A DNA stretch of 64,000 bases from Thermoanaerobaculia bacterium. Lineage in GTDB: Bacteria > Acidobacteriota > Thermoanaerobaculia > Gp7-AA8. The position numbers were made by a program, and so were the translations under genes. The stretch is from positions 79,399 through 143,398 of the forward strand of contig DASWOB010000050.1 in assembly GCA_036398925.1 (NCBI GenBank), given 5' to 3'. Within the stretch, counting starts at the first letter, position 1. The number at the start of each line of letters is the position of its first letter. Under the pieces are notes generated by a model that made no database searches, was not told the origin of the DNA, and was given only the letters and a program-made list of their open reading frames with translations. This document shows, in pieces, positions 1 through 64,000 of this stretch.

Positions 1-900
1 TCGCTGCTGGTGGTCGTGGCCATCATCGACCTGCTCCCGAACGTCCGCTGGGAGCAGGTGCTATCCGAGACCGCGCCGGTCTATCGCTGGATCGATCAGC
101 AGAACGTCGGGCCGGTGCTCGAGTGGCCGGTCGATCCCTGGCTGGTCTTCCGCTACCTGCTCGGGTCGGCGCACCACCGCGTGCCACTGATGAACGGCAC
201 CTCCGGCTTCGAGCCGCCCGTGCACCGCTCGCTGCGCGAGAACTGGCAACAGCAGCGCTACGGCGACGTGCTCGACATCGCGGAGCGCAACGGCGCCCGC
301 ATTCTGGTCGTACACCGCCACTGGTTTCATGAATCCGATCCGGCGCAGTTGGTGAACGTCCTTGGCGCGGCGCTCTCCACCGGACGCCTGCAATTTCTCG
401 GGCGTCACGATCATGAGGTCGAGGGCGACTTCGTCTTCGCCGTCACGAAGAACTTCCCCGGCTGGCAACGCCTGCGCGCGCCGGAGGTGCCGAACGGCGC
501 CGGCCATCTACCGAGCCACACCCTCGCGCGCTTTCTCAATCACGAGCCGACGTACTCGTCATCCACGATCGGCCGAGTCGACCGCCCGCACATGCTGGAG
601 GTGGTGAAAGGTCCGCTGCAGATCAGCGGCTGGGCCGTCTCGCCGCACGGGGTGAAGAAGGTCTACGTCCTGCTGCACTCCGGCAAGATCAGGCTCGAAG
701 CACAGCGCACGCCCCGCGAGGACATTACCCGCGCCTACTCCTGGTACTACGAAGGACTGCCGGCCTTTTCGCTCACGATCGACAAACGTCCGCGCGGCGT
801 GCCGGTGGAGACCGACATGCAGATCGAGATCGTCGACGGCCGCGGCAAGCGCACCCGTCTCGAAGACCGGCTCATTACCTGGGAGCATCACGAGAATTGA
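1..900 (+). CDS. C-terminal part of a membrane GT-C-like protein (ArnT/PMT/YfhO-like) that runs off the 5' edge. It is a paralog of the next gene.
   Basis: The ORF is open from window position 1 (frame 1) to the stop at 898-900. The translated C-terminal soluble domain (...NGTSGFEPPVHRSLRENW..RHDHEVEGDFVFAV..LRAPEVPNGAGHLP...) aligns residue-for-residue with the C-terminus of the 900..3164 product. Third-codon positions are G/C-rich. Confidence 0.6.
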   Translation, partial: SLLVVVAIIDLLPNVRWEQVLSETAPVYRWIDQQNVGPVLEWPVDPWLVFRYLLGSAHHRVPLMNGTSGFEPPVHRSLRENWQQQRYGDVLDIAERNGARILVVHRHWFHESDPAQLVNVLGAALSTGRLQFLGRHDHEVEGDFVFAVTKNFPGWQRLRAPEVPNGAGHLPSHTLARFLNHEPTYSSSTIGRVDRPHMLEVVKGPLQISGWAVSPHGVKKVYVLLHSGKIRLEAQRTPREDITRAYSWYYEGLPAFSLTIDKRPRGVPVETDMQIEIVDGRGKRTRLEDRLITWEHHEN

Positions 901-3164
901 TGGAAGCACGACGAGTCGTGAGGAGCGCCGCTCGTGAGTTGGCGTGGTTCGCCGCGTTCTTCGTCGCCGCGATCGTCTTCACCTGGCCGCTGGCCATCCG
1001 TCTCGAAACTTCGGTCGCTGACGCGGGCGATCCGCTGCTCAACGCCTGGATTCTCGACTGGACCTGCCACGCCCTCAGTCACGACCCCTTGAACCTCTTC
1101 AACGCGCCGATCTACCACCCCGGCCTCTTTCCGCTCGCGTACAGCGAGCACCTGGCCGGCATTGCCCTGGTCGTGCTCCCCTTTCACCTCGCCGGCCTCT
1201 CGCCGCTGACCGTCTACAACATCGCGATGCTGCTCGGCTTCGCCTTCTCGGCGTACGCCGCGTTCGTGCTCGCGCGCCTCGTGACCGGCAGCAGCATCGG
1301 CGCGCTCGCGGGCGCGCTCTTCTTCGCCTTCGGCTCGTTCGCCGTGATGCACATCTCGCACTTGCAGGTCGTCTGGAGCGGATGGCTGCCGATGCTGCTG
1401 GCGGCGCTTCTGTACTGGTGGCGTGAGCCGTCGTGGAAGCGGGCGGCGCTGCTCGGCGCGGCATTCACGATGAACGGCCTCACGAACATCTACTGGCTGC
1501 TGTACGGCGGCTTCGCGCTGGTCGTGACGATGGTGTTGCTGCACTGGAGCGCACCGCGCCGCTGGAAGCAGCTCATCGTCGCGCTGGCCGTCGCCAGCGC
1601 AATCCTCCTCCCCTTCCTCATCCCCTATCAGATGGTGTCGAAAGAATACGGCGCGGGGCGGACCAGCTTCGAAGCGCGACTCGGGTCGGCTTCGCTGCTC
1701 GACTGGGCTATGCCCTCGCCGAACAACTGGATCTATGGCGGCCTGCCGCCGCACGAGATGCAGCGCGCGGAACGACAACTCTTCCCCGGCATCGCTGTGC
1801 TGGCGCTGATCGCAATTGCCTTCTTCACCAGGCCACGCGGAGAGCGCTTCATGCGGGTCGAGCGCAACAACCGCGGCCTCGACGTCACCATCGGCGTGCT
1901 GGTCGTCATCGCCATCGCCAGCGCCCTGGCCGGCCGCGTGGAGCTCGGCCCGATTCGCTTCTCCGGTTACGACGTGCCGGCGGTGCTGGCGACCGTGCTG
2001 CTCGCCATTCGCCTCCATCGCACCTATCCCGACGCACTCGCGAAGTCGCGGTTCTCGCGTGAGGAGTGGAGCGCGTTTCTCTGGATTGCAATCGGCTTCG
2101 TCGCCTCGCTCGGCTGGAACGCCTTCCTCCACCCGTTCCTCTTTCGAGTGGTCACGCCGTTCCGCGCCACGCGCACGCCGGCACGCTGGGCGGTCATCGC
2201 CGGCGTCGGTCTCGCGGTCTGGGCGGCCATCGGTATCGCGGCGTTGCTCGCAAAGAAGACGACGCGCGCGAGGAGCATCGCTGCATTGCTGGTGGTCTTC
2301 GTGACGCTCGAAGCGATCCCCGACGTGCGGTGGGACCAGTTCCGCGCCGAGCCCGCGCCGGTCTATCGCTGGCTCGCACGCGAGCGTCCGGGCGTCGTGC
2401 TCGAATTGCCGCTGGTCAACGACGGATCGCATTTCCGCTCCGTCTTCTTCAACAGCGCGCATCGCCAGCCGATCGTCAACGGCACCTCCGGATGGGAGAC
2501 GCCGCTGCACGAGTCGCTGCGCAAGGCGGAGCTGGCGCAGCGCTTCGACGACGCGTTCCTCACTCAGGTCGAAACGGCCGGCACGAAGATCGTCATCGTC
2601 CACGCCGATGACCTCGGCCATTACGAGGCGGCGGTGAAAGCCTTTCTGCGCGCACAGCTCGCGAGTGGACGGCTGACGTTCCTCCGCCGCTTCGATCACG
2701 AGGTGAATGGCGACTATGTCTTTGCGATCGGACCCAGCACGCTGCGAGCACCCGAGGTGCCGGATGGTGCGGGCTTCCTCCCGGCGCAGAATCTGGAGCG
2801 CTGGCTCAGCGGACAGGCGACGTACAGCGACGCCATCACGGTCGTGCTGGAATCGCCGCACGGTGACGTCGGCGGCCCGCTCACGGTGCGCGGCTATGCG
2901 TTCTCACCGCACATCATTCGCGGCGTGACCGTGCTGGTCGAGCAGGGCACGCGACGTTACGAAGCGAAGCTCGTCGAGCGACCGGACGTGGCGCAGCGCT
3001 TCCCCTGGTATCGCCATTCCGCGCCTCGGCCGGGATTCGAGCTCGCGTTCGACGAACGGCCGGACGGCATTCCGGAGCGGACCGACGTGCAGGTGGAAGT
3101 GGTCGACAACGCGGGCCGGGTGATGCGTTCGCGCGACTTTGTCTTCAACTGGCGTGCGCGATAG
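900..3164 (+). CDS. Polytopic membrane protein (GT-C-fold glycosyltransferase-like, ArnT/PMT/YfhO-type) with a C-terminal periplasmic domain. A second tandem paralog.
   Basis: The ATG at 900 overlaps the upstream stop. The N-terminal half has more than 10 hydrophobic helices (e.g. LAWFAAFFVAAIVFTWPLAI, IALVVLPFHLAGL, IYWLLYGGFALVV). The C-terminal roughly 300 aa is paralogous to the 1..900 product. The family assignment is by resemblance only. Confidence 0.6.
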   Translation: MEARRVVRSAARELAWFAAFFVAAIVFTWPLAIRLETSVADAGDPLLNAWILDWTCHALSHDPLNLFNAPIYHPGLFPLAYSEHLAGIALVVLPFHLAGLSPLTVYNIAMLLGFAFSAYAAFVLARLVTGSSIGALAGALFFAFGSFAVMHISHLQVVWSGWLPMLLAALLYWWREPSWKRAALLGAAFTMNGLTNIYWLLYGGFALVVTMVLLHWSAPRRWKQLIVALAVASAILLPFLIPYQMVSKEYGAGRTSFEARLGSASLLDWAMPSPNNWIYGGLPPHEMQRAERQLFPGIAVLALIAIAFFTRPRGERFMRVERNNRGLDVTIGVLVVIAIASALAGRVELGPIRFSGYDVPAVLATVLLAIRLHRTYPDALAKSRFSREEWSAFLWIAIGFVASLGWNAFLHPFLFRVVTPFRATRTPARWAVIAGVGLAVWAAIGIAALLAKKTTRARSIAALLVVFVTLEAIPDVRWDQFRAEPAPVYRWLARERPGVVLELPLVNDGSHFRSVFFNSAHRQPIVNGTSGWETPLHESLRKAELAQRFDDAFLTQVETAGTKIVIVHADDLGHYEAAVKAFLRAQLASGRLTFLRRFDHEVNGDYVFAIGPSTLRAPEVPDGAGFLPAQNLERWLSGQATYSDAITVVLESPHGDVGGPLTVRGYAFSPHIIRGVTVLVEQGTRRYEAKLVERPDVAQRFPWYRHSAPRPGFELAFDERPDGIPERTDVQVEVVDNAGRVMRSRDFVFNWRAR

Positions 3165-3369
3165 CTCGCCGTTCGCTTACTCGTCGTAAATCTGCGGGAA
3201 CCGCCAGCGTGCTTCGCGGATCTCTTCCTCGATGATGTCCTGCTCGGGCTTGTCGGCGAGTTGCGGCGCTTCCCAGTTGGCCATCCACATCGGATTCATG
3301 TAAGGGAGAACGGCCAGATGTTCGAGGCGGTACGGGAGGCCGCGCGCTTCGAACCGGGCGTTGAGGAAC

Positions 3370-4748
<1,379 letters not shown>

Positions 4749-4749
<1 letters not shown>

Positions 4750-6107
4750 TACAGGCCGAACCAGGATCGGATGCGTGCGAGGGTCGTCTTCTGCTCGTCA
4801 CCGCCCGTGGTGCGCCGGGAGTCGAGCGAATCGCGCCGCGCCATCACCTTTTCGGAGATCGACGACGCCAGCTCCGGATGATCGCGCATCACCGGCTGCA
4901 GCGCGTTCTTCGCGATCTCGATCGCCACGACGTCGCTCGCCGCCACGATGTCGGCGGTGCGGGCCTCGCCGGTGAGCAGCGCCATCTCACCAAAGAAGTC
5001 GCCGGCGGTCAGGCGCGCGACGTCGCTGCCGTCGATCCGCACCACCACTTCCCCCTCGTGCACGATGAACATCGAATCGCCCGCGTCTCCACGGCGCAGG
5101 ATGGTCTCGCCGCGCGAATAAAAGTGGACGCGTGCCGCGGCGGCAATGCTCTGCAGGCTTTCGTCCGACAGCGGCGTGAGGACGTCGATCCGGCGGAGGC
5201 GTTCGAGCAGTTCCGGCTCGCTGACGTGCTGCCCCTCGTCGGGCTGCTGGTAGCGCTGCACGGAGCGGATCGGGAACGGGATGGTGATCCCGTTGCGGCG
5301 CAGCGCGTACCAGATCGCCTTGCGGATCTCGGCGTCGATCCGGTCGCGCTGCGAGTAGTCGTTCATGAAGTATTTGATGTCGTACGTCACGGCCGAATCG
5401 GCGAACCCCGCCACCCGCGCAAAGCACGGCATCTCCCGCACGACCCCTTCCACGTTCACGGTGGCCTGGGTCAGCACGTTGATGACCGTGGCCGGCGGGA
5501 AGTGGTAGTCGATGCCGACCTGCAGCACGCGCGCGTTGACGTTGTTCTTCGGAAAGACCTCCAGCCGCTCGCGGGAGACCAGCGAGTTCGGGAGGATGAC
5601 CAGGTTGTTGTTGAACGTGCGGATTCGCGTGCCGCGCCAGCGGACGCTCTCCACGACTCCGATCGAGTCCCCGGAGCGGATCACGTCGCCGACCTCGAAC
5701 GTATCTTCCATATGCAGGGCGATGCCGGAGAAGAGGTTACCGAGCGTGTCCTGCAGCGCCAGGCCGAGGATCGCGGCGAGGATCGTTCCGGTGGCGAGAA
5801 AGCCGGTCACCGAGTAGTGGAAGATCGCCGAGATCGCCCAGGCGAAAGCCAGGAAGTAGAGGGCGATGTCGAAGATCTCGCGCAGCAGCAGTGGCGCGTT
5901 GACGTGCTTGCGGCGCCGCGCGATCAGCTCGAAGGCGATGTAGTCGATCAGCCGGACGCCGAAGAAGATGATCGGCAGCCATGCGCCGAACAGCAGCCAG
6001 GCGTCGAAGGTCGGCTTGAGGAGCTTGCGGTCGTGGACGAACGAGTAGACGGCGAAGAGTGCCGCGCCGAGGAGCAGCGGGACCAGCAGGCGCGACGCCC
6101 GTGTCAC
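4749..6107 (-). CDS. MscS-family mechanosensitive channel with a C-terminal cyclic-nucleotide-binding domain.
   Basis: The TM region is followed by an MscS beta-domain (GDVIRSGDSIGVVESVRWRGTRIRTFNNNLVILPNSLV). A C-terminal cNMP-binding-like segment (RGETILRRGDAGDSMFIVHEGEVVV...GDFFGEMALLTGEARTA). The start is assigned to a GTG at 6107 that overlaps the upstream stop (GTGA). The ORF stays open up to 6320, so the start is uncertain. Confidence 0.75.
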
Positions 6108-6349
6108 GGCTGCTCCCCCCCCTCTTTGCGCTCGCGCATGAAACGCCTCACGTCGCGGATGCCGATGATCAGGTGCACGATCCCGAAGCCGGAGATCAGG
6201 CCGCGTACGAACGGGTTGTCCGCCCACATGCCGAGCGTGAGGGAACTGTGCAGGAGCGGGTTCAGGGTCCAGACCCGCGTCCACGGCACGATGGTGAAGA
6301 AGAGCCCCGCCTCCAGGCAATAGAGGGCGAAGAACAGGGGGACGGTCAT
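6104..6349 (-). CDS. Small hydrophobic membrane protein (81 aa), first gene of the MscS/NtrC operon.
   Basis: ATG at 6349. Two predicted TM helices (MTVPLFFALYCLEAGLFFTIVPW; GLISGFGIVHLIIGI). The stop overlaps the proposed MscS start. No family recognised. Confidence 0.5.
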   Translation of the reverse strand: MTVPLFFALYCLEAGLFFTIVPWTRVWTLNPLLHSSLTLGMWADNPFVRGLISGFGIVHLIIGIRDVRRFMRERKEGGEQP

Positions 6350-6372
6350 GTGCGGGGCGGATTGTACCGTTG

Positions 6373-6546
6373 GGAGCTATTCAGCTGTTCAGCTGTTCAG
6401 CTCCTCAGTTGTTCAGCGATTCAGGAGAACCTGACGGCAGCGGGGCGCGTGAGCGGGCGCGAGCTCGCCGCACATACGAACAGCGGATCCAGGGACGATG
6501 CTGCCGCCGCGTTCTCCTGAACAGCTGAGTCGCTGAACAGCTGTAA
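6373..6546. repeat. Intergenic imperfect palindrome whose arms are tandem 8-mers (CAGCTGTT)n.
   Basis: The left arm is gagctattcagctgttcagctgttcagctcctcagttgttcagcgattcaggagaacctgacggcagcgg. The right arm is ccgctgccgccgcgttctcctgaacagctgagtcgctgaacagctg. The motif is shared with 38181..38420. Confidence 0.6.
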
Positions 6547-6580
6547 ACAAAAAAAGGCCCCCCATTGCTGGGAGGCCTTC
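6546..6580 (-). terminator. Rho-independent terminator of the FecR-domain gene.
   Basis: Read on the minus strand, the stem ggggggcctt/aaggcctccc (loop agcaat) is followed by TTTTTTTGT, immediately after the stop at 6607. Confidence 0.6.
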
Positions 6581-6606
6581 CGGGTCGCCTGCGAGCTCCC
6601 GTCAGA

Positions 6607-8835
6607 TTAGTCGCGGTTACGGCGGATGCTGCCGCCTTCGCTCCGGTTGCCGGACGAGCCGTTGCCGGAGTTCGCGGACGGCGGCGGGGGCGGCGGAGCC
6701 GAGGGACGGCTGCCGCTGTCACCACCACCACGATTCACGCTGCCGCCGCTGTCGCGCGAGCCGCTGCCTTCGCGACGCGAGGACCCGCTGTCGCGCGAGC
6801 CGCTGCCTTCGCGCCGCGCGCTGCCGCTGTCGCCACGCGAGCCGCGTCCGCTGCCGGCGCTGCTGCTGCCGGACTCGGAGTCGCGAGGCACCACGCGCGC
6901 GCCGCCGATGCGGTCGATCACGCGGCGCGGGACATCGCTGCCGCTGGTCGACGAACCGGCCGAGCTGCCGCGCGAGCCGCTGTCGGCAGCCGGCGCGTCG
7001 CCGGTGGCCGGACGACGGCGCCAGCTGGCGTCATCGCGGGAGGAACCGGTGCCGGCAGCCGGAGCCGAAGGAGCGGGAGCGGCGGCCGGGGCATCGCCGC
7101 CGCGAACGCGATCGCGCCACGTGTTCGTGCTGCCGCCGGTGTTGCCGCCGCCGGTGTTGCCATTCAATGCCGAGTCGTCACGATCGCGGCCGCGATCCGG
7201 AATGGTGATCACGCGCGGTCCGCGGGTCGTGCCGCCGATGGGCGAGGTCGCGGGAGGAGCATCGTTGCCACGGCCGATCGGCGCAAGGCTGCCGCCGCTG
7301 CCGTCGACCGGTGCCACGTTGCCGCGTCCGATTGGAGCGAGGCTGCCGCCGCCGATGGGCGCGACACTGCCGGTGCCCGGGGCACGCGACGGGATGCCGC
7401 CGGCCACCGGAGTGGTCGTCGAGCCGCCGCCGCTGCGGCCGCGGGTGATGCGATCGCGAACCGGCGTGCTGACGTCGGGGTCGCGGCGGAAGAAGCCGGT
7501 CATGTCGGTGAGCGCACCGCCCTGAGTCGCACCCTGGCCGCTCTCGCGTCCGAGGTGCTGCCCGTCGAGGCCACGGCGCCGGATGGCGGCGGCCGGGTCA
7601 CGGACCTCCTCACGCGTGAAGCGCGCGGGGCTGCCCGAAATGGCCGCGATTCCGCCGCGCTCCCCGCGGCTGAGGCGGTTCTTCACGGCGTCGGCGGTCA
7701 GCGCGGCGCGGTCGGCGCGCAGCGTGGCGATCGTGTTCGAATCCATGAAGACCCAGGGACGCATGTCGAGCTCGCTCACCCGGACGTTGCCGTGGAAGCC
7801 AAAGCCGAAGTGATGCGTGTTCCGGTAAGGGTTGTAGGCCCAGTTGTAATACGGCCGGTAGCAATCCCAGTAGCCGGCCGGAGCCCAGCCGACGTAGCTG
7901 TCGCCGTACATCCAGTAGACCCACGCCGGCGAGTAACCGCGGCCCGGGAACCACACCCAGCCGAAGCCGGGGTCGAAGGCCCAGCGGCCGTAGTGATACG
8001 GCACCCAGCCCCATGGATCGTACGAGACCCAGGTCAGCCCGCCGTAGCGGTGCGACCAGTAGCCGTGGAAGTACGGACGCCAGCCGGCGGCGACGTACGG
8101 GCGCCAGGCGTAGCCCATGCCGCCCACGCTGACCCAGCGGCCGTGCGTGTCGAGATCGTCGGCCCAGTACGACAGCCGGCGGTCGGCGATGTAGCGGTCG
8201 TTGGAGCGGTCGAAGCGCTCGGCGCGGCGGAGGAACCACCGCTCGAAGTCGTCCGCGGCGTCGAGGGCGTCGTTCACGAGATCGTAGACACCGCGATCGT
8301 CGACCGTGGCCGTCTCACCGGCGCGCAGCCGCGTGGTGCGGTTCGGCGTGCGGATCTCGACCGCGCCGTCGAAGACGTTGACGCGATCGCGTCCTTCGCC
8401 GTCGCTCTCGACGGAGTAGACCGCCTCGTGCGCCGCGACGTAGCTCGCGTGCTTCGTATCGAGGCGGACGTAGTCGCGTCCGAGCTCGGTGCGGTAGATC
8501 GCGACCTTACCGTAGCTCAGCTCGGCGACGGTCTGGTCCGCATTGCCCTCGTAACTGTCGAGGATCGAGTGGAGCTTGACCGCCGTCGCGCGATCGATGC
8601 CGATCGTGTTGCCGTCGGAGAGGTGGAGCTCCGCACGACCGCGGCGGCTCGTGACCACAGCATCTCCCGGGTAGACCGGGAGGTTGACGCGGGCTTCGAT
8701 CTCGCGGCCGTCATCGCCCTGGCGCACGACCGTACCGCCGTCGTCGTACGAGAAGAACGATTGGTGCCGCTCGACCGCCTGCATCGGAATGGCGGCGAGT
8801 GTGACAAGAAGAGTGAGTAGGACCGCTCGTTTCAT
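6607..8835 (-). CDS. Secreted FecR-domain protein with a Trp/Tyr/Gly-rich repeat region and a C-terminal Gly/Ser/Arg-rich low-complexity tail.
   Basis: An AGGAGA RBS then the ATG at 8835, and a signal peptide (MKRAVLLTLLVTLAAIPMQA). A FecR-like N-terminal region. A central W-rich block (GYAWRPYVAAGWRPYFHGYWSHRYGGLTWVSYDPWGWVPYHYGRWAFDPGFGWVWFPGRGYSPAWVYWMYG). C-terminal repeats (SLAPIGRGNxAP x3; RREGSGSRDSGxS x2), with matching 36-42 bp DNA tandem repeats at about 6730-6850 and 7270-7380. Confidence 0.7.
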   Translation of the reverse strand: MKRAVLLTLLVTLAAIPMQAVERHQSFFSYDDGGTVVRQGDDGREIEARVNLPVYPGDAVVTSRRGRAELHLSDGNTIGIDRATAVKLHSILDSYEGNADQTVAELSYGKVAIYRTELGRDYVRLDTKHASYVAAHEAVYSVESDGEGRDRVNVFDGAVEIRTPNRTTRLRAGETATVDDRGVYDLVNDALDAADDFERWFLRRAERFDRSNDRYIADRRLSYWADDLDTHGRWVSVGGMGYAWRPYVAAGWRPYFHGYWSHRYGGLTWVSYDPWGWVPYHYGRWAFDPGFGWVWFPGRGYSPAWVYWMYGDSYVGWAPAGYWDCYRPYYNWAYNPYRNTHHFGFGFHGNVRVSELDMRPWVFMDSNTIATLRADRAALTADAVKNRLSRGERGGIAAISGSPARFTREEVRDPAAAIRRRGLDGQHLGRESGQGATQGGALTDMTGFFRRDPDVSTPVRDRITRGRSGGGSTTTPVAGGIPSRAPGTGSVAPIGGGSLAPIGRGNVAPVDGSGGSLAPIGRGNDAPPATSPIGGTTRGPRVITIPDRGRDRDDSALNGNTGGGNTGGSTNTWRDRVRGGDAPAAAPAPSAPAAGTGSSRDDASWRRRPATGDAPAADSGSRGSSAGSSTSGSDVPRRVIDRIGGARVVPRDSESGSSSAGSGRGSRGDSGSARREGSGSRDSGSSRREGSGSRDSGGSVNRGGGDSGSRPSAPPPPPPSANSGNGSSGNRSEGGSIRRNRD

Positions 8836-9000
8836 GGGTTTTCTCCTGCAACCGGACGCTTCCGAGTGCGGCCGGCATGCCACGGTACCGCAGAGTATTC
8901 CTGCTTTCGCATCAACGACTTAGCTGCAGCTGAAGCGACGACTGACGCGCGCTCTGTCCTCGATCGGTGAAACCGCGTCCCCTGCAAAGTACGGAACACT

Positions 9001-9231
9001 AAGCAGAATGCTCTCACTCCACCCACGGATGAGGAGACGACGGGGGGCCTCCGGCGGCCGGGGCCACAGCCCCGGACCCCGTTGGTTGGCCTAGCCTCCG
9101 CGACACTCTGTCGCGAGATACGAGTCTATGTCGCGGAGGCTAGGCCAACCAGCGGGTCCGGGCCCGCGGCCCGGCCGCCGGAGGCCTCCGGTCGTTCCCT
9201 CATCCGTGGGTCAACTGCGTGCATTCTGCTC
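9001..9231. repeat. Near-perfect inverted repeat of about 230 bp with roughly 100-bp arms, centred near 9116.
   Basis: The left arm (...agcagaatgc..acccacggatgaggagacgacggggggcctccggcggccggggccacagccccggaccccgttggttggcctagcctccgcgaca) is complemented by the right arm (tgtcgcggaggctaggccaaccagcgggtccgggcccgcggcccggccgccggaggcctccggtcgttccctcatccgtgggt..gcattctgct). It sits between the stop of the phosphoesterase gene and the start of the FecR-domain gene. Confidence 0.7.
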
Positions 9232-9970
9232 AGGTTCCGTTCGAGAGCCGCTGCGCCAGGATCGGTGGAAGCCCGGCCTTCAGGATCGACGTCTGCGTCT
9301 TCTTGAGGTCGTACTCCACGCGGAAGAACTGCACCGTGCGTTTGTCGGAATCGAGAATCACAAACGAGGCGAGAGGATTCCGGTCGCGTGGCTGGCCGAC
9401 CGATCCGGGGTTGATCAGGTAGCGCAATCCCGGCTCGAGCTTCAGCGTCGCTTCGCCACGAATGGAGAAGCCGCGCACGTTGTGCTCGTCATCGACCGAG
9501 AAGATCACCGGCAGGTGGGTGTGGCCGTAGAGGATGATCGGCGCTTTGTAGAGGGCCATCACCTGCCCGGCGTGGTGCACGTTGAAGACGTACTCGTCCT
9601 CGTCGTACGGCGAGCCGTGGCAGAGCATCACCCCTTCGGTCTCGGTGGGGCCGCACGGCAGGTCGCGCAGGAAGCGCCGGTTGGGAGCACTGAGGTGATC
9701 GCGGGTCCAGAGCGCGGCCGCCTTCGCCGCGTGATTGAAGCCGTTCGCGTCGCTGATCCCGGAGGCCACGCGGTCATGGTTGCCGCGGATGTAGAGCTTG
9801 CGCCCGCGCAGGGTGCGCATGATGTCGAGGATCTGGTTCGGCTGCGCGCCGTAACCGACGAAGTCGCCGAGGCAGATCACCGAGTCGAACTTCTTGCGGC
9901 GGACGTGATTCATCACCGCGCGCACGGCGGCCTCGTTCGCGTGCAGGTCGCTGACGACGAGTGCCCTCAT
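9230..9970 (-). CDS. Calcineurin-like metallophosphoesterase.
   Basis: The ATG at 9970 overlaps the aroK stop (ATGA). Motifs MRALVVSDLHAN, ICLGDFVGYG, GNHD and GHTHLP are present. Confidence 0.8.
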   Translation of the reverse strand: MRALVVSDLHANEAAVRAVMNHVRRKKFDSVICLGDFVGYGAQPNQILDIMRTLRGRKLYIRGNHDRVASGISDANGFNHAAKAAALWTRDHLSAPNRRFLRDLPCGPTETEGVMLCHGSPYDEDEYVFNVHHAGQVMALYKAPIILYGHTHLPVIFSVDDEHNVRGFSIRGEATLKLEPGLRYLINPGSVGQPRDRNPLASFVILDSDKRTVQFFRVEYDLKKTQTSILKAGLPPILAQRLSNGT

Positions 9971-10509
9971 CGCGCCTGCCTCCAGCTCGAGCGGCGTGCC
10001 GACTCGAGCACGCTCTTCGGCAGCTCGAGCATCAGCCGTTCCACGATCTCGGCCGGTGTCTCCTCTTCGCGCACTTCGATGGTGACGTCCGACATCCGGT
10101 AGTAGCGGATGCGGTTCGCGTAGAGTTCGTGCGTGGCGATGTCGTCGCGGAAAAGCGGCCGGTCCGCCCCTTTGTCGCCGATCCGCGCGCGCAGCAGCGC
10201 GTACGGCGCGGAGAGATAGACCGAGAGTCCCTCCGACTGGATGAACTGGATGTTCTCGTCGAAGGTGAAGGTCCCGCCGCCGGTGGCGATCACCGCCGCA
10301 TCGAGGTTCTTCGTGGCGCGCAGGATGTCGCGCTCGCGTTTGCGAAAGTACGGCTCCCCGTACGTGGCGAAGATCTCTTTGATCGAGCTGCGCTCGGCCG
10401 ATTCGATCAATTCGTCGAGGTCGAAGAACGGCGCATCGATTCGCGAGGCGAGCTCGCGGCCGATGGTCGTCTTGCCCGCACCCATGAATCCGATGAGATA
10501 GATCTTCAT
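9967..10509 (-). CDS. aroK: Shikimate kinase.
   Basis: MKIYLIGFMGAGKTTIGRELA (Walker A), then ...ATGGGT.... Only the C-terminal 180 aa of the listed 408-aa ORF are real. The ATG at 10509 is in frame. Confidence 0.85.
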   Translation of the reverse strand: MKIYLIGFMGAGKTTIGRELASRIDAPFFDLDELIESAERSSIKEIFATYGEPYFRKRERDILRATKNLDAAVIATGGGTFTFDENIQFIQSEGLSVYLSAPYALLRARIGDKGADRPLFRDDIATHELYANRIRYYRMSDVTIEVREEETPAEIVERLMLELPKSVLESARRSSWRQAR

Positions 10510-10541
10510 CCGGGACCGTTGATTGTAGACGGGAGGACTCG

Positions 10542-11876
<1,335 letters not shown>

Positions 11877-11886
11877 GAGCCCGCGA

Positions 11887-12399
<513 letters not shown>

Positions 12400-12412
12400 C
12401 TGTCGATCCCTT

Positions 12413-12766
12413 TCAGATCAGCTCGTCGCGAAGCAGATGCTTCGCCCGGGAGAGCTCGAATCGCGCCCGTCCGTAGTTCCCATCCGGCCGCAAAACGAGG
12501 AGCACATAGTACTCCGGGGTCACCTCGGACATGAACGTGACGTACTTCTCGGTGACGAGGGCGAACTGCTGGATGTCGCCGGCGTTGAGCTCCGTATTCG
12601 CGAGGCGGATCGATTTGATGAAACTGCCGAATTCGGCGCCGAGGACGTCGAGCGGAATGCGCTCCACATTGATGGTCTCGATGGCGATGCCGTCGAGGCC
12701 GATGAGCGTGATGGCCATCGTCCCCTCGACGCGCTCCTGGATCTTCTGCAGAACTTCCTTAAACAC
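12413..12766 (-). CDS. Roadblock/LC7 (MglB-like) domain protein.
   Basis: (V)[31 protein letters not shown]... fits the Roadblock fold signature. The start is assigned to a GTG at 12766, giving an 8-nt overlap with the TPR gene stop. An alternative ATG lies at 12718. Confidence 0.6.
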
Positions 12767-14021
12767 GACCCGCCTCTTTCCGCGAGACGCGCGCCAGCCA
12801 GTTCTCCAGGCGCGCAATCTTCGCGCGGTTACCCGTCTCCGTCGTCGCCGGCGGCGCCAGCAACGCCTCCAGCCGTGCGCGCACGTCATGGTTGTCCGGA
12901 TCGCGCGCGAGGATGTTGTCGTAGATCTGCCGCGCCTCGGAGATCGCTCCCTGACGCGCGTACAGATCGGCCATGGTCAACGTGTTGGTGAGGTCTTCTT
13001 GCTGCGGCTCGGCTACGAACGGCTCTTCCGTCGCGAACGGCTCTTCGCTCGCGAACGGGTCGTCCGTCATCGCGGGCGGCTCGTTCGTGGCGGCCGACTG
13101 TTCATCGGGCGGCGCAAAGATGTCCGCCTCGTCCGCGGAGATGGTCGGCTCGGGCGAGATCGGCGCAGATTCGACGGTCGGCAGGAGCTCTTCTGCGACC
13201 GGTGTGGGGACGTCGGCGACGAGCGGCGCGCGCTCGACGTGGAAACCGCTCGGCGCTTCGATGGCTAGCGCCGCGGAACTGTATGTCTCGACCGGTTCCT
13301 CGAACGGACTGGCGTCGTGCGCGACACTCATCGGCTCGTCGTCGGCAGCCGCGATCTCGACGCTCTGTTCGCGATCGATGGCCTGCTCCGCCGCCGCAAA
13401 CGTCGACGGTTGTTCGTCGAACGAGAACGGCTCTTCCACCGTCTGCGCCGGCAGTTCGACGTCCGGTTGCGATTCCGCTTGCGGCTGCGGTTCCGGCTGT
13501 AACTCGAGCTCCGCCTCCGCTTCCGGTTCCGGCTCGAGCTCGATCGGTGGCGGTGGTGGTGCGAGCTCCTGGTCGAGCCGGTGAATCATCGCCACCACGT
13601 CCTGATCGGTCGGCAGCAGCGCGTGCACCAGCTTGTACTTTTTGATTGCCTCGACCTTCTCGCCGAGCGCGTAGTAGGCATCGGCCAGGAGACGGGCCGC
13701 CACGACGTTGCCGGGGTCGAGTTGCAGCGCCTTGTTGAGCGGCTCGAGCGCATCGCCGTCTTTCTTCTGATCGCGCAGGACGCGGCCGAGGCTCACCCAG
13801 GCCGACAGGTAAGTCGGATGTGCGGAGAGGCCGGTGCGCAGTACCGCTTCCGACTCGTCGAGCGCGCCGGCTTTGCGCAGCTCCTCCGCGAGCGGAAAGA
13901 ACAGCCGGCTCTTCGGATCGGTCTTGAGCCGATACCGCAGTTCCTCGATCTTCGCATTCGTCGCCGGCTGAGCCATCTGAGAAGAGCCTGAATTCTTACC
14001 GTGAAACGGGGCCGCAGACAA
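12759..14021 (-). CDS. TPR-repeat protein with a central acidic Pro/Glu-rich linker.
   Basis: N-terminal and C-terminal TPR-like helices (LSAWVSLGRVLRDQKKDGDALEPLNKALQLDP...; ADLYARQGAISEARQIYDNILARDPDN) flank a low-complexity PEPEPEAEAELE region. No signal peptide. An alternative start at 13976 (MAQPATN). Confidence 0.7.
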   Translation of the reverse strand: MSAAPFHGKNSGSSQMAQPATNAKIEELRYRLKTDPKSRLFFPLAEELRKAGALDESEAVLRTGLSAHPTYLSAWVSLGRVLRDQKKDGDALEPLNKALQLDPGNVVAARLLADAYYALGEKVEAIKKYKLVHALLPTDQDVVAMIHRLDQELAPPPPPIELEPEPEAEAELELQPEPQPQAESQPDVELPAQTVEEPFSFDEQPSTFAAAEQAIDREQSVEIAAADDEPMSVAHDASPFEEPVETYSSAALAIEAPSGFHVERAPLVADVPTPVAEELLPTVESAPISPEPTISADEADIFAPPDEQSAATNEPPAMTDDPFASEEPFATEEPFVAEPQQEDLTNTLTMADLYARQGAISEARQIYDNILARDPDNHDVRARLEALLAPPATTETGNRAKIARLENWLARVSRKEAGRV

Positions 14022-14078
14022 GATGACCGCCCGGCGAAGCGGGCGGTCATCTCAGGATCGTTGAGGTCGGGGGCTCCG

Positions 14079-16130
14079 CTACGGCGTCGTGGCCGTACCG
14101 GTCACGCACACCTCGATGAGCGGCTGGGCCGGATCATTCGTGGTGAACGTGAAGGTCGCGTTCCGTGTACCGGCGCCGCCGGTGGGATTGAACGTGACGG
14201 TATACGAGGCGGTCGTCCCCGGAGGCACCGTGCGCTGCGTGGTCGGGGAGATCACGAACTCCGCCGAGCCGGTGCGGGCCGGATCGGCACCGATCACCAG
14301 GTTCTGGGAGCCGACCGGTGCATTGTTGCGGAACGTGACCGTGGCGGTGCCGGTGGCCGGGTCGGTCACCGAGACAGAGCCCGCGGACGCGCAGCCGCTG
14401 GCCGGGGCTGTGACGGCCGCCTGCGGCGGCGCCTGAACGCAGTTGTTCGGACCCGGCGGGTTGACGGTGACGGTGACGGCGTCCGTGCAGAGCGTGGTGG
14501 TGTTGTTGAACGTGACCAGCGTTTCGACCGGTCCGAGACGGGTGCCCGGAACCCCCGGACTGACTTCGCAGGCAACGGTCGGGAAGGTGAAGCCGGTCGT
14601 CGGCAGAGGCACGCTGAACTGCTGCGGGCCGGTACCGCTCGTGAGCGTGCTCGGCGTCGGGATGATGGTCCGGCCGTTCACATTGAAGCGGATGACGCTG
14701 GAGCCCAGCGGACCAACTCCCGGATCCTGAACCGTGACCGTGAGGATGCTTCCCGGAGTGGCGGTGCCGGTCACGCTCGTGATCTGCACCGGGACCGGGA
14801 TATAGGTGAACACCGCCTCGTTGGGTGCATCGCCCCAGATCTCGGAGTCGCCATTGGCGGTGTTGTTGATGATGATCTGCCCGGTAGCGCCGATGCACGA
14901 GGAGGGCGAGGGGCCGGTGCGGGCCAGGATCTGCGTGCCGCTCACGCGCAGCACCTGCGCGCGAATCGGTCCCGCGGTCGTGCCGATGACCACTTCCAGC
15001 GGGTCGTCGAAGCCGATGCCGTCGATGACGATATCGGTGCCGCCGAGCGAAGAGCCGACCAGCGGCCGGACATTCGTGATCTGCATGTCATTGACGTAGC
15101 GGAAGAGCGCTTCCGACGTCACGCGCGTGTTGGAGTTGATGTTCACGATCGTCACGTCGATCGGACCGGTGACCGTTCCGGAGCCGTTCGGGTTCGTCTC
15201 CCGTCCCGGCGGCGCCTGGACGATGATCTGGTCGAACCGGACGTCGATGACCCGTGCTTCGGCCGCGCCGAAGAACACCTGCACCGGGGCCTGGAAGCCG
15301 TCGCCGAAGATGGTGATGCGTGTCCCGCCGTCGATCGGGCCCGAGCTCGGGCTGGCCGTCACGATGCGCGGGGTGAGGACTTCGGCCCGGAAGATGAACG
15401 GGGCGGCCGCTTCCACGCGCTGCTCGTTCGCCGTACCGGCTTCGGTGATGACCGTGACCTCGGCTTCGAGCTGCTGGCCGGCACCGAGGTCGACGCCGGG
15501 AGTGATCACTTCGATGACAGTCGGCGAGACCGACACCACGAACGCTTCACGCGGCGTGGCGCCGCCGGTGTTGAACAGCACCCGCACCGGCGCGCGGAAG
15601 TTCGTGCCGACGATGCGGATCACTTCCCCGCCGGCCGGACGGCCGACTGCCGGACTGACCGAGGTGATGGTGGGGGCGGTGCTGGGCGGCGGATCGGTGG
15701 TGGGACGCGTGCGGAAGGTGACGGCGGCCTGACGGCTGATGTTGGCCACCGTGGCCGTGACCGTGGCCGTACCGGCCGTGCCCGACGTCAGCGTGACCGT
15801 GGCCACGCCGTTGGTGGTGGTGCGGATCGTGGACTGCGCCTCGACGTCGGTGAAGAGGCCGAGCGTGGTCTGGAACTCGACCGCGGTGCCGTTCGGAACG
15901 GGCTGACCGTTCTCCGTCACCGTGGCCGTGATCACGCTCGTCGAGTCGACCAGCGGATTCGCACTCGACGTCGTCAGCGTCACCGTCACGCCGGTCGGCG
16001 TCGGATTCGGATTCGGATTCGGCCCCGGCCCGGGAGACGGAGCCGTCGGCGTGTCGCCTTTGCATGCGGCGAAAACGAACAGGATCGCCAGGAGCGCGAG
16101 CCATTGTTTCCGCGGTCTGAATGTATTCAT
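14079..16130 (-). CDS. Large secreted lipoprotein with Big_2/Ig-like and at least three IPT/TIG domains.
   Basis: The ATG at 16130 is in frame. Lipoprotein signal (MNTFRPRKQWLALLAILFVFAACKGD). Repeated ITSVSPAVGRPAGGEVIRIVGTNF / IVTASPSSGPIDGGTRITIFGDGF / ITNVRPLVGSSLGGTDIVIDGIGF TIG signatures. Thr/Pro-rich linkers. Confidence 0.75.
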   Translation of the reverse strand: MNTFRPRKQWLALLAILFVFAACKGDTPTAPSPGPGPNPNPNPTPTGVTVTLTTSSANPLVDSTSVITATVTENGQPVPNGTAVEFQTTLGLFTDVEAQSTIRTTTNGVATVTLTSGTAGTATVTATVANISRQAAVTFRTRPTTDPPPSTAPTITSVSPAVGRPAGGEVIRIVGTNFRAPVRVLFNTGGATPREAFVVSVSPTVIEVITPGVDLGAGQQLEAEVTVITEAGTANEQRVEAAAPFIFRAEVLTPRIVTASPSSGPIDGGTRITIFGDGFQAPVQVFFGAAEARVIDVRFDQIIVQAPPGRETNPNGSGTVTGPIDVTIVNINSNTRVTSEALFRYVNDMQITNVRPLVGSSLGGTDIVIDGIGFDDPLEVVIGTTAGPIRAQVLRVSGTQILARTGPSPSSCIGATGQIIINNTANGDSEIWGDAPNEAVFTYIPVPVQITSVTGTATPGSILTVTVQDPGVGPLGSSVIRFNVNGRTIIPTPSTLTSGTGPQQFSVPLPTTGFTFPTVACEVSPGVPGTRLGPVETLVTFNNTTTLCTDAVTVTVNPPGPNNCVQAPPQAAVTAPASGCASAGSVSVTDPATGTATVTFRNNAPVGSQNLVIGADPARTGSAEFVISPTTQRTVPPGTTASYTVTFNPTGGAGTRNATFTFTTNDPAQPLIEVCVTGTATTP

Positions 16131-16168
16131 GTCAACCCCCATCACCCGAGTCCCCGACAACAATGTGG

Positions 16169-16756
16169 TTAGAAGCAGCCGTTGCAGTGATAGCAGAAGG
16201 TCAGCGGGAAGCGCGTCGCACCGTAGACGTTGTCGCCGGCCAGCGTTTCCCCGAACACTTCCACGATGACGTCCAGCTGCACGACCGAACGTCCCGTATC
16301 CGGGTCGCGGCCGCCGTTGTTCGGCAGGAGAGCCGCGAACGGCGCCTGGTTGCGCGCGTCGGGCTGCAGCACCACCAGGTTCGTTCCCGTCGCAGCGCCG
16401 CCGACATCGAGCAGCGTGTCGGTCGAGCGGACGAACCCGGTCGGCGTCGCGCGGCCGCCGTCGGTGCGTACGTACGACACCCGGTAGCGCGTGATGCGCA
16501 CCTGCGTGAACGCTCCGGTGACGGTGTCGTTCTTGGGAAGCGCCTGCAGCCGGATCGGGGCGATCGAGGTGTTGGCCGGGTCACAACCGGCGGCCTCCGG
16601 CTCGATATCGATCTGCTGCCGGGCCTGCTGGTTCGTCACCAGGAGATGCACCGATGACCCACTATTCGCCAACTCGCTGCTGCAGCTCAGCCCCAGAAGG
16701 GCGACCATCGCAACGGCCGAAGCAATCCATCTGTTTTTCATGGTTTTATCCATCAC
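16169..16756 (-). CDS. Small lipoprotein with a Cys-rich C-terminus, located 13 bp downstream of pilQ.
   Basis: Lipobox (MKNRWIASAVAMVALLGLSCSS). C-terminal ...FCYHCNGCF. No family recognised. Confidence 0.55.
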   Translation of the reverse strand: MMDKTMKNRWIASAVAMVALLGLSCSSELANSGSSVHLLVTNQQARQQIDIEPEAAGCDPANTSIAPIRLQALPKNDTVTGAFTQVRITRYRVSYVRTDGGRATPTGFVRSTDTLLDVGGAATGTNLVVLQPDARNQAPFAALLPNNGGRDPDTGRSVVQLDVIVEVFGETLAGDNVYGATRFPLTFCYHCNGCF

Positions 16757-16769
16757 TCCCCTCCCCTCG

Positions 16770-19337
16770 TCATCCTCTCACGATACGCGGCGTGATGAAG
16801 ATGAGGAGCTCGTCGTGGCTCGTCACGACATTGTGCGACTTGAACAGGTTCCCGATGATGGGGATCTGGTGAACGAACGGCAACCGCGTCTGCGCGTCGT
16901 TGTCCTTCGTCTGGAAAATACCGGCGATCACCGCCGTGCCGCCGTCACGCACCATCAGGCGCGTTCTGGCCTGCCGCGTCGTCAGCGGCGTACCGGCCGC
17001 GCCTTCGATCGACAGACCGACCGCCGGCTCGTTCTTCTGCACCTGGATGTCCATGATCACCGTTCCGGCCTCGGTGATCTGCGGCGTCACCGAAAGGCGG
17101 AGCGTCGCATCGAGGTACTGCACGGTCGTGGTGAAGTTGATCCGTGTCTGATACGGAATCTGGAAACCGCTCTGGATTTCAGCAGGCTGGTTGTCCTGCG
17201 TCGTCACACGCGGCGCCGAGATGACCCGCGTGAAGCCCTGCGCCTCGGCGGCGTGCAGCGCGAAATCGAGTGAGAACGTACCGAGAACGTCGGTCAGCGA
17301 GACACCGATGACCGGAGCCGCGCCGCCCGTGAACGAGAACGGTCCGCCCGCGAAATCGATGCGGTTCGGGAACACCAGACCGGTGCCGGTGCCGAGCGAC
17401 GGATCGAGCACGCCGCCGAACTCCCAGCTGAAACCGTATGCCTGCGAAAACGTCCGCGAGCTCTCCACGATGCGCGCCTCGATCACCACCTGCCGTGTCG
17501 GCACGTCGATGGTCGTGATCAGGTTCTGCATCGTCTGGAGGTACTGCGGGATCTCGCTGACGATCAGCTGGTTGGTGCGGGTGTCGACGATGATGCGCGC
17601 GCGGGTCGAGGCGATCTCCCGGAGGAGCATGGCCACGTCATTGGCCCGGGCGTACGACAGCTTGAAGCTGAGGGTCGTGCGCGGAACGTTGAGCTGCTCT
17701 TCCTCGGCCAGACGGCGCGCCGCCAGCGTTTCCTGGGCGATCCGCTCCACCTTGCCGATGCGCATCACGTTCCCCTCGAGGGTGAACGTCAGGCCATTCT
17801 GGCGCAGGATGATGTCGAGCGCCTGATCCCACGGCACGTCGACGAAATCGACCGTCACCGAACCGCTCACGTCGGGATCGACCGCGATGTTCAGACCGGT
17901 CAGCTCCGCGAACGTCCGGATCACATCCTTGACATCCGCATCCTTGAGGTTGAGCGAAAGCGGCTCGCCGGTGAACTGGCGCGGACCGCTGCTCAGCGTA
18001 CGCGTGCCGGCCAGCGTCCGCGCGCTGGTGGTCGACACCGGCGCGGCCTCGCTGAAGACGTCTTCCGGCTGCTGCTGCGCCGGCGGCGCCTGATCGGCCG
18101 CGCTATTGATCACCGGGCGCGCGCCCTTCGATGCCGGCTGGAGCCGGGCCGGCTCCGGCATCTTCCAGGCCGGATCGTCCGGAATGGTCGGGACCTGCGC
18201 CGGGATGTCGTTCGCCGCCGCCATTGTGGCAGCCGGCTTCGGCTGCTGCTTGACGCGCACCGGAGTCGGCTCGTTCCGCGTTTCCGCGATCTTCACCGGG
18301 GCCGGAGCGGCGTAGGCCGGCTCCGCTTTCTTCTGAACGTTTTCCGTAGCGCGCTTTTGCGCGACCGCGGCCACGCCGCTGCCGAACGACACGCGCAGCT
18401 CATCGCCGGCCGTGTCGATCGTGTACTCGCTCTTCTGCGCGAGATCGATGACCACCCGGGCCACCGGGGGAGCGTTCTTGAACTGGCCGACCCGGACGCG
18501 CTTGACCACCGCGTCGTCGACCGTGACCGAATCCCTCTTCACCGCGTTCTTCACGCCATCGAGATCGATGACCAGGCGCGACGGGCTCTCCAGACGGAAG
18601 GCCTTGTAGGTGAGGGCGCCGTCGCCGGCGATCCGCACTTCGACGTTGCCGCCGTTGCTGCTGGCGTCGATCCGCTTGACCGACTTGGCGCGCGGCAGAG
18701 GAATGTCCTCGGCGCGCGCGATCGGTTCGGCGGTCACGACGTCGTTGCCTGACGCCTGGACGACGTCGTTGCCTGACGCCTGGACGACGTCGGCGGGGGT
18801 CTCGACGATCGGCTCCACTTCCGGCTCGCTGACCGTCGGCTGCGGATCGGGGATCGCCGCCACCGGCGCGACCTCGGCAGGTGCGGCCGCGATCTGGATC
18901 GGAACGGCCGTGGCCGGGATCGTCACCGTCAGGTTCTTGCCGTCCGTCGCCACTTCCGGGGCGAGCGATTCGGCGAGGCGGAACGTCACGCGCGTCAGGC
19001 GGCTCCCCATCTCCACCACGTCTTCCGCGGCAATGGAAAGCACGGCCGGAGGCAGCGTGGCCGGAATGGCCAGGCCGGTCTCACGGCTGGTGGAGGTCAG
19101 GTCGATCACGAACACACCGGGCGACGGACTGTACGAGGTGTACGCGGGAGCGCCGGTGGTGCGGAGAAACACGCGCGAGCCCTCGACCTCGACCGCCGTC
19201 AGCGACATTGCGCTCAGCGCCGGCGCCGCGGGTGCGGGCGTCTGCGCCTTTCGAGATCCGAACAGTCCGGCGTGCGCGGAGCCTGCGCCCACCAGCACCA
19301 CGCTCGCAATCAGCAGGATTCGCTTGGCTCTTCTCAT
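16770..19337 (-). CDS. pilQ: Type IV pilus secretin.
   Basis: The ATG at 19337 is in frame. Signal peptide (MRRAKRILLIASVVLVGAGSAHA). N-terminal AMIN-like repeats. The C-terminal secretin domain (...RVISAPRVTTQDNQPAEIQSG..., ...IPIIGNLFKSHNVVTSHDELLIFITPRIV). Confidence 0.9.
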   Translation of the reverse strand: MRRAKRILLIASVVLVGAGSAHAGLFGSRKAQTPAPAAPALSAMSLTAVEVEGSRVFLRTTGAPAYTSYSPSPGVFVIDLTSTSRETGLAIPATLPPAVLSIAAEDVVEMGSRLTRVTFRLAESLAPEVATDGKNLTVTIPATAVPIQIAAAPAEVAPVAAIPDPQPTVSEPEVEPIVETPADVVQASGNDVVQASGNDVVTAEPIARAEDIPLPRAKSVKRIDASSNGGNVEVRIAGDGALTYKAFRLESPSRLVIDLDGVKNAVKRDSVTVDDAVVKRVRVGQFKNAPPVARVVIDLAQKSEYTIDTAGDELRVSFGSGVAAVAQKRATENVQKKAEPAYAAPAPVKIAETRNEPTPVRVKQQPKPAATMAAANDIPAQVPTIPDDPAWKMPEPARLQPASKGARPVINSAADQAPPAQQQPEDVFSEAAPVSTTSARTLAGTRTLSSGPRQFTGEPLSLNLKDADVKDVIRTFAELTGLNIAVDPDVSGSVTVDFVDVPWDQALDIILRQNGLTFTLEGNVMRIGKVERIAQETLAARRLAEEEQLNVPRTTLSFKLSYARANDVAMLLREIASTRARIIVDTRTNQLIVSEIPQYLQTMQNLITTIDVPTRQVVIEARIVESSRTFSQAYGFSWEFGGVLDPSLGTGTGLVFPNRIDFAGGPFSFTGGAAPVIGVSLTDVLGTFSLDFALHAAEAQGFTRVISAPRVTTQDNQPAEIQSGFQIPYQTRINFTTTVQYLDATLRLSVTPQITEAGTVIMDIQVQKNEPAVGLSIEGAAGTPLTTRQARTRLMVRDGGTAVIAGIFQTKDNDAQTRLPFVHQIPIIGNLFKSHNVVTSHDELLIFITPRIVRG

Positions 19338-19398
19338 ACTTCCCACCTTCACCATCTCGCCCTCCACTCGCAGCCCTGACTCCATCCTTCGCCTGCTC

Positions 19399-19923
19399 TC
19401 AGCGCTTCTCGTTCGGCGGCGTCAGATCCTTCACGACTTCGCGGTATCGCTCGATGCGAGTCGGATCGTTCACTTCCTGACGGAACACCACGCTCGTCGT
19501 CGTGATCCGGATGACTTCACCATCCAGAACCTTGTCGCCGACGCGGATCAGATAGCCTTTGTTGTCCGGACCGTTGATCATCGCAGCGAGGCCCTGCCGG
19601 GTCCGGAAGATGCCCTGCAGCTTCATCTCGTCGATGAGGAAGCCCGGCACGCCGGCGGGACGCTGCCCCGCTTCCAGCTTCGGCGCCGGCCCGATCAGCG
19701 AACGGAACGGATCGCGCCGTCCCTGCGGATCATAACGGTACGTATCGGTCGTGGTCGGCTCCTCGAGGATCTCCTCGAGCGACTTCTGCACGTCCGAGCC
19801 GCCGGTGGTCGCCGGCGTATCGGTGGTCGTGGCCGTACTGGTAGCAGGCGGAGTCTGGGCAACCGTCGCGACCGTAGCCGTGACGAGCACCAGCGAAGTG
19901 AAAAAATTCGTTTTCTTCATCAC
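19399..19923 (-). CDS. pilP: Type IV pilus assembly lipoprotein PilP.
   Basis: Signal/lipoprotein N-terminus, a Thr-rich linker and a C-terminal PilP beta-domain (LQGIFRTRQGLAAMINGPDNKGYLIRVGDKVLDGEVIRI). The gene lies in the pilMNOPQ order. Confidence 0.75.
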   Translation of the reverse strand: MMKKTNFFTSLVLVTATVATVAQTPPATSTATTTDTPATTGGSDVQKSLEEILEEPTTTDTYRYDPQGRRDPFRSLIGPAPKLEAGQRPAGVPGFLIDEMKLQGIFRTRQGLAAMINGPDNKGYLIRVGDKVLDGEVIRITTTSVVFRQEVNDPTRIERYREVVKDLTPPNEKR

Positions 19924-19931
19924 GTCTCCGC

Positions 19932-20558
19932 CTACTCCCCAGCCTCGCCGCCCGGTCTTGCGCCGCCCGGCTTCTTGTCATCCGGCTTCTCTTCCACCGG
20001 CTCGGTGTAGACGAACGTCTTCGCGGTGAAGCTCGACGTGATCGTGCGCTGCTCCTGTGCCCCGAGCGCCGAGATCGAGATGTTCTCGACGTTCATGATG
20101 CGCGAGAAGTTGCCGAGGCGGTTGAAGAGGATGGCCAGGTCATGGTAGCGGCCGTCGACGGAGACCGAGATCGGCCACTCCACGTACGGATCGGCCGACC
20201 CGGCGCCCAGCGGCGGGAAGGTCAGGCTCTTGAGCGTGAACTCACCCTGGTCGACCAGCGACTTGAGCTTCTTGATGATCTCTTCGGTATTGCGCGTGGA
20301 CGGCAGGATGCGGCGCAGCTTTTCGAGCTCCAGCTCGAGCCGCTTCACTTCCTCGCGGAACTGCGGCAGCTTCCGTTCGGCGGCCTGACCCTGCTGGATC
20401 TTCCGTTCGAGCTCCGCGATCTGATTGTCGGCGGTGACGATGTCCTGCTTGATCTCCTTGACCAGCAGGTAATCGGTCACGAAGACGATCGCGACGGCGA
20501 GCACGATGCCGACCAGCAGCCCCACCCACCACGGTTTGTCGTCCAGCGTCAGTGCCAT
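19932..20558 (-). CDS. pilO: Type IV pilus assembly protein PilO.
   Basis: A single N-terminal TM helix, a coiled coil (ELERKIQQGQAAERKLPQFREEVKRLELELEKLRR) and a periplasmic domain. Position in the operon. Confidence 0.8.
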   Translation of the reverse strand: MALTLDDKPWWVGLLVGIVLAVAIVFVTDYLLVKEIKQDIVTADNQIAELERKIQQGQAAERKLPQFREEVKRLELELEKLRRILPSTRNTEEIIKKLKSLVDQGEFTLKSLTFPPLGAGSADPYVEWPISVSVDGRYHDLAILFNRLGNFSRIMNVENISISALGAQEQRTITSSFTAKTFVYTEPVEEKPDDKKPGGARPGGEAGE

Positions 20559-20567
20559 CGGTGTCTC

Positions 20568-21230
20568 CTACTGCGTCGCGGTGGTGCCGGTGGTGGATGT
20601 AGTCGACGTGGCCGTCGCATCCCCCGCGGTCCCTTCCGCTCCTTTCGGCCCGTACGTAAAGGCGAAGTTCATGTCGAAGGTGTAGACCAGCGGCGTAACT
20701 GAAGCCTGCGTCATCGCCCCCACCTGCGGCTCTTCGAAGTACGGGTCGTTCTTCACGTTCTCGATGAAGAGCGCGATCGCGTTCGGGTTCAGGCCGCGTC
20801 CGGCGAGCGTCACCCTCCCGGCGTTGATCGTCATGCTGTCGAGCCAGACCAGGTCCGGAAGGTCGCGGCTGATCTGATCCATGATCCGCACCGGCCCCTT
20901 CTGGTTCTTCTTCAGCTCGTTGATCAGGTCGATGCGCTGCTGGAGGTTGTCCTTCCGCTTCTGGAAGTCCTCCACCTCTTTGATGATGGACTCCAGGCGG
21001 TCGGCGATCAGCTTCCGCTGCGCGATCGTCTCCTGGCGCTCGGCCAGCTGCTGCTTCTGGTAGAACCAGTAGCCCCCCGCCGCCAGAGCCCCGAGGAGCA
21101 GCAACGCCACGATGAAGATGTTGTTGACGTTCGTGCCCGCGCCACCGCCTACGCCAGCCGCAGCTGCCGCGGGCGCGGCTCCAGCACCGCGAACCGCCCG
21201 CCCTTCCCGCACTAAGTTGATCTTGATCAA
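20568..21230 (-). CDS. pilN: Type IV pilus assembly protein PilN.
   Basis: MIKINLV..., one TM helix, a coiled coil, and synteny (stop/start overlap with pilM). Confidence 0.8.
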   Translation of the reverse strand: MIKINLVREGRAVRGAGAAPAAAAAGVGGGAGTNVNNIFIVALLLLGALAAGGYWFYQKQQLAERQETIAQRKLIADRLESIIKEVEDFQKRKDNLQQRIDLINELKKNQKGPVRIMDQISRDLPDLVWLDSMTINAGRVTLAGRGLNPNAIALFIENVKNDPYFEEPQVGAMTQASVTPLVYTFDMNFAFTYGPKGAEGTAGDATATSTTSTTGTTATQ

Positions 21231-22285
21231 GCGTCCCCCAACTTCCTCATGGCCAGGCCGACGGCGATGGCCATGCTCGGCGCGATCTCAGCCAGTTCCT
21301 CGGGGTTGAATTGGCTCTCGTCGACGTTGATTTTCCGGAAGGGGTCCATGATCGACACCGGGATGCCGAACTTGTCGCGCAGGATGGCGTCGAGGTTGAG
21401 CACACCCGAGCCGCCGCCGGCGAGCACGATCTCGTCGACGCGCTCGGCGCCGGAGGTCGCGGTGAAAAAGTCGAGCGTCTTCCGCAGCTCACCCGCGAAG
21501 TCCTCGGAGACCGAGTTGAGGATCGGGATGACCTGCTGGATCGTGTAATCCGCCACCGGCCGCCCTCGCTTGAGCTCCTCGGCCTGCTCGAACGAGAGGC
21601 TCAGCTCGCGCTGGATGGCATCGGTGTACTGATTGCCGCCGAACGTGATGTCACGCCAGAACATCGAGGTGGAGCCGGAGAGCACGTTCACGTTCGTGAC
21701 CGAGGCTCCGACGTTCACGAGCGCCAGGACCTTGGTGTCCTCGAGCTCGTAATTCACCTCGTAGCAGTTCTGGAGCGCGAACGCATCGACGTCCACGAGC
21801 ACCGGCAGCTTGCCGCTCTGGCTGATCACCGACGTGTAGTCGTTGATCTTCTCCTTCTTCACCGCCACGAGGATCACGTCGATGTTGTCGCCGGCTCCCG
21901 GACTGGTGAGCGGGACGTAGTCGAGGTTCACGTCGTTGATGTCGAAAGGGATGTACTGCTCGGCTTCCCACTGGATCGACTCGGAGAGCTCCTCCGGCGA
22001 CATCGCGGGCAGCGTAATCTTCTTGATGATCACGGAGTGGCCGGAGAGGGATGTCGCGTAATTGGAATTCTTTACGCTCTGATCCGTGTTCAGCCGCTGG
22101 ATCGTCTCGACCACCATGGAGGAATCCATGATGGACCCGTCGACGATCGCTTCCGGAGAGAGGCGTTCCGCACCCAGCTTCACCAGCGAGTACGCTCCGC
22201 CCTTCTTCTCCTTCAGCTCGACGAGTTTGATTGCTGAGGAGCCGATATCAAGGCCAACAACATTTTTGCTCTTTGAGAAGAACAC
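21227..22285 (-). CDS. pilM: Type IV pilus assembly ATPase-like protein PilM (actin-like fold).
   Basis: VGLDIGSSAIKLVEL... and the FtsA/actin-like domain arrangement. First gene of pilMNOPQ. Confidence 0.9.
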   Translation of the reverse strand: MFFSKSKNVVGLDIGSSAIKLVELKEKKGGAYSLVKLGAERLSPEAIVDGSIMDSSMVVETIQRLNTDQSVKNSNYATSLSGHSVIIKKITLPAMSPEELSESIQWEAEQYIPFDINDVNLDYVPLTSPGAGDNIDVILVAVKKEKINDYTSVISQSGKLPVLVDVDAFALQNCYEVNYELEDTKVLALVNVGASVTNVNVLSGSTSMFWRDITFGGNQYTDAIQRELSLSFEQAEELKRGRPVADYTIQQVIPILNSVSEDFAGELRKTLDFFTATSGAERVDEIVLAGGGSGVLNLDAILRDKFGIPVSIMDPFRKINVDESQFNPEELAEIAPSMAIAVGLAMRKLGDA

Positions 22286-22346
22286 CGCTCACCCCATCCA
22301 TCTCACTCACTTCTCATTGGCTCCACCGGATGTGAAAGGTGAGGCG

Positions 22347-22375
22347 AAATTACAACGTTTAATTTTGTGTGTCAA
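22347..22375 (-). promoter_or_regulatory. Candidate sigma70-type promoter for pilM.
   Basis: Minus strand TTGACA-N17-TAATTT, about 60 bp upstream of the pilM ATG, in an AT-enriched divergent intergenic region. Confidence 0.3.
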
Positions 22376-22440
22376 CTCTACCGGTTTTAGATAAGTAGAG
22401 GATTCACGCGCACTTGCATGCCGTCGAGGACGCCGGACGC

Positions 22441-22469
22441 TTGCGCGAAATCGCGACGCTGATTACAAT
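22441..22469 (+). promoter_or_regulatory. Candidate sigma70-type promoter for rpmB.
   Basis: TTGCGC-N17-TACAAT at 22441-22469. A GAGGGAG RBS at 22491-22497, then the ATG at 22504. Confidence 0.4.
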
Positions 22470-22503
22470 CCACGCCTTTCGCGTTATTTGAGGGAGTCAA
22501 GCC

Positions 22504-22698
22504 ATGGCCAAGATGTGCGAAGTCTGCGGGAAAGCGCCCGTGTTCGGAAACCGAGTCAGCCACGCCCACAACGTGTCCAGCCGCCGCTGGATGCCGAACC
22601 TCCAGCGTGTGCGTGTTCTGATCGGCTCGGCCGTCAAGCGGATGACCGTCTGCACCCGCTGCATCCGATCGGGATCGGTCAAGAAAGCCGCCCGCTAA
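22504..22698 (+). CDS. rpmB: 50S ribosomal protein L28.
   Basis: [38 protein letters not shown]...VCTRCIRSG matches the short-form L28. Confidence 0.85.
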
Positions 22699-22701
22699 AC
22701 T

Positions 22702-22760
22702 GGTTGAGGTCACGAGGTGACGGGGTTTGATAAAGCCTCGCAACCTCGTGACCTCAAACT
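22702..22760 (+). terminator. Stem-loop downstream of rpmB, a possible weak terminator or regulatory hairpin.
   Basis: ggttgaggtcacgaggt (22702-22718) pairs with acctcgtgacctcaa (22743-22757). The loop is 24 nt. The following U-tract is weak (cTATTT). Confidence 0.35.
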
Positions 22761-23313
22761 ATTTACGGCCCGCGCCCTCTCCGTCGGGCTCCACCCTTTC
22801 GTCCTCACTCCCCTCGTCGTCGCGCTCACCAGCCGCAGCTGGCCGCAGACCATTCTCATCGCCGGGCTGACGACGATCCCTCTCCTGATTCTGATCCGGC
22901 GAAACGTCCGCCGCGGCACCTGGACCGACACCGACGTCTCCCACCGCGGCCAGCGCAAAAGTCTCTACTACGCCGCCGCTCCCCTCCTCCTCCTGACCGG
23001 TCTGGTCCTCTACGCCATCGGGGCGAGCGCGAACCTGCTGCGAGGTTTTTTTGCAGCCACCGCAATGATCGTCACCGGTTTCTTGCTGATGCCGCTACTC
23101 AAAGTTTCTCTCCACATGACCTTCGCCGGCTTCTCCGCGATGATCCTCCTCGACCGGAGCGGCTTCGCCCCGCCGCCCCTCGGAGTCGCGATTCTGCTCG
23201 TGCTGGCCCTGGCCTGGTCGCGCCGAACACTCGACCGGCACACCTGGGCCGAGATCGCCACCGGCATCGTGATCGGGACCGCCGCGGGTGCCTGGACGGT
23301 CGTCGGCGGGTGA
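22717..23313 (+). CDS. Polytopic membrane protein, weakly PAP2-like.
   Basis: At least five hydrophobic helices. SLHMTFAG and SRRTLDRHTWAE resemble the PAP2 PSGH and SRx5Hx3D motifs. The listed GTG start lies inside the rpmB hairpin loop, so the true start is uncertain. Confidence 0.4.
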   Translation: MTGFDKASQPRDLKLFTARALSVGLHPFVLTPLVVALTSRSWPQTILIAGLTTIPLLILIRRNVRRGTWTDTDVSHRGQRKSLYYAAAPLLLLTGLVLYAIGASANLLRGFFAATAMIVTGFLLMPLLKVSLHMTFAGFSAMILLDRSGFAPPPLGVAILLVLALAWSRRTLDRHTWAEIATGIVIGTAAGAWTVVGG

Positions 23314-23322
23314 AATGACACG

Positions 23323-23508
23323 ATGCACAACGAATTCACCGCGATCCTCGAGCGCGGCGAAGAGTGGTTCATCGCCTGCTGCCCCGAGATCCCGGGTGCC
23401 AACGGCCAAGGCCGCAGCTCGGACGAAGGCCGAGCGAACCTCGGCGAACCGATCGCGCTGATCCTCGAAGACCGGCGTGAAGATGCCCTCCGCGGGGTGC
23501 CTGCTTAG
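23323..23508 (+). CDS. HicB-like (UPF0150) antitoxin-type small protein with no adjacent HicA.
   Basis: MHNEFTAILERGEEWFIACCPEIPGANGQGRSSDEGRANLGEPIALILE fits the HicB N-domain pattern (...W.A.CPE.PG...QG.S.DEA..NL.E.I.L.LE). Confidence 0.55.
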   Translation: MHNEFTAILERGEEWFIACCPEIPGANGQGRSSDEGRANLGEPIALILEDRREDALRGVPA

Positions 23509-23774
23509 CCCGGCGACTCCGCCGGCCGCGGATTCCGCGCCGCGGCGATCTCCCGGACGATCTCGGCCGGATCGGCGCCGAGAACGTCCGAGAGTTCGAT
23601 CAACGTGCTGAGACTGGGGAGGTTCTCCCCACGCTCGACGAGTCTCAGATACTGCGGCGTCATGCCGGACCGCTGGGCGAGCTTGATGAGCGTCCAGCCG
23701 CGCTGTTGTCGCAACCTGGCGATGATTCGTCCGAGGCGGACTGCTTCCACGGTGATTCTGCGTGCTCTGACCAT
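23505..23774 (-). CDS. XRE-family helix-turn-helix transcriptional regulator (89 aa).
   Basis: LGRIIARLRQQRGWTLIKLAQRSGMTPQYLRLVERGENLPSLSTLIELSDVLG is a canonical XRE HTH. The ATG at 23774 was chosen. The longer listed ORF (to 23906) runs into the tandem repeat array. Confidence 0.55.
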   Translation of the reverse strand: MVRARRITVEAVRLGRIIARLRQQRGWTLIKLAQRSGMTPQYLRLVERGENLPSLSTLIELSDVLGADPAEIVREIAAARNPRPAESPG

Positions 23775-23846
23775 GATGCAGCGTGAGACGGCGATGAAGC
23801 CATTCCGGTTCTGCTCGCCAGTTCCCGCAATCCCCGATTCGAGCAG

Positions 23847-24207
23847 ACGGTCCGCGACCTCACGCGCGATATCCATGGATACCAGGCACACGGTCCGCGA
23901 CGTCACGCACGATATCCATGGATATCAAGCACACGGTCCGCGACCTCACGCACGATATCCATGGATATCACGCACACGGTCCGCGACCTCACGCACGATA
24001 TCCATGGATATCACGCACACGATCCGCGACCTCACGCACGATATCCATGGATATCACGCACGCGGTCCGCGACCTCACGCGTGATGGTATGGATAGCACC
24101 GGTGATGTCCATGGATATCACGCGAGCGCTCCGTGGACCCCGCGTTTGCATCCATGGATTCCAGCCGCAAAGTCCGCGAGCAGCGAAACGGAATCCATGG
24201 ATTCCGT
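23847..24207. repeat. Tandem array of 43-bp direct repeats (5 near-perfect and about 3-4 degenerate copies). Each carries the perfect 16-bp palindrome GATATCCATGGATATC.
   Basis: The palindrome starts at 23868, 23911, 23954, 23997 and 24040 (period 43). The spacer is acgcacacggtccgcgacctcacgcac. Degenerate copies run to about 24207. The array sits 73 bp upstream of the XRE gene start and 24 bp from the stop of the sugar dehydrogenase gene. Confidence 0.85.
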
Positions 24208-24230
24208 CGTGACGACGAGGTCGGGATGAA

Positions 24231-25358
24231 CTACTTGCGTTCAATCCTCAGGATCCGTCCCCGCGCGTCGTCCGTGATCACGTACAGCAGTCCGTCCGGC
24301 CCCTCCGCCACATCGCGAATGCGCTCGCCGAGGTTGCCGAGGTAACGCTCCTCGGCCGTCACGCGGCCGTTCGCCAGGGTCAGCCGCACCAGCGCGCCGG
24401 GCTGCAGCGAGCCGACGAAGACGCTCCCCTTCCAGCCGGGGTAGGCGTTGCCGCCGTAGACCAGCATCCCCGAGGGGGCAATGACCGGATCCCAGTAATA
24501 AACCGGCTGCTCCATCCCCGCCTTGGCGGTGAGCCCCTCGCCGATCTTCCGGCCCGAGTACTCGACGCCGTACGAGATCACCGGCCAGCCGTAGTTCTTC
24601 CCCCCCTGCGGGCGATTGAGCTCGTCGCCGCCGCGCGCGCCATGTTCGACCGTCCAGAGCTCCCCCGTCTGCGGATGGAGCACCGCCGCCTGGACGTTGC
24701 GGTGGCCGTAGCTCCAGATCTCCGGGCGTGCGTCGCTCCGTCCGACGAACGGGTTGTCTTTCGGGATGGTCCCGTCGCGATGGATGCGTACCACTTTGCC
24801 GAGGCCCGACTTGAGGTCCTGCGCCTGCGCGCTGTAGCGCATCCGGTCGCCCTGCGTGATGAAGAGCGTTCCGTCGCGGCGGAAGACGATCCGAGAGCCG
24901 AAATGTCCCGCCCCTGCCACCTTCGGCACCTGCCGGTAGATGACCTGCACGTTCTCGAGACCGCGCTCCCCGAGCTTGCCGCGGCAGACCGCCGTCCCGG
25001 CCAGCCCGTCCTCCCCCGGCTCCGCATAAGAGAGGTAGACCAGCCGGTTCTGCGCGAACTGCGGATCGAGGGCGACGTCGAGCAGCCCTCCCTGCCCCTG
25101 CGCCAGGACGCGCGGCACGCCCGCCAGCGGTGCGGAAAGCTGTCCGCTCTTGCTCACCAGACGCAGCCGCCCCGGCCTCTCGGTCACCAGCGCCCGGCCG
25201 TCCGGCAGGAATGCCAGCCCCCACGGATGCTCGAGCCCCGTCGCAAAGTCCGTGACCTTGTTCGGGATCGTCTTCGAGCGCGGTGTCGGCGATTTCTGCT
25301 GTGCGCAGACGGCCGAGGTAACGAGGAGGAGGGAGAGCAGCAGCGCGACGCGTCTCAT
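24231..25358 (-). CDS. PQQ-dependent soluble sugar (aldose/sorbosone) dehydrogenase with a beta-propeller fold.
   Basis: Signal peptide. [50 protein letters not shown] and [16 protein letters not shown] match the YliI/sorbosone-dehydrogenase family. Confidence 0.85.
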
Positions 25359-25386
25359 GCGCCGTGGTCTTTCACATTCCGGACCG

Positions 25387-26010
25387 CTATCGAGCGCCGT
25401 TCGCCCGTCCGATCAGCGTCTCGAGCGGCCCCTCGATCCGCTCGGCCATGATGGCGTAGCCGGCGGCGTTCGGATGGATCTCGTCGCTCCTGAGCTTCGG
25501 ATCGGTGAGGATGCCGTCCATCAGATCGTCGATCAGCAGGCACTCCTCCTCGTCCGCGACCCGTTCGTACATCTTTGCGTAGCTCGGCCCGATGCTGGGG
25601 AACTCGAAGCCGAGCAGCACCACCATCGCCCCCGCCCCCTGGATCGTTTTCACGATGGCGCGCAGGTTGGCCTCCGTCGTGGCGATCGGCGCGCGCCGCA
25701 GAAAATCGTTGCCGCCCAAACCCACCACCACGATGCGCGGGTTGCGCGCCACGACGTCGTTGTCGATGCGCGCGAGTGCGGTCTCGGTGGTGTCGCCGCT
25801 GACGCCGGCGTTGATCACCTCCACGCCGAGCTTCGAGGTCAGCAGCGCCGGATACGCCTCCCCCGCCGACGCGCCATAGCCCTGCGTCAGCGAGTCGCCG
25901 AACGCGATGATTGCCGTGCCGCGGGAGTCGAGATTGCGGACGTGCGGCTTTGGCCAGAAGATGACACCGAGCGTAACGGCGACCACCACCGCCACGCGAA
26001 TGACGTACAT
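25387..26010 (-). CDS. SGNH/GDSL hydrolase (TesA-like arylesterase/lysophospholipase).
   Basis: The ATG at 26010. An N-terminal hydrophobic segment. [13 protein letters not shown] (GDS block), GGNDF and [10 protein letters not shown] blocks. Confidence 0.8.
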
Positions 26011-26018
26011 GCGTTTGA

Positions 26019-27998
26019 TCACGCCGTCAGTGTACGACCGCCGCCATGCTCGAGCCGCGCGATGACCTTGGTCAGGTCCTCGTGCCCGCCGACCAGCAGC
26101 ATCGTGTCGCCGGCCTGCAGCGGCTCCCCGACCGGCAGCGGCGTCAGCGCCTGGCCGTCGCGCAGCAGCGCCGCGACCCCGACCCCGTCGTCCGTCAACC
26201 GCATCTCCCCGAGCGTGCGCCCCTCCGCGAACGAATCGGGCAGCACCATGAACGTCTGCGACAGGCCGGCCGCGAAGATCGCGGAGAGCCTGCGCCCATC
26301 GGTGGCCCGTACGGCCGGATCGCGCAGCATCTTGTATCCCTCGTCGCGCAGCACCCGAATCTGATTGGCGACGATGTTCTGCGGCACGCACATGACCCGC
26401 AGCGTACGGGTGACGATTTCCAGCGACGTCTCGAACTCCTCCGGAATGACTTCATCGGCACCGATCTGCCGAAGCGGATCGACCTCCGCCACGTACCGCG
26501 TCCGCACGATCACATGCACGTCCGGATTGAGCGAGCGGCAGAAGCGGACGATCCGCCGCGTCCCATCGGCATCCGAGATGGCCACGATCACCAGCACCGC
26601 CTCGGCGATTCCGGCGAGCTGCATCGCGTGCGGATCGGCGGCATCCGCCATCAGCGCACGGCTGCCGGCCTTGCGCGCGGCGGCCACGCGATCCGGATCC
26701 TCCTCCAGCACCACGTGCTTCACGCCGGTCGACACCAGCACGCGCGCCACGTTCTGGCCGTTCAGCCCATAGCCGACGATCACGACGTGATGGCGCAGCG
26801 GCTCGCGCTCTTGCAGGTCTTCCTCCGGTGCCGCGTCATGCAGCCGCGCCGCGAGCCGGCTTCCCGCCGCGACCAGCAGCGGCGACGCCGCGAGCGTCAT
26901 CACCGCCACCGCTACGAAAGTCTGCTCCCCCGTGTTGCCCAGCAGCCCCACCTTCTTGCCGGCCTGCGCGAGCAGGAACGAAAACTCCCCGATCGGAGCG
27001 ATGGCGAACGCCGCCCGGATCGAGGTACGCCGCACCGCCGGCGACAGGCGAAAGGCCGGGTACGCGCACAGCACCTTCAGCAGGACGATCCCCGCCACCA
27101 TCCCCACGATCAGCAGCGGATGGGCGAGGAAGAACATCGGATCGAGCAGCATCCCGATCGAGGTGAAGAAGAGCGCCGAGAGAAAGTCGCGGAACGGCCG
27201 CAGCACGCCCTCGATCTCGTGGATGAACTCCGTCTCACCGACCACCAGCCCCGCCGCGAAGGCGCCGAGGGCGGGCGAGATGCCGAGCCGCTCCGCGATC
27301 GCGATGGTCACCACGATCAGGACCACCGACGCTGCGGTGAACGTCTCCCGCCCCATCCGGGCGATGCGCGCAAAGAGACGCGGCACGATGTATCGCGCCA
27401 CCACGATCAGCAGCACCACGCCGACGATGGCGATGGCCACCCGCTGCATCACGAGCCCGGGCGAGGCGGCCCCCGGCCCGCCGACGGCGAAGGCCGGCAC
27501 GAGCAGCATCAGCGGAATGACCGCGAGATCCTGAAAGAGCGACACGCCGAGAAACTTCCGCGCGAACGGCGCCCCGATCTCATCGCGCGCCGTCAGGATC
27601 GGCAGCACCACTGCCGTCGACCCGAGCGCCACCAGGATGCCGTAGAACAACCCGAGCCGCAGCGGACGCCCGATCATCACCGTGATCGCCGCCACGGCGA
27701 AGGTGGTCAACCCCATCTGCAACGGCCCGGATAAAAACGCGGTCCGTCCGAGCGCCCGCAGTCGCGCCAGCGGAACGTGCAACCCGATGAAGAAAAGGAT
27801 CAGCGCCACCCCGAGCTCCGCGATCGACTCGACCGCTGCCGTCTCATGGATCCACGCCAGCGCATGCGGCCCGATCAGGATGCCGGCCAGGATGTAGCTC
27901 AGCACCTCCGGCACGCCGAAACGCCGCCCGAGGTAGAGGAGCGGAAAAGCGGCGACCAGAATGATCGCCATATCGAAGAGCAACGGCTGGTCGTGCAT
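26019..27998 (-). CDS. CPA2-family monovalent cation:proton antiporter (KefB/KefC-like) with a C-terminal RCK/TrkA-N domain.
   Basis: An N-terminal Na_H_Exchanger-type 12-TM region. VVIVGYGLNGQNVARVL (Rossmann GxGxxG). A TrkA-C-like C-terminus. Confidence 0.85.
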   Translation of the reverse strand: MHDQPLLFDMAIILVAAFPLLYLGRRFGVPEVLSYILAGILIGPHALAWIHETAAVESIAELGVALILFFIGLHVPLARLRALGRTAFLSGPLQMGLTTFAVAAITVMIGRPLRLGLFYGILVALGSTAVVLPILTARDEIGAPFARKFLGVSLFQDLAVIPLMLLVPAFAVGGPGAASPGLVMQRVAIAIVGVVLLIVVARYIVPRLFARIARMGRETFTAASVVLIVVTIAIAERLGISPALGAFAAGLVVGETEFIHEIEGVLRPFRDFLSALFFTSIGMLLDPMFFLAHPLLIVGMVAGIVLLKVLCAYPAFRLSPAVRRTSIRAAFAIAPIGEFSFLLAQAGKKVGLLGNTGEQTFVAVAVMTLAASPLLVAAGSRLAARLHDAAPEEDLQEREPLRHHVVIVGYGLNGQNVARVLVSTGVKHVVLEEDPDRVAAARKAGSRALMADAADPHAMQLAGIAEAVLVIVAISDADGTRRIVRFCRSLNPDVHVIVRTRYVAEVDPLRQIGADEVIPEEFETSLEIVTRTLRVMCVPQNIVANQIRVLRDEGYKMLRDPAVRATDGRRLSAIFAAGLSQTFMVLPDSFAEGRTLGEMRLTDDGVGVAALLRDGQALTPLPVGEPLQAGDTMLLVGGHEDLTKVIARLEHGGGRTLTA

Positions 27999-28078
27999 CA
28001 GCGGAAAGTATGAAGGACTCCGCCGTCCGCCGATCAGTCGCCATCAGCCAACGGGGAGGGCCCACGGGCGGTGGAATA

Positions 28079-28325
28079 TGGACTGCGGTGGCAACGCCGC
28101 CGCTCTTCCACACGCGGCGGAGCCGCGCCAAACGGGGAGCGGGCGTCCCGCCGGCGAGCGCGTGGCATCCTGCCGCGCGCCGAAGAGCATGGTGCACGGG
28201 CGATCTTTGCCACCGGGCGAGACGCCCGGTGGTCGCGGGCGGGAGGCCCGGCGGGACGCCCGCTCCCCGGCGGGGCCGCTCCGCGGCCATGAGAGAGCGG
28301 CGGCGACGGCCGCCGCAGTCCAGAT
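28079..28325. mobile_element. MITE-like palindromic element, long copy A, with terminal inverted repeats of about 28 bp.
   Basis: The left end is ggactgcggtggcaacgccgccgctctt. The right end is its near-exact reverse complement, aagagcggcggcgacggccgccgcagtcc(agat). The interior is itself a nested inverted repeat. It lies between the kefB-like start and the stop of the HicB-like gene. Confidence 0.5.
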
Positions 28326-28351
28326 TCAAAGCGCGGGGAGTGTCGATCCCG

Positions 28352-28738
28352 CTACGGATCAACATCCCCCGACCGATGAACGCGCACGCGCCCAGGTTCC
28401 ACGATCAGATCGAATGCTCGGCCGACTCTTCGGCTAGTCGTTGCAGCGCCGCTGAGCGCACGCCGGCCACTGGTCACCGGAACCGTGGATGCAGCAGACG
28501 CGCGGTTCGTCGGGGTCGGACGGAAATTCGCTTCGCGCAACGCCTGGTCGAGAACACCGCGCTCCACGCAGCTCTCGAACCATAATTCGACAGCTTCCTG
28601 AAGGCAGCGGCGTGCGTCGCCATCACTGCGGCCTTGCGACACCACACCGACCATCGGACAGGTTGCAATCCATCGGCGCGTGGTGTCGGGTCGCACGAAC
28701 GCCTGAAGATGAACCTCGAGAGCGATAGATTCGGTCAT
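28352..28738 (-). CDS. HicB-like (UPF0150) protein with a low-complexity C-terminal extension and no HicA partner.
   Basis: The N-terminal 65 aa (MTESIALEVHLQAFVRPDTTRRWIATCPMVGVVSQGRSDGDARRCLQEAVELWFESCVERGVL) fits the HicB pattern. The C-terminal half is Ala/Ser/Arg-rich and runs up to the MITE copy. Confidence 0.45.
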   Translation of the reverse strand: MTESIALEVHLQAFVRPDTTRRWIATCPMVGVVSQGRSDGDARRCLQEAVELWFESCVERGVLDQALREANFRPTPTNRASAASTVPVTSGRRALSGAATTSRRVGRAFDLIVEPGRVRVHRSGDVDP

Positions 28739-28790
28739 ACGTGACTCAGATCGTACGGCGGTGACACCGCTGGATCAACGGGGAGCGGCT

Positions 28791-30281
28791 CTACTCCCCC
28801 ACCCGCAACCTCTCCAGCGGCAGCATGGCCGGTCCTTCGATCACTTCCCCATCGGTCGCGAAGCGGCTGCCGTGGCACGGGCAGTCCCAGCTCTTTTCGT
28901 AGCCGTTCCAGTGGACGATGCAGCCCATGTGCGTGCAGATGGGCGACAGCGCGGTCCATTCGCCGGAGGTGGAGCGGTGCACGGCCACTTTCTTGCCGTC
29001 GATCTCGACCAGGCAGCCTTCGCCCGCGGCGACGTCGGCGACTTTCTCGACATCAGCGCGGCGGAGGAGGAAGTCCTTGACGTACTGTTCGGCGACGTTG
29101 ACGTTCTCTTTGACGAACTCCTTCGCCGACTTGACCGGCGTGAAGCGGTTGGCCTTGTAGACGCTGGCCCATTCGTTCTCGCGGCCGAGGATGTCGTCGG
29201 TGATGATGTGCGCGGCGAGGGGGCCGTACAACAACCCGCTGGTGGAGAAGCCGGTGGCCATGTAGAGGTCGGGATGCGTTCCGGACTGGCCGATGAACGG
29301 CAGCTCGTCGGCCGGTTTGTAGTGCTGGCCCGACCAGCGGTAGTCGACGGTGGTCACGTTGAAATGCCGGCGCGCATACGTTTCGAGCTTGCCGTAGTAG
29401 TCCTCGGCATTGTCATGCTGTCCGACCTTGTGCTTCTCGCCGATGACGATCAGGTGGCCGTCGTAGGAGCGGATGGAGTGATGCATCGGCGTCTCGAGGG
29501 TCCAGAAGATCCCGTCCGGCAGCGCCCCCGAGGCCAGCTTCGCGGCCATGCCGTACTCGCGATACGGCCCCAGCTCCGTCTGCACGAGGTGAAAGCCCTT
29601 CGGCGTATGCGTGGCCAGGATGATCTTCTTTGCGCGGATGCCGCCGCCGGTGGTGGTGACGACCTGATCGCGGTCGTTGATGTCGACCACCTTCGTGTTC
29701 TCGAAGATCCGGCAGCGATCGGAGGCGATCGCCTTCGCCAGCAGCGCCACGTACGACAGCGGCTGGAACTGCGCCTGTCCGTCGATTCTCAGCGCCGGGC
29801 CGAGGGCCATCGGCAGGTCGACCGTCGACAGCGTGGCCGCGAGTCCTCCCGCCAGGGCGGCCGCATGCTCCTCTTCCATCGTCGAGATCTGCGACGCCTC
29901 GGCCGGGAAGATGAAGTGCGGCCGCCGGACGAATCCGCAGTCGATGCCGTACTGCGAAATGGTGCGCTCGATGAACGTGATCATCGCCTGGCGCGACTGG
30001 CAGACCACGCTCAGCACGTCGTCACCCCACTTTTTGCGGAGCTTCTGGAGCTGGTCGTCGACCGCCACGTGCAGGTTGCCGGTCGAATGGCCGGTCGTGC
30101 CGCGGCCGACGCGATGCGCCTCGATGACGGCCACGCTCTTGCCGGCCGCCACCAGCAGTTGCGCCGCGGTGATGCCGGTGATGCCGCCGCCGACGATGGC
30201 CACGTCGACGGAGAGATCCTCGTTCTGCGCCGGAAAGTGAACGTCTGCTGCAGTGCCTTCCCATAACGAAATACGGTTCAT
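28791..30281 (-). CDS. FAD-dependent oxidoreductase (DAO-like) fused to a C-terminal Rieske [2Fe-2S] domain.
   Basis: The ATG at 30281 is in frame. VAIVGGGITGITAAQLL (FAD GxGxxG). C-terminal CTHMGCIVHW...CPCHGSRF (Rieske CxH...CxxH). Confidence 0.85.
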   Translation of the reverse strand: MNRISLWEGTAADVHFPAQNEDLSVDVAIVGGGITGITAAQLLVAAGKSVAVIEAHRVGRGTTGHSTGNLHVAVDDQLQKLRKKWGDDVLSVVCQSRQAMITFIERTISQYGIDCGFVRRPHFIFPAEASQISTMEEEHAAALAGGLAATLSTVDLPMALGPALRIDGQAQFQPLSYVALLAKAIASDRCRIFENTKVVDINDRDQVVTTTGGGIRAKKIILATHTPKGFHLVQTELGPYREYGMAAKLASGALPDGIFWTLETPMHHSIRSYDGHLIVIGEKHKVGQHDNAEDYYGKLETYARRHFNVTTVDYRWSGQHYKPADELPFIGQSGTHPDLYMATGFSTSGLLYGPLAAHIITDDILGRENEWASVYKANRFTPVKSAKEFVKENVNVAEQYVKDFLLRRADVEKVADVAAGEGCLVEIDGKKVAVHRSTSGEWTALSPICTHMGCIVHWNGYEKSWDCPCHGSRFATDGEVIEGPAMLPLERLRVGE

Positions 30282-30389
30282 GCCGAGGCAGGAATTCACA
30301 AGTCGCGCCCGGCGCGCGGCTCGGCAGGGCTGTCCGATTTCGATGGACTTCCGGGCCGCGGTCTGCAATAGTTATCTCCACCTCGTCCA

Positions 30390-31046
30390 ATGTCTGACTT
30401 CCTTGCCGCCGCCCTGTCGTTCCCGACGGTCGTCTATACGGTCGCGCTCGTTTTCTTCCTGCTTTATGCCCTGGCTACGCTTCTCGGCGCGGCGGACATC
30501 GAGTGGCTCGACAACGTGCTGCACATCGACCACGCCAACGACACGATCTTCGAGGGAGCCCTCAGCTTCCTCGGCATCAGCGGCGTTCCGGTGATGATCT
30601 TCGGCGGCGTCGCCTCGGTGTTCGCCTGGATCGCTTCGATCGCTGCGATGAAGTTCGTCCCCGATTCGATGCTCTTCGCGACCCTGGCCGGCCTCGGCGC
30701 GGGTGTGGCCGGCCTGGCCCTCGGCTCGCTGGCCGTCCGGCCGCTGCACGGCATCTTCAACACCGCCACCGGCCCGCAGCGCTCCGGCATCGTCGGCAAG
30801 GTCTGCACGGTCCGCTCGCTGCGCGTCGACGAGACCAGCGGCACGGCGGAAGTGGACGGCGGCGCCGGCTTCATCGCCGAGGTGCGCTGCATGCGTGAGA
30901 ACGCCATGACCCGCGGCAGCAAAGCGATCGTCTACGACTACGACCCCAAAGAAGGTATCTACTTCATCGGCCCGCTCGATCGATCGGTGGCCGAGGTTGA
31001 TGCAGCACTCATCACCGCATCTCGCAGCCCGCAGGCCGAGAGCTAG
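30390..31046 (+). CDS. NfeD-like membrane protein (YqiJ-type) with a C-terminal OB-fold.
   Basis: Four TM helices, then GKVCTVRSLRVDETSGTAEVDGGAGFIAEVRCMRENAMTRGSKAIVYDYD (NfeD beta-barrel). Immediately upstream of the flotillin gene. Confidence 0.75.
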   Translation: MSDFLAAALSFPTVVYTVALVFFLLYALATLLGAADIEWLDNVLHIDHANDTIFEGALSFLGISGVPVMIFGGVASVFAWIASIAAMKFVPDSMLFATLAGLGAGVAGLALGSLAVRPLHGIFNTATGPQRSGIVGKVCTVRSLRVDETSGTAEVDGGAGFIAEVRCMRENAMTRGSKAIVYDYDPKEGIYFIGPLDRSVAEVDAALITASRSPQAES

Positions 31047-31055
31047 GAGACATCC

Positions 31056-32945
31056 ATGGATCTGTTCATCGCTATCGTCGTCGGTGCCATTTTTCTGCTC
31101 ATCGCCACCTTCGTGGTCGGCGTGATGATCGCGAAGTTCTACCGCAAGGTGGAGCAGGGGAAGGCGCTCATCGTCAACAAGATGAAGGCCGAGCCCGAGG
31201 TCACGTTCACCGGCGCGACCGTGCTGCCGATCATCCACAAGGCGGAAGTGATGGACATCTCGGTCAAGACCATCGAGATCGACCGCCGCGCGAAGGACGG
31301 CCTGATCTGCCGCGACAACATCCGCGCCGACATCAAGGTCACGTTCTTCGTCCGCGTGAACAAGACCGTCGATGACGTGATCAAGGTCGCGCAGTCGATC
31401 GGCTGCGTCCGCGCCTCCGATCCCGGCACGCTCGAAGCGCTGTTCAGCGCCAAGTTCTCCGAGGGGCTCAAGACCGTCGGCAAGCAGCTCGACTTCGTCG
31501 ACCTCTACACCAAGCGCCACGAGTTCCGCGACGCGATCATCAACCTGATCGGCCGCGACCTGAACGGCTACGTCCTCGAGGACGCCGCCATCGACTACCT
31601 CGAGCAGACGCCGATCGTGAACCTCGATCCGATGAACATCCTCGACGCGCAGGGCATCCGGAAGATCACGGAGCTGACCTCGACCGAGCACGTGCGCACG
31701 AACGAGTTCCAGAACACCGAGAAGAAGCTCACCAAGAAGCAGGACGTCGAGGCGCAGGAAGCGATCCTCGAGCTGGAGCGCCAGCAGGCCGATGCCGAGG
31801 CCAAGCAGAAGCGCGAGATCGAATCGGTCCGCGCCCGCGAGGCCGCCGAGCTGCACAAGATCCAGGCGGAGGAGCGCCGCCGCGCCGAGACCGCCCGCAT
31901 CGCCACCGACGAGGACCTGGCGATCGCCGAGCAGAACAAGCAGCGCCAGATCGAGGTCGCGCAGAAGAACCGCGAGCGCGTGGTCGGCATCGAGACCGAG
32001 CGCGTCGAGAAGGACCGCATGCTCGAGCAGGTCACGCGCGAGCGCGCCGTGGCCCTCTCGCAGATCGACAAAGAGAAGGCCCTCGAGGTCGAGCGGAAGA
32101 ACATCCAGGAAGTCATCCGCGAGCGCGTGGTCGTGGAGCGCAGCGTGGTCGAGGAGCAGGAGCGCATCAAGACCGTGCAGATGCTCGAAGACGCGAAGCG
32201 CAACCGCGAGGCGGTGATCATCGCCGCCGAGGCCGAGGCGCAGGAGAAGCTCGTCAAAGACATCAAGGCCGCCGAAGCCGCCGAGCAGGCGTCGCACCAC
32301 ATCGCCAGGCAGCGCGTCACGCTCGCGGAATCGGAAGTGGAAGCCGCCGACCGCGAAGCGCGCGCGAAGATCCGCCTCGCCGAAGGTCTGCAGGCCGAAA
32401 GCGCCGCGGAAGGGCTCGCCGCCGCGAGGGTCAAGGAAGCGGATGCCATCGCCAGCGAGAAGCATGGCCTGGCCGACATGCGCGTGAAAGAGGCCGAAGC
32501 GAACGCGATCGCGAAGCTCGGCGCGGCCGAGGCGTCGGTCATCGAGCAGAAACTCTTCGCCGAAGCGGCCGGTATCACCAAGAAGGCCGAAGCGATGAAG
32601 CAGCTCGACACCGCGTCGCGCGAGCACGAGGAGTTCCGCCTGCGCATCGAGACCGAGCGGATGCTCGGCACCGCGCACATCGCAGCGCGCCAGAAGGTCG
32701 AGGAAGCGAAAGCGCAGATCCTCGGCGTGGCGCTGCAGAACGCCAAGATCGACATCGTCGGCGGCGACGGCCAGTTCCTCGACCGCATCGTGAACTCGGT
32801 CGGAATGGGCAAAGCCGTCGACCACTTCCTCGGCGAAAGCGAGACCGCGCAGGCAGTGCTGGCGAAGCTGGGAGTGGCCAAACCGGCCAGCGAGATCGTG
32901 CCTCCGACGGTTTCGGCGAAAGTCCCGGTCGTGCGCGCCGACTAG
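31056..32945 (+). CDS. Flotillin-family SPFH/band-7 protein (YqiK/FloT-like).
   Basis: An AGGAGA RBS. An N-terminal TM helix, an SPFH domain and a long Glu/Ala/Arg-rich coiled coil (EAQEAILELERQQADAEAKQKREIE...). Confidence 0.9.
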   Translation: MDLFIAIVVGAIFLLIATFVVGVMIAKFYRKVEQGKALIVNKMKAEPEVTFTGATVLPIIHKAEVMDISVKTIEIDRRAKDGLICRDNIRADIKVTFFVRVNKTVDDVIKVAQSIGCVRASDPGTLEALFSAKFSEGLKTVGKQLDFVDLYTKRHEFRDAIINLIGRDLNGYVLEDAAIDYLEQTPIVNLDPMNILDAQGIRKITELTSTEHVRTNEFQNTEKKLTKKQDVEAQEAILELERQQADAEAKQKREIESVRAREAAELHKIQAEERRRAETARIATDEDLAIAEQNKQRQIEVAQKNRERVVGIETERVEKDRMLEQVTRERAVALSQIDKEKALEVERKNIQEVIRERVVVERSVVEEQERIKTVQMLEDAKRNREAVIIAAEAEAQEKLVKDIKAAEAAEQASHHIARQRVTLAESEVEAADREARAKIRLAEGLQAESAAEGLAAARVKEADAIASEKHGLADMRVKEAEANAIAKLGAAEASVIEQKLFAEAAGITKKAEAMKQLDTASREHEEFRLRIETERMLGTAHIAARQKVEEAKAQILGVALQNAKIDIVGGDGQFLDRIVNSVGMGKAVDHFLGESETAQAVLAKLGVAKPASEIVPPTVSAKVPVVRAD

Positions 32946-32952
32946 TCCATCC

Positions 32953-33062
32953 CCAGTGTCATCCTGAGCCCGCGCAGACGGGCGAAGGACCCCCTTCGAC
33001 ATGCGCGACGCCACGTGCATCCGCAAGCGCCGGGGGGTCCTTCGCTTCGCTCAGGATGACAC
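32953..33062. repeat. Nested hairpin of about 105 bp between the flotillin gene and the giant ATPase gene.
   Basis: Outer stem gtgtcatcctgagc / gctcaggatgacac. Inner stem gaaggaccccc / gggggtccttc. Confidence 0.55.
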
Positions 33063-33101
33063 GTGGGAGCGGGGGCTCCCCGCAACGCGAGGAACCGATT
33101 C

Positions 33102-36100
33102 ATGACCATCGAACGCGGCACCTACGAAGTCATCCGCGACCGCCTTTCGGCGCAGGGGAAAACCCTCGCTGAAAAGGCGGCGCGCCTCAACGCACGCCGG
33201 ATCGAGCTGTTCGGCGGGGCGGAGATGGCCCTCCTCGGCAGCGATCGCATTCGCACCGAGAACAACTGCGTGCCGCGCGACATCGCGGAAGCGGGCAGCC
33301 TCCTGCTGTTCGGCTACAACGTCTTCATCGGCCTCAAGACCGAGACGCAGGTGTCGGATGTCTTCTCGCTGCACCGCGTCGACAACTTCGCGGCGGTGCC
33401 GGCCGATGCGCCGGAGAACTTCCTCCGCGATCCGAAGTTCGCTCACGACTTCCGCGAGCTCTATCAGTACTACCGCAACTCGCGGCTGCTGCAACTGCGG
33501 CGCGTCGAGTCGAAGCTGCTGGCGGTCTTCCAGACCGGCGAGAAGCTGACCGACCTGCGCGTCTTCCGCTGGCAGGTGGCGGTCGACGGCAGCGTCACCT
33601 ACATCGACAACCGCGGCGAGCGCGATCACGTCTACCCGCCGCGCCACGACTTCGAGTGGATTGCCACCTCGCGCGAGCACCACGTGAGCGGCAAGCATCC
33701 GCACTGCTCGATCGAGGACAGCCTCTTCGTCGAGACCATCGGCGGCGACGTCACGTTCAAGATCGAGGACAACACCTCGACGGGCCGCGGCATCTTCAGC
33801 GAGCCGGTCGACGATCCCGATCAGTCGCTCGACGACGCGCAGATTCACTACGCGGTCATCGGCACGCTGATCCTGGTGAAGCTCCTCCCCTATCGCGAGA
33901 AGAGCTGGCGCTATTACGTCTTCAACAAACGGACGAAGAGCGTGCGGCGCATCGACGCCATCGGCGCCGCCTGCATCCAGCTTCCCGAGGATCACGGCAT
34001 CATCTTCCCGGGCGGCTACTACCTCCGCACCGGCGACGCCAGGATCTTCGAGGAGCACGATCCGAACGGGATGGAGTTCCTGCGCGCGGTCCGCGCGCCG
34101 AACGGCGAGGACGTGCTCTACGCGTTCCACCGCCGCGATGAAGGGCGGACGCTGCTTTTCTCGTACAACCTCATTCGCAAAGAGGTCGTCAACCCGCTCA
34201 GCTGCCACGGCTACTCGCTGTTTGCCGACGGCAAGATGATCATCTTCTCCGCGACCAGCAACGAGCCGACCCGCGTCCATCCGATGCAGATCTGGCAGAC
34301 GCCGTTCGTCAGCGACGACCACCTGGCGAAGACGCCGCAGCCAAATACGTTTCTCGGCAAGGTCGGCAACCGCGATCTCGTGCGTGGTCTCTCCAGCGCG
34401 CTCTCGATCTGCCGCCTCGTCGACGAACAGACCCCGTCGCGCGCGACCTACGAAGACATGGTCGCGGCCACCGCGCGGGTCATCGACGCGTATCACTGGA
34501 TCGGTCACGCCGAAGCCGAAGACCTCCTCTCCACGATCAAAGAAGTCCGCGCCACCGCGGAGCTGATCATCGATGAGTTCGAGAAGGTGGAGGCGCTGCG
34601 CGCGCAGGCCTCGAAGGCGGTCGGCGACGTCGAGCAGTCGCTCAACGAAAAGCGTCCCGAGCCGGCATCCATCGACGACTACGTCGCGCAGCTCGGCGAG
34701 CTCCGTTCGAAGCAGGGGCACATCATTTCGCTGCGCGAGCTGCGTTACGTCGATCGCGCGAAGCTCGACGCGCTCGAAGCGGGCGTCGTGGCGCGCTTCG
34801 GCGAACTGTCGCAGGCCACGGTGCAGTTCCTCCTCGACGAGAAGGCGCTGGCGCCGTTCGCCGAAAAGACCACCTACATCGAAACGCGCATCGCCAACGT
34901 CCAGAAGACCACCGACGCCGAGGCGCTCGTGCGCGAAGTCGAAGGGGTGGTCGGGTCGCTGAATCTCCTGACCGAGATCATCGGCTCGCTGCAGATCGAA
35001 GACCCGTCGGTGCGCATCCGGATCCTCGAGCGGATCTCGCAGCTGATGTCGGGCCTCAACCGCGTCCGCGCGCTCGTCGCGCAGCGGCGCAAGGAGCTGC
35101 TCGGCAAGGAACGCGTCGCCGAGTTCGCGGTGCAGTTCTCCCTCTTCACCCAGACCGTCTCCAGTTCCGTCTCCGGCACCGACACGCCGGAGCGCTGCGA
35201 TACCGAGCTGTCGAAGCTGATGCTGCAGCTCGAAGAGCTGGAGACCCGCTTCAGCGAGTTCGACGACTTTGTGGCGCAGCTCGCGGCCAAACGCGAAGAG
35301 GTGTACGACGCCCTCACCGCGCGCAAGCAGTCGCTGCTCGAACAGCGGCAGCGCCGGGCGGAGCAGCTGCAGCAGGCCGCGACGCGCATTCTCCAGGGGA
35401 TCACCCGCCGTGCCGGCACGCTCGGCAACGTCGACGCGCTGAACGCGTTCTTTGCCTCCGACCCGATGGTGGCCAAGCTCCGCTCGACGTCCGAGAAACT
35501 GCGCGAGCTGGGCGACATCGTGCGCGCCGACGAGATCGACGGCAAGCTCAAGACCGCGCGCGACGAAGCCGCACGCTCGCTGCGCGACCGGAACGAGCTG
35601 TTCGAGGAAGGGTCGAACGTGGTCCGCTTCGGCGAGCACCGCTTCAGCGTCAACACGCAGCCGGTCGAGCTGACCATCGTTCCGCGCGAAGAGCGCCCCC
35701 ACCTCCACATCACCGGCACCGGCTTCTTCGAGCCGATCGAAGAAGAGCTGGCCTATCCGAATCAGGAGCTGGTCTCCGAGACCGAAGAGGTCTACCGCGC
35801 CGAGTACCTCGCCTACGTGGCCCGCAACGGCGACGTGCGCGAAGCGATGGCGGCGCGCTACGACGAAGGCTACGAGCGCGGCGTGCACGATCACGACGCG
35901 CAGCTCATCGCCGAGAAACTGCGCGGCATGATGTCGACCGCCGGCCTCCTGCGCTACACGCCGAACGCGCGCGCCGCCGCCACGCTCTTCTGGGCCTTCT
36001 TCCCGGATGAATCGCTCAAAGCGCAGTGGTCCGCGCACGCGAAGGCCCTTCTGGACTGCGGTGGCAACGCCACCGCTCTCGCCCAGGAACTGCAGCAAGC

Positions 36101-38180
36101 CATCGAAACCTGGCTCCCCGTCGACTGCGGCAACATCCGCAACGCCGGCGCCTACCTCTGCGAAGAGATCTCGCAGCAGCCGATCCGCTTCGTGCTCAGC
36201 GCCGAAGCCGCGGACTTGTTGAACGCGGCGATCCCCAACCTCCGCGACCTCGACTGGCAGCGCAAGCTCGCCGTCGTGCGCACGTCCGTCCCGAACCTCG
36301 AAGCGGCGGCAGCGATCGTCACCAACGGCACGCTCTCGCGCGAGCGCTCCTCCGCGATCATCCAGACGAAGATCACCGGCCTGCTCGGCCAGCACCCGCG
36401 CATTGCCGGCGGCACGATGGAGCTGCGCCTCGACGAGTTCCTGGCGCGCCTCGGCACGTTCGAAGCGGAGCGCGTCCCCGCCTTCCGCGCCTACCAGCAG
36501 AAACGCCACGCCATCCTCGAGCGCGAGCGGAAGCGCCTGCGCCTCAGCGAGCTGCAGCCGAAGGTGATGTCCGCCTTCGTCCGCAACAAACTGATTTCCG
36601 AGGTCTACCTCCCGCTCATCGGCGCCAATTTCGCGAAGCAGATGGGCGTGGCCGGCGAGAAAAAGCGCACCGACCTGATGGGCCTTCTGCTGCTCGTCTC
36701 CCCCCCCGGCTACGGCAAGACCACGCTGCTCGAATACATCGCGGTGCGCCTCGGCCTGGTCTTCGTGAAGATCAACGGTCCGGCGCTCGGCCACTCGGTG
36801 AAATCGCTCGACCCGAACGAAGCGCCGAACGCCACCGCGCGGCAGGAGATCCTCAAGCTCAACCTCGCCCTGGAGATGGGGAACAACGTGCTGCTGATGA
36901 TCGACGACATCCAGCACACGCACCCGGAGCTCCTCCAGAAGTTCATCTCGCTCTGCGACGCGCAGCGCAAGATCGAAGGCTGCTGGCGCGGCGAAACGCG
37001 CACGTACGACCTGCGCGGCAAGCGCTTCGCCGTCTGCATGGCCGGCAACCCGTACACCGAGTCGGGCGAGAAGTTCGAGATCCCCGACATGCTCGCCAAC
37101 CGCGCCGACGTCTACAACCTCGGCGAAGTGCTGGCCGGCCGCGACGAGCTGTTCGACCTCAGCTACATCGAGAACGCCCTCACCTCCAACAGCATCACCG
37201 CGCCTCTGCTCACGCGCGATCCGAACGACGTGCAGAAGCTGGTGCGCATGGCGCGCGGCGAACAGGTGCAGGCCGACCAGCTCTCGCACGACTACTCCTC
37301 GGTCGAGCTGAACGAGCTGCTCGGCGTGCTGCGCAAGCTCAGCGTCGTGCAGCAGCTCCTCGCCCGCGTGAACCGCCAGTACGTCCTCTCGGCCGCGCAA
37401 CAGAACGCCTACCGCACCGAGCCGTCGTTCAAGCTGCAGGGCAGCTACCGCAACATGAACAAGCTCGCGGAGAAAGTCCTCCCCGCGATGAACGACGACG
37501 AGCTGCAGCGCCTCATCGACGACCACTACCTCGGCGAAGCGCAGACCCTCACCGCCGGCGCCGAAGAAAACCTCCTCAAGCTCGCCGAGCTCCGCGGCCG
37601 GATGACCGACGCCCAGCGCACCCGCTGGCAAGAGATCAAGCGCGGCTTCACCCGCGTGCAACGCCTCGGCGGCACCGAAGCCGACCCCGCCGCCCGCGTC
37701 ATGGCCGAACTGAGCGTCGTCAGCGACCGCATCGGCGAAGTGGCCCGCGCCATTGCCGGAGCGATCTCCGCCGCGGAAGCGCCGGCCGTCGCCCCCGTCG
37801 CAGCGCCCGCACCCACCCCGGTCGTCATCTCCGCCCCCGCCGTGCCGTCGCTCGACCTCACCCCCTACCTCGCCAAACTCGACGAAACCCTGCACGCCCT
37901 GCGCGAGCTCCACACCGCAAGACTCCCGATCGCCGCCGCATCCGCCGTCGTCGCCGCGCCCGCGCAACCACCGGCGTCCTCCCGTGAGGCCTACCTCATC
38001 CAGGACACCCTGATCCCCCTCCTCCGCTTCATGGCCCACCGCTTCAAGAGCTACCGCTCCGTCGCCGACCCGAAAGTGAAGCAGGCCATCGCCCGCCTCG
38101 AGTCGGTCAAGGACCTCGACCAGCTCGTGAGCACCCTGGAGAACATCAACGTCTCAGCGCTGGCGACGTTGACGGAGTAG
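33102..38180 (+). CDS. Giant (1,692 aa) protein with a long coiled-coil region and a C-proximal AAA+ (MoxR/AAA_5-like) P-loop ATPase domain. Function unknown.
   Basis: A GAGGA RBS then the ATG at 33102. Walker A LLLVSPPGYGKTTLLEYIA, Walker B NNVLLMIDDIQ and sensor-1-like FAVCMAGNPYTE. Extensive predicted coiled coil at aa 450-1000. It contains a 29-bp in-frame fragment of the MITE terminal repeat at 36051-36083. Confidence 0.8.
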   Translation: MTIERGTYEVIRDRLSAQGKTLAEKAARLNARRIELFGGAEMALLGSDRIRTENNCVPRDIAEAGSLLLFGYNVFIGLKTETQVSDVFSLHRVDNFAAVPADAPENFLRDPKFAHDFRELYQYYRNSRLLQLRRVESKLLAVFQTGEKLTDLRVFRWQVAVDGSVTYIDNRGERDHVYPPRHDFEWIATSREHHVSGKHPHCSIEDSLFVETIGGDVTFKIEDNTSTGRGIFSEPVDDPDQSLDDAQIHYAVIGTLILVKLLPYREKSWRYYVFNKRTKSVRRIDAIGAACIQLPEDHGIIFPGGYYLRTGDARIFEEHDPNGMEFLRAVRAPNGEDVLYAFHRRDEGRTLLFSYNLIRKEVVNPLSCHGYSLFADGKMIIFSATSNEPTRVHPMQIWQTPFVSDDHLAKTPQPNTFLGKVGNRDLVRGLSSALSICRLVDEQTPSRATYEDMVAATARVIDAYHWIGHAEAEDLLSTIKEVRATAELIIDEFEKVEALRAQASKAVGDVEQSLNEKRPEPASIDDYVAQLGELRSKQGHIISLRELRYVDRAKLDALEAGVVARFGELSQATVQFLLDEKALAPFAEKTTYIETRIANVQKTTDAEALVREVEGVVGSLNLLTEIIGSLQIEDPSVRIRILERISQLMSGLNRVRALVAQRRKELLGKERVAEFAVQFSLFTQTVSSSVSGTDTPERCDTELSKLMLQLEELETRFSEFDDFVAQLAAKREEVYDALTARKQSLLEQRQRRAEQLQQAATRILQGITRRAGTLGNVDALNAFFASDPMVAKLRSTSEKLRELGDIVRADEIDGKLKTARDEAARSLRDRNELFEEGSNVVRFGEHRFSVNTQPVELTIVPREERPHLHITGTGFFEPIEEELAYPNQELVSETEEVYRAEYLAYVARNGDVREAMAARYDEGYERGVHDHDAQLIAEKLRGMMSTAGLLRYTPNARAAATLFWAFFPDESLKAQWSAHAKALLDCGGNATALAQELQQAIETWLPVDCGNIRNAGAYLCEEISQQPIRFVLSAEAADLLNAAIPNLRDLDWQRKLAVVRTSVPNLEAAAAIVTNGTLSRERSSAIIQTKITGLLGQHPRIAGGTMELRLDEFLARLGTFEAERVPAFRAYQQKRHAILERERKRLRLSELQPKVMSAFVRNKLISEVYLPLIGANFAKQMGVAGEKKRTDLMGLLLLVSPPGYGKTTLLEYIAVRLGLVFVKINGPALGHSVKSLDPNEAPNATARQEILKLNLALEMGNNVLLMIDDIQHTHPELLQKFISLCDAQRKIEGCWRGETRTYDLRGKRFAVCMAGNPYTESGEKFEIPDMLANRADVYNLGEVLAGRDELFDLSYIENALTSNSITAPLLTRDPNDVQKLVRMARGEQVQADQLSHDYSSVELNELLGVLRKLSVVQQLLARVNRQYVLSAAQQNAYRTEPSFKLQGSYRNMNKLAEKVLPAMNDDELQRLIDDHYLGEAQTLTAGAEENLLKLAELRGRMTDAQRTRWQEIKRGFTRVQRLGGTEADPAARVMAELSVVSDRIGEVARAIAGAISAAEAPAVAPVAAPAPTPVVISAPAVPSLDLTPYLAKLDETLHALRELHTARLPIAAASAVVAAPAQPPASSREAYLIQDTLIPLLRFMAHRFKSYRSVADPKVKQAIARLESVKDLDQLVSTLENINVSALATLTE
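36051..36083. repeat. Partial copy (one terminal repeat) of the MITE-like family, embedded in frame in the giant gene.
   Basis: ctggactgcggtggcaacgccaccgctct matches 28/29 to the terminal repeat of the other copies. It encodes ...LLDCGGNATAL.... Confidence 0.5.
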
Positions 38181-38420
38181 CGGTGAGCCTTTGAGCTGTT
38201 GAGCTGTTGAGCTGTTGAGCGAGAAGTGTGAATGGAACCAGAGTCAACAACTCACTTCCTCGCTCAATAGCTCAATAGCTCAACAGCTAAAAAGCTCGAA
38301 CCCGGAGCTGTTCAGCTGTTCAGGCGAGGAAGTGAATTGTTGATTCTGGTTTTATCCACACTTCATCGCTCAACAGCTCAACACCTGAACAGCTGAACAG
38401 CTGAATAGCTGAATAGCTCA
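38181..38420. repeat. Two adjacent imperfect palindromes built from tandem 8-mers (GAGCTGTT / CAGCTGTT / TCAATAGC).
   Basis: gagctgttgagctgttgagctgttgagcgagaagtg...cacttcctcgctcaatagctcaatagctcaacagct, and cagctgttcagctgttcaggcgaggaagtg...cacttcatcgctcaacagctcaacacctgaacagctgaacagctg. The region is AT-richer than the surrounding sequence. Confidence 0.7.
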
Positions 38421-38451
38421 ACAGCTCGAAGGCGAAGCCCCCACGACCCGG

Positions 38452-38868
38452 TCAAGGCGTGAGCGCGCGCTTGCGCCGCGCCTCGGTGGCCGCGCGCGAG
38501 GGGACGGCCTCGCCGTAGGAGCGTTCGTAGGCGGCGCGCATGTTTTCGAGGTGCTCGACCAGCTCCGGGTGCTCGCCGGTCTGCACCAGTTCCTCGGCCT
38601 TGTAGTAGATGTCGAGGGCCATCTCGAAGGCCCGCTCCTGCGCTGCTTCGACGGTGGTGCGCAGCTCGTCCGCGAGTGACTGCGAGGCCTCCAGCACCGT
38701 CTCCAGCTCGAAATCCGACAGCGCTTCGAGGTCGGCGTTGCGCAGGTCGCGCAGCATGGCGCGCGCTTCGTCCGCGTTTCCCGGCACGACCGGAGGGCCG
38801 GCGGGCAGGCGGTCGCGCACCTCGGTGAGGCGACCCAGAATCGTTTCTGCACTCATCTTCTTGGGCAT
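38452..38868 (-). CDS. Hypothetical alpha-helical protein (138 aa).
   Basis: The ATG at 38868 is in frame, preceded by a GGAGAC RBS. GC-biased third codon positions. Acidic helical sequence with no recognisable family. Confidence 0.5.
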   Translation of the reverse strand: MPKKMSAETILGRLTEVRDRLPAGPPVVPGNADEARAMLRDLRNADLEALSDFELETVLEASQSLADELRTTVEAAQERAFEMALDIYYKAEELVQTGEHPELVEHLENMRAAYERSYGEAVPSRAATEARRKRALTP

Positions 38869-38941
38869 TGGGGAGTCTCCTGTCGGACGAAAAACCGGGC
38901 GCGCGGCAACGCGCCACGCACCCGGTCCTTTCACTCATACG

Positions 38942-39475
38942 TCATTCGGCGGCGGCCGGCGCCGGCGCTTCGATGCGCTTGCGGCGAAGGCGCGCGCCGA
39001 ACATGTTCAGCCGGCGCATCGCTTCGATGTGCGGCAGCAGGTCGGCGTGATCGCTGCTCCGCGCCAGCTGCTGGCTGATGCTGTAGGTCTGCAGCGCCGC
39101 CAGACCGAGGTGATAGCGCCGCGTGAGATTGCCCGCGCGGACGCCCTGCAGCACCTTGGTCAGCTCATCCTCCACGCTCGACCAGCGGACGACCTCCGAC
39201 ACGTCGCCACGCATGTCGTCCGCCGTGGCGCCGAGGGCCGTTTCGACGGCCGGCGACGCACCGACGGCGTTGATGGAGGCGTCGACGAACGGCCGCGAGA
39301 CCGCGGCTACCCGCGCCATCGCTTTGAGCGCGTCCCTGTCGAGCGGCCCGTACATCGGGATGTGCTGCCGCAGGATGCGCAACTGCTCGACGATCTGCTC
39401 CGGGGTCATCTGCACGAAATCTTTCGACGGCGGCTGAACTGCTTCGGTCTTGGTGCGTTTGTTCACGATACTCAT
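38942..39475 (-). CDS. Hypothetical alpha-helical protein (177 aa).
   Basis: The ATG at 39475 is preceded by a GGAGAG RBS. GC-biased third codon positions. No family recognised. Confidence 0.5.
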   Translation of the reverse strand: MSIVNKRTKTEAVQPPSKDFVQMTPEQIVEQLRILRQHIPMYGPLDRDALKAMARVAAVSRPFVDASINAVGASPAVETALGATADDMRGDVSEVVRWSSVEDELTKVLQGVRAGNLTRRYHLGLAALQTYSISQQLARSSDHADLLPHIEAMRRLNMFGARLRRKRIEAPAPAAAE

Positions 39476-39825
39476 GATGCTCTCTCCTCTCGAACCGGCC
39501 TTTGTTCCGGTTCCGCGATGTTGAACGGGCGGACTTGCGATGCCAGTCACAAGCTCGCCCGGTGAATCGCGCGGCCACGCGCCGTCGATTCGGTTTCAAT
39601 GATTGCCCGAAGCCATGGTTCTCCGGGGACCTCACCGGGGCGGGCTGGAGGAGCTGAGCTCTACCCCACGATGGTCGGCCGCGGCCTTGACTCAAGCCAT
39701 TGCGATCGGTCGTTTGCCTTGACTCAAGATGCACCCGGCGCCATATATTTGTCAACAGCTGAGCTGTTACAATTTTTAATGTTACAGAAATTGCTCTCGA
39801 TCGAAAGACGCGCGCTCTTCCGGTC

Positions 39826-40122
39826 ATGGAGATCGCGCACGACGGGAAGCAAAATTTGCACGACGGGAAGAGCCGCGCTCACGCCGGGAAGAGCGTTTTC
39901 CACGCGGGGAAGAAAAAGTTGCTCGACGGGAAGGGCGTGGCTCACGACGGGAAGAGCGGCGCTCTCGATCGGAAGGACTTTTTTCACGGCGGCAAGAGCG
40001 GCGGCCACGATCGGAAGAGCGTTTCTCACGAGCGCATCAGAATTTTCCTCGAGCGCGAGAGCCGCCGTCACGACCGGAGCAGCGTCCTTCATCGAATTGT
40101 GACGCTCGCTCATCAGCGTTGA
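39826..40122 (+). CDS. Possible small protein made of HDGKSxx heptad repeats, encoded by a 21-bp tandem DNA array. The coding status is uncertain.
   Basis: About 12 imperfect 21-bp repeats (cacgacgggaagagcg.....) between 39835 and 40095. The plus frame has about 77% GC3, versus about 64% for the antisense ALPVVxx frame. The stop overlaps the next ORF. Confidence 0.3.
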   Translation: MEIAHDGKQNLHDGKSRAHAGKSVFHAGKKKLLDGKGVAHDGKSGALDRKDFFHGGKSGGHDRKSVSHERIRIFLERESRRHDRSSVLHRIVTLAHQR

Positions 40123-40160
40123 GACCTCCGGTGATGACCGATGACGTACAACGTGTCGCC

Positions 40161-41078
40161 ATGAAGTCGCTGCTCCTCGCGCTCCTCCTCGCCGCTCATG
40201 CCGCCGACGTCACCGCCGATTGCCGTCATCTCCTTTTCGCAACCGGCGATGACGGCCGTCCTTCCGCCGGATCGAAAGAGACGCTGCAGCGAGCAGTCGC
40301 CGCCGGCACGCCGATCCGCGTCTGGTGGGGCATCGACGCCGATCGCGACGGCAAACACGACGTCACGCACTGGGCCGACGCCGTGTTTCTGACGGAATTC
40401 GAGGGGGAGCTCTTCACGCAGATCACCGAGATCCGCCGGCAGTCGCCGAAGGCCGGCACGGCGCACGTGAACCTCCATCCGGAGCCGGTCCGCTGGACCG
40501 GTTCCGTCGGCACGAACGGCACGCTGGAAGGTGCCTTCGACCCGGCCCTGGGTGAGCCGCGGCAGATGAAGCTGGCCACGAAGTGGTGCGCGAACGTGCC
40601 GCCGGACTGTTCCTCCGGCTGGCGCCTGGCGTACGAGCACGATCGCGACGGGAAGGCGCTGGGCGGCTCGAAGGAGCAGCTCTTCGCGGCGGTGCGGCGC
40701 GGCTATCCCATCCGCATCGCCTGGGGGATGCGCACCAACGACGGGAAGATCTCCGTCGAGCACGCGAGCGATACCGTCTTCGTGACCATCATGAACGGCG
40801 CGGAGGTCGTCGCGCAGCTGCCGGAGCACGCCAGCCAAACCTCGTACTGGAACGCGCAGGAGGCGAACTTTGACGCCGCCGGTGTGCTGTGGCGCGGAAT
40901 GATGTCGACCACCGGCGGCTTTGACGCGGTGTTCGTGAACCGCGGCAGCGGCGAGGTCACGAAGCGCCTGCCGCAGCGCGCGCGCATGCGCTGGATGGTG
41001 CTCGCCCCGCCCGCGGAGTGCGAGACGACGGCGGCGCCGGAGCTGGCAGTGACGGGTGGGGTGATCGTGGAGAAGTGA
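40161..41078 (+). CDS. Secreted protein with an internal tandem domain duplication.
   Basis: Signal peptide MKSLLLALLLAAHAADVTADC. The two halves are alike (GSKETLQRAVAAGTPIRVWWGIDADRDGKHDVTHWADAVFLTEFEGELFTQI versus GSKEQLFAAVRRGYPIRIAWGMRTNDGKISVEHASDTVFVTIMNGAEVVAQL). Confidence 0.6.
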   Translation: MKSLLLALLLAAHAADVTADCRHLLFATGDDGRPSAGSKETLQRAVAAGTPIRVWWGIDADRDGKHDVTHWADAVFLTEFEGELFTQITEIRRQSPKAGTAHVNLHPEPVRWTGSVGTNGTLEGAFDPALGEPRQMKLATKWCANVPPDCSSGWRLAYEHDRDGKALGGSKEQLFAAVRRGYPIRIAWGMRTNDGKISVEHASDTVFVTIMNGAEVVAQLPEHASQTSYWNAQEANFDAAGVLWRGMMSTTGGFDAVFVNRGSGEVTKRLPQRARMRWMVLAPPAECETTAAPELAVTGGVIVEK

Positions 41079-41174
41079 GCGTTTCGGCGAGCTTTTCAGA
41101 CCCGTTGAACCCACGCCGGAGCCATCTGAGGTCATCTCGAGACGTGCACCACGCGTCCGCTCCCCGTTTACCGT

Positions 41175-41503
41175 TTACTGCGGACGACGCGCGCGCAGGC
41201 GGCGGATGGTCCACGCTCCGGCCGCGATCAGCAGCGCGTAAAACGCAAAATCGATCAGGAAGGCGCCCACTCGAAAGGTATCGAGGCCGAGCAGCGCGCC
41301 GCTGTTGGAGACGCTGTTGACGGGGGAAAAGTACATCGAGTCGTAGAGGTACGGCATCGGCCAGCCGCCGACGATGACGCGCGTGTAGCTGAGGCCGGGC
41401 TCGACCCCTTCGTAGGCGATCGGTTCGCTGCCGAGACGCTGCCAGGCCTCGCCGGAGATGAGGGTGGCGAAGAGGGCCAGGACGGCGATGAAGAAAGCGC
41501 GTT

Positions 41504-41507
<4 letters not shown>
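41175..41507 (-). CDS. Small membrane protein (110 aa) translationally coupled to relA/spoT.
   Basis: The GTG start at 41507 overlaps the relA stop (GTGA). Two hydrophobic segments (KRAFFIAVLALFATLI; FLIDFAFYALLIAAGAW). Confidence 0.5.
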
Positions 41508-43678
<2,171 letters not shown>

Positions 43679-43690
43679 GGCGTCTTCGAC

Positions 43691-43803
43691 GGATGGAGGA
43701 TTGGAGGATTGAGGATTGAGGAATCCCCCCTCCCCGCGTTCGCGCCGCTCATCCTCTCATCCGAACACCCCTTCCTCAATCCTCAATTCTCAATCCTCAA
43801 TCC
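43691..43803. repeat. Hairpin with arms of tandem heptamers (GGATTGA)n / (CCTCAAT)n, directly upstream of relA/spoT.
   Basis: ggatggaggattggaggattgaggattgaggaat ... cttcctcaatcctcaattctcaatcctcaatcc. It begins 12 bp from the relA start codon. Confidence 0.7.
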
Positions 43804-43925
43804 CGTCCGCCGACAGGCGCCGGGAACTTGGGCACGCTACGTGCTGCCGTGCCGATGAAGCCCACATCACCGGTCGTTGCGCGTCGCACCGCCCGGCGGG
43901 GACAAGAAAAAGGAGAGTTCGTCCT

Positions 43926-44291
43926 ATGCGTCTGTCGAAGCCCCTGTTCTTCGTAGTAGCCCTGCTCGTCATCGTCGTCGCCATTCCGGCCGTTGCCGGG
44001 CCCGCCCCCTCGAAAACCGCCGTCAACCAGAGCCTCGAGTCGCGTGAAGCGGATCTCGCGGTCGTCAGCGACGTCGTCGCCAACGAGCAGGTTGCGGCCG
44101 TTCTCGAAGCGAACGGTTTCACCAAGGACGAGGTGAACGATCGCCTCGCCAACATGAGCGCCCAGGACCTGCACCAGCTCTCGCAGAACCTCGAGCAGCT
44201 CCAGCCGGCCGGTCTCACCCGCCAGGAGTGGATCTGGATCGGTATCGGCGCCCTCGCCGCGCTGATCCTCGTCGTCGCACTCGCGGACTGA
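43926..44291 (+). CDS. Small exported protein with a signal peptide and a C-terminal TM anchor.
   Basis: An AGGAGAG RBS then the ATG at 43926. MRLSKPLFFVVALLVIVVAIPAVAG. C-terminal WIWIGIGALAALILVVALAD. The stop overlaps the next start (TGATG). Confidence 0.5.
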   Translation: MRLSKPLFFVVALLVIVVAIPAVAGPAPSKTAVNQSLESREADLAVVSDVVANEQVAAVLEANGFTKDEVNDRLANMSAQDLHQLSQNLEQLQPAGLTRQEWIWIGIGALAALILVVALAD

Positions 44292-45379
44292 TGAGCACCA
44301 CATCCACGGGCAGCATCGGGCGGGTCCATTCCTGGGCTCGCCCCCTCCTCAACCTCACGGTTGCCGGAGCCGCGTCTCTGCTGATGTCGGCCTGCGTCTA
44401 CTGGACGCCGATGTCGCATCGCCCCTCCACCGCGGCGACCGTCATCCCCGACGTCCCGATGCAGAAGTGGGACATCAAGTCGTGCGGCGCCGGGGCTCTG
44501 TCGGCCGTGCTGCGCCACCACGGCGACACCCGCACGATGGAAGAGTGGCAGGAAGTGCTGCCGAAGACGCGCGGCGGGGTGATGTCGATCGACCTCGTGC
44601 TCGCGGCGCGGAAGCAGGGCTTCGAGGCCAGCCTCGTGACCGGCGACCCGAACATGGTCGAGGCGGAGCTGCGGGACGGCCGTCCGGTGATCCTGATGCT
44701 CAAAGTGGTCGGCGCTCCCGGCAAGAGCTTCGACTTTTTCCACTACATCGTCATCGATGGGCACGACCCGATGCGCAACACCTTCCGCACGCAGTTCGGC
44801 GACGGGCGCGCGCGCTGGACGACGATGAAGCGGCTCGAGCCGGCCTGGAGGTCGACCCGACATGCCGCCATCCTGATCCGTCCCTCCGATCCGGTGACCG
44901 AGGCTCTCAGGGCCGCGGTGCGCCTCGAAGAAGACGGCAAGCTGGCCCTGGCCGCCGATGCCTATCGCACCATTCTCGAGGAACATCCCGCCGCTGTCCT
45001 GGCGTGGACGAACCTCGGCAACGCGGAGCTCCGTCTCGGACGCCGCAAGCCGGCCGAGGATGCGTTCCGCAAGGCGATCTCACTCGACGACGGCCAGGCC
45101 GATGCGCTGAACAATCTGGCGTGGCTGCTGTACGAAGAGAAGCGGATCGATGAAGCGGAGCCGCTCGCGCGGAAGGCGGTGCTCACCAAGGCGCCCGATC
45201 CGTGGATCCGGCTCGACACGCTGGCGCGGATTCTCGTGGCGAAGGGCGCGTGCGACGAAGCGCAGATGACCTTCCGTCAGGCGCTCGCCCAGATGCCGAA
45301 GGATCGCGAAGAGCGGGCGGACATCGAGAAAGCGTCGAAGAGCGCGTGCGATCACCACGATCTGGCGCAGGCCAAATAG
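44291..45379 (+). CDS. Papain-like (peptidase C39-like) cysteine peptidase domain fused to C-terminal TPR repeats.
   Basis: QKWDIKSCGAGALSAVLRHHG (catalytic Cys context) ...FHYIVIDGHD (His). TPR helices (AWTNLGNAELRLGRRKPAEDAFRKAISLD...). Possibly PA2778-family. Confidence 0.7.
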   Translation: MSTTSTGSIGRVHSWARPLLNLTVAGAASLLMSACVYWTPMSHRPSTAATVIPDVPMQKWDIKSCGAGALSAVLRHHGDTRTMEEWQEVLPKTRGGVMSIDLVLAARKQGFEASLVTGDPNMVEAELRDGRPVILMLKVVGAPGKSFDFFHYIVIDGHDPMRNTFRTQFGDGRARWTTMKRLEPAWRSTRHAAILIRPSDPVTEALRAAVRLEEDGKLALAADAYRTILEEHPAAVLAWTNLGNAELRLGRRKPAEDAFRKAISLDDGQADALNNLAWLLYEEKRIDEAEPLARKAVLTKAPDPWIRLDTLARILVAKGACDEAQMTFRQALAQMPKDREERADIEKASKSACDHHDLAQAK

Positions 45380-46188
45380 AGCCGCGAGAACTGCTCTTTC
45401 AACCCGAGCTCGCGGTCGATCTCGAAGACGCCGAACAGCTCGTGAATCGAGTGGTAGCCGGTGTGGTACAGCGCGCGGATGAGTGAGCGCCGGTCGGGCC
45501 AGAACGAGCGGTCGTTCGACACCGCGCGCCACTGCTCGTCGAGGTGCGTCTCCTGCGGCTCGGCGAACCAGCGGCCGTGGTAAGTGCGGCCGTCGTGCTC
45601 GAACGTCGTCTCCTCCGAGAGGTGCTGCGCGTGCGTGCCGTAGCGCATCGCCACCGGATCGGGCGCCACGTGCGTGTCGAGGAAAAACAGCCCGTCATCG
45701 GCGAGCAGGGTGGCCATCTGCTCGAGGTGCGCGAACGGCTGGTCGATGTGGTAGAGCAGTCCGCAGCAGAGGATCGCGTCGAATTTGCCGTCGCGCTCCG
45801 GCGAGAGCTCCTTCACGTCGCGCTGCTGAAAGCGGAGGTTGGGAAGGGCAAAGTACTCGCGGATCAGCTCGGCCTTCCGGAAGTTCTGCTCGCGCCCTTC
45901 CACGCCGACGACCTCCCACCCCTCACGAGCCATCTCCAGGGAGAGGCCGCCCTCGTTGCTGCCGAGGTCGAGGATGCGGATGCGCGGCTTCTGCACGAAG
46001 CGGCGGATGGAGGCTTTGATGGCGCGGGTGCGCTCGTCGTCGCCGATCAGGATCACCCCGGGGATGGTCGATTCCGACGTGGTGAGGGGGATGTTGTGGC
46101 CGGCCCAGCTCTCCGCGCGAATCTTCGCGAGCAGCGCCTGGTCGGGCTGCGCGAGGCGGCGGCGGATGGCTTCGTCGAAGGGCGTCAT
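45352..46188 (-). CDS. Class I SAM-dependent methyltransferase.
   Basis: The ATG at 46188 is in frame. ILDLGSNEGGLSLEMA (motif I) and DAILCCGLLYH (motif II). The listed 437-aa ORF carries a spurious N-terminal extension. Confidence 0.75.
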   Translation of the reverse strand: MTPFDEAIRRRLAQPDQALLAKIRAESWAGHNIPLTTSESTIPGVILIGDDERTRAIKASIRRFVQKPRIRILDLGSNEGGLSLEMAREGWEVVGVEGREQNFRKAELIREYFALPNLRFQQRDVKELSPERDGKFDAILCCGLLYHIDQPFAHLEQMATLLADDGLFFLDTHVAPDPVAMRYGTHAQHLSEETTFEHDGRTYHGRWFAEPQETHLDEQWRAVSNDRSFWPDRRSLIRALYHTGYHSIHELFGVFEIDRELGLKEQFSRLYLACARSW

Positions 46189-46248
46189 GAGTGCGGCGGT
46201 TCCTCGGGCGCGGGATCGTAGCGCAAATTCCGATAGCATCGCGCGCGC

Positions 46249-47370
46249 ATGTTCTCCCGCCGCGCCGACTGGCACTCCCCCACCAACGCCCTGACCCTCG
46301 CCCGCGAAGCCGCCCGTGCGCGCGGCGAGCAGCTGTTCGACCTGACCGAATCGAATCCGACCCGCGCGGGGCTCGCGTATCCGATGGACGAGATCGCGGA
46401 GGCGCTGGCGCGCGGTGCGCGTTCGTCGTACGACCCCGATCCGCGCGGGTTGCTGTCGGCGCGCGAGGCGCTGGCGGCGCAGCTGTCGTGCTCGCCCGAT
46501 GACCTGCTGATCACCGCCTCGACGAGCGAGGCGTATTCGTACCTTTTCAAACTGCTGACCGATCCGGGCGATGCGGTCCTGACCGCGACGCCGTCGTATC
46601 CGCTGCTCGAGCATCTGGCAGCGCTGGAGCTCGTGACGCTCGAACACTTCCCGCTCGAGCTGCACACGCGGTGGGAGATCGATTTTTCGCGGTTGGCTGT
46701 GTCGCCGCGGGCGAAGGCGGTGGTGGTGGTGAACCCGAACAACCCCACCGGCTCGTTCGTCTCCCCCACCGAGCAGGATTCGCTGGCCGCTCTCGGACTG
46801 CCGCTGATCTCGGACGAGGTGTTTCTCGACTACCCGCTGGAGTCGCGCGGGACGTCGATCGTGCGCGACGACGTGCTGACGTTCACGCTGGGCGGGTTAT
46901 CCAAATCCGCCGGCTTGCCGCATCTCAAGCTCGGCTGGATCCGCGTCAGCGGCCCTGCCGCCGCGCGACGCGACGCACTCGCCGCGCTCGAGCTGATCGC
47001 CGACAACTTTCTGTCGGTGGCCACACCGGTGCAGGTGGCACTGCCGGAGCTGCTGCGCATCGCGCCGCGGATTCGATCGCTGATCAGCGAGCGAACGAGG
47101 AACAACCTCGACCTCCTTTCCTGCGAGCTCGCCCCCTACCCCGCCGCCCACCTCCTGCCGGTCGAAGGCGGCTGGTCCGCTGTCATCCGCATGCCGAGGA
47201 CGATGACCGACGAAGAGCTCGCGCTGGCGCTGCTCGCGCGCGGCGTAGTCGTCCAACCGGGATACTTTTTCGATTTCGAAAGCGAAGGGTGGGTGGTGCT
47301 CTCGCTGCTGACGAAAGACGACCAGTTTGCGGAGGGAGCGCGAAGGCTGGCAGAGATGGTGCCGGGGTGA
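46249..47370 (+). CDS. PLP-dependent aminotransferase, class I/II.
   Basis: NPNNPTGSF, a SKSAGLPHLKLGW lysine region and the fold I architecture. Confidence 0.85.
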   Translation: MFSRRADWHSPTNALTLAREAARARGEQLFDLTESNPTRAGLAYPMDEIAEALARGARSSYDPDPRGLLSAREALAAQLSCSPDDLLITASTSEAYSYLFKLLTDPGDAVLTATPSYPLLEHLAALELVTLEHFPLELHTRWEIDFSRLAVSPRAKAVVVVNPNNPTGSFVSPTEQDSLAALGLPLISDEVFLDYPLESRGTSIVRDDVLTFTLGGLSKSAGLPHLKLGWIRVSGPAAARRDALAALELIADNFLSVATPVQVALPELLRIAPRIRSLISERTRNNLDLLSCELAPYPAAHLLPVEGGWSAVIRMPRTMTDEELALALLARGVVVQPGYFFDFESEGWVVLSLLTKDDQFAEGARRLAEMVPG

Positions 47371-47482
47371 AGGCTCCCCGCATCCCCGAGGAGCGCAGCG
47401 ACGTGAGGATCAACCAAGGCGCGGCGCTGCTGACGGCCGTCGGCGTCCGCGGATGAGAGCCCACACCACACCCGGGCAGCAT

Positions 47483-47583
47483 CTGGACTGCGGCAGCAAC
47501 GCTGCCGCTCTTTCCACGCCGCGGAGCGGCGCGCGGCTCCGCCGCGTATGTCATAGCGGCGGCGCTGCCACCGCAGTCCAGAT
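47483..47583. mobile_element. MITE-like element, short copy B (about 101 bp).
   Basis: atctggactgcggcagcaacgctgccgctct ... atagcggcggcgctgccaccgcagtccagat. The core is palindromic (cgccgcggagcggcgcgcggctccgccgcg). Confidence 0.55.
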
Positions 47584-47602
47584 TGTTCGCGCGTGAAATG
47601 GG

Positions 47603-47687
47603 CCGTGTGGTGTGGGCGTCCCGCCCACCCCGTCTCCAAGGCCCGTTCCCTGAAGACGGGGGGTGGGCTGGAAGCCCACACCACACG
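47603..47687. repeat. Second hairpin element next to MITE copy B, with flanking gcccacaccacac direct repeats.
   Basis: gtgtggtgtgggcgtcccgcccaccccgtc ... gacggggggtgggctggaagcccacaccacac. gcccacaccacac also occurs at 47457-47469. Confidence 0.5.
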
Positions 47688-47704
47688 CGCTATCATCGAT
47701 ACTC

Positions 47705-47893
47705 ATGACGCCAGTGATTCACAGCGATCCGGAGATCCTAAGCGGCACTCCGGTGTTCGTCGGCACGAGGGTGCCGTTCCAGGCCCTCCTCGACTACCTC
47801 GAAGGCGGTCACCCGCTCGCCGATTTCCTCGAGGACTTTCCCAGCGTCTCGCGGGAGCAGGTCGTCGCGGCGCTCGACTCGATGGCTGAGTGA
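47705..47893 (+). CDS. DUF433-domain small protein (antitoxin-like) with no intact partner.
   Basis: MTPVIHSDPEILSGTPVFVGTRVPFQALLDYLEGGHPLADFLEDFPSV matches DUF433. The downstream 90 nt encodes only a 29-aa stub. Confidence 0.6.
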   Translation: MTPVIHSDPEILSGTPVFVGTRVPFQALLDYLEGGHPLADFLEDFPSVSREQVVAALDSMAE

Positions 47894-47975
47894 TTGCGAC
47901 GAGTGACAACGGCAAGATCGACGTCCCCCGCGCCTTGATTGATCCTCACGTCGCTGCGCTCCTCAGGATGGGCCC

Positions 47976-49130
47976 ATGAAACAGCACTGGTCGCTCGACC
48001 CGAACATCACCTTCCTCAACCACGGCTCGTTCGGCGCGACGCCGCGGGTGGTGCTGGAGCGGCAGTCGCAATTTCGGGAGCAGATGGAGCGGGAGCCGGT
48101 GCGCTTTTTCGTGCGGGAGCTGGAGGCGCTGCTCGATGAGGCGCGGGAGAAGCTGGCGGCGTTCCTGAACGCGGACGCGGACGGTTTGGCGTTCGTGCCG
48201 AATGCGACGGCAGGGATCAATGCGGTGTTGCGGTCGCTCGATCTCGACAAGTTCGATGAGCTGCTGGTGACGACGCAGGAGTACAACGCGTCGGCCAATG
48301 CGCTCGAGTACGTGGCCAGCCTGGCGGGGGCGAAGGTGAAGACGGTGGAGATCCCGTTTCCGATCGATGCGGCGGAGACGGTGGTCGAGCGGGTGATGGA
48401 GCAGGTCACGGAGCGCACGCGGCTGCTGCTGATCGATCATGTCACCAGTCAGACCGCGCTGATTTTCCCGATCGCGGAGATCGTCCGGCGCCTGCAGGAG
48501 CGGGGCGTCGATACGCTCGTGGATGGGGCACATGCGCCGGGTTTTCTGCCGCTCGACCTGCGGGACCTCGACGCGGCGTATTACACCGGCAATCTGCACA
48601 AGTGGGTCTGCGCGCCGAAAGGGGCGGCCTTCCTGTACGTGCGGAAGAACCGGCGGATGTCGATTCATCCGATTGCCATCAGCCATGGGGCGAATTCGAT
48701 GCGGGAGGATCGCAGCCGCTATCTGCTGGAGTTCGACTGGACCGGGACGTTCGATCCGACGGCGTGGCTGTCGGTGCCGGCGGCGATCGACTTCATCGGC
48801 GGATTAGTGGACGGCGGTTGGAGCGAGGTCATGCGGCGGAATCGGGCCCTCGCATTGGAGGGGCGCGACATCATCGGACGGGGGAAGGCGGCGCCGGACG
48901 AGATGCTCGGGGCGATGGTGGCGATCCCGCTGCCCGACGGCAAGGCGACCAAAGCTCCGTCGCTCTATGGCGATCCGTTGCAGGATGCGCTGCTGTTCGA
49001 GGACAGTATCGAGGTGCCGATCGTGCCGTGGCCGCGTCCGCCGAAGCGGCTGCTGCGCATTTCCGCCCACCTGCACAACGAGCGCAACGATTACGTGAAG
49101 CTGGCGGAGGCTCTGCAAAGACGGCTGTAG
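47976..49130 (+). CDS. Class V aminotransferase (cysteine desulfurase/isopenicillin-N epimerase-like).
   Basis: FLNHGSFGATP, DGAHAPG and a HKW lysine region (TGNLHKWVCAPKG). Confidence 0.85.
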   Translation: MKQHWSLDPNITFLNHGSFGATPRVVLERQSQFREQMEREPVRFFVRELEALLDEAREKLAAFLNADADGLAFVPNATAGINAVLRSLDLDKFDELLVTTQEYNASANALEYVASLAGAKVKTVEIPFPIDAAETVVERVMEQVTERTRLLLIDHVTSQTALIFPIAEIVRRLQERGVDTLVDGAHAPGFLPLDLRDLDAAYYTGNLHKWVCAPKGAAFLYVRKNRRMSIHPIAISHGANSMREDRSRYLLEFDWTGTFDPTAWLSVPAAIDFIGGLVDGGWSEVMRRNRALALEGRDIIGRGKAAPDEMLGAMVAIPLPDGKATKAPSLYGDPLQDALLFEDSIEVPIVPWPRPPKRLLRISAHLHNERNDYVKLAEALQRRL

Positions 49131-49143
49131 GAGGTTTTTGCAG

Positions 49144-49749
49144 ATGAAGAAGTTTGCAGTTGTGCTGTTTGCGGCCGCCCTCGCGGCGTGCAACAGCCAG
49201 ACGGAAAACGCCGGACAGCCGGCGACGGATACCACCCCCACCACGGAAACGACCGCCACCGCGTACGACACCGCGGCCACGACCACCGGTTCGACCGGCG
49301 GCACCCTCAGCAATATGTCGCCGGAGGACAAGGAGTTCGTGATCAAGGCCGGCCAGGGGGGACTCGCGGAAGTGCAGATGGGCAATCTCGCCCTCGAAAA
49401 GGCGTCGCATGCCGACGTGAAGGCGTTCGCGCAGCGGATGGTCACCGATCACGGCACCGCCAATACGGAGCTGCAGCAGCTGGCCATCAACAAAGGTCTG
49501 AGCCTGCCGACCGAGCTCGATGCGCACCACAAGAGCGGCCTCGATCACCTGAACGGCCTCTCCGCCACCGAGTTCGACAAGGCTTACATGCAGCACATGG
49601 TCGACGATCACACCAAGACCGTGGCCGATTTCGAGAAGGCCTCCCAGAGCGCCAGCGACTCGGACGTGAAGGGGTGGGCGGCCAAGACGCTGCCGACGCT
49701 GCAGGATCATTTGCGGCAGGCGAAGGAAGTCAGCAGCAAGCTGAAGTAA
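49144..49749 (+). CDS. DUF4142-domain lipoprotein.
   Basis: Lipobox MKKFAVVLFAAALAAC. DKEFVIKAGQGGLAEVQMGNLA...FAQRMVTDH...KAYMQHMVDDH is typical of DUF4142. Confidence 0.75.
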   Translation: MKKFAVVLFAAALAACNSQTENAGQPATDTTPTTETTATAYDTAATTTGSTGGTLSNMSPEDKEFVIKAGQGGLAEVQMGNLALEKASHADVKAFAQRMVTDHGTANTELQQLAINKGLSLPTELDAHHKSGLDHLNGLSATEFDKAYMQHMVDDHTKTVADFEKASQSASDSDVKGWAAKTLPTLQDHLRQAKEVSSKLK

Positions 49750-49751
49750 TG

Positions 49752-49849
49752 CAGTTCCTCGGTTCCTCGGGTTCCTCGGAGTTCCTTGGCAGGAACCTGA
49801 GACTTGCCGAGGAACCGAGGAACTCCGAGGAACCGAGGAACCGCTTTTT
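49752..49849 (+). terminator. Repeat-built hairpin terminator of (GTTCCTCGG)n / (CCGAGGAAC)n, followed by TTTTT.
   Basis: gttcctcggttcctcgggttcctcggagttcc...ggaactccgaggaaccgaggaaccgc TTTTTC. It lies between two convergent stops (49749 on plus, 49850 on minus). Confidence 0.6.
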
Positions 49850-50614
49850 CTACTTCGCCGCGGCCGGCTCTTTCCTGGCCTTGAACTTCGCCTTCAAAAA
49901 GTCGCCGTTCATGCGGGCGATGAAATCCGTGGAGATGCTCTTCGGGCAGACCGCTTCGCATTCTCGGAACATGGTGCAGGTGCCGAAGTAGCTCTCCATC
50001 GTCTCGACCATGTTCACGGAGCGCTCCCACCGCTCGGGCTGACCCTGCGGGAGGAGGTTGAGGTGGGCCATCTTGGCGGCGGTGAAGAGGTGCGCGGCGC
50101 CGTTCGGGCACTGTGCGACGCAGGCACCGCACTGGATGCATTCCGCGGCGTCCATCGACAGCTCCTGCACCTGTTTCGGGATCAGGATGGAGTTCGCTTC
50201 CGGCGCGCTGCCGGTATTCATCGAGATGTAGCCGCCGGCCTGCACGATCCTGTCGAGCGGGCTGCGGTCGACGATCAGGTCTTTGATGACCGGGAAGGCG
50301 CGCGCGCGCCACGGCTCGACGACCACCTCGTCGCCATCCTTGAAATGGCGCATGTGCAGCTGGCAGGTCGCGGTGCCGCCCATCGGGCCGTGCGCGACGC
50401 CGTTGATCATCATCCCGCAGGAGCCGCAGATGCCCTCGCGGCAGTCGTGCTCGAAGTGGATCGGATCTTCGTTCTTGTCGATGAGGCCTTCATTGACGAC
50501 GTCGAGCATCTCCAGGAACGAGGCGTCGGGGCTGATGCCCGTCGCTTTGTAGGTCCGGAAGCCGCCTTCGGTGTCGCGCGTTTTCTGACGCCAGACGTGC
50601 AGGGTGAGATCCAT
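49850..50614 (-). CDS. sdhB: Succinate dehydrogenase/fumarate reductase iron-sulfur subunit.
   Basis: [27 protein letters not shown] and [12 protein letters not shown] cluster motifs. An AAGGAG RBS. Confidence 0.9.
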
Positions 50615-50640
50615 TGTTCGCTAGCTCCTTGCGTCCGAGT

Positions 50641-50745
50641 GAAGGGCCGAGGGCCGAGGGCTGAGGGCCGAGGGGGCGCAGGGCGAGTGCGGGGCAGCCG
50701 CGCCGCGGCTCCCTCGGCCCTCGACCCTCGGCCCTTGGCCCTCGC
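50641..50745. repeat. Intercistronic hairpin between sdhA and sdhB with arms of tandem (GGGCCGAG)n.
   Basis: gaagggccgagggccgagggctgagggccgagggg ... ccctcggccctcgaccctcggcccttggccctcgc. It ends at the sdhA stop and lies 25 bp upstream of the sdhB start. No U-tract follows. Confidence 0.7.
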
Positions 50746-52658
<1,913 letters not shown>

Positions 52659-52659
<1 letters not shown>

Positions 52660-53369
52660 CAGTCCAACCTCACGACTCGGGCGAGCACGGCCAACGGAAA
52701 GGAGACGTTGCCGGCGGTGATCAGGACGGCAAAGGCAGTGGCGAAGTGGCGGCGCAACCCCTCGAAACGGGGATTCGTCAGCCCCAGGGAGGAGAACATC
52801 GCCCAGAGACCGTGGTAGAGATGGAGGCCGAGAGCGAGGTTGGCAATGATGTAGATGGCAGACACCCACCAGACGTCGAGTCCAACGACGACGTTCTGCT
52901 TGACCTTGCCCGCTTCGAACGCCGGATGTGCATGGCCGGTGGTCAGATGCAGCACGTGATAGATGATGAAGAGGAGGAGGATCACGCCGCCCCATCGCAT
53001 CGTCCGCGATGCGTAGCTCGCCTTCACGAAGCCGCGATCGCGATAGCCGACGGGCCGCGCCTCGCGATTTTTCCTCGTCAACGCGTACGCCGAATGGATG
53101 TGGAAGACGACACAGACCAGCAGCAGGATGCGCGTGAACCAGAGCAGTGCACCTTCGGGCGCGATCGGCGCACCGAGCTCCCGCAGACCGACGGCATAGT
53201 GGTCCATGGCCGGGGCCATGACGCCTTTCGCATTTTCGTGATCGTGGAGGTACAGCTTCACGTTCCCCAACATGTGGAGAAAGATCCAGCCGAAAAGGAT
53301 CACGCCGGTAGCCGCCATGACCGCTTTCTTGCCAATGCTAGAGCGGTAAAAGTTCCCGAACCAAGTCAT
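52659..53369 (-). CDS. sdhC: Succinate dehydrogenase cytochrome b subunit (Bacillus/type-B-like, 5 TM).
   Basis: Hydrophobic helices carrying His residues ([33 protein letters not shown]). First gene of sdhCAB. Confidence 0.8.
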
Positions 53370-53447
53370 TCGGAGCTCACCTCGCGTTGGGTGTTGCAGT
53401 GAGGATGCGTTGGGGTGATGCGCGTAACGCGCGCCATATGCGGCGCC

Positions 53448-53475
53448 ATCATAGTCACCATGGGCGTACGGTCAA
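53448..53475 (-). promoter_or_regulatory. Candidate sigma70 promoter for sdhCAB.
   Basis: Minus strand TTGACC-N16-TATGAT, about 75 nt upstream of the sdhC ATG. Confidence 0.45.
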
Positions 53476-53504
53476 GTTGACGAGCGAGAGCAGGGGGATG
53501 TGAC

Positions 53505-53646
53505 AGCGAGCGATGACCGATGAACGATGAGCGATGAACGATGAACGATCTGCCGGTTCCCCGTTCATCGCTCATCTCTCATCGCTCATCTCTCATCGCT
53601 CATCTCTCATCGCTCATCTCTCATCTCTCATCGCTCATCGTTCGGT
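53505..53646. repeat. Asymmetric hairpin of tandem heptamers (CGATGAA/CGATGAG)n versus (TCATCGC/TCATCTC)n in the divergent region between sdhC and the ABC gene.
   Basis: The left arm has about 5 units (53505-53550). The right arm has about 11 units (53563-53646). Confidence 0.7.
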
Positions 53647-53708
53647 TCACCCCCGATAGCTGACATTCGTCAGTACCCGCTCCCCTCCCGCGAACGCATC
53701 TTCCCCCC

Positions 53709-54413
53709 ATGCTCACTCCCGTCCACCCTGCGACCCTCACCGCCGTCACCAAACGCTTCGGCAGCATCGACGCGTTGCGCGGCATCGATCTGACCATTCG
53801 TCCCGGCGAGCTGGTCGCCCTGCTCGGCGCGAACGGCGCCGGGAAGACTACCGCCGTACGCATCCTCCTCGGGCTGGCCTCGCCCGACGGCGGGACGGCG
53901 CGCGTCTTCGGCGGCAATCCGCGCGATGCGCGTCATCGCGTGCGCATCGGGGCGATGCTGCAGAGCAGCGCCGTGCCGGAGACGCTGCGCGTCCGCGAGC
54001 ATATCGACCTCTTCTCGAGCTACTACCCCAACCCGCTGCCGTTCGCGGAGATCGTCGAGGCGTCTGGACTGGCCGGGATCGAGAACCGCCTCTTCGGCAA
54101 GCTCTCCGGAGGGCAGAAGCAGCGCGCGCTCTTCGGCCTGGCGATCTGCGGGAATCCCGATCTCCTGCTGCTCGACGAGCCGACGGTCGGCCTCGACGTC
54201 GAGGCGCGCCGCGCGCTCTGGAAACAGATCCGCGCGTTCGTCGCCCGCGGCAAGTCGATCCTCCTGACCACGCACTACCTCGCCGAAGCGGAGGCACTGG
54301 CCAGCCGCGTGGTGGTCCTGCACCGGGGCCAGGTGGTCGCCGCCGGCACCCCAAGCGAGATCCGCGGCGACGCCGCCACGCTCGAAGACGCTTTCATCGA
54401 AATGGTGGGATGA
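53709..54413 (+). CDS. ABC transporter ATP-binding protein.
   Basis: GANGAGKTT Walker A, LSGGQKQR signature and LLLLDEP Walker B. Confidence 0.9.
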   Translation: MLTPVHPATLTAVTKRFGSIDALRGIDLTIRPGELVALLGANGAGKTTAVRILLGLASPDGGTARVFGGNPRDARHRVRIGAMLQSSAVPETLRVREHIDLFSSYYPNPLPFAEIVEASGLAGIENRLFGKLSGGQKQRALFGLAICGNPDLLLLDEPTVGLDVEARRALWKQIRAFVARGKSILLTTHYLAEAEALASRVVVLHRGQVVAAGTPSEIRGDAATLEDAFIEMVG

Positions 54414-54495
54414 GGGGGCAGGGCCGATGGACGCTTCGCGGCGGCCTGCCTTCAACCCCTTGACCCCCGGCCCTTGGCTCTCAAAGGACAACAAC

Positions 54496-55242
54496 ATGCG
54501 CATTCATCTGAAAGAAGCGAAATACGAATTTCTCAAAGCGCTGCGCCTGCCGGCGTACTCGCTGCCGACCATCCTCTTTCCGGTCCTCTTCTACATGTTC
54601 TTCGGGGTGATGTTCGGCGCGCAGGAGCTGAAGAGCGGGGTGACGCTGTCGGCGTATCTGCTCGCCACCTATGGCGCGTTCGGGGTGATCGGGGCGGCGC
54701 TGTTCGGCTTCGGCGTCTCGGTGGCCATCGAGCGGGGACGCGGATGGCTGGAAGCGAAGCGGACCACGCCGATGCCGGTCTCCGCCTACTTTTTTGCGAA
54801 GACGGCCATGGCCGTGATCTTCAGCGCAATCATTATCCTGCTGCTCTTCACTATGGGAATCGCCTTCGGCGGCGTGACCATCTCCTTTGGCAAGGCGGCC
54901 ACGCTGTTCGCCATCCTCATCGCCGGCGCGGTGCCGTTCTGCGCACTCGGTCTGGCGCTGGCCACGTTCACCAGCGCCACCTCCGCCACGCCGATCATCA
55001 ACTGCATCTATCTGCCGCTCGGTTTTCTGTCGGGGCTCTGGGTTCCGATCCAGGCACTGCCCAACCCGGTGCAGAAGATCGCCTTCTTTCTACCGCCGTA
55101 CCACTACTCGCAACTGGCTCTCGGCGTGCTCGGCGCGGACCGCGGCAGCTCTCCCCTTCTGCACATCGGGGTGCTCGTGCTGACGACCGTCATCTGCGGC
55201 ACGATCGCCTGGTTCGGCTTCCGCCGCGAGACGACGGCGTAA
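54496..55242 (+). CDS. ABC-2-type transporter permease.
   Basis: The ATG at 54496. Six hydrophobic helices, downstream of the ABC ATPase. Confidence 0.75.
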   Translation: MRIHLKEAKYEFLKALRLPAYSLPTILFPVLFYMFFGVMFGAQELKSGVTLSAYLLATYGAFGVIGAALFGFGVSVAIERGRGWLEAKRTTPMPVSAYFFAKTAMAVIFSAIIILLLFTMGIAFGGVTISFGKAATLFAILIAGAVPFCALGLALATFTSATSATPIINCIYLPLGFLSGLWVPIQALPNPVQKIAFFLPPYHYSQLALGVLGADRGSSPLLHIGVLVLTTVICGTIAWFGFRRETTA

Positions 55243-55251
55243 CATTCACCC

Positions 55252-56343
55252 ATGCGCCTGATTCCGCACGACGACAATCTCGGCTGGACGCCCTACGCGT
55301 GGCTGATCTACATCGTGCCGTTCACGGTGACGCCGCTCCTGCACGCGCGGCAGAACACACCTGCGCACTGGCTGCTCTACGGCGCGGCGACGCTCGTCTT
55401 CACCGCGCTCTATTTCCGCGGCTACTGGAAGATGGCCACACGCGAGCGGCTGCTGATCGCGGGCGCCTTGATGGCAATGGGAATCGGCTTCTGGCCGATC
55501 TCGTACGGCGCCGGCACGCTCTTCATTTACGCGGCCGGCGCCCTCGGCGCCATGGTACCGGCGCGGCGAGCGGCGGTCGCGGTCGGCGTGGTCGCATTGG
55601 TGGTGATCCTGGAAGGATGGTTCCTGCAGCGGAGCTGGATCAACATCGCCTGGCCGGTCCTCTTCACGCTCATCATCGGCGCGATCAACATTCACTTCAG
55701 TCAGGTCAGCCGCGCCAACGCCCGGCTGCGCCTGGCCCACGACGAGATCGAGCACCTCGCCAAAGTGGCAGAGCGCGAGCGGATCGCGCGCGACCTCCAC
55801 GATCTCCTCGGCCACACGCTGTCGCTGATCGTCCTGAAGTCGGAGCTGGCCACGAAGCTGACGGAACGCGATCCGGAGCGGGCCCGCAATGAGATTCGCG
55901 ACGTGGAGCGGATCGCACGCGATGCGCTGGCCGAGGTGCGCAGCGCCGTGCTCGGATACCGCCGCGGAGGATTCAACGACGAGGTGGCACACGCGCGGAA
56001 GACGCTCGCCACGGCAGGGATTGAAACGACATGCGAGGTCGCGAAGGCGCAGTTGCCGCCCGCTCATGAGGCCGTGCTGTCGCTGACGCTGCGCGAAGCA
56101 ATCACGAACATCGTCCGTCACTCCGGTGCGCGGCACGTGCGCATCGCACTGACCGTCGACGACTCCTGCCATCTGACGATCTCGGACGACGGCCGTGGCG
56201 GCAATACGCCGTTCGGCAACGGCCTGACCGGCATGCGCGAGCGCCTGGAGATCCTCGGCGGCGCCATGACACGCGACGGGCGGCGCGGCACGACGCTCGA
56301 GGTAACGCTCCCGATGACGCGCATCCAGGAGCGCAGCGCTTGA
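55252..56343 (+). CDS. Sensor histidine kinase (HisKA_3/DesK-LiaS type).
   Basis: N-terminal TM helices. RERIARDLHDLLGHTLS (H-box). A HATPase_c domain (NIVRHSGA...DDGRGG). Confidence 0.85.
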   Translation: MRLIPHDDNLGWTPYAWLIYIVPFTVTPLLHARQNTPAHWLLYGAATLVFTALYFRGYWKMATRERLLIAGALMAMGIGFWPISYGAGTLFIYAAGALGAMVPARRAAVAVGVVALVVILEGWFLQRSWINIAWPVLFTLIIGAINIHFSQVSRANARLRLAHDEIEHLAKVAERERIARDLHDLLGHTLSLIVLKSELATKLTERDPERARNEIRDVERIARDALAEVRSAVLGYRRGGFNDEVAHARKTLATAGIETTCEVAKAQLPPAHEAVLSLTLREAITNIVRHSGARHVRIALTVDDSCHLTISDDGRGGNTPFGNGLTGMRERLEILGGAMTRDGRRGTTLEVTLPMTRIQERSA

Positions 56344-56942
56344 TCCGGATCGTGATCGCGGAAGATCAGGCGATGGTGCTCGGTGCGCTGGCCGCGCTCC
56401 TGGAGATCGAATCGGATCTCGAGGTAATCGGCCGCGCGCGCGACGGCGAGGAGGCGCTCGCGCTCTGCCGCGACAAACGGCCCGACGTGCTGCTGACCGA
56501 CATCGAGATGCCGAAGATGACCGGCCTCGAGCTGGCCACCTGCGTGCGGCGCGAAGCGCTGGGGACGCGGGTGATCATCCTGACCACCTTCGCGCGCGGC
56601 GGTTATCTACGCCGCGCGCTGGAATCGGGCGCTTCCGGCTATCTGCTGAAAGACTCCCCGGCGGAACATCTGGCGAACGCCGTGCGCCGCGTCCACGCGG
56701 GCGGCCGGGCCGTCGATCCGGAACTGGCAGCCGAGGCGTGGAGCGATCCCGATCCGCTGACCGATCGCGAACGGCAGGTCTTGCGGCTGGCAGGCGACGG
56801 ATTGACGAGCGCCGACATTGCCGGGACGCTGCACCTGTCCGAGGGGACGGTGCGCAATTACCTCTCGGAGGCGATCAATAAGCTGGGGGCCGGGAATCGG
56901 GTGGAGGCGTCGCGGATCGCTCGGGAGAAGGGGTGGTTGTGA
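56340..56942 (+). CDS. NarL/FixJ-family response regulator (REC + LuxR HTH).
   Basis: (M)IRIVIAEDQAMV...DVLLTDIEMP and a C-terminal LuxR HTH (LTDRERQVLRLAGDGLTSADIAGTLHLSEGTVRNYL). The TTG start overlaps the kinase stop. Confidence 0.9.
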   Translation: MIRIVIAEDQAMVLGALAALLEIESDLEVIGRARDGEEALALCRDKRPDVLLTDIEMPKMTGLELATCVRREALGTRVIILTTFARGGYLRRALESGASGYLLKDSPAEHLANAVRRVHAGGRAVDPELAAEAWSDPDPLTDRERQVLRLAGDGLTSADIAGTLHLSEGTVRNYLSEAINKLGAGNRVEASRIAREKGWL

Positions 56943-56944
56943 TG

Positions 56945-57046
56945 ATCTGGACCGCGGTGGCAGCGCCGCCGCTCTGAACTCGGCGCGGAGCGCCGCGCGG
57001 CTCCGCCGCGTGTTGATAGCGGCGGCGTTGCCGCCGCAGTCCAGAT
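56945..57046. mobile_element. MITE-like element, short copy C, wedged between two convergent stop codons.
   Basis: atctggaccgcggtggcagcgccgccgctct ... atagcggcggcgttgccgccgcagtccagat. It starts 3 nt after the response-regulator stop, and its last base is the first base of the 5'-nucleotidase stop. Confidence 0.55.
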
Positions 57047-58353
57047 CAGCGCAGCGCTTTTTGGAGCTCGGTGCGTACGCGCAATCCGCTCTTTTCTTTG
57101 TCGCACTGAAAGACGTCGCGGTAGGCCACGTTCGCCAGATAGTCGGTGGTCGCCACGCGCACGCGATCGCCGCTCGCGCTGCCGGCGATGAACGATTCGG
57201 AGTCGCTCCCCTTCCGCTTTGCACTCTCCTCGACGACGCGCTGCCATTGGGCGCCGGTCATCGTACAGACGACGATCTCGTTGTCGTACGGCAGGGCGGC
57301 GCGCAACTGCTCGGCGGTGATCGGGCCGGCGGGTAAGGCGTGGCGGAAGCTGCTGACGGTCGACAGGGCGACGTCGGCTTTCGTGGCGCTGCGCATGACG
57401 TCGAGCGTCCGCGCGGCGAGCCGCGGGACGTCCAGCGGCTCGCGCAATTTCGCGACGCGCTGGAAGAGCGGGGCGTAGGCGGGATCGCGCTCGAGCTGGC
57501 GTTGCAGTTTGCGGACACGCTGCGCGACCTCGCGATCGGCGCGCATGCGGCGGGTCACCGGCACGAGCTCGCCGCGGACGCGCGTCACCTTGCGATCGTC
57601 GACCGTCAGCTCGACGCGGGCGATGTTCTCGAGGTACTGGCCGGGCGAGATGAACCAGGTCTCCGTCCCGGCGATCCGCGTCAGCTCGCGCCGGATGTGA
57701 CTGTGCGTACCGAAAATGAGGTCGATCCCGGGGACGGCCCGGGCCAGCGCTTCGTCTTCCTCGGCGTGCTGGTGGCCGATCATCACGATCGCGTCGACCC
57801 CTTCCTTCTGCAGCTTCTGCACGCTCTCGCGCGCGGCCTGCACCGGATCGAGGAACTCCAGCCCCTCGACCTTCACCAGTGACGGGAAGTCCTTGCCCGC
57901 CACGGCGAAGACACCGACCAGCGTGCCTCCGATGTCGAAGATCACGTACTGCTGGAAGCCGCGCGTGTTCGCGCTGAGGATCGGATACGAGAGCTGCTCT
58001 TTGCACTGCCGGTAGGCGGCCAGTCCGTAGTCGGCGTCGTGATTGCCGAACGCCATCGCGCTGACGATTTCGTTGAGCCACGGCCACTCCACGCAGCCGT
58101 ACTTGTCCGACCACGCGGGCGAGCCTTTGTTGATCATGTCTCCGCCGCTGAAGACGAGCGCGCCGGCCCGCTTCTGCTCGCGGAGGTAACCGACCGCCCG
58201 CGCGATGCCGCCGCGCTCTCCCTCTTCCCCCGCGTAGAACGGCTGCGCGTGTGAGTGATAGTCGGAGAAATGGAGCAGCGTGACGGTGGTCTCGCCGTAG
58301 AGCGGAATGGCGAGCGGAATGGCGAGCAGCAGGAGCAGCAGACAGCGGCGCAT
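57046..58353 (-). CDS. Bifunctional metallophosphatase/5'-nucleotidase (UshA-like).
   Basis: Signal peptide. HFSDYH, GGDMINKG and GNHD metallophosphatase motifs. A C-terminal 5'-nucleotidase substrate domain. Confidence 0.85.
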   Translation of the reverse strand: MRRCLLLLLLAIPLAIPLYGETTVTLLHFSDYHSHAQPFYAGEEGERGGIARAVGYLREQKRAGALVFSGGDMINKGSPAWSDKYGCVEWPWLNEIVSAMAFGNHDADYGLAAYRQCKEQLSYPILSANTRGFQQYVIFDIGGTLVGVFAVAGKDFPSLVKVEGLEFLDPVQAARESVQKLQKEGVDAIVMIGHQHAEEDEALARAVPGIDLIFGTHSHIRRELTRIAGTETWFISPGQYLENIARVELTVDDRKVTRVRGELVPVTRRMRADREVAQRVRKLQRQLERDPAYAPLFQRVAKLREPLDVPRLAARTLDVMRSATKADVALSTVSSFRHALPAGPITAEQLRAALPYDNEIVVCTMTGAQWQRVVEESAKRKGSDSESFIAGSASGDRVRVATTDYLANVAYRDVFQCDKEKSGLRVRTELQKALR

Positions 58354-58457
58354 CTGCGGTTCAGTTTATCCCGAGCGAAGCGAGGGATCTCCCGTGCTAT
58401 CGCGCGGTGTCACCAGAGATGCCGCCCTGCGGTCGGGGTAAGGTGCATGCTGCGACA

Positions 58458-59309
58458 TCACGGCTGCAAGGCCAGCTTCTCGCTTCCCGCGGCGGTGATG
58501 ACCACGCGCTTCACGTTCGGCACACGCATCAGCGTCTTCGTGACCATCTCGCGAATCATCTCCGCGCGGCAGGCGCCGCCGACGTTCTGCAGGCGCTCGT
58601 TGAAGTCGACGGTGACAACGCCGTCACGCAAGTTGATCGACTGGATGCGTGAGCCCTGCGGGAACGGGGTGTTGCGGCTGCGGATCAGCGTCTCGACGAG
58701 AAGGCGCGCGTGCGAGATCGATTTCGGGACGCGCTGCTTCGCGGCGACCGTGCCGTTGCAGTCGGGCGTGGCCAGGCTCAGATAGGCCTCGATCACCTCG
58801 ACGTTGAACGGCCGCTCGACGGAGACCACCGAGCGCTCGGAGCCGTCTTTCGCCGAGTATTCGAGCGCCTGCACGGTCACGCGGGGGCCGGGATCGCTCG
58901 TGATCCAGACCGTGCCGCGGTACGGACTGTGCGTCCCCATCTCACCGGTGGCGGTGGTGAAATCCTCCGCGATCACCTGCCCGCGCGCATTGAGCACGCG
59001 CAGTGCGACGTTGTTCTCGAAGGTGCGTGCCAGCCCGGTGATGACGATCGGATTGGCGATCTCCACGCGATCGATGGTGATGTTCCCCGCGCTTGGCGTG
59101 GATGGCGTGGATGACGTTGCCGGCGGTGTCGTCGATGACGCCGGGGGCGTTTCTTCGACGATGGTGGATGCTGGCTCCGTCGACGTCTCGGGAGACGGGG
59201 CAGGAGCGTCGGTGATGGACGGAGACGACGACGATGTCGCGGTGACCGGCTCCTCCTTGGGCGACGCACATCCGATGAGCAGCACGAGCACGAAACAGCT
59301 GAACCGCAA
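58458..59309 (-). CDS. Lipoprotein with a Thr/Ser/Pro-rich linker, an Ig-like (Gmad2-type) domain and a GerMN-like domain.
   Basis: Lipobox MRFSCFVLVLLIGCAS with a TTG start. IDRVEIANPIVITGLARTFENNVALRVLNARGQVIAEDF is Ig-like. The C-terminus is GerMN-like. Confidence 0.6.
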   Translation of the reverse strand: MRFSCFVLVLLIGCASPKEEPVTATSSSSPSITDAPAPSPETSTEPASTIVEETPPASSTTPPATSSTPSTPSAGNITIDRVEIANPIVITGLARTFENNVALRVLNARGQVIAEDFTTATGEMGTHSPYRGTVWITSDPGPRVTVQALEYSAKDGSERSVVSVERPFNVEVIEAYLSLATPDCNGTVAAKQRVPKSISHARLLVETLIRSRNTPFPQGSRIQSINLRDGVVTVDFNERLQNVGGACRAEMIREMVTKTLMRVPNVKRVVITAAGSEKLALQP

Positions 59310-59328
59310 GTGTTATCCTCCTGACCGC

Positions 59329-59646
59329 ATGGTGCGCGGCCTCGTTCTCCTTCCCCTCCTCTTCACGACTCTTGCCGTAACGGCCGCCGACGCAGCACGC
59401 GGTGCGGCGCTCTATCGCTCGAAAACGTGCGTGAGCTGCCATGCCGCCGACGGAAGCGGCTCCACTCCCGCGGGAAAATCTCTGAAAGCGCGCGATCTCC
59501 GATCGGATGACGTTCAGTCACAGACCGATGACGCTCTGGCGACGATCATCGCCGGCGGCAGGAACAAGATGCCGTCGTTCAGGAAGATGCTCTCGGAAAG
59601 CGACGTCGCCGACCTCGTGGCCCACATCCGCAGCCTCAAAAAGTAA
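59329..59646 (+). CDS. Class I c-type cytochrome.
   Basis: The ATG at 59329. Signal peptide. CVSCH heme-binding motif. A distal Met region (GGRNKMPSF). Confidence 0.75.
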   Translation: MVRGLVLLPLLFTTLAVTAADAARGAALYRSKTCVSCHAADGSGSTPAGKSLKARDLRSDDVQSQTDDALATIIAGGRNKMPSFRKMLSESDVADLVAHIRSLKK

Positions 59647-59752
59647 CGGTCAACGTTCCGGGACGGAGATCCGTACTCGTGAGCAGCATCACACCGGACC
59701 ACGATCGGTCCGGCAACGATGCGCCGTTGATTTTTGCGAGGTACAAGATCTG

Positions 59753-60844
59753 ATGAAACGTCTGTTTTCTCTCGCTGTACTCCTCCTCCTTTCCACCACG
59801 ACATTCGCGGACAGCCTGCCGGTACCGGTCATCAGCACGGTCACACCGGCCAGCGGTCCATCGAGCGGCGGCAATGACGTCGTCATCACCGGCAGCGGTT
59901 TCTCGACGAACGTCGTCTGCATCCTCCCCTGCCCGCCCGTCATCACCTTCGGTGACGTCGAGGTACCGGCAAAAGAAGAGAGCGACAACCGCCTGGTCGT
60001 GACCGCGCCGCCCCATCCGGCCGGGACGGTCGATCTCACCGTGCGCATGGCCGACGGCCGCAAAGTCACGGCCCCGGATGCGTACACCTTTACCGCCGGC
60101 GCCGAGGACGCATGGGAAAAGGTGCTGCTGCCGATTTACTTCGACGGCCCCGTCAGCGGCGGCGGCGGCAGCCGCTGGCAGACCGAGTTCTGGGTACGCA
60201 ACAACGGCGACGAACCGGTCGACCTCGCGCCGTGGCCCTGCCTCGACAGCTTTGCCTGCCCGGCGGTAGTCCCCCTGACGTATTCGCTCGCGGCGGGTAC
60301 AACGCTGCGCAACCTGCCGCCGTTTTTCCGTGCGCCCAGCGCGAATCCGAGCCGGCTTCTCTACGTGCGCCGCAATCAGGCGGAGAACGTCTCGATGAAT
60401 CTCCGGGTTGCCGACCTCTCGCGCTCGACGGCCAATGCCGGCACCGAGCTGCCGGTGGTGCGCGGCGATGAATACGAAACGCGCGCGGTGAACCTCCTCA
60501 ATGTCCCGTACGATCCGCCGCGCTTCCGGATGCACCTGCGTGTTTACGACGTGGCGCTGACGCAGTCGCGTTTCCGCGTCACTCTCTATGCGCAGGCCGA
60601 AGGCGCCACCACACAGGTCGAGCACTCGGTCGAGCTGACGGCGACGACGATCGAAACCGGCGATTTCCGCACGCAGGCCGCATTCGCGGAGTACAACTTT
60701 GCGGAGCTCGAGCTGCTCGACAAGGTCTGGCCGAAGGCGTTCCGCATCGAGGTCACCCCGCTCTCGCCAGGCAGCCGTTTTTATCCGCTGGTCAGCGTCA
60801 CCAACAACGACACGCAGCTCATTACCCTGGTCACGCCGCAGTAA
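59753..60844 (+). CDS. Secreted protein with an N-terminal IPT/TIG domain.
   Basis: The ATG at 59753 is in frame. Signal peptide MKRLFSLAVLLLLSTTTFA. ISTVTPASGPSSGGNDVVITGSGF is a TIG signature. Confidence 0.65.
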   Translation: MKRLFSLAVLLLLSTTTFADSLPVPVISTVTPASGPSSGGNDVVITGSGFSTNVVCILPCPPVITFGDVEVPAKEESDNRLVVTAPPHPAGTVDLTVRMADGRKVTAPDAYTFTAGAEDAWEKVLLPIYFDGPVSGGGGSRWQTEFWVRNNGDEPVDLAPWPCLDSFACPAVVPLTYSLAAGTTLRNLPPFFRAPSANPSRLLYVRRNQAENVSMNLRVADLSRSTANAGTELPVVRGDEYETRAVNLLNVPYDPPRFRMHLRVYDVALTQSRFRVTLYAQAEGATTQVEHSVELTATTIETGDFRTQAAFAEYNFAELELLDKVWPKAFRIEVTPLSPGSRFYPLVSVTNNDTQLITLVTPQ

Positions 60845-60924
60845 GACATTCCCCAGACAACAAAAGGGGCCGCGCGATCACTCGCGCGGCCCTTTTCATT
60901 TCGTGTCGCTGTGGTGGACTGCGT

Positions 60925-61551
60925 TTACTTCTTGAGCGACTCCTGCATGTCGCGGATGGCGGCTTCGCGGCCCCGCTCTTTGGCAATCTTCGCGTACTGA
61001 GCGCGCCGGGCCTCCGGGAACTGGCGGACCAGCGCCAGGTAACGGCCCTGGAGCTGACGCGACGCCAGCTGATCGCCCGACAGCGAGGACGGCTTCCTGC
61101 CCGCGCCCGCCTTACGGCCGCGGCGCTTGGCGCCACCGGCAGCAGGCTGATTCGGACCTTCATTACCAGCACCAGCAGCAGCGGTCGAAGCGCTGGCAGG
61201 CGGACGGCCTCTACGGCCTTTGGCCGAACCAGCGGGACGGCCAGGACCACGGCCACTACCGGCCGGACGGCCAGGACCGCGACCGGAGCCGGCGGGACGG
61301 CCGGGGCCACGACGCGCCGGAGCGCTGGTGGCGGACGAGCCACTGCTGCTCGACGACGATCCGCCATGCGCCTCTTTCAGGCGACTGAGGCGTTGTTCGA
61401 GATCGCTGATCTCGCGCTGCATTTCGTTCATGTAGCGACTGACGTCGCTCGACGAAACACGGCGCTCGCTGATCAGACGGTCGATGACATATGCGGCCTG
61501 TCCTGCATTTAGAGTTGGGGCAGCTGCGGGGGCTTTCCGAGGTCTCGGCAT
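60925..61551 (-). CDS. Small basic protein with three AT-hook-like GRP repeats (probably DNA-binding).
   Basis: A GGAGGAG RBS then the ATG at 61551. RRGPGRPAGSGRGPGRPAGSGRGPGRPAGSAKGRRGRP is encoded by 3 x 30-bp tandem repeats at 61231-61320. The listed 494-aa ORF is a shadow extension across ahcY. Confidence 0.55.
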   Translation of the reverse strand: MPRPRKAPAAAPTLNAGQAAYVIDRLISERRVSSSDVSRYMNEMQREISDLEQRLSRLKEAHGGSSSSSSGSSATSAPARRGPGRPAGSGRGPGRPAGSGRGPGRPAGSAKGRRGRPPASASTAAAGAGNEGPNQPAAGGAKRRGRKAGAGRKPSSLSGDQLASRQLQGRYLALVRQFPEARRAQYAKIAKERGREAAIRDMQESLKK

Positions 61552-61630
61552 ATCTTCCACTCCTCCTACGGCACACTCACGAGCCGTTCGCCCAAAGTCT
61601 TGTGCAATGCACTGTGCCTTGTCAACGAAA

Positions 61631-61665
61631 AACGAAAAAGGCGAGCCATTACGGCTCGCCTTTTT
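61631..61665 (-). terminator. Rho-independent terminator of ahcY, bidirectional in shape.
   Basis: Stem ggcgagcc / ggctcgcc (loop atta), flanked by A5 and T5 runs, about 25 nt after the ahcY stop. Confidence 0.6.
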
Positions 61666-61688
61666 ACACAGTGTGACCGAAAAGAGCG

Positions 61689-63188
<1,500 letters not shown>

Positions 63189-63363
63189 CGAAACTCCTAT
63201 TGAATTGGGGGCGCTCGGCCGTGAGAGTCCACTGCGTGCGCCCGAGAGGAACGCGCATTCTACTACGTCCGGCCCGGGGAAGCCGTCCACCCTAAGTGAC
63301 GGAGGGGTCCGCTAAACTGCCCGCGACGGCATTCGGTCTCCACGTCAGAAAGAACGGTCAAAC

Positions 63364-64000
63364 ATGTTCGAAAGCGCTTCGTCCGCTCCGAGATTCCGTG
63401 CGCGCTTCCCGGTGAAACTCCCAGCCTTCGGGTTCCGCGGCGGCCGCTTCATCGGCCTGCTGCTCAAGCTGCTGCTCGTGATCTCGCCGCTGCTCTTCAT
63501 CCGCGCCTGCGTCGTCACTTACGTTGCCCCCGACCAGATCGGCCTGCGGCAGGTCGCGCTCGGGCCGAACAAGGGACTGCAGAAAGAGCTGGTGCGCCCC
63601 GGGTACCGGCGGCAGATCCGCTCGTACGAGAGCATCCGCACGTTCCCGCGCGACATCCAGACCATCGAGTTCACGAACACCGATTCGGAGCGCGGTCCCG
63701 ATCATCGCTCCGTCTCGGCCATCAACGTCCCCACCGTCGACGGCTATCCGGTCGCGGTCGACGTGACGGTGATGTACAGGATCGCCGATCCCTTCCTGGT
63801 GGTCTCGAAATTCGGTTTCGGCCGCGCGTACGAGGACAACGTGGTGATCCGCTTCACCGATCCGTTCGTGAAGCAGTACCTCGGCGAGTTGCGGGCGGAG
63901 GAGTTCTATCGCGATCGCCGCCTCGCGCAGGTGCGGCAGCTCCGTAATGCGCTCGGGGCGCGGTTCAAGGAAAACGGAATCCAGCTGCTCGACGTGGTCA
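63364..64000 (+). CDS. SPFH/band-7 (HflK/HflC-prohibitin-like) protein. It runs off the 3' edge.
   Basis: The ATG at 63364, open to the window end. An N-terminal TM helix then the SPFH core (VTYVAPDQIGLRQV...VPTVDGYPVAVDVTVMYRIADPFLVV). Confidence 0.75.
   Translation, partial: MFESASSAPRFRARFPVKLPAFGFRGGRFIGLLLKLLLVISPLLFIRACVVTYVAPDQIGLRQVALGPNKGLQKELVRPGYRRQIRSYESIRTFPRDIQTIEFTNTDSERGPDHRSVSAINVPTVDGYPVAVDVTVMYRIADPFLVVSKFGFGRAYEDNVVIRFTDPFVKQYLGELRAEEFYRDRRLAQVRQLRNALGARFKENGIQLLDVV

Follow-up and report, generated by a model that had tools for sequence, protein, structure and literature searches.

The Neisseria Correia elements are bacterial MITEs with long hairpins, and the Tn3-derived miniature elements (TIMEs) have inverted repeats of about 38 bp beginning with GGGG and a 5-bp direct duplication. 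Elements of the IS630 type duplicate TA within a CTAG target. Template switching occurs at long palindromes, and such events could yield extensions of the palindrome. REPs are said to lie close to stop codons. The REP unit is 20–40 bp long and carries an unpaired GTAG or CGTC tag (PMC3733652). CGTC-tagged REPs without a known transposase were reported by Di Nocera et al. (PMC3733652), and Acidobacteria possess RAYT-like 'TIRYT' genes bordered by repeated TIRs that contain the motif GGGGWSAS (PMC3733652). REPs are also targets of IS110 elements, as in the case of IS621 (PMC11208160), and ISPpu10 uses them as its target as well (bioRxiv 10.64898/2026.03.19.712850).

We analyzed a long palindrome in a stretch of Thermoanaerobaculia DNA of 64,000 nucleotides, referred to below as the window. 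Our best explanation, to which we assign as a whole a probability of about 0.75, is that the palindrome is one of many copies of a non-coding MITE/REP-type repeat found abundantly in Thermoanaerobaculia. The feature in the window is an ordinary kind of element. Within this known kind (MITE/REP-like), the Thermoanaerobaculia palindromic repeat constitutes a new family and superfamily, apparently undescribed so far, and its anatomy is partly unusual.

The best short label for the repeat is MITE: it is 235 bp long (below about 500 bp) and non-coding, has terminal inverted repeats (85% over about 112 nt) and exists in many dispersed copies. Like the Correia elements, these repeats fall in the range of 100–250 bp, are non-coding, have inverted symmetry over their full length, occur in many dispersed copies in both orientations, lie near or overlap gene ends, have TA beside their ends and are expected to be co-transcribed with their neighbors. 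There is no sequence relation to the Correia elements, however, and here the TG variants of the ends are inherited, a conserved (internal) outer stem and two side hairpins make up a predicted four-way junction, and the interiors are modular across families.

The closest alternative label is REP/REPIN-like. As with REPs, BIMEs and REPINs, we are dealing with high-copy extragenic palindromes that are enriched downstream of genes and between convergent genes, that show compensatory changes in their hairpins, that are targeted by IS110-family elements and that have GACG/CGTC at their ends; pairs of inverted units can fold into larger structures in both cases. On the other hand, the elements described here measure 140–235 bp, versus 20–40 bp for a REP unit, their GACG/CGTC lies inside the paired stem P1a, and a one-motif regular expression detected no RAYT-like motif in the loci fetched. 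Their ends (GGGGACGAC, with GACG/CGTC) are similar to the TIRYT TIRs but do not strictly fit GGGGWSAS, and the tag is paired; we take this resemblance as a lead only.

Dispersed copies of the window palindrome

The palindrome occupies positions 8999–9233 of the window (235 bp). A gapped alignment of 8991–9105 with the reverse complement of 9129–9240 gave 98 matches, 14 mismatches and 3 gap positions, i.e. arms of 115 and 112 nt that are 85% complementary, on either side of a central loop of 23 nt (9106–9128). The initial annotation had described a near-perfect palindrome of about 230 bp; an inverted repeat is present at that place, but given this number of mismatches and gaps 'near-perfect' is generous. 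The 9-bp bubble mentioned there is genuine and marks the spot of two side hairpins, 9059–9075 and 9158–9174. Folded as single-stranded RNA, the palindrome reached −221.8 kcal/mol, compared with −114.6 ± 5.1 kcal/mol for 200 dinucleotide shuffles (z = −20.9), none of which was as good; the corresponding values for single-stranded DNA were −118.1 kcal/mol and z = −18.2. The ORFs that overlap the 235-bp element are mechanical shadow ORFs only, and the element is non-coding. A search of the palindrome against Rfam gave 0 matches at the gathering threshold and only generic hairpin noise at E ≤ 10, where the best sub-threshold match was a miRNA-precursor hairpin (47 bits versus 142), and a tRNA/tmRNA search of the window found none.

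There is no second copy of the palindrome in the 64-kb window. A 20-mer present in both arms, TTGGCCTAGCCTCCGCGACA, matched at least 79 loci in a collection of species-representative genomes, in at least 10 Thermoanaerobaculia assemblies. Nearly all of the matches listed come from Thermoanaerobaculia MAGs and 56 of the loci listed, by our own count, from the single assembly DASVQE01; among these matches the copy number varies greatly between genomes. A profile built with nhmmer from 34 complete copies detected 86 instances in the listed loci. The flanks of the copies are unrelated to one another, and the best match to the window copy among the loci listed, L011 (90% over 238 nt), is at an unrelated locus. 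The idea that the palindrome is 'another MITE', for which a search of the genome with one arm had been proposed as a check, was therefore essentially right: the 20-mer search uncovered a high-copy dispersed family, with at least 79 loci in related genomes. The core shared by this family is about 170 bp long and starts at GGGRACGAC, and outside it the information content drops to background. By sequence comparison, the palindrome belongs to this dispersed family and the family to a wider superfamily.

Many of the loci are at contig ends, as expected because the repeat breaks short-read assemblies. Thermoanaerobaculia are abundant, mostly uncultured soil bacteria, the assemblies of which are fragmented by the repeat, with contigs ending inside it. 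A model of the family would aid assembly, binning and annotation, in that gene 3′ ends could be corrected and false ORFs in palindromes flagged, and the repeat would serve as a marker of strain-level variation.

Outer stem, side hairpins and interiors

When the outer-stem motif GACGAC-SRGR-GGCCTCCGGCGG was used for searching the superfamily, at least 120 further loci were found in metagenomes and 0 matches in viral contigs. The 146 complete elements cluster into families of 51, 49 (the family of the window copy), 27 and 8 members and a few singletons, and measure 140–190 bp between the stem ends. The aligned elements show a common plan, which consists of a predicted outer stem of about 26 bp (GGGRACGAC-SRGR-GGCCTCCGGCGG), a hairpin in each arm, an inner stem and a variable center. 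The interiors differ between families, and the center is asymmetric in families B–D. A perfect side-hairpin stem of at least 6 bp directly follows the outer stem in 280 of 289 arms (97%), versus 5.7% of shuffled arms, and this high proportion of arms with a stem is the strongest evidence that the predicted side hairpins are maintained. The stems have 19 different sequences among the 289 arms.

Two folds were compared on an alignment of 33 sequences. With a four-way junction, 93.7% of the cells were paired and 0 of 500 shuffles matched the covariation score, whereas with a single extended hairpin 91.2% of the cells were paired and 32 of 500 shuffles matched. The local pairs 39–55 and 145–161 were CG:15/UA:14, while the rival long-range pairs had 7–9 unpaired cells, and the hairpin variants on the two arms were independent of each other. 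These compensatory changes support a four-way junction over one long hairpin; for the window copy itself, the energies of the two folds differ by only 5–15 kcal/mol out of more than 200. The initial annotation had listed a cruciform-forming site among its explanations, and cruciform potential is indeed supported, in the refined form of a predicted four-way junction whose side hairpins are conserved.

Around the core, the window copy has an extra outer layer of 33 nt per side, which makes it a long form. The whole element (8999–9233) is an inverted repeat that folds and that has C-TAA-GCAG as its left end and CTGC-TCA-G as its right end, and full-length homologues are found at loci L011, L013, L058, L060, L079 and L029. 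The left outer layer, TAAGCAGAATGCTCTCACTCCACCCACGGATGA (9000–9032), is specific to a subfamily, being 83–86% identical to arms of L011, L018 and L058 and absent or different in most DASVQE copies. It is followed by the left strand of P1, GGAGACGACGGGGGGCCTCCGGCGGC (9033–9058), which pairs with 9175–9199 in helix 1 of the alignment; the information-content profile climbs at its GGGRACGAC, and the same superfamily-conserved motif is present in families A–D. The left side hairpin P2, CGGGGC-CACA-GCCCCG (9059–9075), corresponds to helix 2, which is 97.7% paired and shows CG↔UA double changes in 14 sequences. P3 (helix 3, 93.8% paired) is the inverted repeat formed by a left strand at 9076–9105 and a right strand at 9129–9157; its left strand contains the 20-mer TTGGCCTAGCCTCCGCGACA, and the invariance of this inner stem is in part an ascertainment artefact, since the 20-mer was the search pattern. 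Between the two strands lies the apical loop CTCTGTCGCGAGATACGAGTCTA (9106–9128), which is asymmetric in the sequence and in the alignment and gives the element its orientation. In the loop there is a second GTCGCG, and an alternative apical hairpin in which it would pair with CGCGAC was considered but dropped, as the changes there were uncompensated in the alignment of copies. The right side hairpin P4, CCGGGCC-CGC-GGCCCGG (9158–9174; helix 4, 98.8% paired), is one base pair shorter than in the majority of the family, and the short variant is shared with L004, L011, L013, L058 and L065. The right strand of P1, CCGCCGGAGGCCTCCGGTCGTTCCC (9175–9199; helix 1), includes the sequence CCGCC^GGAGGCC, and the right outer layer (9200–9232) ends with TCA on the plus strand (9230–9232), which is the TGA stop codon of the phosphoesterase gene.

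The symmetry continues beyond the termini of the window copy: ACGGAAC at 8991–8997 is an inverted copy of GTTCCGT at 9234–9240, and both lie outside the element and prolong the palindrome. This flank repeat is particular to the window copy and is missing from its closest element relatives. GTTCCGT encodes the G-T C terminus of the phosphoesterase, which relatives without the element keep too (SSGT*, SYGT*), and perhaps the target flank has been copied here in inverted form. Among 27 family-A copies, about 12 have a palindrome that outruns the conserved core more than do mismatched pairs of arms (Mann-Whitney p = 4e-6); much of the extension beyond the core is the subfamily outer layer common to several copies.

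Reduced forms of the element, with internal deletions, were also seen. In the mini-derivatives at L029:6791-6870, L006:1608-1640, L190:12560-12650 and L152:2170-2230 only the outer stem is left (30–80 bp), and they are wedged between the stop codons of convergent genes.

The conserved outer stem is itself a target for insertions. An IS110-family IS interrupts it in six independent copies, which belong to families A and B (L062:90-1625, and L086, L089, L091, L092 and L093 around 800-2470), each time at CCGCC^GGAGGCC, with the 2-nt core CC/GG at both junctions and a recombinase of 414 aa (PF01548 + PF02371). Many relatives of this IS are found on contigs of 1.5–2 kb. The targeting of the conserved stem by IS110 is a REP-like property. 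It resembles the cases of IS621 and ISPpu10 in that an IS110-family element sits at one fixed position of a repeat, here in six independent copies, but both the repeat family and the IS differ from those described. This raises the question of how IS110-type elements choose safe landing sites outside Proteobacteria.

Gene ends and orthologous sites

Gene context was taken from a crude gene caller based on codon statistics; according to its calls, the stop codon of an incoming gene is located 1–36 nt outside the GACGAC anchor on 43 of 68 element sides. Of 34 copies, 11 have convergent genes on their two sides and 2 are without an incoming gene. Divergent regions contain few copies, and the elements are found preferentially at 3′ ends and in convergent intergenic regions. 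The orientation of a copy, as set by its asymmetric loop or center, was unbiased both in family A (19 versus 24, tallied by hand) and in families B–D (13 versus 13). Either orientation is thus found among the copies at gene 3′ ends. The long stems contain 82 G·T and 62 A·C mismatches, which together with the unbiased orientation gives no sign of selection on one transcribed strand. Strand-specific selection on the RNA was rejected as unsupported on these grounds.

The termini of the long form are closely related to stop codons. Of about 40 genuine long-form ends, 36 have the consensus C-TRA-GCAG; C-TA-AGCAG is found in 25 of the approximately 40, with C preceding TA in 23, and C-TG-AGCAG in 13. 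The end sequence AGCAGRAYGC is common to the copies of the element. The TG ends cluster in one contig group, and L109 has TG at both ends. Since TG at one end and CA at the other constitute an inverted and not a direct repeat, the triplet appears to be inherited with the element. A duplication of a TA target looked promising on the first 15 ends and became less convincing at 46, because the TG ends are inverted and lineage-linked. In 11 of 11 long-form cases with a confident gene call, the incoming gene ends at the terminal TAA, TGA or TAG, and in 0 cases was this triplet in another frame; the phosphoesterase gene of the window is not among the 11 because a merged upstream ORF failed the codon filter, and its TGA was read directly. 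This means either that the insertion is directed to stop codons or that insertions elsewhere are lost. How palindromic repeats with built-in terminal stop codons coexist with compact gene ends is one of the questions raised by the family.

Where the element lies between convergent genes, both stops are often at mirror-image positions of the palindrome, as at L003:4038-4290, L049:4617-4863, L008 and L017. The last codons of such mirror-image genes are alike, and in L003, for example, both end with ...CTGCCNCGC-TGA.

In the window, the gene on the right of the element encodes a metallophosphoesterase (9230–9970, minus strand; 246 aa; Pfam PF12850/PF00149; 100% identical to P0001; gene calls on contig L080 of the same genome) and is the last gene of an accB-accC-aroK-phosphoesterase block. 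The right arm had been said to abut its stop codon (9230); the stop is at the right end of the element, but the TGA (9232–9230) sits inside the outermost bases of the arm, within the element terminus. The downstream FecR/DUF6600 gene (6607–8835, minus strand) starts 165 nt beyond the left arm, the distance previously estimated.

Comparison with relatives shows that the element is lineage-specific at the phosphoesterase site. In a relative with an 87% identical phosphoesterase, a (TGTTGAA)n array follows right after the TGA (L082/L083) and there is no palindrome; three contigs of this relative stop at the array. In a relative with an 80% identical phosphoesterase, the site holds a short hairpin and a different, convergent downstream neighbor, without the element. 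According to the initial annotation, the absence of any other copy together with a short conventional terminator at this place in relatives would have pointed to a one-off duplication. Instead, related genomes contain dozens of copies, the nearest relative with data carries (TGTTGAA)n, and the short hairpin was seen only in the 80% relative, where the downstream gene differs. No orthologous or empty site was found among the 79 genome loci listed, and a metagenome scan with the back-translated gene end gave 0 matches, a result in which the contig of the window itself is also missing.

Two further orthologous pairs, with flank identity of about 80%, were both occupied (L160 versus L183 and L125 versus L180), so some of the element sites may be old or hot spots. 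At one orthologous intergenic site, L160 (393-746) has a family-A-like element and L183 (1013-1347) a family-B/C-like one, which implies either that elements were inserted there repeatedly or that elements with a common outer stem have exchanged their interiors. In the other pair, a family-C element stands opposite a hairpin of heptamer repeats, (GAAAATT)n...(CAATTTT)n in L180. Since orthologous sites hold different repeats, their occupancy appears to turn over, and gene ends in these genomes tend, judging from these comparisons, to hold some long hairpin-forming repeat.

Proposed mobility and possible role at the transcript end

In the reading that we prefer, a multi-copy repeat of the MITE/REP kind, the window element would have been inserted at the stop codon of the phosphoesterase gene, or swapped there by recombination between copies. 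The enzyme for insertion or exchange would be supplied in trans and would recognize the conserved stem and the side hairpins. Most likely we are dealing with selfish DNA, the presence of which at gene ends is tolerated since it brings along stop codons of its own. What the mobilizing enzyme recognizes is a further question posed by the family, given a conserved stem and side hairpins around swappable interiors. The fetched loci revealed no transposase whose ends match. Unpaired arms were considered as ends of a partner transposase, but all of them were contig ends, derivatives, IS110-interrupted copies or misses of the regular expression. Segments repeated between loci, considered as IS, looked upon inspection of their translations like housekeeping paralogues (ClpA-like, EAL, kinase) instead. 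A relation to TIMEs was also rejected: although GGGG stands at the start of P1, no 5-bp or other direct repeat is seen at the flanks of the short forms L024, L056, L072 and L074.

The elements could be REPINs or REP-like elements that are moved as single-stranded DNA by a HUH tyrosine transposase of the RAYT/TIRYT type, each arm being a REP-like unit (the tag GACG/CGTC plus a hairpin) and the inverted pair the mobile doublet. The side hairpins conserved by compensation, the arms that vary independently as if they were separate units, the GACG/CGTC at each end and the short forms without a direct target duplication all fit with such a mechanism, as do the RAYT-like TIRYT genes of Acidobacteria, the CGTC-tagged REPs without a known transposase (PMC3733652) and IS110 targeting, which is typical of REPs (PMC11208160). 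However, a regular expression for one short C-terminal motif of Y1/RAYT proteins (Y-x3-NP-V/L/I/A) gave 0 matches in the window and in the 79 loci (about 0.5 Mb), the ends GGGGACGAC do not strictly match GGGGWSAS, the tag is base-paired here and unpaired in REPs, and elements of 140–235 bp with a long conserved outer stem contrast with REPs of 20–40 bp. We consider this mechanism possible but unlikely.

A different route of transposition would be that of a cut-and-paste MITE, inserted into TA (CTAG-like) sites by a DDE transposase of the IS630/Tc1-mariner type. In a genome with 68% G+C, TA sites are mostly stop codons according to this proposal, which would explain why the terminal triplet is always an in-frame stop, and the ends C-TA-AGCAG ... 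CTGCT-TA-G (25 of about 40, 23 of them with C before TA) have the appropriate form. The proposal is nevertheless doubtful. The 13 ends with TG instead of TA cluster in one contig group, including L109 with both ends TG, and the inverted arrangement of TG and CA indicates that the dinucleotide was inherited with the element; moreover, most family-A copies are entirely without the outer layer, and no DDE transposase with such ends was seen in the fetched loci.

As for function, the element would form the 3′ end of the accBC-aroK-phosphoesterase mRNA, and a hairpin of about −220 kcal/mol would act there as a barrier that could pause or terminate transcription, block exonucleases or be a substrate of RNase III, and that would leave the FecR-domain gene partly uncoupled from the block upstream. 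The initial annotation had considered a strong bidirectional transcriptional insulator. A role as terminator, insulator or 3′ barrier would be plausible from the predicted stability and the position of the element. Like intrinsic terminators, the element is a G+C-rich hairpin that immediately follows a stop codon, and its symmetry makes it potentially bidirectional. Unlike them, it is repeated genome-wide and has a stem about 10 times longer. Intrinsic terminators combine a short G+C-rich stem-loop with a T/U tract; neither a consensus promoter nor a T-tract terminator was found in 8600–9500 (0 terminator-like sites), and the sequences after the element, TTAGTGTTCCGTAC on the minus strand and AGGTTCCGTTCG on the plus strand, contain no T/U tract. 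In some copies, such as that at locus L011, the element ends 12 nt before the start codon of the next gene, with the RBS and ATG following directly, which argues against obligatory strong termination.

One may go further and suppose that the element is primarily a module selected by the host, a bidirectional terminator or mRNA stabilizer that spreads and is kept since genes need a strong hairpin, with mobility being secondary. The preference for 3′ ends and convergent gene pairs over divergent regions, where copies are few, is consistent with this, and so is the presence of a hairpin-forming repeat in both genomes at three orthologous sites (window/L083, L125/L180 and L160/L183). Yet there is neither an orientation bias nor an excess of G·U over A·C (82 versus 62), the element has no T-tract and is far bigger than needed, its copy number is very different between genomes, and the RBS and ATG directly after the element in L011 are difficult to reconcile with such a module. 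We regard primary host selection as rather improbable.

Decidedly more speculative, and in our opinion improbable, is a structure-specific mobile module, in which a four-way DNA/RNA junction with stop-codon ends would be placed on stop codons by an unrecognized enzyme (HUH-type or another structure-specific recombinase) and kept as a standard bidirectional gene-end signal of Thermoanaerobaculia, and palindrome-driven template switching would copy the last codons of a gene to the far side, as in ACGGAAC/GTTCCGT. A one-off local inverted duplication or a chance palindrome, with which the single copy in the window would agree, has a negligible probability in the face of dozens of homologous copies at unrelated loci in many genomes and a fold with z = −21.

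Besides the palindrome, the window contains other intergenic hairpins that are formed by facing tandem arrays with units of 7–8 nt (6354–6563, 38185–38433, 50643–50742 and 53508–53640), such as (CGATGAA)n versus (TCATCGC)n and TTGAGCTG/GCTCAACA. In relatives, arrays of this sort occupy sites orthologous to P1-type elements, namely (TGTTGAA)n in L082/L083 and (GAAAATT)n...(CAATTTT)n in L180. From their sequence and position, the facing arrays look like a second class of gene-end hairpin repeat. Two adjacent inverted repeats at 47469–47595 (41-nt arms, 78%) and 47604–47687 (28-nt arms, 93%) were matched neither by the P1 regular expression nor by the family-A profile. Finally, a tandem array with a 43-bp unit is located at 23843–24080 (5.5 copies, 94% matches), and each of its units contains the palindrome ATATCCATGGATAT, which results in many nested inverted repeats.

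What the first reader, a model, noticed from the sequence alone, without database searches (positions are those of the whole stretch)
23847..24207. A 43-bp x ~8 tandem array, each unit with a perfect 16-bp palindrome, directly upstream of an XRE-HTH gene
Five essentially identical 43-bp units are followed by degenerate copies. Each unit has the perfect palindrome GATATCCATGGATATC plus a constant 27-bp spacer. Identical spacers rule out CRISPR. A perfect 16-bp palindrome is the classic site for a dimeric HTH protein. The array begins about 73 bp upstream of a small XRE-family regulator (23505..23774) that is convergent with an orphan HicB-like gene.

The arrangement resembles iteron or centromere-like (parC/parS) arrays, or a multi-operator autoregulatory region. 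It may be the remnant of an integrated plasmid or phage-like element. All ORFs predicted inside the array are repeat artefacts.
Basis: partly seen in the sequence, partly recalled or inferred. Interest (0 to 1): 0.7.

Follow-up and report, generated by a model that had tools for sequence, protein, structure and literature searches.

The report
Phased operator array of XRE regulator
A small DNA-binding regulator gene in an uncultured Acidobacterium is preceded by a row of palindromic sites spaced four turns of the DNA helix apart, and the same evenly spaced layout recurs upstream of this regulator's relatives in about twenty other environmental genomes, which points to an undescribed but conserved way of building a self-regulating switch.

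Summary
TRF finds a 43-bp repeat at 23843..24080 with 5.5 copies, and the region holds eight CCATGG-centred palindromes plus one degenerate copy. The XRE gene (23505..23774, minus strand) lies 73 bp away.

The new result is comparative. This 89-aa XRE protein belongs to an uncharacterised Acidobacteriota subfamily. In all ~20 independent relatives I could inspect, the 100-450 bp upstream of the gene carries 2-10 sites with the core A(A/T)CCATGG(A/T)T.

- **Density:** 11.9 CCATGG per kb upstream, against 0.11 per kb elsewhere in the same loci.
- **Spacing:** 42-43, 63-64 or 84-86 bp, a ~21-bp lattice, even where the DNA between sites is unrelated.
- **Anchoring:** the lattice usually sits 18.5 bp before the ATG, next to a -10-like hexamer.

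Only the XRE gene is conserved beside the arrays. The context is chromosomal, with no ParA, ParB, Rep or integrase genes and no plasmid or phage relatives.

Best reading: these are operators of the XRE dimer, forming a helically phased autoregulatory array that resembles controller (C) protein loops. In this window the five distal units were recently amplified and the two promoter-proximal sites have decayed. The centromere, iteron and mobile-element readings are not supported. I rate it a new variant of a known kind.

The parts
23505..23774 (-). XRE-family (Cro/C1-type HTH) regulator, 89 aa. It is a single five-helix domain with a basic, disordered N-terminal arm (MVRARR...).
   Evidence: Pfam HTH_3 E 8e-15. 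AF2 model pLDDT 86 with five helices. Foldseek best matches are C.BclI, ClgR and C.AhdI. The start at 23774 is fixed by alignment with orthologues.
23791..23800 (.). Decayed relic of the promoter-proximal operator. The minus strand reads GCTTCATCGC, against GATCCATGGA at -18.5 in the syntenic orthologue.
   Evidence: Comparison of window 23700..23960 (minus strand) with L195 1..260.
23826..23840 (.). Decayed relic of the second operator, at about -59. The minus strand reads GAATCGGGGATTGCG, against GGATCCATGGATTTCG in L195.
23843..24100 (.). Tandem array of 43-bp units. Five near-identical units are followed by a sixth, degenerate one. Each unit is a 16-bp palindrome plus a 27-bp spacer.
   Evidence: TRF period 43, 5.5 copies, 94% matches, score 420. 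Unit-by-unit differences.
23868..23883 (.). Operator 1 (GATATCCATGGATACC), centre -101.5 from the ATG.
23911..23926 (.). Operator 2, perfect 16-bp palindrome, centre -144.5.
23954..23969 (.). Operator 3, perfect 16-bp palindrome, centre -187.5.
23997..24012 (.). Operator 4, perfect 16-bp palindrome, centre -230.5.
24040..24055 (.). Operator 5, perfect 16-bp palindrome, centre -273.5.
24083..24098 (.). Degenerate copy on the lattice (GATGGTATGGATAGCA), centre -316.5. It is probably not bound.
24104..24119 (.). Operator 6 (GATGTCCATGGATATC), centre -337.5. It lies half a unit (21 bp) off the tandem register.
24147..24162 (.). Operator 7 (TGCATCCATGGATTCC), centre -380.5.
24188..24207 (.). Operator 8, perfect 20-bp palindrome ACGGAATCCATGGATTCCGT, centre -423.5. 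It lies 24 bp from the stop codon of the upstream GSDH gene.

Best explanation
The CCATGG-centred palindromes are operators for dimers of the adjacent 89-aa XRE protein. The region is a multi-operator, helically phased control region for the regulator's own gene.

**Family layout.** Sites lie on a ~21-bp lattice (two helical turns) and mostly occupy every second slot, at 42-43 bp, so all bound dimers face the same side of the DNA. In most relatives the lattice is anchored 18.5 bp before the ATG. That site sits immediately upstream of a -10-like hexamer, the mRNA appears leaderless, and occupancy of the site should shut the promoter off.

**Inferred role of upstream sites.** The better upstream palindromes would fill first. 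They would then load or stabilise the weak proximal site, and perhaps activate transcription, as in controller-protein and lambdoid-repressor circuits.

**This window.** Five distal units were recently amplified by tandem duplication and the two proximal operators have decayed. Regulation here must therefore act from -100 and beyond, for example as a roadblock, by looping, or on a promoter inside the array.

**Shown versus inferred.**
- Shown: the motif, its exclusive association with this protein subfamily, the lattice, and its anchoring.
- Inferred: binding by the XRE protein, repression, leaderless transcription, and cooperativity.
For: **Association with the protein family.**
- In 16 non-redundant family loci, CCATGG density is 86 per 7248 bp in the 450 bp upstream of the XRE ATG. 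Elsewhere in the same loci it is 8 per 71763 bp.
- Upstream of 39 more distant XRE genes it is 2 per 21242 bp.
- Four further loci fetched later show the same pattern.
- Only the XRE gene itself is shared by the loci.

**Lattice.**
- Of 70 adjacent spacings, 45 are 41-44 bp. The rest are mainly 63-65 or 83-86.
- Rayleigh test at period 21: R = 0.89, p about 1e-24. Without the two tandem-repeat loci, p is about 1e-18.
- In many loci the spacers are no more alike than chance (0.24-0.29 identity against 0.25-0.27 expected), yet the spacing is kept.

**Conservation and anchoring.**
- Sites are conservation islands in an alignment of three orthologous upstream regions.
- The proximal site centre is at -18.5 (±1) in 11 of 20 loci.
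- It is followed by TAnnnT, a perfect TATAAT in three loci, ending 7-8 nt before the ATG, with no Shine-Dalgarno sequence.

**Protein.**
- It is a compact five-helix XRE domain closest to the dimeric C.BclI, C.AhdI and ClgR.
- C-protein genes are autoregulated through sites at a fixed short distance from the ATG and have leaderless mRNA (PMC2632904).
- Outer half-site bases differ between relatives and partly track a helix-3 residue.

**Independent amplification.** A separate 42-bp x 8 tandem array occurs in L136.
Against: - No binding or expression data exist. All members come from uncultured organisms.
- At 42 bp (about 143 Å), small dimers on straight DNA cannot touch, so the physical basis of any cooperativity is unknown.
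- In this window the two promoter-proximal operators are decayed, so simple promoter occlusion cannot apply here.
- The consensus scan finds only one weak promoter-like match, inside the array at 24111..24084 on the minus strand.
- The covariation between half-site and helix 3 is imperfect and not corrected for phylogeny.
- The lattice could be kept partly by repeated whole-unit duplication and deletion rather than by selection on phase.
Confidence: 0.67

Rival explanations
1. Only a few sites matter. The XRE protein autoregulates through one or two operators, and the long tandem array in this window is a recent, nearly neutral slippage or unequal-recombination expansion. On this view the family-wide spacing is a historical trace of unit duplications and has no function.
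For: The five window units are 91-100% identical, so they are young. L136 shows an independent 42-bp x 8 expansion. Site number varies from 2 to 10 between relatives, and individual sites decay in close relatives.
Against: Spacing stays within about 1 bp of the lattice in loci whose spacers have diverged to chance-level identity. In neutral DNA, indels would have blurred it. Half-unit spacings of 63-64 bp recur in many loci and cannot arise from whole-unit events. The lattice is anchored to the ATG at -18.5 in 11 of 20 loci.
Confidence: 0.14
2. The module is a self-contained protein-DNA lattice whose main role is not transcription of xre. It could be a titration sink that buffers free regulator, a bistable memory switch, a chromosomal landmark or pairing site, or a barrier to replication or transcription. 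Tus-TerB and RTP-Ter are precedents in which the binding sites lie beside the gene for their own binding protein.
For: The number of sites (up to 10) is far above what autoregulation needs. The module is autonomous, with no conserved neighbour. Almost no further sites occur in the flanking 10-60 kb, so there is no obvious regulon. Palindrome quality is highest at distal sites.
Against: The lattice is anchored on the core promoter and ATG of xre, which argues for a transcriptional role. There is no partner ATPase. The GC-skew profile of the window shows no turning point at the array.
Confidence: 0.12
3. The array is a centromere-like site of the sopC or parC type for a partition system, a remnant of an integrated plasmid or phage.
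For: The geometry equals F-plasmid sopC: 43-bp direct repeats, each with a 16-bp inverted repeat (PMC3177203).
Against: The protein is a plain XRE domain and not ParB, RHH or TubR. No ParA, ParM or TubZ, Rep or integrase lies within 10 kb on either side. GC content is ordinary. A syntenic chromosomal orthologue exists. There are no relatives or similar arrays in the plasmid, phage or viral collections.
Confidence: 0.03
4. The element acts at the RNA level. The palindromes would be hairpins in a long 5' UTR or small RNA, or transcription terminators for the upstream GSDH gene.
For: Each palindrome can form a hairpin, and the region follows the co-directional GSDH gene. The one promoter-like match at 24111..24084 (minus strand) would produce a leader that contains five of the palindromes.
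Against: There is no Rfam match and no terminator-like site. The most conserved part of each site is its centre, which would be the loop, while the arms vary. Spacing follows the DNA helical repeat. In relatives the array lies upstream of a -10-like element placed for a leaderless start.
Confidence: 0.03
5. The array is a set of iterons at a replication origin, or a CRISPR-like array.
For: Regular tandem repeats of 43 bp.
Against: Spacers are identical, so this is not CRISPR. There are no cas or rep genes. The repeated element is a palindrome and not a directional iteron. No AT-rich unwinding element is present. Relatives keep the sites without any tandem repeat.
Confidence: 0.01

Closest known systems
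Controller (C) proteins of type II restriction-modification systems (C.AhdI, C.BclI, C.PvuII, C.Esp1396I) and their C-box operators
   Same: - Small single-domain XRE dimers, and the best sequence and fold matches to this protein.
- Palindromic operators lie directly upstream of the protein's own gene, at a fixed short distance from the ATG.
- The mRNA is leaderless.
- The logic runs from a strong distal site to a weak proximal repressing site (PMC2632904).
   Different: - C-boxes are two adjacent dimer sites within about 35 bp. Here there are 2-10 sites spread over up to 450 bp on a 21/42-bp lattice.
- No restriction or methylase genes lie nearby.
- PADLOC control-protein models match only weakly, at E 1e-4.
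HipB antitoxin and the four hipBA operators
   Same: - HipB is an XRE protein of about 88 aa.
- It binds several palindromic operators upstream of its own operon. In Shewanella oneidensis the four operators are evenly spaced, 34 bp apart (PMC4150777).
- The half-site TATCC resembles the window's ATATCC.
   Different: - No HipA or other toxin gene is adjacent.
- NCBIfam HipB models score far below their cut-offs.
- The spacing and the number of sites differ.
F-plasmid sopC centromere bound by SopB
   Same: The geometry is identical to the window's array: tandem 43-bp units, each with a 16-bp inverted repeat (PMC3177203).
   Different: - SopB is a ParB-family protein that works with the SopA ATPase on a plasmid. 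None of this is present here.
- In relatives of the window's module the sites are not tandem repeats at all.
Lambdoid and P2-type phage repressors with operators about two helical turns apart (general textbook knowledge, not tested here)
   Same: Same-face operators on a ~21-bp pitch, pairwise cooperativity, and autoregulation.
   Different: - Those repressors carry a separate oligomerisation domain, which this 89-aa protein lacks.
- The context here is not a prophage.

Membership tests
XRE / Cro-C1 HTH family (Pfam HTH_3) | HTH_3 domain above the Pfam gathering score. | tested here: met
   55 bits against a cut-off of 23, E 8e-15. The AF2 model has five helices.
R-M controller (C) protein | Small all-helical XRE fold like C.AhdI and C.BclI. 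| tested here: met
   Foldseek TM 0.7-0.9, rmsd 1.0-1.6 Å to 2b5a and 1y7y. Profile E about 4e-9.
R-M controller (C) protein | Gene adjacent to restriction endonuclease or methyltransferase genes. | tested here: not met
   No such genes lie within 10 kb on either side in the window locus or in L195, L197, L199 and L200.
R-M controller (C) protein | A C-box, meaning two adjacent palindromic dimer sites (OL/OR) just upstream of a leaderless start. | tested here: inconclusive
   In most relatives a palindromic site lies at a fixed distance (-18.5) from the ATG, with a -10-like hexamer and no SD. However, the sites form a long 42-bp lattice and not an adjacent pair, and in the window the proximal site has decayed.
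Type Ia partition centromere (sopC/parS with ParB/SopB and ParA/SopA) | Array of inverted-repeat sites. | tested here: met
   43-bp units with a 16-bp inverted repeat, as in sopC.
Type Ia partition centromere (sopC/parS with ParB/SopB and ParA/SopA) | ParB-family binding protein and a ParA ATPase encoded next to the site. | tested here: not met
   The only adjacent DNA-binding protein is an XRE domain. No ParA or ParB appears in the gene and Pfam list for 10 kb on either side.
Type Ia partition centromere (sopC/parS with ParB/SopB and ParA/SopA) | Location on a plasmid, a prophage, or the origin region of a chromosome. | tested here: not met
   Housekeeping chromosomal context (rpmB, pilMNOPQ). 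No plasmid or phage relatives. Whether this is an origin region was not testable.
HipB-type type II antitoxin | Cognate toxin gene in the same operon. | tested here: not met
   The downstream genes differ between loci: a HicB-like ORF, a 196-aa membrane protein, Uma2, an SH3 protein, LytTR and an amidohydrolase.
HipB-type type II antitoxin | Score above the NCBIfam HipB or Y4mF cut-off. | tested here: not met
   29.7 bits against 71.65 for TIGR03070; 15.3 against 79 for NF007271.
Iteron replication origin | Directly repeated Rep-binding iterons with an adjacent rep gene and an AT-rich region. | tested here: not met
   The repeats are palindromic sites, there is no rep gene, and GC is 0.65.
CRISPR array | Constant repeats separated by variable spacers, with cas genes. 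| tested here: not met
   The spacers are identical between units, and no cas genes are present.
Acidobacteriota XRE subfamily with phased CCATGG operators (defined here) | An 80-100-aa XRE protein with an MPR/MVR N-terminal arm, at least 44% identical to the query, with two or more A(A/T)CCATGG(A/T)T sites upstream on a 21/42-bp lattice. | tested here: met
   The window locus has 8 sites at 43, 43, 43, 43, 64, 43 and 43 bp. About 20 relatives have the same layout.

The most novel reading that the evidence does not exclude
The XRE gene and its phased array form an autonomous nucleoprotein device that has not been described before. Up to ten dimers on one face of the DNA, every four helical turns, would assemble into a higher-order structure such as wrapped or solenoidal DNA, or bridged gyres. 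That structure would act as an ultrasensitive or heritable switch, a titration buffer, or a chromosomal landmark in Acidobacteriota, and not only as a feedback loop. Different family members carry different half-sites, which would make them mutually orthogonal.
Probability: 0.18. Interest if true: 0.8.

Novelty: new variant of a known kind. Interest (0 to 1): 0.58.

Why it matters
Autoregulation of small XRE proteins through one to four operators is textbook. A conserved lattice of up to ten same-face operators at a four-turn pitch, kept across dozens of diverged, uncultured Acidobacteriota while the intervening DNA is free to change, is not something I found described.

- **Natural experiment.** It shows how operator number and helical phase shape a feedback loop. 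The design rule is clear: sites at -18.5 minus multiples of 42 bp.
- **Operator turnover.** It captures tandem amplification of distal units together with decay of proximal ones.
- **Candidate parts.** It offers a set of possibly orthogonal protein-site pairs from a phylum whose gene regulation is almost unstudied.
- **Annotation.** It corrects the 123-aa gene call, which runs into the array.

Tried and rejected
1. **Bare 16-mer scan of genome contigs.** A two-site pattern would have been better.
2. **Exact look-up of the 89-aa product.** It failed because the database holds the over-extended 123-aa call.
3. **Viral contigs.** There is no protein relative. A pattern of three CCATGG sites 42-43 bp apart found five unrelated 42-bp repeats; four lie in low-GC contigs. 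I judged them coding from their period but did not check for ORFs.
4. **Plasmid and phage collections.** Neither the protein nor the array DNA has a match.
5. **Rfam.** It gave only chance microRNA-model hits below threshold.
6. **Search for a second conserved element in the spacers.** Nothing is conserved across the family. The GGTC-CGC-GACC mini-repeat midway between sites in the window's units is specific to this lineage.
7. **Search for a conserved neighbour gene.** None was found, so toxin-antitoxin, R-M and partition operon models were dropped.
8. **GC content as a sign of foreign DNA.** There is no anomaly.
9. **Literature searches.** Searches combining CCATGG, XRE and operator, helical phasing, and Acidobacteria XRE repeats found no description of this family.

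Full report
**1. The observation**

The region reads as described. Tandem Repeats Finder gives 23843..24080, period 43, 5.5 copies, 94% matches, score 420. This is by far the strongest repeat in the window.

In 43-bp register, the units at 23843, 23886, 23929, 23972 and 24015 differ from the central unit by 4, 2, 0, 0 and 1 bases. The sixth unit (24058) differs at 16 positions.

- The perfect 16-mer GATATCCATGGATATC occurs four times. One-mismatch copies lie at 23868 and 24104. With up to 3 mismatches there are 7 matches, against 0.09 expected.
- After the degenerate sixth unit the register shifts by 21 bp (site at 24104..24119).
- Two further sites follow at 43-bp steps: 24147..24162 and 24188..24207. 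They share the core ATCCATGGAT but have other flanks. The last is a perfect 20-bp palindrome.
- CCATGG as a whole is not enriched in the window (22 observed, 21.9 expected). Eight of the 22 lie in these 340 bp. The 10-bp core occurs 8 times, against 0.07 expected.

The XRE gene (23505..23774, minus strand) matches HTH_3 at E 8e-15. Its start at 23774 is fixed by the shared N-terminus of orthologues. The public 123-aa gene call (P0001) begins at the ATG inside the first palindrome and is over-extended.

**2. Source and context**

The protein is annotated only as 'helix-turn-helix transcriptional regulator [Thermoanaerobaculia bacterium]' from a MAG.

The 20 kb around it encode GSDH, a GDSL lipase, a Na+/H+ exchanger, ribosomal protein L28 and pilMNOPQ. 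There are no partition, replication, integrase or cas genes. GC content is flat at 0.63-0.69.

A 74%-identical orthologue (L195) sits in the same place next to the 196-aa gene, rpmB and pilMNOPQ, so the locus is chromosomal and inherited. That orthologue lacks the 61-aa 'HicB-like' ORF. The ORF has no Pfam or NCBIfam match and only a weak PDB hit (2yzt, E 0.004). The pairing of the XRE gene with the HicB-like ORF is therefore incidental.

**3. The comparative result**

A first search found five relatives at 53-71% identity. I fetched their contigs.

None of these upstream regions contains a 42-43-bp tandem repeat (TRF). Yet each holds 3-10 CCATGG-centred imperfect palindromes whose centre-to-centre distances are 42-44, 63-65, 84-86 or 108 bp.

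A metagenome scan with the protein alignment returned 64 loci.

- The 18 close ones (44-56% identity, full length) show the same layout. One of them (L141) has a variant AGCC-NN-GGCT site.
- One locus (L136) has an independent tandem array of 42 bp x 8.
- Four more loci from NCBI and JGI MAGs of Thermoanaerobaculia and 'Acidobacteria bacterium' agree.

The numbers for 16 non-redundant loci are as follows:

| Region | CCATGG count | Length (bp) | Per kb |
|---|---|---|---|
| -450..0 of the XRE ATG | 86 | 7248 | 11.9 |
| Elsewhere in the same loci | 8 | 71763 | 0.11 |
| Upstream of 39 more distant XRE genes from the same scan | 2 | 21242 | 0.09 |

Of 70 adjacent spacings, 45 are 41-44 bp, 6 are 63-65 and 13 are 83-86. 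Odd numbers of helical turns are almost absent. The Rayleigh statistic peaks at a period of 21 bp (R = 0.89, p about 1e-24). Leaving out the two tandem-repeat loci gives p of about 1e-18.

The best period corresponds to 10.5-10.6 bp per turn, so sites lie on one face of the helix, on a two-turn lattice that is mostly occupied every second slot.

**4. The spacing is more than a duplication trace**

- Within most loci the 30 flanking positions of the units are no more alike than chance (0.24-0.29 identity against 0.25-0.27 expected). In the window they are 0.62 identical and in L136 0.61.
- Across the family only A(A/T)CCATGG(A/T)T carries information.
- In an alignment of three orthologous upstream regions, the sites stand out as conserved islands. 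One site has lost its core in two of the three sequences.

Divergence that randomises the spacers would normally bring indels. The retained spacing therefore argues for constraint, and the recurrent 1.5-unit spacings add to this. This step is an inference from general knowledge of indel rates.

**5. Anchoring to the promoter**

The site nearest the gene is centred at -18.5 (±1) from the ATG in 11 of 20 loci. This includes the syntenic orthologue L195, and L200 once its start is corrected. Further sites fall at -60.5, -102.5, -144.5 and so on.

Three to six bases after this CCATGG there is a TAnnnT hexamer. It is a perfect TATAAT in L138, L139 and L142. It ends 7-8 nt before the ATG, and no Shine-Dalgarno sequence follows.

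I infer leaderless transcripts, with a core promoter that overlaps the proximal operator.

**6. The protein**

AlphaFold2 (pLDDT 86) gives five helices (9-25, 29-36, 40-47, 55-65, 69-80) with disordered ends.

By sequence profile and by Foldseek, the nearest solved structures are the R-M controller proteins C.BclI and C.AhdI, ClgR, then DdrO, SinR and C.Esp1396I. HipB is distant. No curated NCBIfam model reaches its cut-off.

C-protein genes are known to be autoregulated through palindromic sites at a fixed short distance from the ATG, and to have leaderless mRNA (PMC2632904). This is the closest functional analogue.

Outer half-site bases differ between relatives (ATATCC, ACATCC, ACGTCC, CAACC, TAGCC...). 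They partly follow the residue before the conserved Tyr of helix 3. A Thr there tends to go with AA|CC half-sites, and Gln, His or Arg with (A/G)T|CC. This is suggestive only.

The invariant centre and the conserved basic N-terminal arm (MPR/MVR) suggest arm contacts at the dyad, as in lambda repressor. That is inference.

**7. The family**

A profile search lists 227 proteins at E of 1e-10 or better. The best 120 are 45-74% identical and 73-156 aa long (most 81-135 aa). They come almost entirely from soil and sediment metagenomes. The only organism names given are Thermoanaerobaculia or Acidobacteria MAGs, and no member carries a specific name.

Against 1.84 billion cluster representatives, 655 proteins score E of 1e-10 or better. 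About 55 of the best 150 are single-domain, full-length matches. The subfamily therefore spans dozens of 50%-identity clusters.

**8. What is special in this window**

Compared with L195, the -18.5 and -61.5 operators have decayed here. GATCCATGGA has become GCTTCATCGC, with a 2-bp insertion, and GGATCCATGGATTTCG has become GAATCGGGGATTGCG. The units from -101.5 to -273.5 are a young fivefold amplification with perfect palindromes.

Promoter occlusion at the proximal site cannot operate in this lineage. Control would have to come from the array. Options are a roadblock to a promoter inside or beyond it, or some higher-order structure. The only consensus match lies at 24111..24084 on the minus strand, built from operator sequence. 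This part is open.

**9. Alternatives**

- **Centromere.** The geometry matches sopC exactly: 12 x 43 bp, each with a 16-bp inverted repeat (PMC3177203). But there is no ParB-type protein, no NTPase and no plasmid or phage context. Neither the protein nor the array has a relative in the plasmid, phage or viral collections.
- **Iterons and CRISPR.** Both fail on the sequence itself and on the gene content.
- **RNA element.** There is no Rfam or terminator signal. Conservation is highest at the centre of the palindrome, and the spacing follows the DNA helix.
- **HipB-like antitoxin.** Several evenly spaced operators are known for HipB (PMC4150777), but there is no toxin partner and the model scores are low.
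- **Still open.** The many distal sites may serve cooperative autoregulation, titration, or a structural role. At 42 bp, small dimers cannot touch on straight DNA.

**10. Verdict**

The reading that the XRE protein binds a multi-operator array is supported by strong comparative evidence. The mobile-element, centromere and iteron readings are not supported.

This is a new variant of a known kind: XRE / controller-protein-type autoregulation, with an unusual, conserved, helically phased operator lattice. I found no description of it in the literature searches. Interest is moderate to fairly high.

Noticed in passing
window 31049..31064: The only copy of the family core ATCCATGGAT outside the array (GACATCCATGGATCTG; 0.07 copies of the core are expected in the whole window). 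Its ATG is the start codon of a 629-aa ORF (31056..32945, plus strand), 9 bp after the stop of a 218-aa ORF. Both lie in an operon with a 1692-aa DUF3686/AAA/DUF7902 protein. It could be a trans target of the XRE protein or a chance match. Neither ORF has a PADLOC hit.
   Followed up: partly
window 6375..6543, 38191..38427, 43691..43803, 49754..49843, 50643..50744, 53511..53640: At least six places hold pairs of short (7-8 bp) tandem-repeat runs in inverted orientation, for example (GTTCCTCG)n ... (CCGAGGAA)n followed by TTTTT. Each pair would form a long hairpin built from repeated octamers or heptamers. The one at 49754..49843 lies between the ends of two convergent ORFs and looks like a bidirectional terminator. 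This style of terminator or hairpin is unusual.
   Followed up: partly
window 39834..40031: A second, more degenerate tandem array with periods 21/42/63 (consensus CACGACGGGAAGAGCG...; 60-68% matches). I did not examine it. Its 21/42-bp period equals the operator lattice, but the motif is different.
   Followed up: no
window 23323..23508 (plus strand): The 61-aa 'HicB-like' ORF sits exactly between the convergent XRE gene and the 198-aa gene. It is absent from the syntenic orthologue L195, where those two genes overlap by 4 bp, so it is a lineage-specific insertion with no HicA partner.
   Followed up: partly
L136 2606..2950: A 47%-identical family member has its own tandem array of 42 bp x 8 (ACGTTAGCCATGGACACCTG...). 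This shows that amplification of operator units happened independently in another lineage.
   Followed up: partly
L200, L202, L203 (contigs carrying P0087): These three assemblies of the same Acidobacteria locus, plus L201, all end 140-260 bp downstream of the XRE gene. This suggests a repeated or hard-to-assemble element just beyond it.
   Followed up: no
proteins P0121-P0126, P0128, P0137, P0162, P0200, P0256: The exhaustive search surfaced long proteins with 6-13 tandem XRE-type HTH domains. They range from about 450 to 5640 aa and outscore single-domain relatives by summed score. They are unrelated to the array but are unusual architectures.
   Followed up: no
L141 2630..2880: One family member (46% identity) uses a variant palindrome, ATAGCC-NN-GGCTAT, with a variable centre (CT, AA, GT, AT) in place of CCATGG. 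Its sites are 86, 130 and 22 bp apart. The invariant contacts may therefore be the CC/GG pairs and not the central AT.
   Followed up: partly

Follow-up and report, generated by a model that had tools for sequence, protein, structure and literature searches.

The 64-kb stretch of DNA analysed here, which we call the window, carries one palindromic sequence at several separate sites, both between genes and inside a gene, and this raises the question of what kind of element it is and how it could have dispersed. An earlier note on this DNA took the copies for a MITE-like family with terminal inverted repeats (TIRs) of 28 bp. The surroundings are those of an ordinary chromosome, with pilMNOPQ, biotin carboxylase and a carrier protein, RelA/SpoT, succinate dehydrogenase and S-adenosylhomocysteine hydrolase. 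The window corresponds to metagenome contig Ga0334964_000026 (JGI 3300034146), and the best relatives of its proteins are found in Vicinamibacterales and Thermoanaerobaculia, which makes Acidobacteriota the probable source. When the same strain was assembled independently (Logan SRR10955009), short contigs began at 47531, in the centre of the element that we call copy B, and ended at 57020, in the right arm of copy C, and contig breaks of this kind are expected of a multi-copy sequence in a de Bruijn assembly.

Seven hairpin arms in the window

Searching the 64-kb window for the pattern CTGGACTGCGGTGGCAACGCCGCCGCTCT with at most 3 mismatches returned six arms, which are those of Table 1 except the right arm of copy A, and 100 dinucleotide shuffles gave 0 matches (chance expectation, 0). 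The seventh arm, at the right end of copy A, carries a 1-nt indel and is visible only by eye or in an alignment. Together, the seven arms (matching CTGGACTGCGGYRGCARCGCYRCCGCT) make up three composite palindromes and one solo arm, so the earlier description of a dispersed family with inverted ends, present as three copies and one in-frame fragment, holds.

Table 1. Coordinates of the repeats and of the genes next to them in the window.
Feature	Position	Strand	Remarks
Copy A	28078-28325	.	Composite palindrome: two inverted arms and a central hairpin, with a second palindrome at its apex
Left arm of A	28078-28106	+	aTGGACT-GCGGTGGC-AAC-GCCGCCGC-TCT; ssDNA hairpin of -8.8 kcal/mol
Nested palindrome	28130-28275	.	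About 146 nt, of another family, in the loop of A's central hairpin; ends GGGGAGCGGGCGTCCCGCCGG / CCGGCGGGACGCCCGCTCCCC
Right arm of A	28296-28325	-	CTGGACT-GCGGCGGC-CGTC-GCCGCCGC-TCT; 4-nt loop, one extra base
Giant ATPase gene	33063-38180		DUF3686/AAA, 1705 aa
Solo arm	36051-36079	+	In-frame arm of the giant ATPase gene (DUF3686/AAA); translated as LDCGGNATAL, part of a variable linker
Copy B	47481-47583	.	Composite palindrome in the 335-nt gap from the aminotransferase stop (47370) to the DUF433 gene
Left arm of B	47483-47511	+	Stem variant CA/TG
Right arm of B	47553-47581	-	Stem variant TG/CG, one T.G pair
Small DUF433 gene	47705-47893		Beside copy B
Response-regulator gene	56340-56942	+	Stop at 56940-56942, just before copy C
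Copy C	56943-57048	.	Composite palindrome; fills the gap between the stops of convergent genes exactly
Left arm of C	56947-56975	+	
Right arm of C	57016-57044	-	
5'-nucleotidase gene	57046-58353	-	Stop codon at 57046-57048, inside copy C

We found that each of the seven arms folds on itself as single-stranded DNA, with an 8-bp stem and a loop of 3-4 nt. The unit that they represent is about 30 nt long and consists of an unpaired, conserved 5' foot, (T/C)TGGA(C/G)T, which can also be given as TGGAC(T/C); an 8-bp G+C stem, GCGGYRGC/GCYRCCGC; the 3-4-nt loop; and a short 3' tail, which reads CT(C/A)T in the window as against TT(T) in most other genomes. Written as a pattern, the unit is TGGA[CG]T-GCGGNNGC-N3-4-GCNNCCGC. 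A composite of about 100 nt is formed by two inverted units round a lineage-specific and itself palindromic spacer, which in the window is the central hairpin GCGGAGCC-GCGC-GGCTCCGC. Copies B and C, at about 101-106 nt, are near-perfect palindromes with 82% column identity in either orientation, and for RNA from either strand of either copy the predicted folding energy lies between -72 and -84 kcal/mol, with z from -7.3 to -9.5. Copy A (247 nt) reaches -200 kcal/mol (z -11).

Copy A had been regarded as a long version of the element, but the alignment shows an element of the B/C type with a palindrome of 146 nt inserted at the apex of its central hairpin. The nested element, folded over 148 nt as single-stranded DNA, gave -68.8 kcal/mol (z -7.0), and its core, GGGCGTCCCGCC, occurs again at 47614 in a hairpin beside copy B. 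Copy A is flanked by the stop of an ORF at 28355-28738 on the minus strand and by the start (27998) of a KefB-like gene, whose start codon lies 80 nt away with copy A upstream. The Pfam domains of the latter (Na_H_Exchanger, TrkA_N and TrkA_C) bear out the kefB-like assignment that had been proposed for it, whereas the HicB-like character attributed to the former has only sub-threshold matches, to UPF0150 (E=0.024) and HicB_lk_antitox (E=0.076).

Other palindromic sequences crowd round copy B, which is bracketed by GCCCACACCACAC (47459) and its complement (47606). A 99-nt hairpin (GTGTGGTGTGGGC...GCCCACACCACAC) at 47598-47696 adjoins it and folds as single-stranded DNA at -38.5 kcal/mol (z -6.7); since a third GCCCACACCACAC lies upstream (47459-47472), copy B has complementary segments from another palindromic family on its two sides. 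On a larger scale, a 40-nt inverted repeat with 95% complementarity (47385-47424 and 47928-47967) encloses a 503-bp block that contains copy B, the second long hairpin and the small DUF433 gene, and this block looks like a cassette or possibly an invertible or mobile segment.

Copy C as a probable insertion

Copy C had been described as fitting exactly between the stops of two convergent genes; it does adjoin both, with the correction that the palindrome takes in the stop codon of the 5'-nucleotidase gene. When metagenomes were scanned for this 5'-nucleotidase, 56 loci were recovered, with orthologues at 47-69% identity. In six syntenic relatives (L098, L100, L103, L128, L130 and L142), the convergent stops overlap or lie at most 17 nt apart, compared to 106 nt in the window, and the 0-17 nt at this site in relatives with the same gene order indicate that copy C was inserted. 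The closest relative, L098 (69% identical), has a doublet of the family on the other side of the 5'-nucleotidase gene, where the window has none. At the spot of copy C, four further loci (L101, L102, L105 and L112) carry quite different hairpins or inverted 8-mer arrays, which argues for opportunistic insertion rather than a required signal. Arms are rare among these relatives, with two occurrences, one of them a doublet, in 210 kb versus 7 arms in the 64 kb of the window.

The earlier note had suggested that target-site duplications be sought at each copy. We found no direct repeats flanking A, B or C, nor any flanking the doublets of other genomes. An AT dinucleotide lies on either side of both B and C; AT being self-complementary, a 2-bp duplication cannot be told apart here from the palindrome itself.

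The window also holds repeats of other kinds. Short tandem repeats form inverted, self-folding arrays at 6354-6563, 38185-38441, 50643-50742, 53508-53657 and about 49750-49790, with units such as (GCTGAACA/GCTCAACA)n, (GAGGGCC)n, (TCATCGC/TCATCTC)n and (GTTCCTCGG)n, and the (GAGTCTCC)n/(GGAGACTA)n array that L101 has at the copy C site is similar to these intergenic arrays. A 43-nt tandem repeat is present six times at 23800-24128, next to, or reaching into, the beginning of an HTH_3 gene (23508-23906, minus strand), and a 21-nt repeat (CACGACGGGAAG...) nine times at 39838-40089, inside an ORF at 39826-40119.

The hairpin unit in other genomes

To place the unit more widely, we scanned one genome per species for 185,579 species, leaving two stem positions per side and the first two loop bases free. 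The arm pattern was found in at least 91 stretches of other genomes, and the repeat is thus not confined to the window; such confinement was one of the outcomes that the earlier note had named as counter-evidence. Among the 102 matches listed, the free stem positions formed Watson-Crick pairs in 73, compared to 6% by chance, and the dominant compensatory variants were CA/TG (34), TG/CA (22) and CG/CG (14). TT directly follows the hairpin in 78 of these 102 listed matches and T precedes the foot in most. About 10 of the listed matches, from Actinomycetota and a few others, are chance matches in coding sequence without the extra features. The real members among those listed come from Acidobacteriota (gp7, Blastocatellia, Thermoanaerobaculia and Acidoferrales), Planctomycetota, Verrucomicrobiota, Sumerlaeota and a genome named 'delta proteobacterium', making this a unit of soil and sediment bacteria from at least four phyla.

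While the arm is kept across phyla, the interior differs by lineage, the doublet spacer measuring about 20 nt in gp7 and 54 nt in a genome of Planctomycetales, as against 85-95 nt in Sumerlaeia. In the 46 doublets listed, pairing within an arm averaged 15.2 of 16 positions versus 13.8 of 16 for identity between arms. In the Planctomycetales genome, most of the copies listed join a TG/CA stem and AAC loop to a CG/CG stem whose loop is usually CTT. The two arms of a doublet therefore keep their own stems but often as different variants, which argues for selection on the individual hairpin and for two unit types, as in E. coli BIMEs. The functional unit is a hairpin module, not a terminal inverted repeat.

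Arms also occur alone: 56 of the 164 relaxed-pattern matches listed, a set that includes chance matches, lack an inverted partner within 220 nt. At the other extreme, some genomes hold up to 3 doublets per 8 kb (L026 and L053), and L037 has tandem triplets. Genomes rich in arms include QHVT01 (Acidobacteria gp7), CAZTVU01 (Planctomycetales) and JAOAGV01 (Sumerlaeia). A search for arm pairs flanking a gene-sized segment, in the style of an IS or REPtron, found only neighbouring independent doublets. A scan of viral contigs gave four stretches, of which only one (L157) resembles a real doublet, and plasmid BLAST gave one irrelevant match, so the family is not obviously phage- or plasmid-borne. 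A different motif, GGGAGATCCCTCGCTTCGCTCGGGAT, lies upstream of the 5'-nucleotidase gene (58360-58400), where a Logan contig starts inside it; related sequences (...GGAGATCCTTCGC...CTCAGGATGAC) occur in the Acidobacteria gp7 loci L028 and L043, and this motif is probably another multi-genome repeat family.

In-frame copies inside protein genes

The solo arm of the window lies within the giant ATPase gene. Its in-frame position and its translation had been noted correctly, but the fragment had been extended to 36083, four nucleotides too far. In distant orthologues of the ATPase, the residues at this place are unrelated and variable and the stretch is as long or longer, so the arm replaces a linker and adds no length. 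The closest orthologue (L095, 74% identity) is on a contig that begins exactly at the arm site with TTGGAAAGCGGCAGCTCTGCTGCCGCACTCCAAAA, encoding LESGSSAAALQ, and this arm aligns codon for codon with that of the window. A Vicinamibacterales relative (L096; GCA_035947375.1, DASZKD010000876.1, 1895-2206) has the same unit at the same site, which brings to two the relatives with an in-frame arm there. Protein-level conservation of the segment in element-free orthologues, which the earlier note had raised as a counter-argument, is thus not what we observed: distant orthologues are unrelated at this place and the closest ones again hold an arm.

L096 carries a second unit 230 bp upstream, and the two units are inverted repeats that match perfectly over 33 bp. 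In the assembly, the intervening 230 bp of coding sequence are inverted and the reading frame is cut off, which reflects either a real intragenic inversion or a mis-join or mis-assembly through the repeat. Compared to most homologues, the window ATPase is without some 30-40 residues between EYLAYV and ARNGD (35800-35840), just where the second in-gene arm of L096 lies. The units of L095 and L096 are 'double-foot' (TTGGA-xx-stem-loop-stem-xx-TCCAA), with the 5' foot kept in the window and the 3' foot in the relatives. We had considered a flip in the orientation of the in-gene arm between the window (5' foot) and these relatives (3' foot), and dropped it for the simpler double-foot reading.

In a Thermoanaerobaculia genome (L034; DATFHJ010000194.1, 1141-1198), a complete 58-nt doublet lies in frame in a gene for an AlkA-like DNA glycosylase, giving the protein sequence ...LARWV-LDCGGIAAAFESGGDAAALQ-KIPGIGPWTANY, just before the PGIGPWTANY helix-hairpin-helix motif. 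All in-gene copies share one reading frame, which yields small and hydrophobic residues. With an in-frame arm that recurs and a full doublet in the AlkA-like gene, the analogy with the in-frame palindromic elements (RPEs) of Rickettsia drawn in the earlier note is apt; RPEs are restricted to Rickettsia and measure 100-150 bp. A full-text literature search with the arm sequence and the encoded peptides found only unrelated primers and acronyms. Peptides such as ECGG...PL and ...AAALQ probably occur among the hypothetical proteins of these phyla.

Search for a mobilising enzyme

We looked for an enzyme that might move the repeats. No transposase or recombinase domain was found by Pfam among the roughly 50 called genes of the window, which at that level agrees with the earlier observation that the window has no transposase. 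Pfam assigned 84 sampled ORFs flanking arms to housekeeping genes only, with no recurrent transposase. For 8,628 ORF fragments from 971 kb, phmmer gave nothing at E<=10 with E. coli TnpA-REP (verified against PDB 4ER8) or with IS608 TnpA, and no HUH...YxxNP motif was found. These negatives carry little weight, since 971 kb is a tiny sample of each genome in which a single-copy gene would rarely fall, and single-sequence phmmer searches are insensitive.

Alternative explanations

A classic MITE would be an internally deleted IS of the DDE type, whose parent transposase recognises the 28-bp TIRs in double-stranded DNA and makes duplications. Elements of 100-250 bp with inverted ends and no coding capacity, dispersed as intergenic copies and, for B and C, with AT on both sides as a possible 2-bp duplication, have the outward form of such a family. 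Their arms, however, are self-complementary hairpins with compensatory changes for which a TIR has no need, the covarying positions are often not the same in both arms of an element, many arms stand alone, and it is the arm that is kept across phyla and not the interior. No fixed-length direct repeats surround A, B, C or the doublets of other genomes, and neither the window nor the 84 arm-flanking genes include an IS or transposase, let alone an autonomous IS with matching TIRs. What had been read as a 28-bp TIR is in each case a covarying hairpin, and we consider the MITE explanation distinctly unlikely. A structured small-RNA gene or a cis-regulatory RNA motif would account for the very stable predicted folds and the stem covariation, yet several points speak against it: as DNA the elements are almost perfect palindromes and fold equally well from either strand, copies occur within coding sequence, and no promoter-like sites lie at the elements. 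Rfam had 0 matches at the gathering threshold in the window and 18 arm-rich loci, and at E<=10 the region 47380-47980 gave only miRNA-like or other hairpin-type matches far below gathering scores. We give this explanation hardly any credence.

The repeats might instead be a structural signal that is selected by the host, has no mobility of its own and arises or spreads by recombination or gene conversion; it could act as a bidirectional transcription terminator, stabilise mRNA at the 3' end or be bound by a conserved host protein. The position of C exactly between convergent genes and of A and B downstream of genes would suit such a role, as would the TT after the hairpin in 78 of the 102 matches listed from other genomes. 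The conservation of sequence across phyla likewise suggests recognition by something conserved. Canonical terminator-like sites (a hairpin and a T run) are not enriched in the window, with 9 found versus 6.9 in shuffled sequence at 26000-38500 and 3 versus 7.0 at 46000-58500, so other structures might do the job. Gene ends in these two regions are often followed by long palindromic repeats. On the other hand, the window arms are followed by CTCTTTCC, CTCTGAAC or CTATCAAC, without a T run, and were not called as intrinsic terminators; in other genomes, there is only TT(T) after the hairpin. Solo arms showed no bias relative to the upstream gene (10 on the same strand and 9 opposite), a crude and uninformative comparison of low power, made with a home-made GC3 caller that yields spurious ORFs over G+C-rich repeats. 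In-frame intragenic copies and nested insertions are hard to square with a host signal, as are sites that are occupied in some relatives and empty in others and the unrelated hairpin and tandem-repeat elements found at the same intergenic spot. Overall, we regard a host-selected signal as unlikely, if by no means far-fetched.

A probable REP/BIME-like family and its possible enzyme

The explanation that we prefer, with a probability of roughly 0.6, is that the copies are non-autonomous palindromic hairpin repeats like REP/BIME (REPIN) elements, with a non-canonical foot. They are dispersed, their sites are polymorphic among relatives, the hairpin is under constraint, and target-site duplications are absent. 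Composites admit other palindromic elements in their loops, and variable protein linkers can hold a single unit or a doublet in frame. By analogy with REP/RAYT and IS200/IS605, copies would be made or moved on single-stranded DNA by a nuclease that acts in trans, recognises the hairpin and foot, is of the HUH Y1 type or functionally similar, and is encoded elsewhere in the genome. Thus, while the repeat family is well supported, its mechanism is drawn by analogy only. In transcripts, the 100-nt hairpin between convergent genes could also form a 3' stem-loop that blocks transcription or stabilises the mRNA. The foot TGGA[C/G]T and the unit sequence match none of the published REP types, and the host range is unusually wide. 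REPs are not usually as near-identical across phyla as this 30-nt unit is, and the likeness might reflect a constraint of a different kind.

One more speculative idea, which we think has only a small chance of being right as a whole, takes the 30-nt module as the recognition site of a conserved protein common to distant soil phyla that generates linker variation and intragenic inversions. Instead of being a RAYT, such a protein might belong to a new, hairpin-specific class of nucleases or recombinases. Its action would hold the copies near-identical from phylum to phylum, even at one intragenic site whose flanks share about 70% amino acid identity, and inverted pairs of intragenic units would flip coding segments, as with the 230-bp piece of the DUF3686 ATPase in L096. 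If this were true, the family would be more than selfish DNA.

REP-type repeats and domesticated transposases have been worked out almost wholly in Proteobacteria. The present hairpin unit, whose foot is a different one, is common to Acidobacteriota, Planctomycetota, Verrucomicrobiota and Sumerlaeota, occurs in frame in repair-related genes and is abundant enough to break metagenome assemblies. If the enzyme is found, hairpin-directed transposition of single-stranded DNA would be known from major lineages of uncultured soil bacteria as well, one source of the spurious 'hypothetical proteins' and broken contigs in their genomes would be accounted for, and there would be a handle on how palindromes become protein linkers.

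Comparison with known systems

MITEs carry TIRs that match those of a parent IS and are flanked by target-site duplications. The repeats of the window resemble bacterial MITEs (RUP, NEMIS/Correia, ERIC and Nezha) in size, inverted ends, lack of coding capacity, stable RNA hairpins and position next to genes, but show neither of these two features. With RPEs they have in common that palindromic repeats lie both between genes and in frame within functional protein genes. However, RPEs are CGTC-tagged elements of 100-150 bp found in Rickettsia only (PMC3733652), while the in-frame pieces here are a 29-nt arm (window) or a 58-nt doublet (L034), and the in-frame piece takes the place of a variable linker about as long as itself, without lengthening the protein. 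No CGTC tag was present at either palindrome end in the arms of the window or of other genomes.

Quentin et al., in one of two surveys of REP-like repeats that take in these phyla, described class-3 Y1 proteins of Planctomycetes and Acidobacteria with CnGA-footed repeats, as well as 'double-foot' REPs (PMC6006769); the REP-like repeats associated with class-3 TnpA-Y1 number about 600 in Solibacter usitatus (PMC6006769). The present family is similar in occurring in the same phyla, in its atypical hairpins and non-GTAG foot, in behaving like a REPtron rather than an IS, and possibly in a high copy number, with 7 arms in the 64 kb read of the source genome. The units themselves are unrelated in sequence and shape to those of class 3 (such as CAGAGCCGCGACCGTTAGGGAGCG, whose foot is CnGA and whose stem is weak and bulged): a CnGA foot with a GCCGCGACCGT.AGGGAGCG core was not found, and the Table S1 sequences of that study (PMC6006769) are unrelated to the arm.

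The closest likeness is to the REP/BIME/REPIN repeats that, with the RAYT (TnpA-REP) proteins, are known from E. coli, Pseudomonas and Stenotrophomonas (PMC3116915, PMC3733652, PMC6006769). In the other survey, Di Nocera et al. distinguished GTAG- and CGTC-tagged REPs and TIR families linked to tyrosine transposases, and reported that intragenic REPs are enriched in replication and repair genes (PMC3733652). The foot here is TGGA[C/G]T and not GT[AG]G, GTAG and GTGG being absent beside the stem on both strands; a RAYT or REPtron was not found in the window, the 84 ORFs or the 971-kb sample; and REPs are usually specific to a species or genus, whereas one unit sequence is common to at least four phyla. 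Otherwise, the unit is a self-folding imperfect palindrome of 20-40 nt with a conserved, unpaired foot, as in REPs, and it is found singly, in inverted pairs that yield a long hairpin, and in clusters, with three doublets and one singlet in the window. Two unit variants alternate within doublets, recalling the Y and Z REP types of E. coli BIMEs (PMC6006769, and established knowledge). The copies lie in extragenic sites between unidirectional or convergent genes, have no target-site duplication or coding capacity, and include 'double-foot' units and occasional in-frame intragenic copies, notably in repair genes. These hallmarks are those of REP/BIME-type elements and not of IS-derived MITEs, and, the foot and the sharing across phyla excepted, the architecture matches REP/BIME/REPIN repeats in nearly every respect.

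Follow-up and report, generated by a model that had tools for sequence, protein, structure and literature searches.

SPFH cages pair with AAA+ machines, as exemplified by HflK/C with FtsH, prohibitin with m-AAA, and SLP2 with YME1L. Links of SPFH proteins to ESCRT-III and AAA+ proteins have also been noted in archaea (PMC10936438). Among bacterial flotillins, yqiJ-yqiK from E. coli and yuaF-floT from B. subtilis are NfeD2-SPFH2 pairs (Hinderhofer et al. 2009, PMC2636767). A neighbourhood in which band-7/flotillin and YqiJ/YuaF proteins are joined by a 'beta-propeller AAA+ ATPase' has already been described by Ravi et al. (2024, mSystems, PMC11237479), who predict for it a role in sub-membrane dynamics and find PspA/CesT in the longer operons, but not in 'abbreviated operons'. 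For the ATPase, that paper reports neither a Pfam identity nor a structure, counts, or an experiment, and no experimental work on any member of the cassette was found in the searchable literature.

The window analysed here (64,000 nucleotides of a Thermoanaerobaculia bacterium, contig DASWOB010000050.1) encodes the same three kinds of protein in the same architecture, the assignment of the first being tentative, and the genes at 30390-38180 constitute one co-inherited three-gene cassette (Table 1). This locus is a further, ordinary example of a cassette already flagged by comparative genomics. As in yqiJ-yqiK and yuaF-floT, a small transmembrane protein with a beta-rich C-terminus is followed by a transmembrane-anchored flotillin with a long coiled coil; however, the E. 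coli and B. subtilis pairs lack the third gene. Compared to the full operon of Ravi et al., neither the CesT/Tir-PspA dyad nor a phospholipase D gene is found nearby, and no PspA or YjfI homologue was detected in the 64-kb window (tblastn; Pfam on the neighbours), so the locus is filed as an 'abbreviated' version of their cassette. The Hymenobacter locus—which holds a Tir-like chaperone, PspA, a DUF1449 protein, a flotillin, and a 'DNA repair ATPase'—matches the Bacteroidota example of that paper, and from this match we infer that the ATPase described there belongs to the DUF3686 family discussed below.

Table 1. Features of the cassette, with positions in the window
Feature	Position	Strand	Details
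Gene 1, NfeD/YqiJ-like small membrane protein (tentative)	30390..31046	+	218 aa; ORF and translation
Gene 2, YqiK-type flotillin	31056..32945	+	629 aa; translation
Intercistronic spacer	32946..33101	+	156 nt; palindrome, then ribosome-binding site GAGGAA
Imperfect palindrome, ~120 nt	32950-33068	+	inverted repeats 32950-32969/33049-33068 and 32982-32994/33033-33045
Gene 3, DUF3686-DUF7902-AAA+ ATPase	33102..38180	+	1,692 aa; cytoplasmic
DUF3686 domain	33165..34496	+	residues 22-465
Helical, coiled-coil-prone stalk	34509..35681	+	residues ~470-860; composition, crude heptad score
DUF7902 in stalk	34842-35096	+	residues 581-665
Middle, mostly helical globular region	35682..36551	+	residues 861-1150; AF2 model
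AAA+ module	36549..37361	+	residues ~1150-1420
Walker A GYGKTT	36708-36725	+	residue 1203
Walker B DDIQ	36903-36914	+	residue 1268
Sensor-1 AGNPY	37041-37055	+	residue 1314
Candidate arginine finger ANRAD	37095-37109	+	
Post-AAA part	37359..38177	+	helical domain 1420-1560, linker 1560-1625, tail 1625-1692

All three ORFs delimited by the first-pass annotation are present on the + strand as it had placed them, with a GC3 of 0.87-0.93, which is of the coding type (window GC 66%). Gene 2 starts 9 nt past the end of gene 1. The spacer between the flotillin and the ATPase, previously given as 105 bp, is longer than that (Table 1), and its description as structured holds, as its palindrome has an RNA minimum free energy of -89.1 kcal/mol (z -6.6). 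No T-run follows the palindrome on its 3' side. Unrelated palindromes occupy the equivalent spacer in three other loci (L005, L006, and L007), and in several relatives the gap between both genes measures 5-35 nt. The ATPase ORF opens upstream at GTG 33063, an alternative start that overlaps the palindrome, while the GAGGAA motif lies 8 nt 5' of ATG 33102, and a database protein from a Thermoanaerobaculia MAG (P0001) is 100% identical to the ATPase over 1,692 aa. Judged from the sequence, ATG 33102 is the true start of the ATPase, predicting the product of 1,692 aa.

The product of gene 1 holds approximately three N-terminal transmembrane segments (~3-38, 53-90, and 93-116, by hydropathy) and a beta-rich C-terminal domain of ~80 aa. 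Its matches to known families are weak, both for Pfam YqiJ_N (E 0.28) and for E. coli YqiJ (BLASTP, E 2e-4), as is the hhalign comparison (probability 63%), and no PDB sequence match was obtained; its Hymenobacter orthologue carries a DUF1449 annotation. The architecture and position of this protein, together with these faint sequence signals, hint at the NfeD/YqiJ type. The flotillin, on the other hand, is homologous to E. coli YqiK, with a BLASTP E value of 1e-38 (27% identity over 531 aa) and an hhalign probability of 99.7% over 274 columns of the N-terminal part. It exhibits a single N-terminal transmembrane anchor (residues 1-30, by hydropathy), an SPFH domain, a long coiled coil rich in E, A, R, and K, and a conserved C-terminal segment, and its homologues bear the names 'flotillin family protein' or 'YqiK'. 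The window protein has no Pfam Band_7 or Flot match of its own, nor a PDB sequence match, whereas its orthologue from pQBR103 clears the Pfam Band_7 cutoff.

The ATPase had been considered impossible to place in a known family, with an N-terminal region of ~430 aa regarded as unknown. That region corresponds to Pfam DUF3686 (PF12458; E 3.2e-205, 682 bits against a cutoff of 25), and the protein is an ordinary member of a DUF3686, DUF7902 (PF25472; E 2.6e-21), and AAA (E 3.2e-6, 28.1 bits against a cutoff of 21.2) family, of which it has over 5,700 homologues. Its score for AAA_5 is 20.9 bits against a cutoff of 22. The 120 homologues among the matches listed all share the three Pfam domains of the ATPase, and DUF3686 sits N-terminally in full-length representatives of 1.6-1.9 kaa. 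Database names for the family are 'DNA repair ATPase' (NCBI) and 'MoxR-like ATPase'. In the DUF3686 domain, a beta-propeller-like core built of about six sheets, each with four strands, lies between a long N-terminal helix and helices at the C-terminal end; this propeller-like domain is highly conserved. The coiled coil proposed to extend over some 600 aa shrinks to a helical, coiled-coil-prone stretch of ~390 aa. No transmembrane segment was detected in the ATPase by hydropathy.

The remainder of the protein was examined in an AF2 model spanning residues 860-1580, with blocks at pLDDT 62-92, for which a fold search returned matches to the AAA+ portion only. Most homologues have a middle region ~100 aa longer than the one found here (length comparison). 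The closest folds to the AAA+ module are the MoxR proteins NorQ and CbbQ, and a beta-hairpin stands before sensor 1. The motifs GYGKTT, DDIQ, and AGNPY named in the first-pass annotation are all present at the residues given in Table 1. Walker A, Walker B, sensor 1, and one Arg are invariant among the homologues, and conservation along the protein peaks in the AAA+ core (conservation profile). However, the position of pore loop 1 is occupied by an invariant NGPALGH, which lacks the aromatic residue that threading AAA+ unfoldases typically have there, and Walker B reads DD instead of DE; hence, neither classical threading nor fast hydrolysis is assured. A further ~270 residues come after the AAA core, in which a variable, Ala/Pro-rich linker (composition) separates a helical domain from a conserved helical tail with the motif LIPLL...KID/INV (conservation profile and tail comparison).

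The link between the ATPase and the NfeD/flotillin pair was surveyed in the best 80 of at least 589 matches plus five more distant loci, the most divergent members lying outside this sample, and the count took in those loci whose upstream DNA extended over at least 3 kb (n=78). NfeD-like and flotillin genes are located directly upstream, on the same strand, in 75 of the 78, so that the survey put forward earlier as a refutation test came out in favour of linkage. Two of the three loci without partner genes, both from Thiotrichales, also lack the AAA module. The triad-bearing loci cover at least seven phyla; carriers include Acidobacteriota, Myxococcota, Actinomycetota, Planctomycetota, Deinococcota, Bacteroidota, and one Clostridia MAG, as well as Gammaproteobacteria such as Pseudomonas (pQBR103), Proteus, and Vibrio. 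The DNA of the Proteus ATPase gene found no match in 5,426 complete E. coli genomes ('distant' blastn mode). The three proteins co-diverge, with pairwise-distance correlations (r) of 0.94-0.97 across 41 loci.

No fourth gene family is conserved near the triad in the 80 loci, and none of the flanking genes of the window—housekeeping genes such as pil genes, accC, and those for a KefC-like exchanger, SpoT, and SdhA—recurs across triad loci, although clusters of flanking genes do recur among related genomes. In pQBR103, yjfI, a pspA-family gene, and the other yjf-cluster genes stand immediately before the triad, and in Hymenobacter it is preceded by the Tir-like chaperone and PspA. As for VWA domains, the window shows a single related signal, a VMAP-C match below threshold in an ORF at 40119-41078, located 2 kb away and not conserved.

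A scaffold or remodelling ATPase, as first suggested for gene 3, is a plausible prediction. We consider the chances about even that the triad ATPase serves membrane maintenance by remodelling or chaperoning, with ATP as the driving force, either the flotillin assembly or the clients of this assembly. According to this model, the flotillin, held by one transmembrane helix, would join the NfeD-like protein in an SPFH oligomer (a cage or microdomain) at the cytoplasmic face of the inner membrane. The soluble ATPase would oligomerise through its MoxR-like AAA+ module, and its beta-propellers, carried on long helical arms, would let it reach the flotillin assembly or the proteins in it. ATP binding and hydrolysis would then serve to remodel, disassemble, or load the assembly during membrane maintenance or the handling of envelope stress. 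Cage formation, the oligomeric state and remodelling activity of the ATPase, its physical contact with the flotillin, and the role in stress are all predicted properties of the system. A more specific version, in which the ATPase is a dedicated assembly/disassembly machine for flotillin cages—a 'Vps4 for flotillin', with an AAA+ ring over the SPFH dome and propeller-tipped arms gripping flotillin/NfeD subunits—is possible, but somewhat doubtful.

Several known systems resemble this arrangement in part. In those of the HflK/C-FtsH type, an SPFH oligomer is coupled genetically or physically to an AAA+ ring ATPase, a 'works-like' analogy; however, FtsH is anchored in the membrane, falls within the classical AAA clade, and contains a protease domain, whereas the triad ATPase is soluble and MoxR-like, with a propeller and a long stalk but no protease. 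MoxR chaperones (NorQ, CbbQ, and RavA) are proteins of ~250-500 aa with VWA partners, in contrast to the 1,692 aa of an ATPase that lacks a conserved VWA partner and falls below the AAA_5 cutoff. ESCRT-III/PspA and Vps4 likewise combine a membrane-shaping polymer with a dedicated AAA+ remodeller, and some genomes carry PspA genes next to the triad, but the triad ATPase has no MIT domain and belongs to another AAA+ clade, PspA is absent here, and the obligate partner is a flotillin.

A rival reading is a client-directed chaperone working like the MoxR proteins NorQ, CbbQ, and RavA, which would mature, insert, or extract a specific membrane protein complex while flotillin and NfeD act as a client-concentrating platform instead of being the substrate. 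The best fold matches, NorQ and CbbQ, are chaperones of this kind, the pore loop lacks its aromatic residue, beta-propellers are typical client- or adaptor-binding modules, and flotillins are known both as scaffolds and as proteins that stabilise unfolded ones (PMC11222466). However, MoxR proteins nearly always have a VWA partner, and across the 80 loci neither such a partner beside the triad nor a candidate client gene nearby is conserved; this explanation is unlikely. Quite improbable, in turn, is a structural tether, that is, a nucleotide-switch scaffold with slow or no turnover linking flotillin domains to another cytoplasmic structure. The invariance of all catalytic positions and the conservation of the AAA+ core argue for a working ATPase, even though the DD in Walker B is also found in switch-type AAA+ proteins such as DnaA, and the stalk of ~390 aa of helix and the conserved tail behind a flexible Ala/Pro linker would suit a tether. 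Both Thiotrichales homologues stop short of the AAA module, as though their N-terminal portion could work alone, but the partner genes are gone as well, and these homologues may be in decay.

A defence role had also been suggested. An anti-phage or abortive-infection system, in which infection would be sensed by the large ATPase and the effectors would be the two membrane proteins, would agree with the patchy, cross-phylum distribution of the family, which includes megaplasmids such as pQBR103, and with the occurrence of large coiled-coil ATPases among defence systems. The comparison with PADLOC-DB 2.0 gave no meaningful support to this suggestion: the matches of the ATPase to IetA, LmuB, and mad8 (E 0.001-0.01) are P-loop or coiled-coil noise of 13-16 bits, the best one (IetA, E 0.0014, 16 bits) covering 29 P-loop residues and that of the stalk to LmuB being a weak one of the coiled-coil type, and the two membrane proteins obtained none. 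Furthermore, no copy exists among 50,697 phage records, Pfam reveals no nuclease, protease, or toxin domain in the ATPase, the flanks in the window are housekeeping genes, flanking clusters recur among related genomes, and the additional genes that recur beside the triad are membrane-stress genes of the PspA type and not defence genes, all of which makes a defence function very improbable. Hardly credible is a DNA repair ATPase, a coiled-coil protein acting on DNA in the manner of SMC, RecN, or SbcC, in spite of the NCBI name and the Pfam text on DUF3686 ('ATPase involved in DNA repair'). The protein holds a single contiguous MoxR-like AAA+ domain and not an ABC/SMC-type head, with no SMC_N or AAA_23-type match and no DNA-binding or nuclease domain found. 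Weak P-loop matches to RuvB span just 50 residues around Walker A, and the RuvB equivalog models, whose cutoffs are 282-299, give 20-21 bits, which is 14-fold lower. In one locus, a LexA-family regulator is found upstream in divergent orientation, but no repair gene is conserved nearby in the 80 loci or found near the window locus, and the invariant partners are two membrane proteins. The family name 'DNA repair ATPase' is therefore without support in the present analysis.

The function of bacterial flotillins, and how their assemblies are built up and turned over, are still disputed, and the cassette offers a concrete handle on these questions, since it occurs in tractable bacteria such as Myxococcus, Proteus mirabilis, Vibrio campbellii, and Pseudomonas fluorescens (pQBR103). 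Through the triad, one flotillin subfamily gains an obligate energy-consuming partner. If the ATPase proved to be a 'Vps4 for flotillin', the dynamics of flotillin microdomains would, for the first time in any organism, be known to be under enzymatic control.

The three-gene arrangement described in the first-pass annotation is confirmed. The ATPase gene of the window forms a cassette with an NfeD/YqiJ-like gene and a YqiK-type flotillin gene, and this arrangement is strongly conserved. A locus scan restricted to one genome per species yielded at least 589 loci with an ATPase homologue, from which the closest 80 were retrieved and complemented with five more distant loci from a plasmid collection. 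Among the 78 loci with at least 3 kb of sequence upstream of the ATPase gene, 75 hold the flotillin and the NfeD-like genes directly upstream on the same strand, strongly supporting the association with flotillin proposed in the first-pass annotation. The loci sampled belong to Acidobacteriota, Myxococcota, Actinomycetota, Planctomycetota, a Clostridia metagenome-assembled genome (MAG), Gammaproteobacteria, Deinococcota, and Bacteroidota. When all neighboring ORFs of the retrieved loci were clustered, only the three families of the triad recurred, and the genes flanking the cassette in the window were not conserved at other loci. The pairwise distances calculated for each of the three proteins are correlated with one another (r 0.94–0.97), which fits the inheritance of the triad as a unit, with a contribution of the shared species phylogeny to this correlation.

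The three exceptions, without partners, correspond to one unclassified MAG and two Thiotrichales. The DUF3686 homologues of a Thiotrichales MAG (L046:9908-13531) and of Candidatus Venteria ishoeyi (L076:9920-13480) end at approximately 1,190–1,200 residues, just before the AAA+ module, and have no flotillin or NfeD genes upstream. No AAA-coding DNA follows the homologue in Candidatus Venteria ishoeyi, and these proteins may represent a truncated variant or decaying copies. Regarding the plasmid collection, several of its matches (H1, H3, and H4) are chromosome-sized records filed in PLSDB as plasmids, of 4.08 Mb in Proteus mirabilis and 11.85 Mb in Nonomuraea gerenzanensis, and the counts of "plasmid-borne" members of the ATPase family are therefore inflated. 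The DNA of the Proteus ATPase gene had no match in complete Escherichia coli genomes.

Features of the cassette and of other parts of the window
Feature	Position	Strand	Description
NfeD/YqiJ-like gene	30390-31046	+	218 aa, coding-type GC3
Flotillin gene	31056-32945	+	629 aa, coding-type GC3
Flotillin–ATPase spacer	32946-33101	+	156 nt, palindrome of ~120 nt
ATPase gene	ORF from 33063, start 33102, end 38180	+	1,692 aa, coding-type GC3
ORF 3' of the ATPase gene	38452-38934	-	160 aa, coding-type GC3
Adjacent ORF	38942-39550	-	202 aa, coding-type GC3
VMAP-C-like ORF	40119-41078	+	319 aa, 2 kb downstream of the ATPase gene
MscS-type channel gene	4749-6320	-	Mechanosensitive channel fused to a cyclic-nucleotide-binding domain
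KefC-like gene	26019-27998	-	Na/H-exchanger protein with TrkA-N and TrkA-C domains
Type IV pilus assembly cluster	16770-22285	-	From pilM (21227-22285) to a PilQ-type secretin with an AMIN domain (16770-19385)

The ATPase, which the first-pass annotation could not place in any known family, matches DUF3686 (PF12458; E 3.2e-205, residues 22–465), DUF7902 (residues 581–665), and an AAA model (residues 1196–1273) in Pfam, and this fixed architecture is common to more than 5,700 homologues, labeled as "DNA repair ATPase" by NCBI and as "MoxR-like ATPase" by JGI. With a profile of its N-domain, which is N-terminal in the full-length family members of 1.6–1.9 kaa, at least 893 clusters (50% identity) were retrieved from 1.84 billion representatives. 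The protein itself, encoded in a window with a GC content of 66%, shows 100% identity with a database protein from a Thermoanaerobaculia (Acidobacteriota) MAG. Its translation starts at ATG 33102, preceded 8 nt upstream by GAGGAA. A start at GTG 33063 was discarded, as this codon lies inside the palindrome of the spacer and the homologues open with the corresponding MTIERG.

No transmembrane segments are found in the ATPase, and its most conserved blocks are the AAA core and a propeller, whose fold was compared with solved structures only. The motifs GYGKTT, DDIQ, and AGNPY, listed in the first-pass annotation, are located at residues 1203, 1268, and 1314, respectively, and the fold supports the MoxR-like assignment also made there. 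As to the P-loop domain placed near the C-terminus in the first-pass annotation, approximately 270 further residues follow the AAA core, including a conserved helical tail preceded by a variable Ala/Pro-rich linker. Likewise, instead of the predicted coiled coil of roughly 600 residues, the protein holds a helical, coiled-coil-prone stalk at residues ~470–860, whereas residues 861–1150 form a helical globular region. The Walker A Lys, the DD pair of Walker B, the sensor-1 Asn, and the Arg in ANRAD are invariant across diverse homologues. The loop at the position of pore loop 1 lacks an aromatic residue, and classical threading is uncertain because Walker B is DD.

Neither the flotillin nor the NfeD-like protein exceeded the cutoffs of Pfam and NCBIfam, and sequence and profile searches against the PDB returned no matches for them, while their homology was tested against YqiK and YqiJ from E. 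coli MG1655. YqiK is a clear homologue of the flotillin (BLASTP E 1e-38; hhalign probability 99.7%). The flotillins of the triad constitute a divergent subfamily, with 42–48% mutual identity across phyla and only 27% to E. coli YqiK. The orthologue from the Pseudomonas fluorescens SBW25 plasmid pQBR103 passes the Band_7 cutoff; however, most triad-associated flotillins are missed by the Pfam Band_7 and Flot models, and domain-based SPFH surveys will therefore undercount them. The product of the first gene has about three transmembrane segments and a β-rich C-terminal domain, and since its sequence links to YqiJ/NfeD are weak, its assignment rests mainly on architecture and position.

The spacer preceding the ATPase gene measures 156 nt rather than the 105 nt first reported, and its palindrome has a predicted RNA folding energy (MFE) of -89 kcal/mol (z -6.6). 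The closest relatives (L005, L006, and L007) exhibit equally long palindromes at the same position with unrelated sequences, and the spacers of more distant loci comprise 5–35 nt. No T-run follows the palindrome. It could be an intercistronic hairpin of conserved position, plausibly shielding the upstream transcript or keeping ATPase expression below that of the structural flotillin; alternatively, it could be an inserted palindromic repeat element, with such elements captured repeatedly at this position. A scan for operon signals detected no promoters, and terminator-like sites appeared as frequently as chance predicts, so that the scan was uninformative.

As for the rest of the window, the two adjacent ORFs immediately 3' of the ATPase gene have no Pfam match and no conserved counterparts at related loci. 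The MscS-type and KefC-like genes are related to membrane and ion homeostasis but are not conserved around the triad in other genomes. The type IV pilus cluster is ordinary housekeeping context. For the product of the ORF at 40119-41078, the match to VMAP-C (vWA-MoxR-associated protein C-terminal domain) stays below threshold, at 24.2 bits versus a cutoff of 27 (E 3.7e-5). This ORF is not found next to the triad in other loci; a MoxR-VWA pairing was consequently dropped, and its proximity to a MoxR-like ATPase is probably a coincidence.

SPFH cages are recurrently paired with AAA+ machines, as in HflK/C with FtsH or prohibitin with the m-AAA protease, and PspA/ESCRT-III proteins are paired with AAA+ remodelers. 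These parallels are drawn from established knowledge and from PMC10936438. By analogy, the flotillin and the NfeD-like protein would build an SPFH assembly at the cytoplasmic membrane face. The soluble ATPase would oligomerize through its MoxR-like AAA+ ring and dock via the conserved propellers on its long helical arms, spending ATP on the remodeling, disassembly, or loading of this assembly or of its clients as part of membrane maintenance. This proposed role, which we partly infer, is the best-supported reading. The invariant catalytic core speaks against a mainly structural role, in which the ATPase would be a nucleotide-switch tether. It is plausible, on the other hand, that the protein acts as a MoxR-type chaperone for specific clients, with the flotillin as its platform, although neither a VWA partner nor a client gene shows conservation around the triad.

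A role in defense, raised as a possibility in the first-pass annotation, is unlikely, as the PADLOC search returned only P-loop or coiled-coil noise, a phage collection contained no match, and the flanks of the window consist of housekeeping genes. A function in DNA repair has no support beyond the name given to homologues.

In pQBR103 (L082, 84.4–97.6 kb of the record), a complete yjfI/pspA-family cluster immediately precedes the triad; it comprises yjfI, a pspA-family gene (yjfJ), DUF2491, DUF350, DUF1190, and a glutathionylspermidine-synthase-like gene, with a rhomboid protease gene inserted after the pspA-family gene. In a Hymenobacter plasmid (L084), the genes before the triad encode a Tir-like chaperone and PspA, and a LexA-family regulator is divergently encoded upstream. 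Both contexts correspond to the neighborhood reported by Ravi et al. 2024 (PMC11237479), who also described a wider distribution for "abbreviated" operons lacking PspA. The flotillin–ATPase association has thus been previously published, as a computational observation (PMC11237479). PspA was sought in the 64-kb window and discarded, since no homologue is present, and the locus is an abbreviated form of the cassette. The SPFH surveys searched do not mention the ATPase, and no experimental study of it or of the triad was found in the literature searched (DUF3686, flotillin-linked ATPase, YqiJ/YqiK). The copy in the window represents a further member of this already noticed but experimentally uncharacterized cassette, and the cassette offers a testable handle on the control of bacterial flotillin assemblies.
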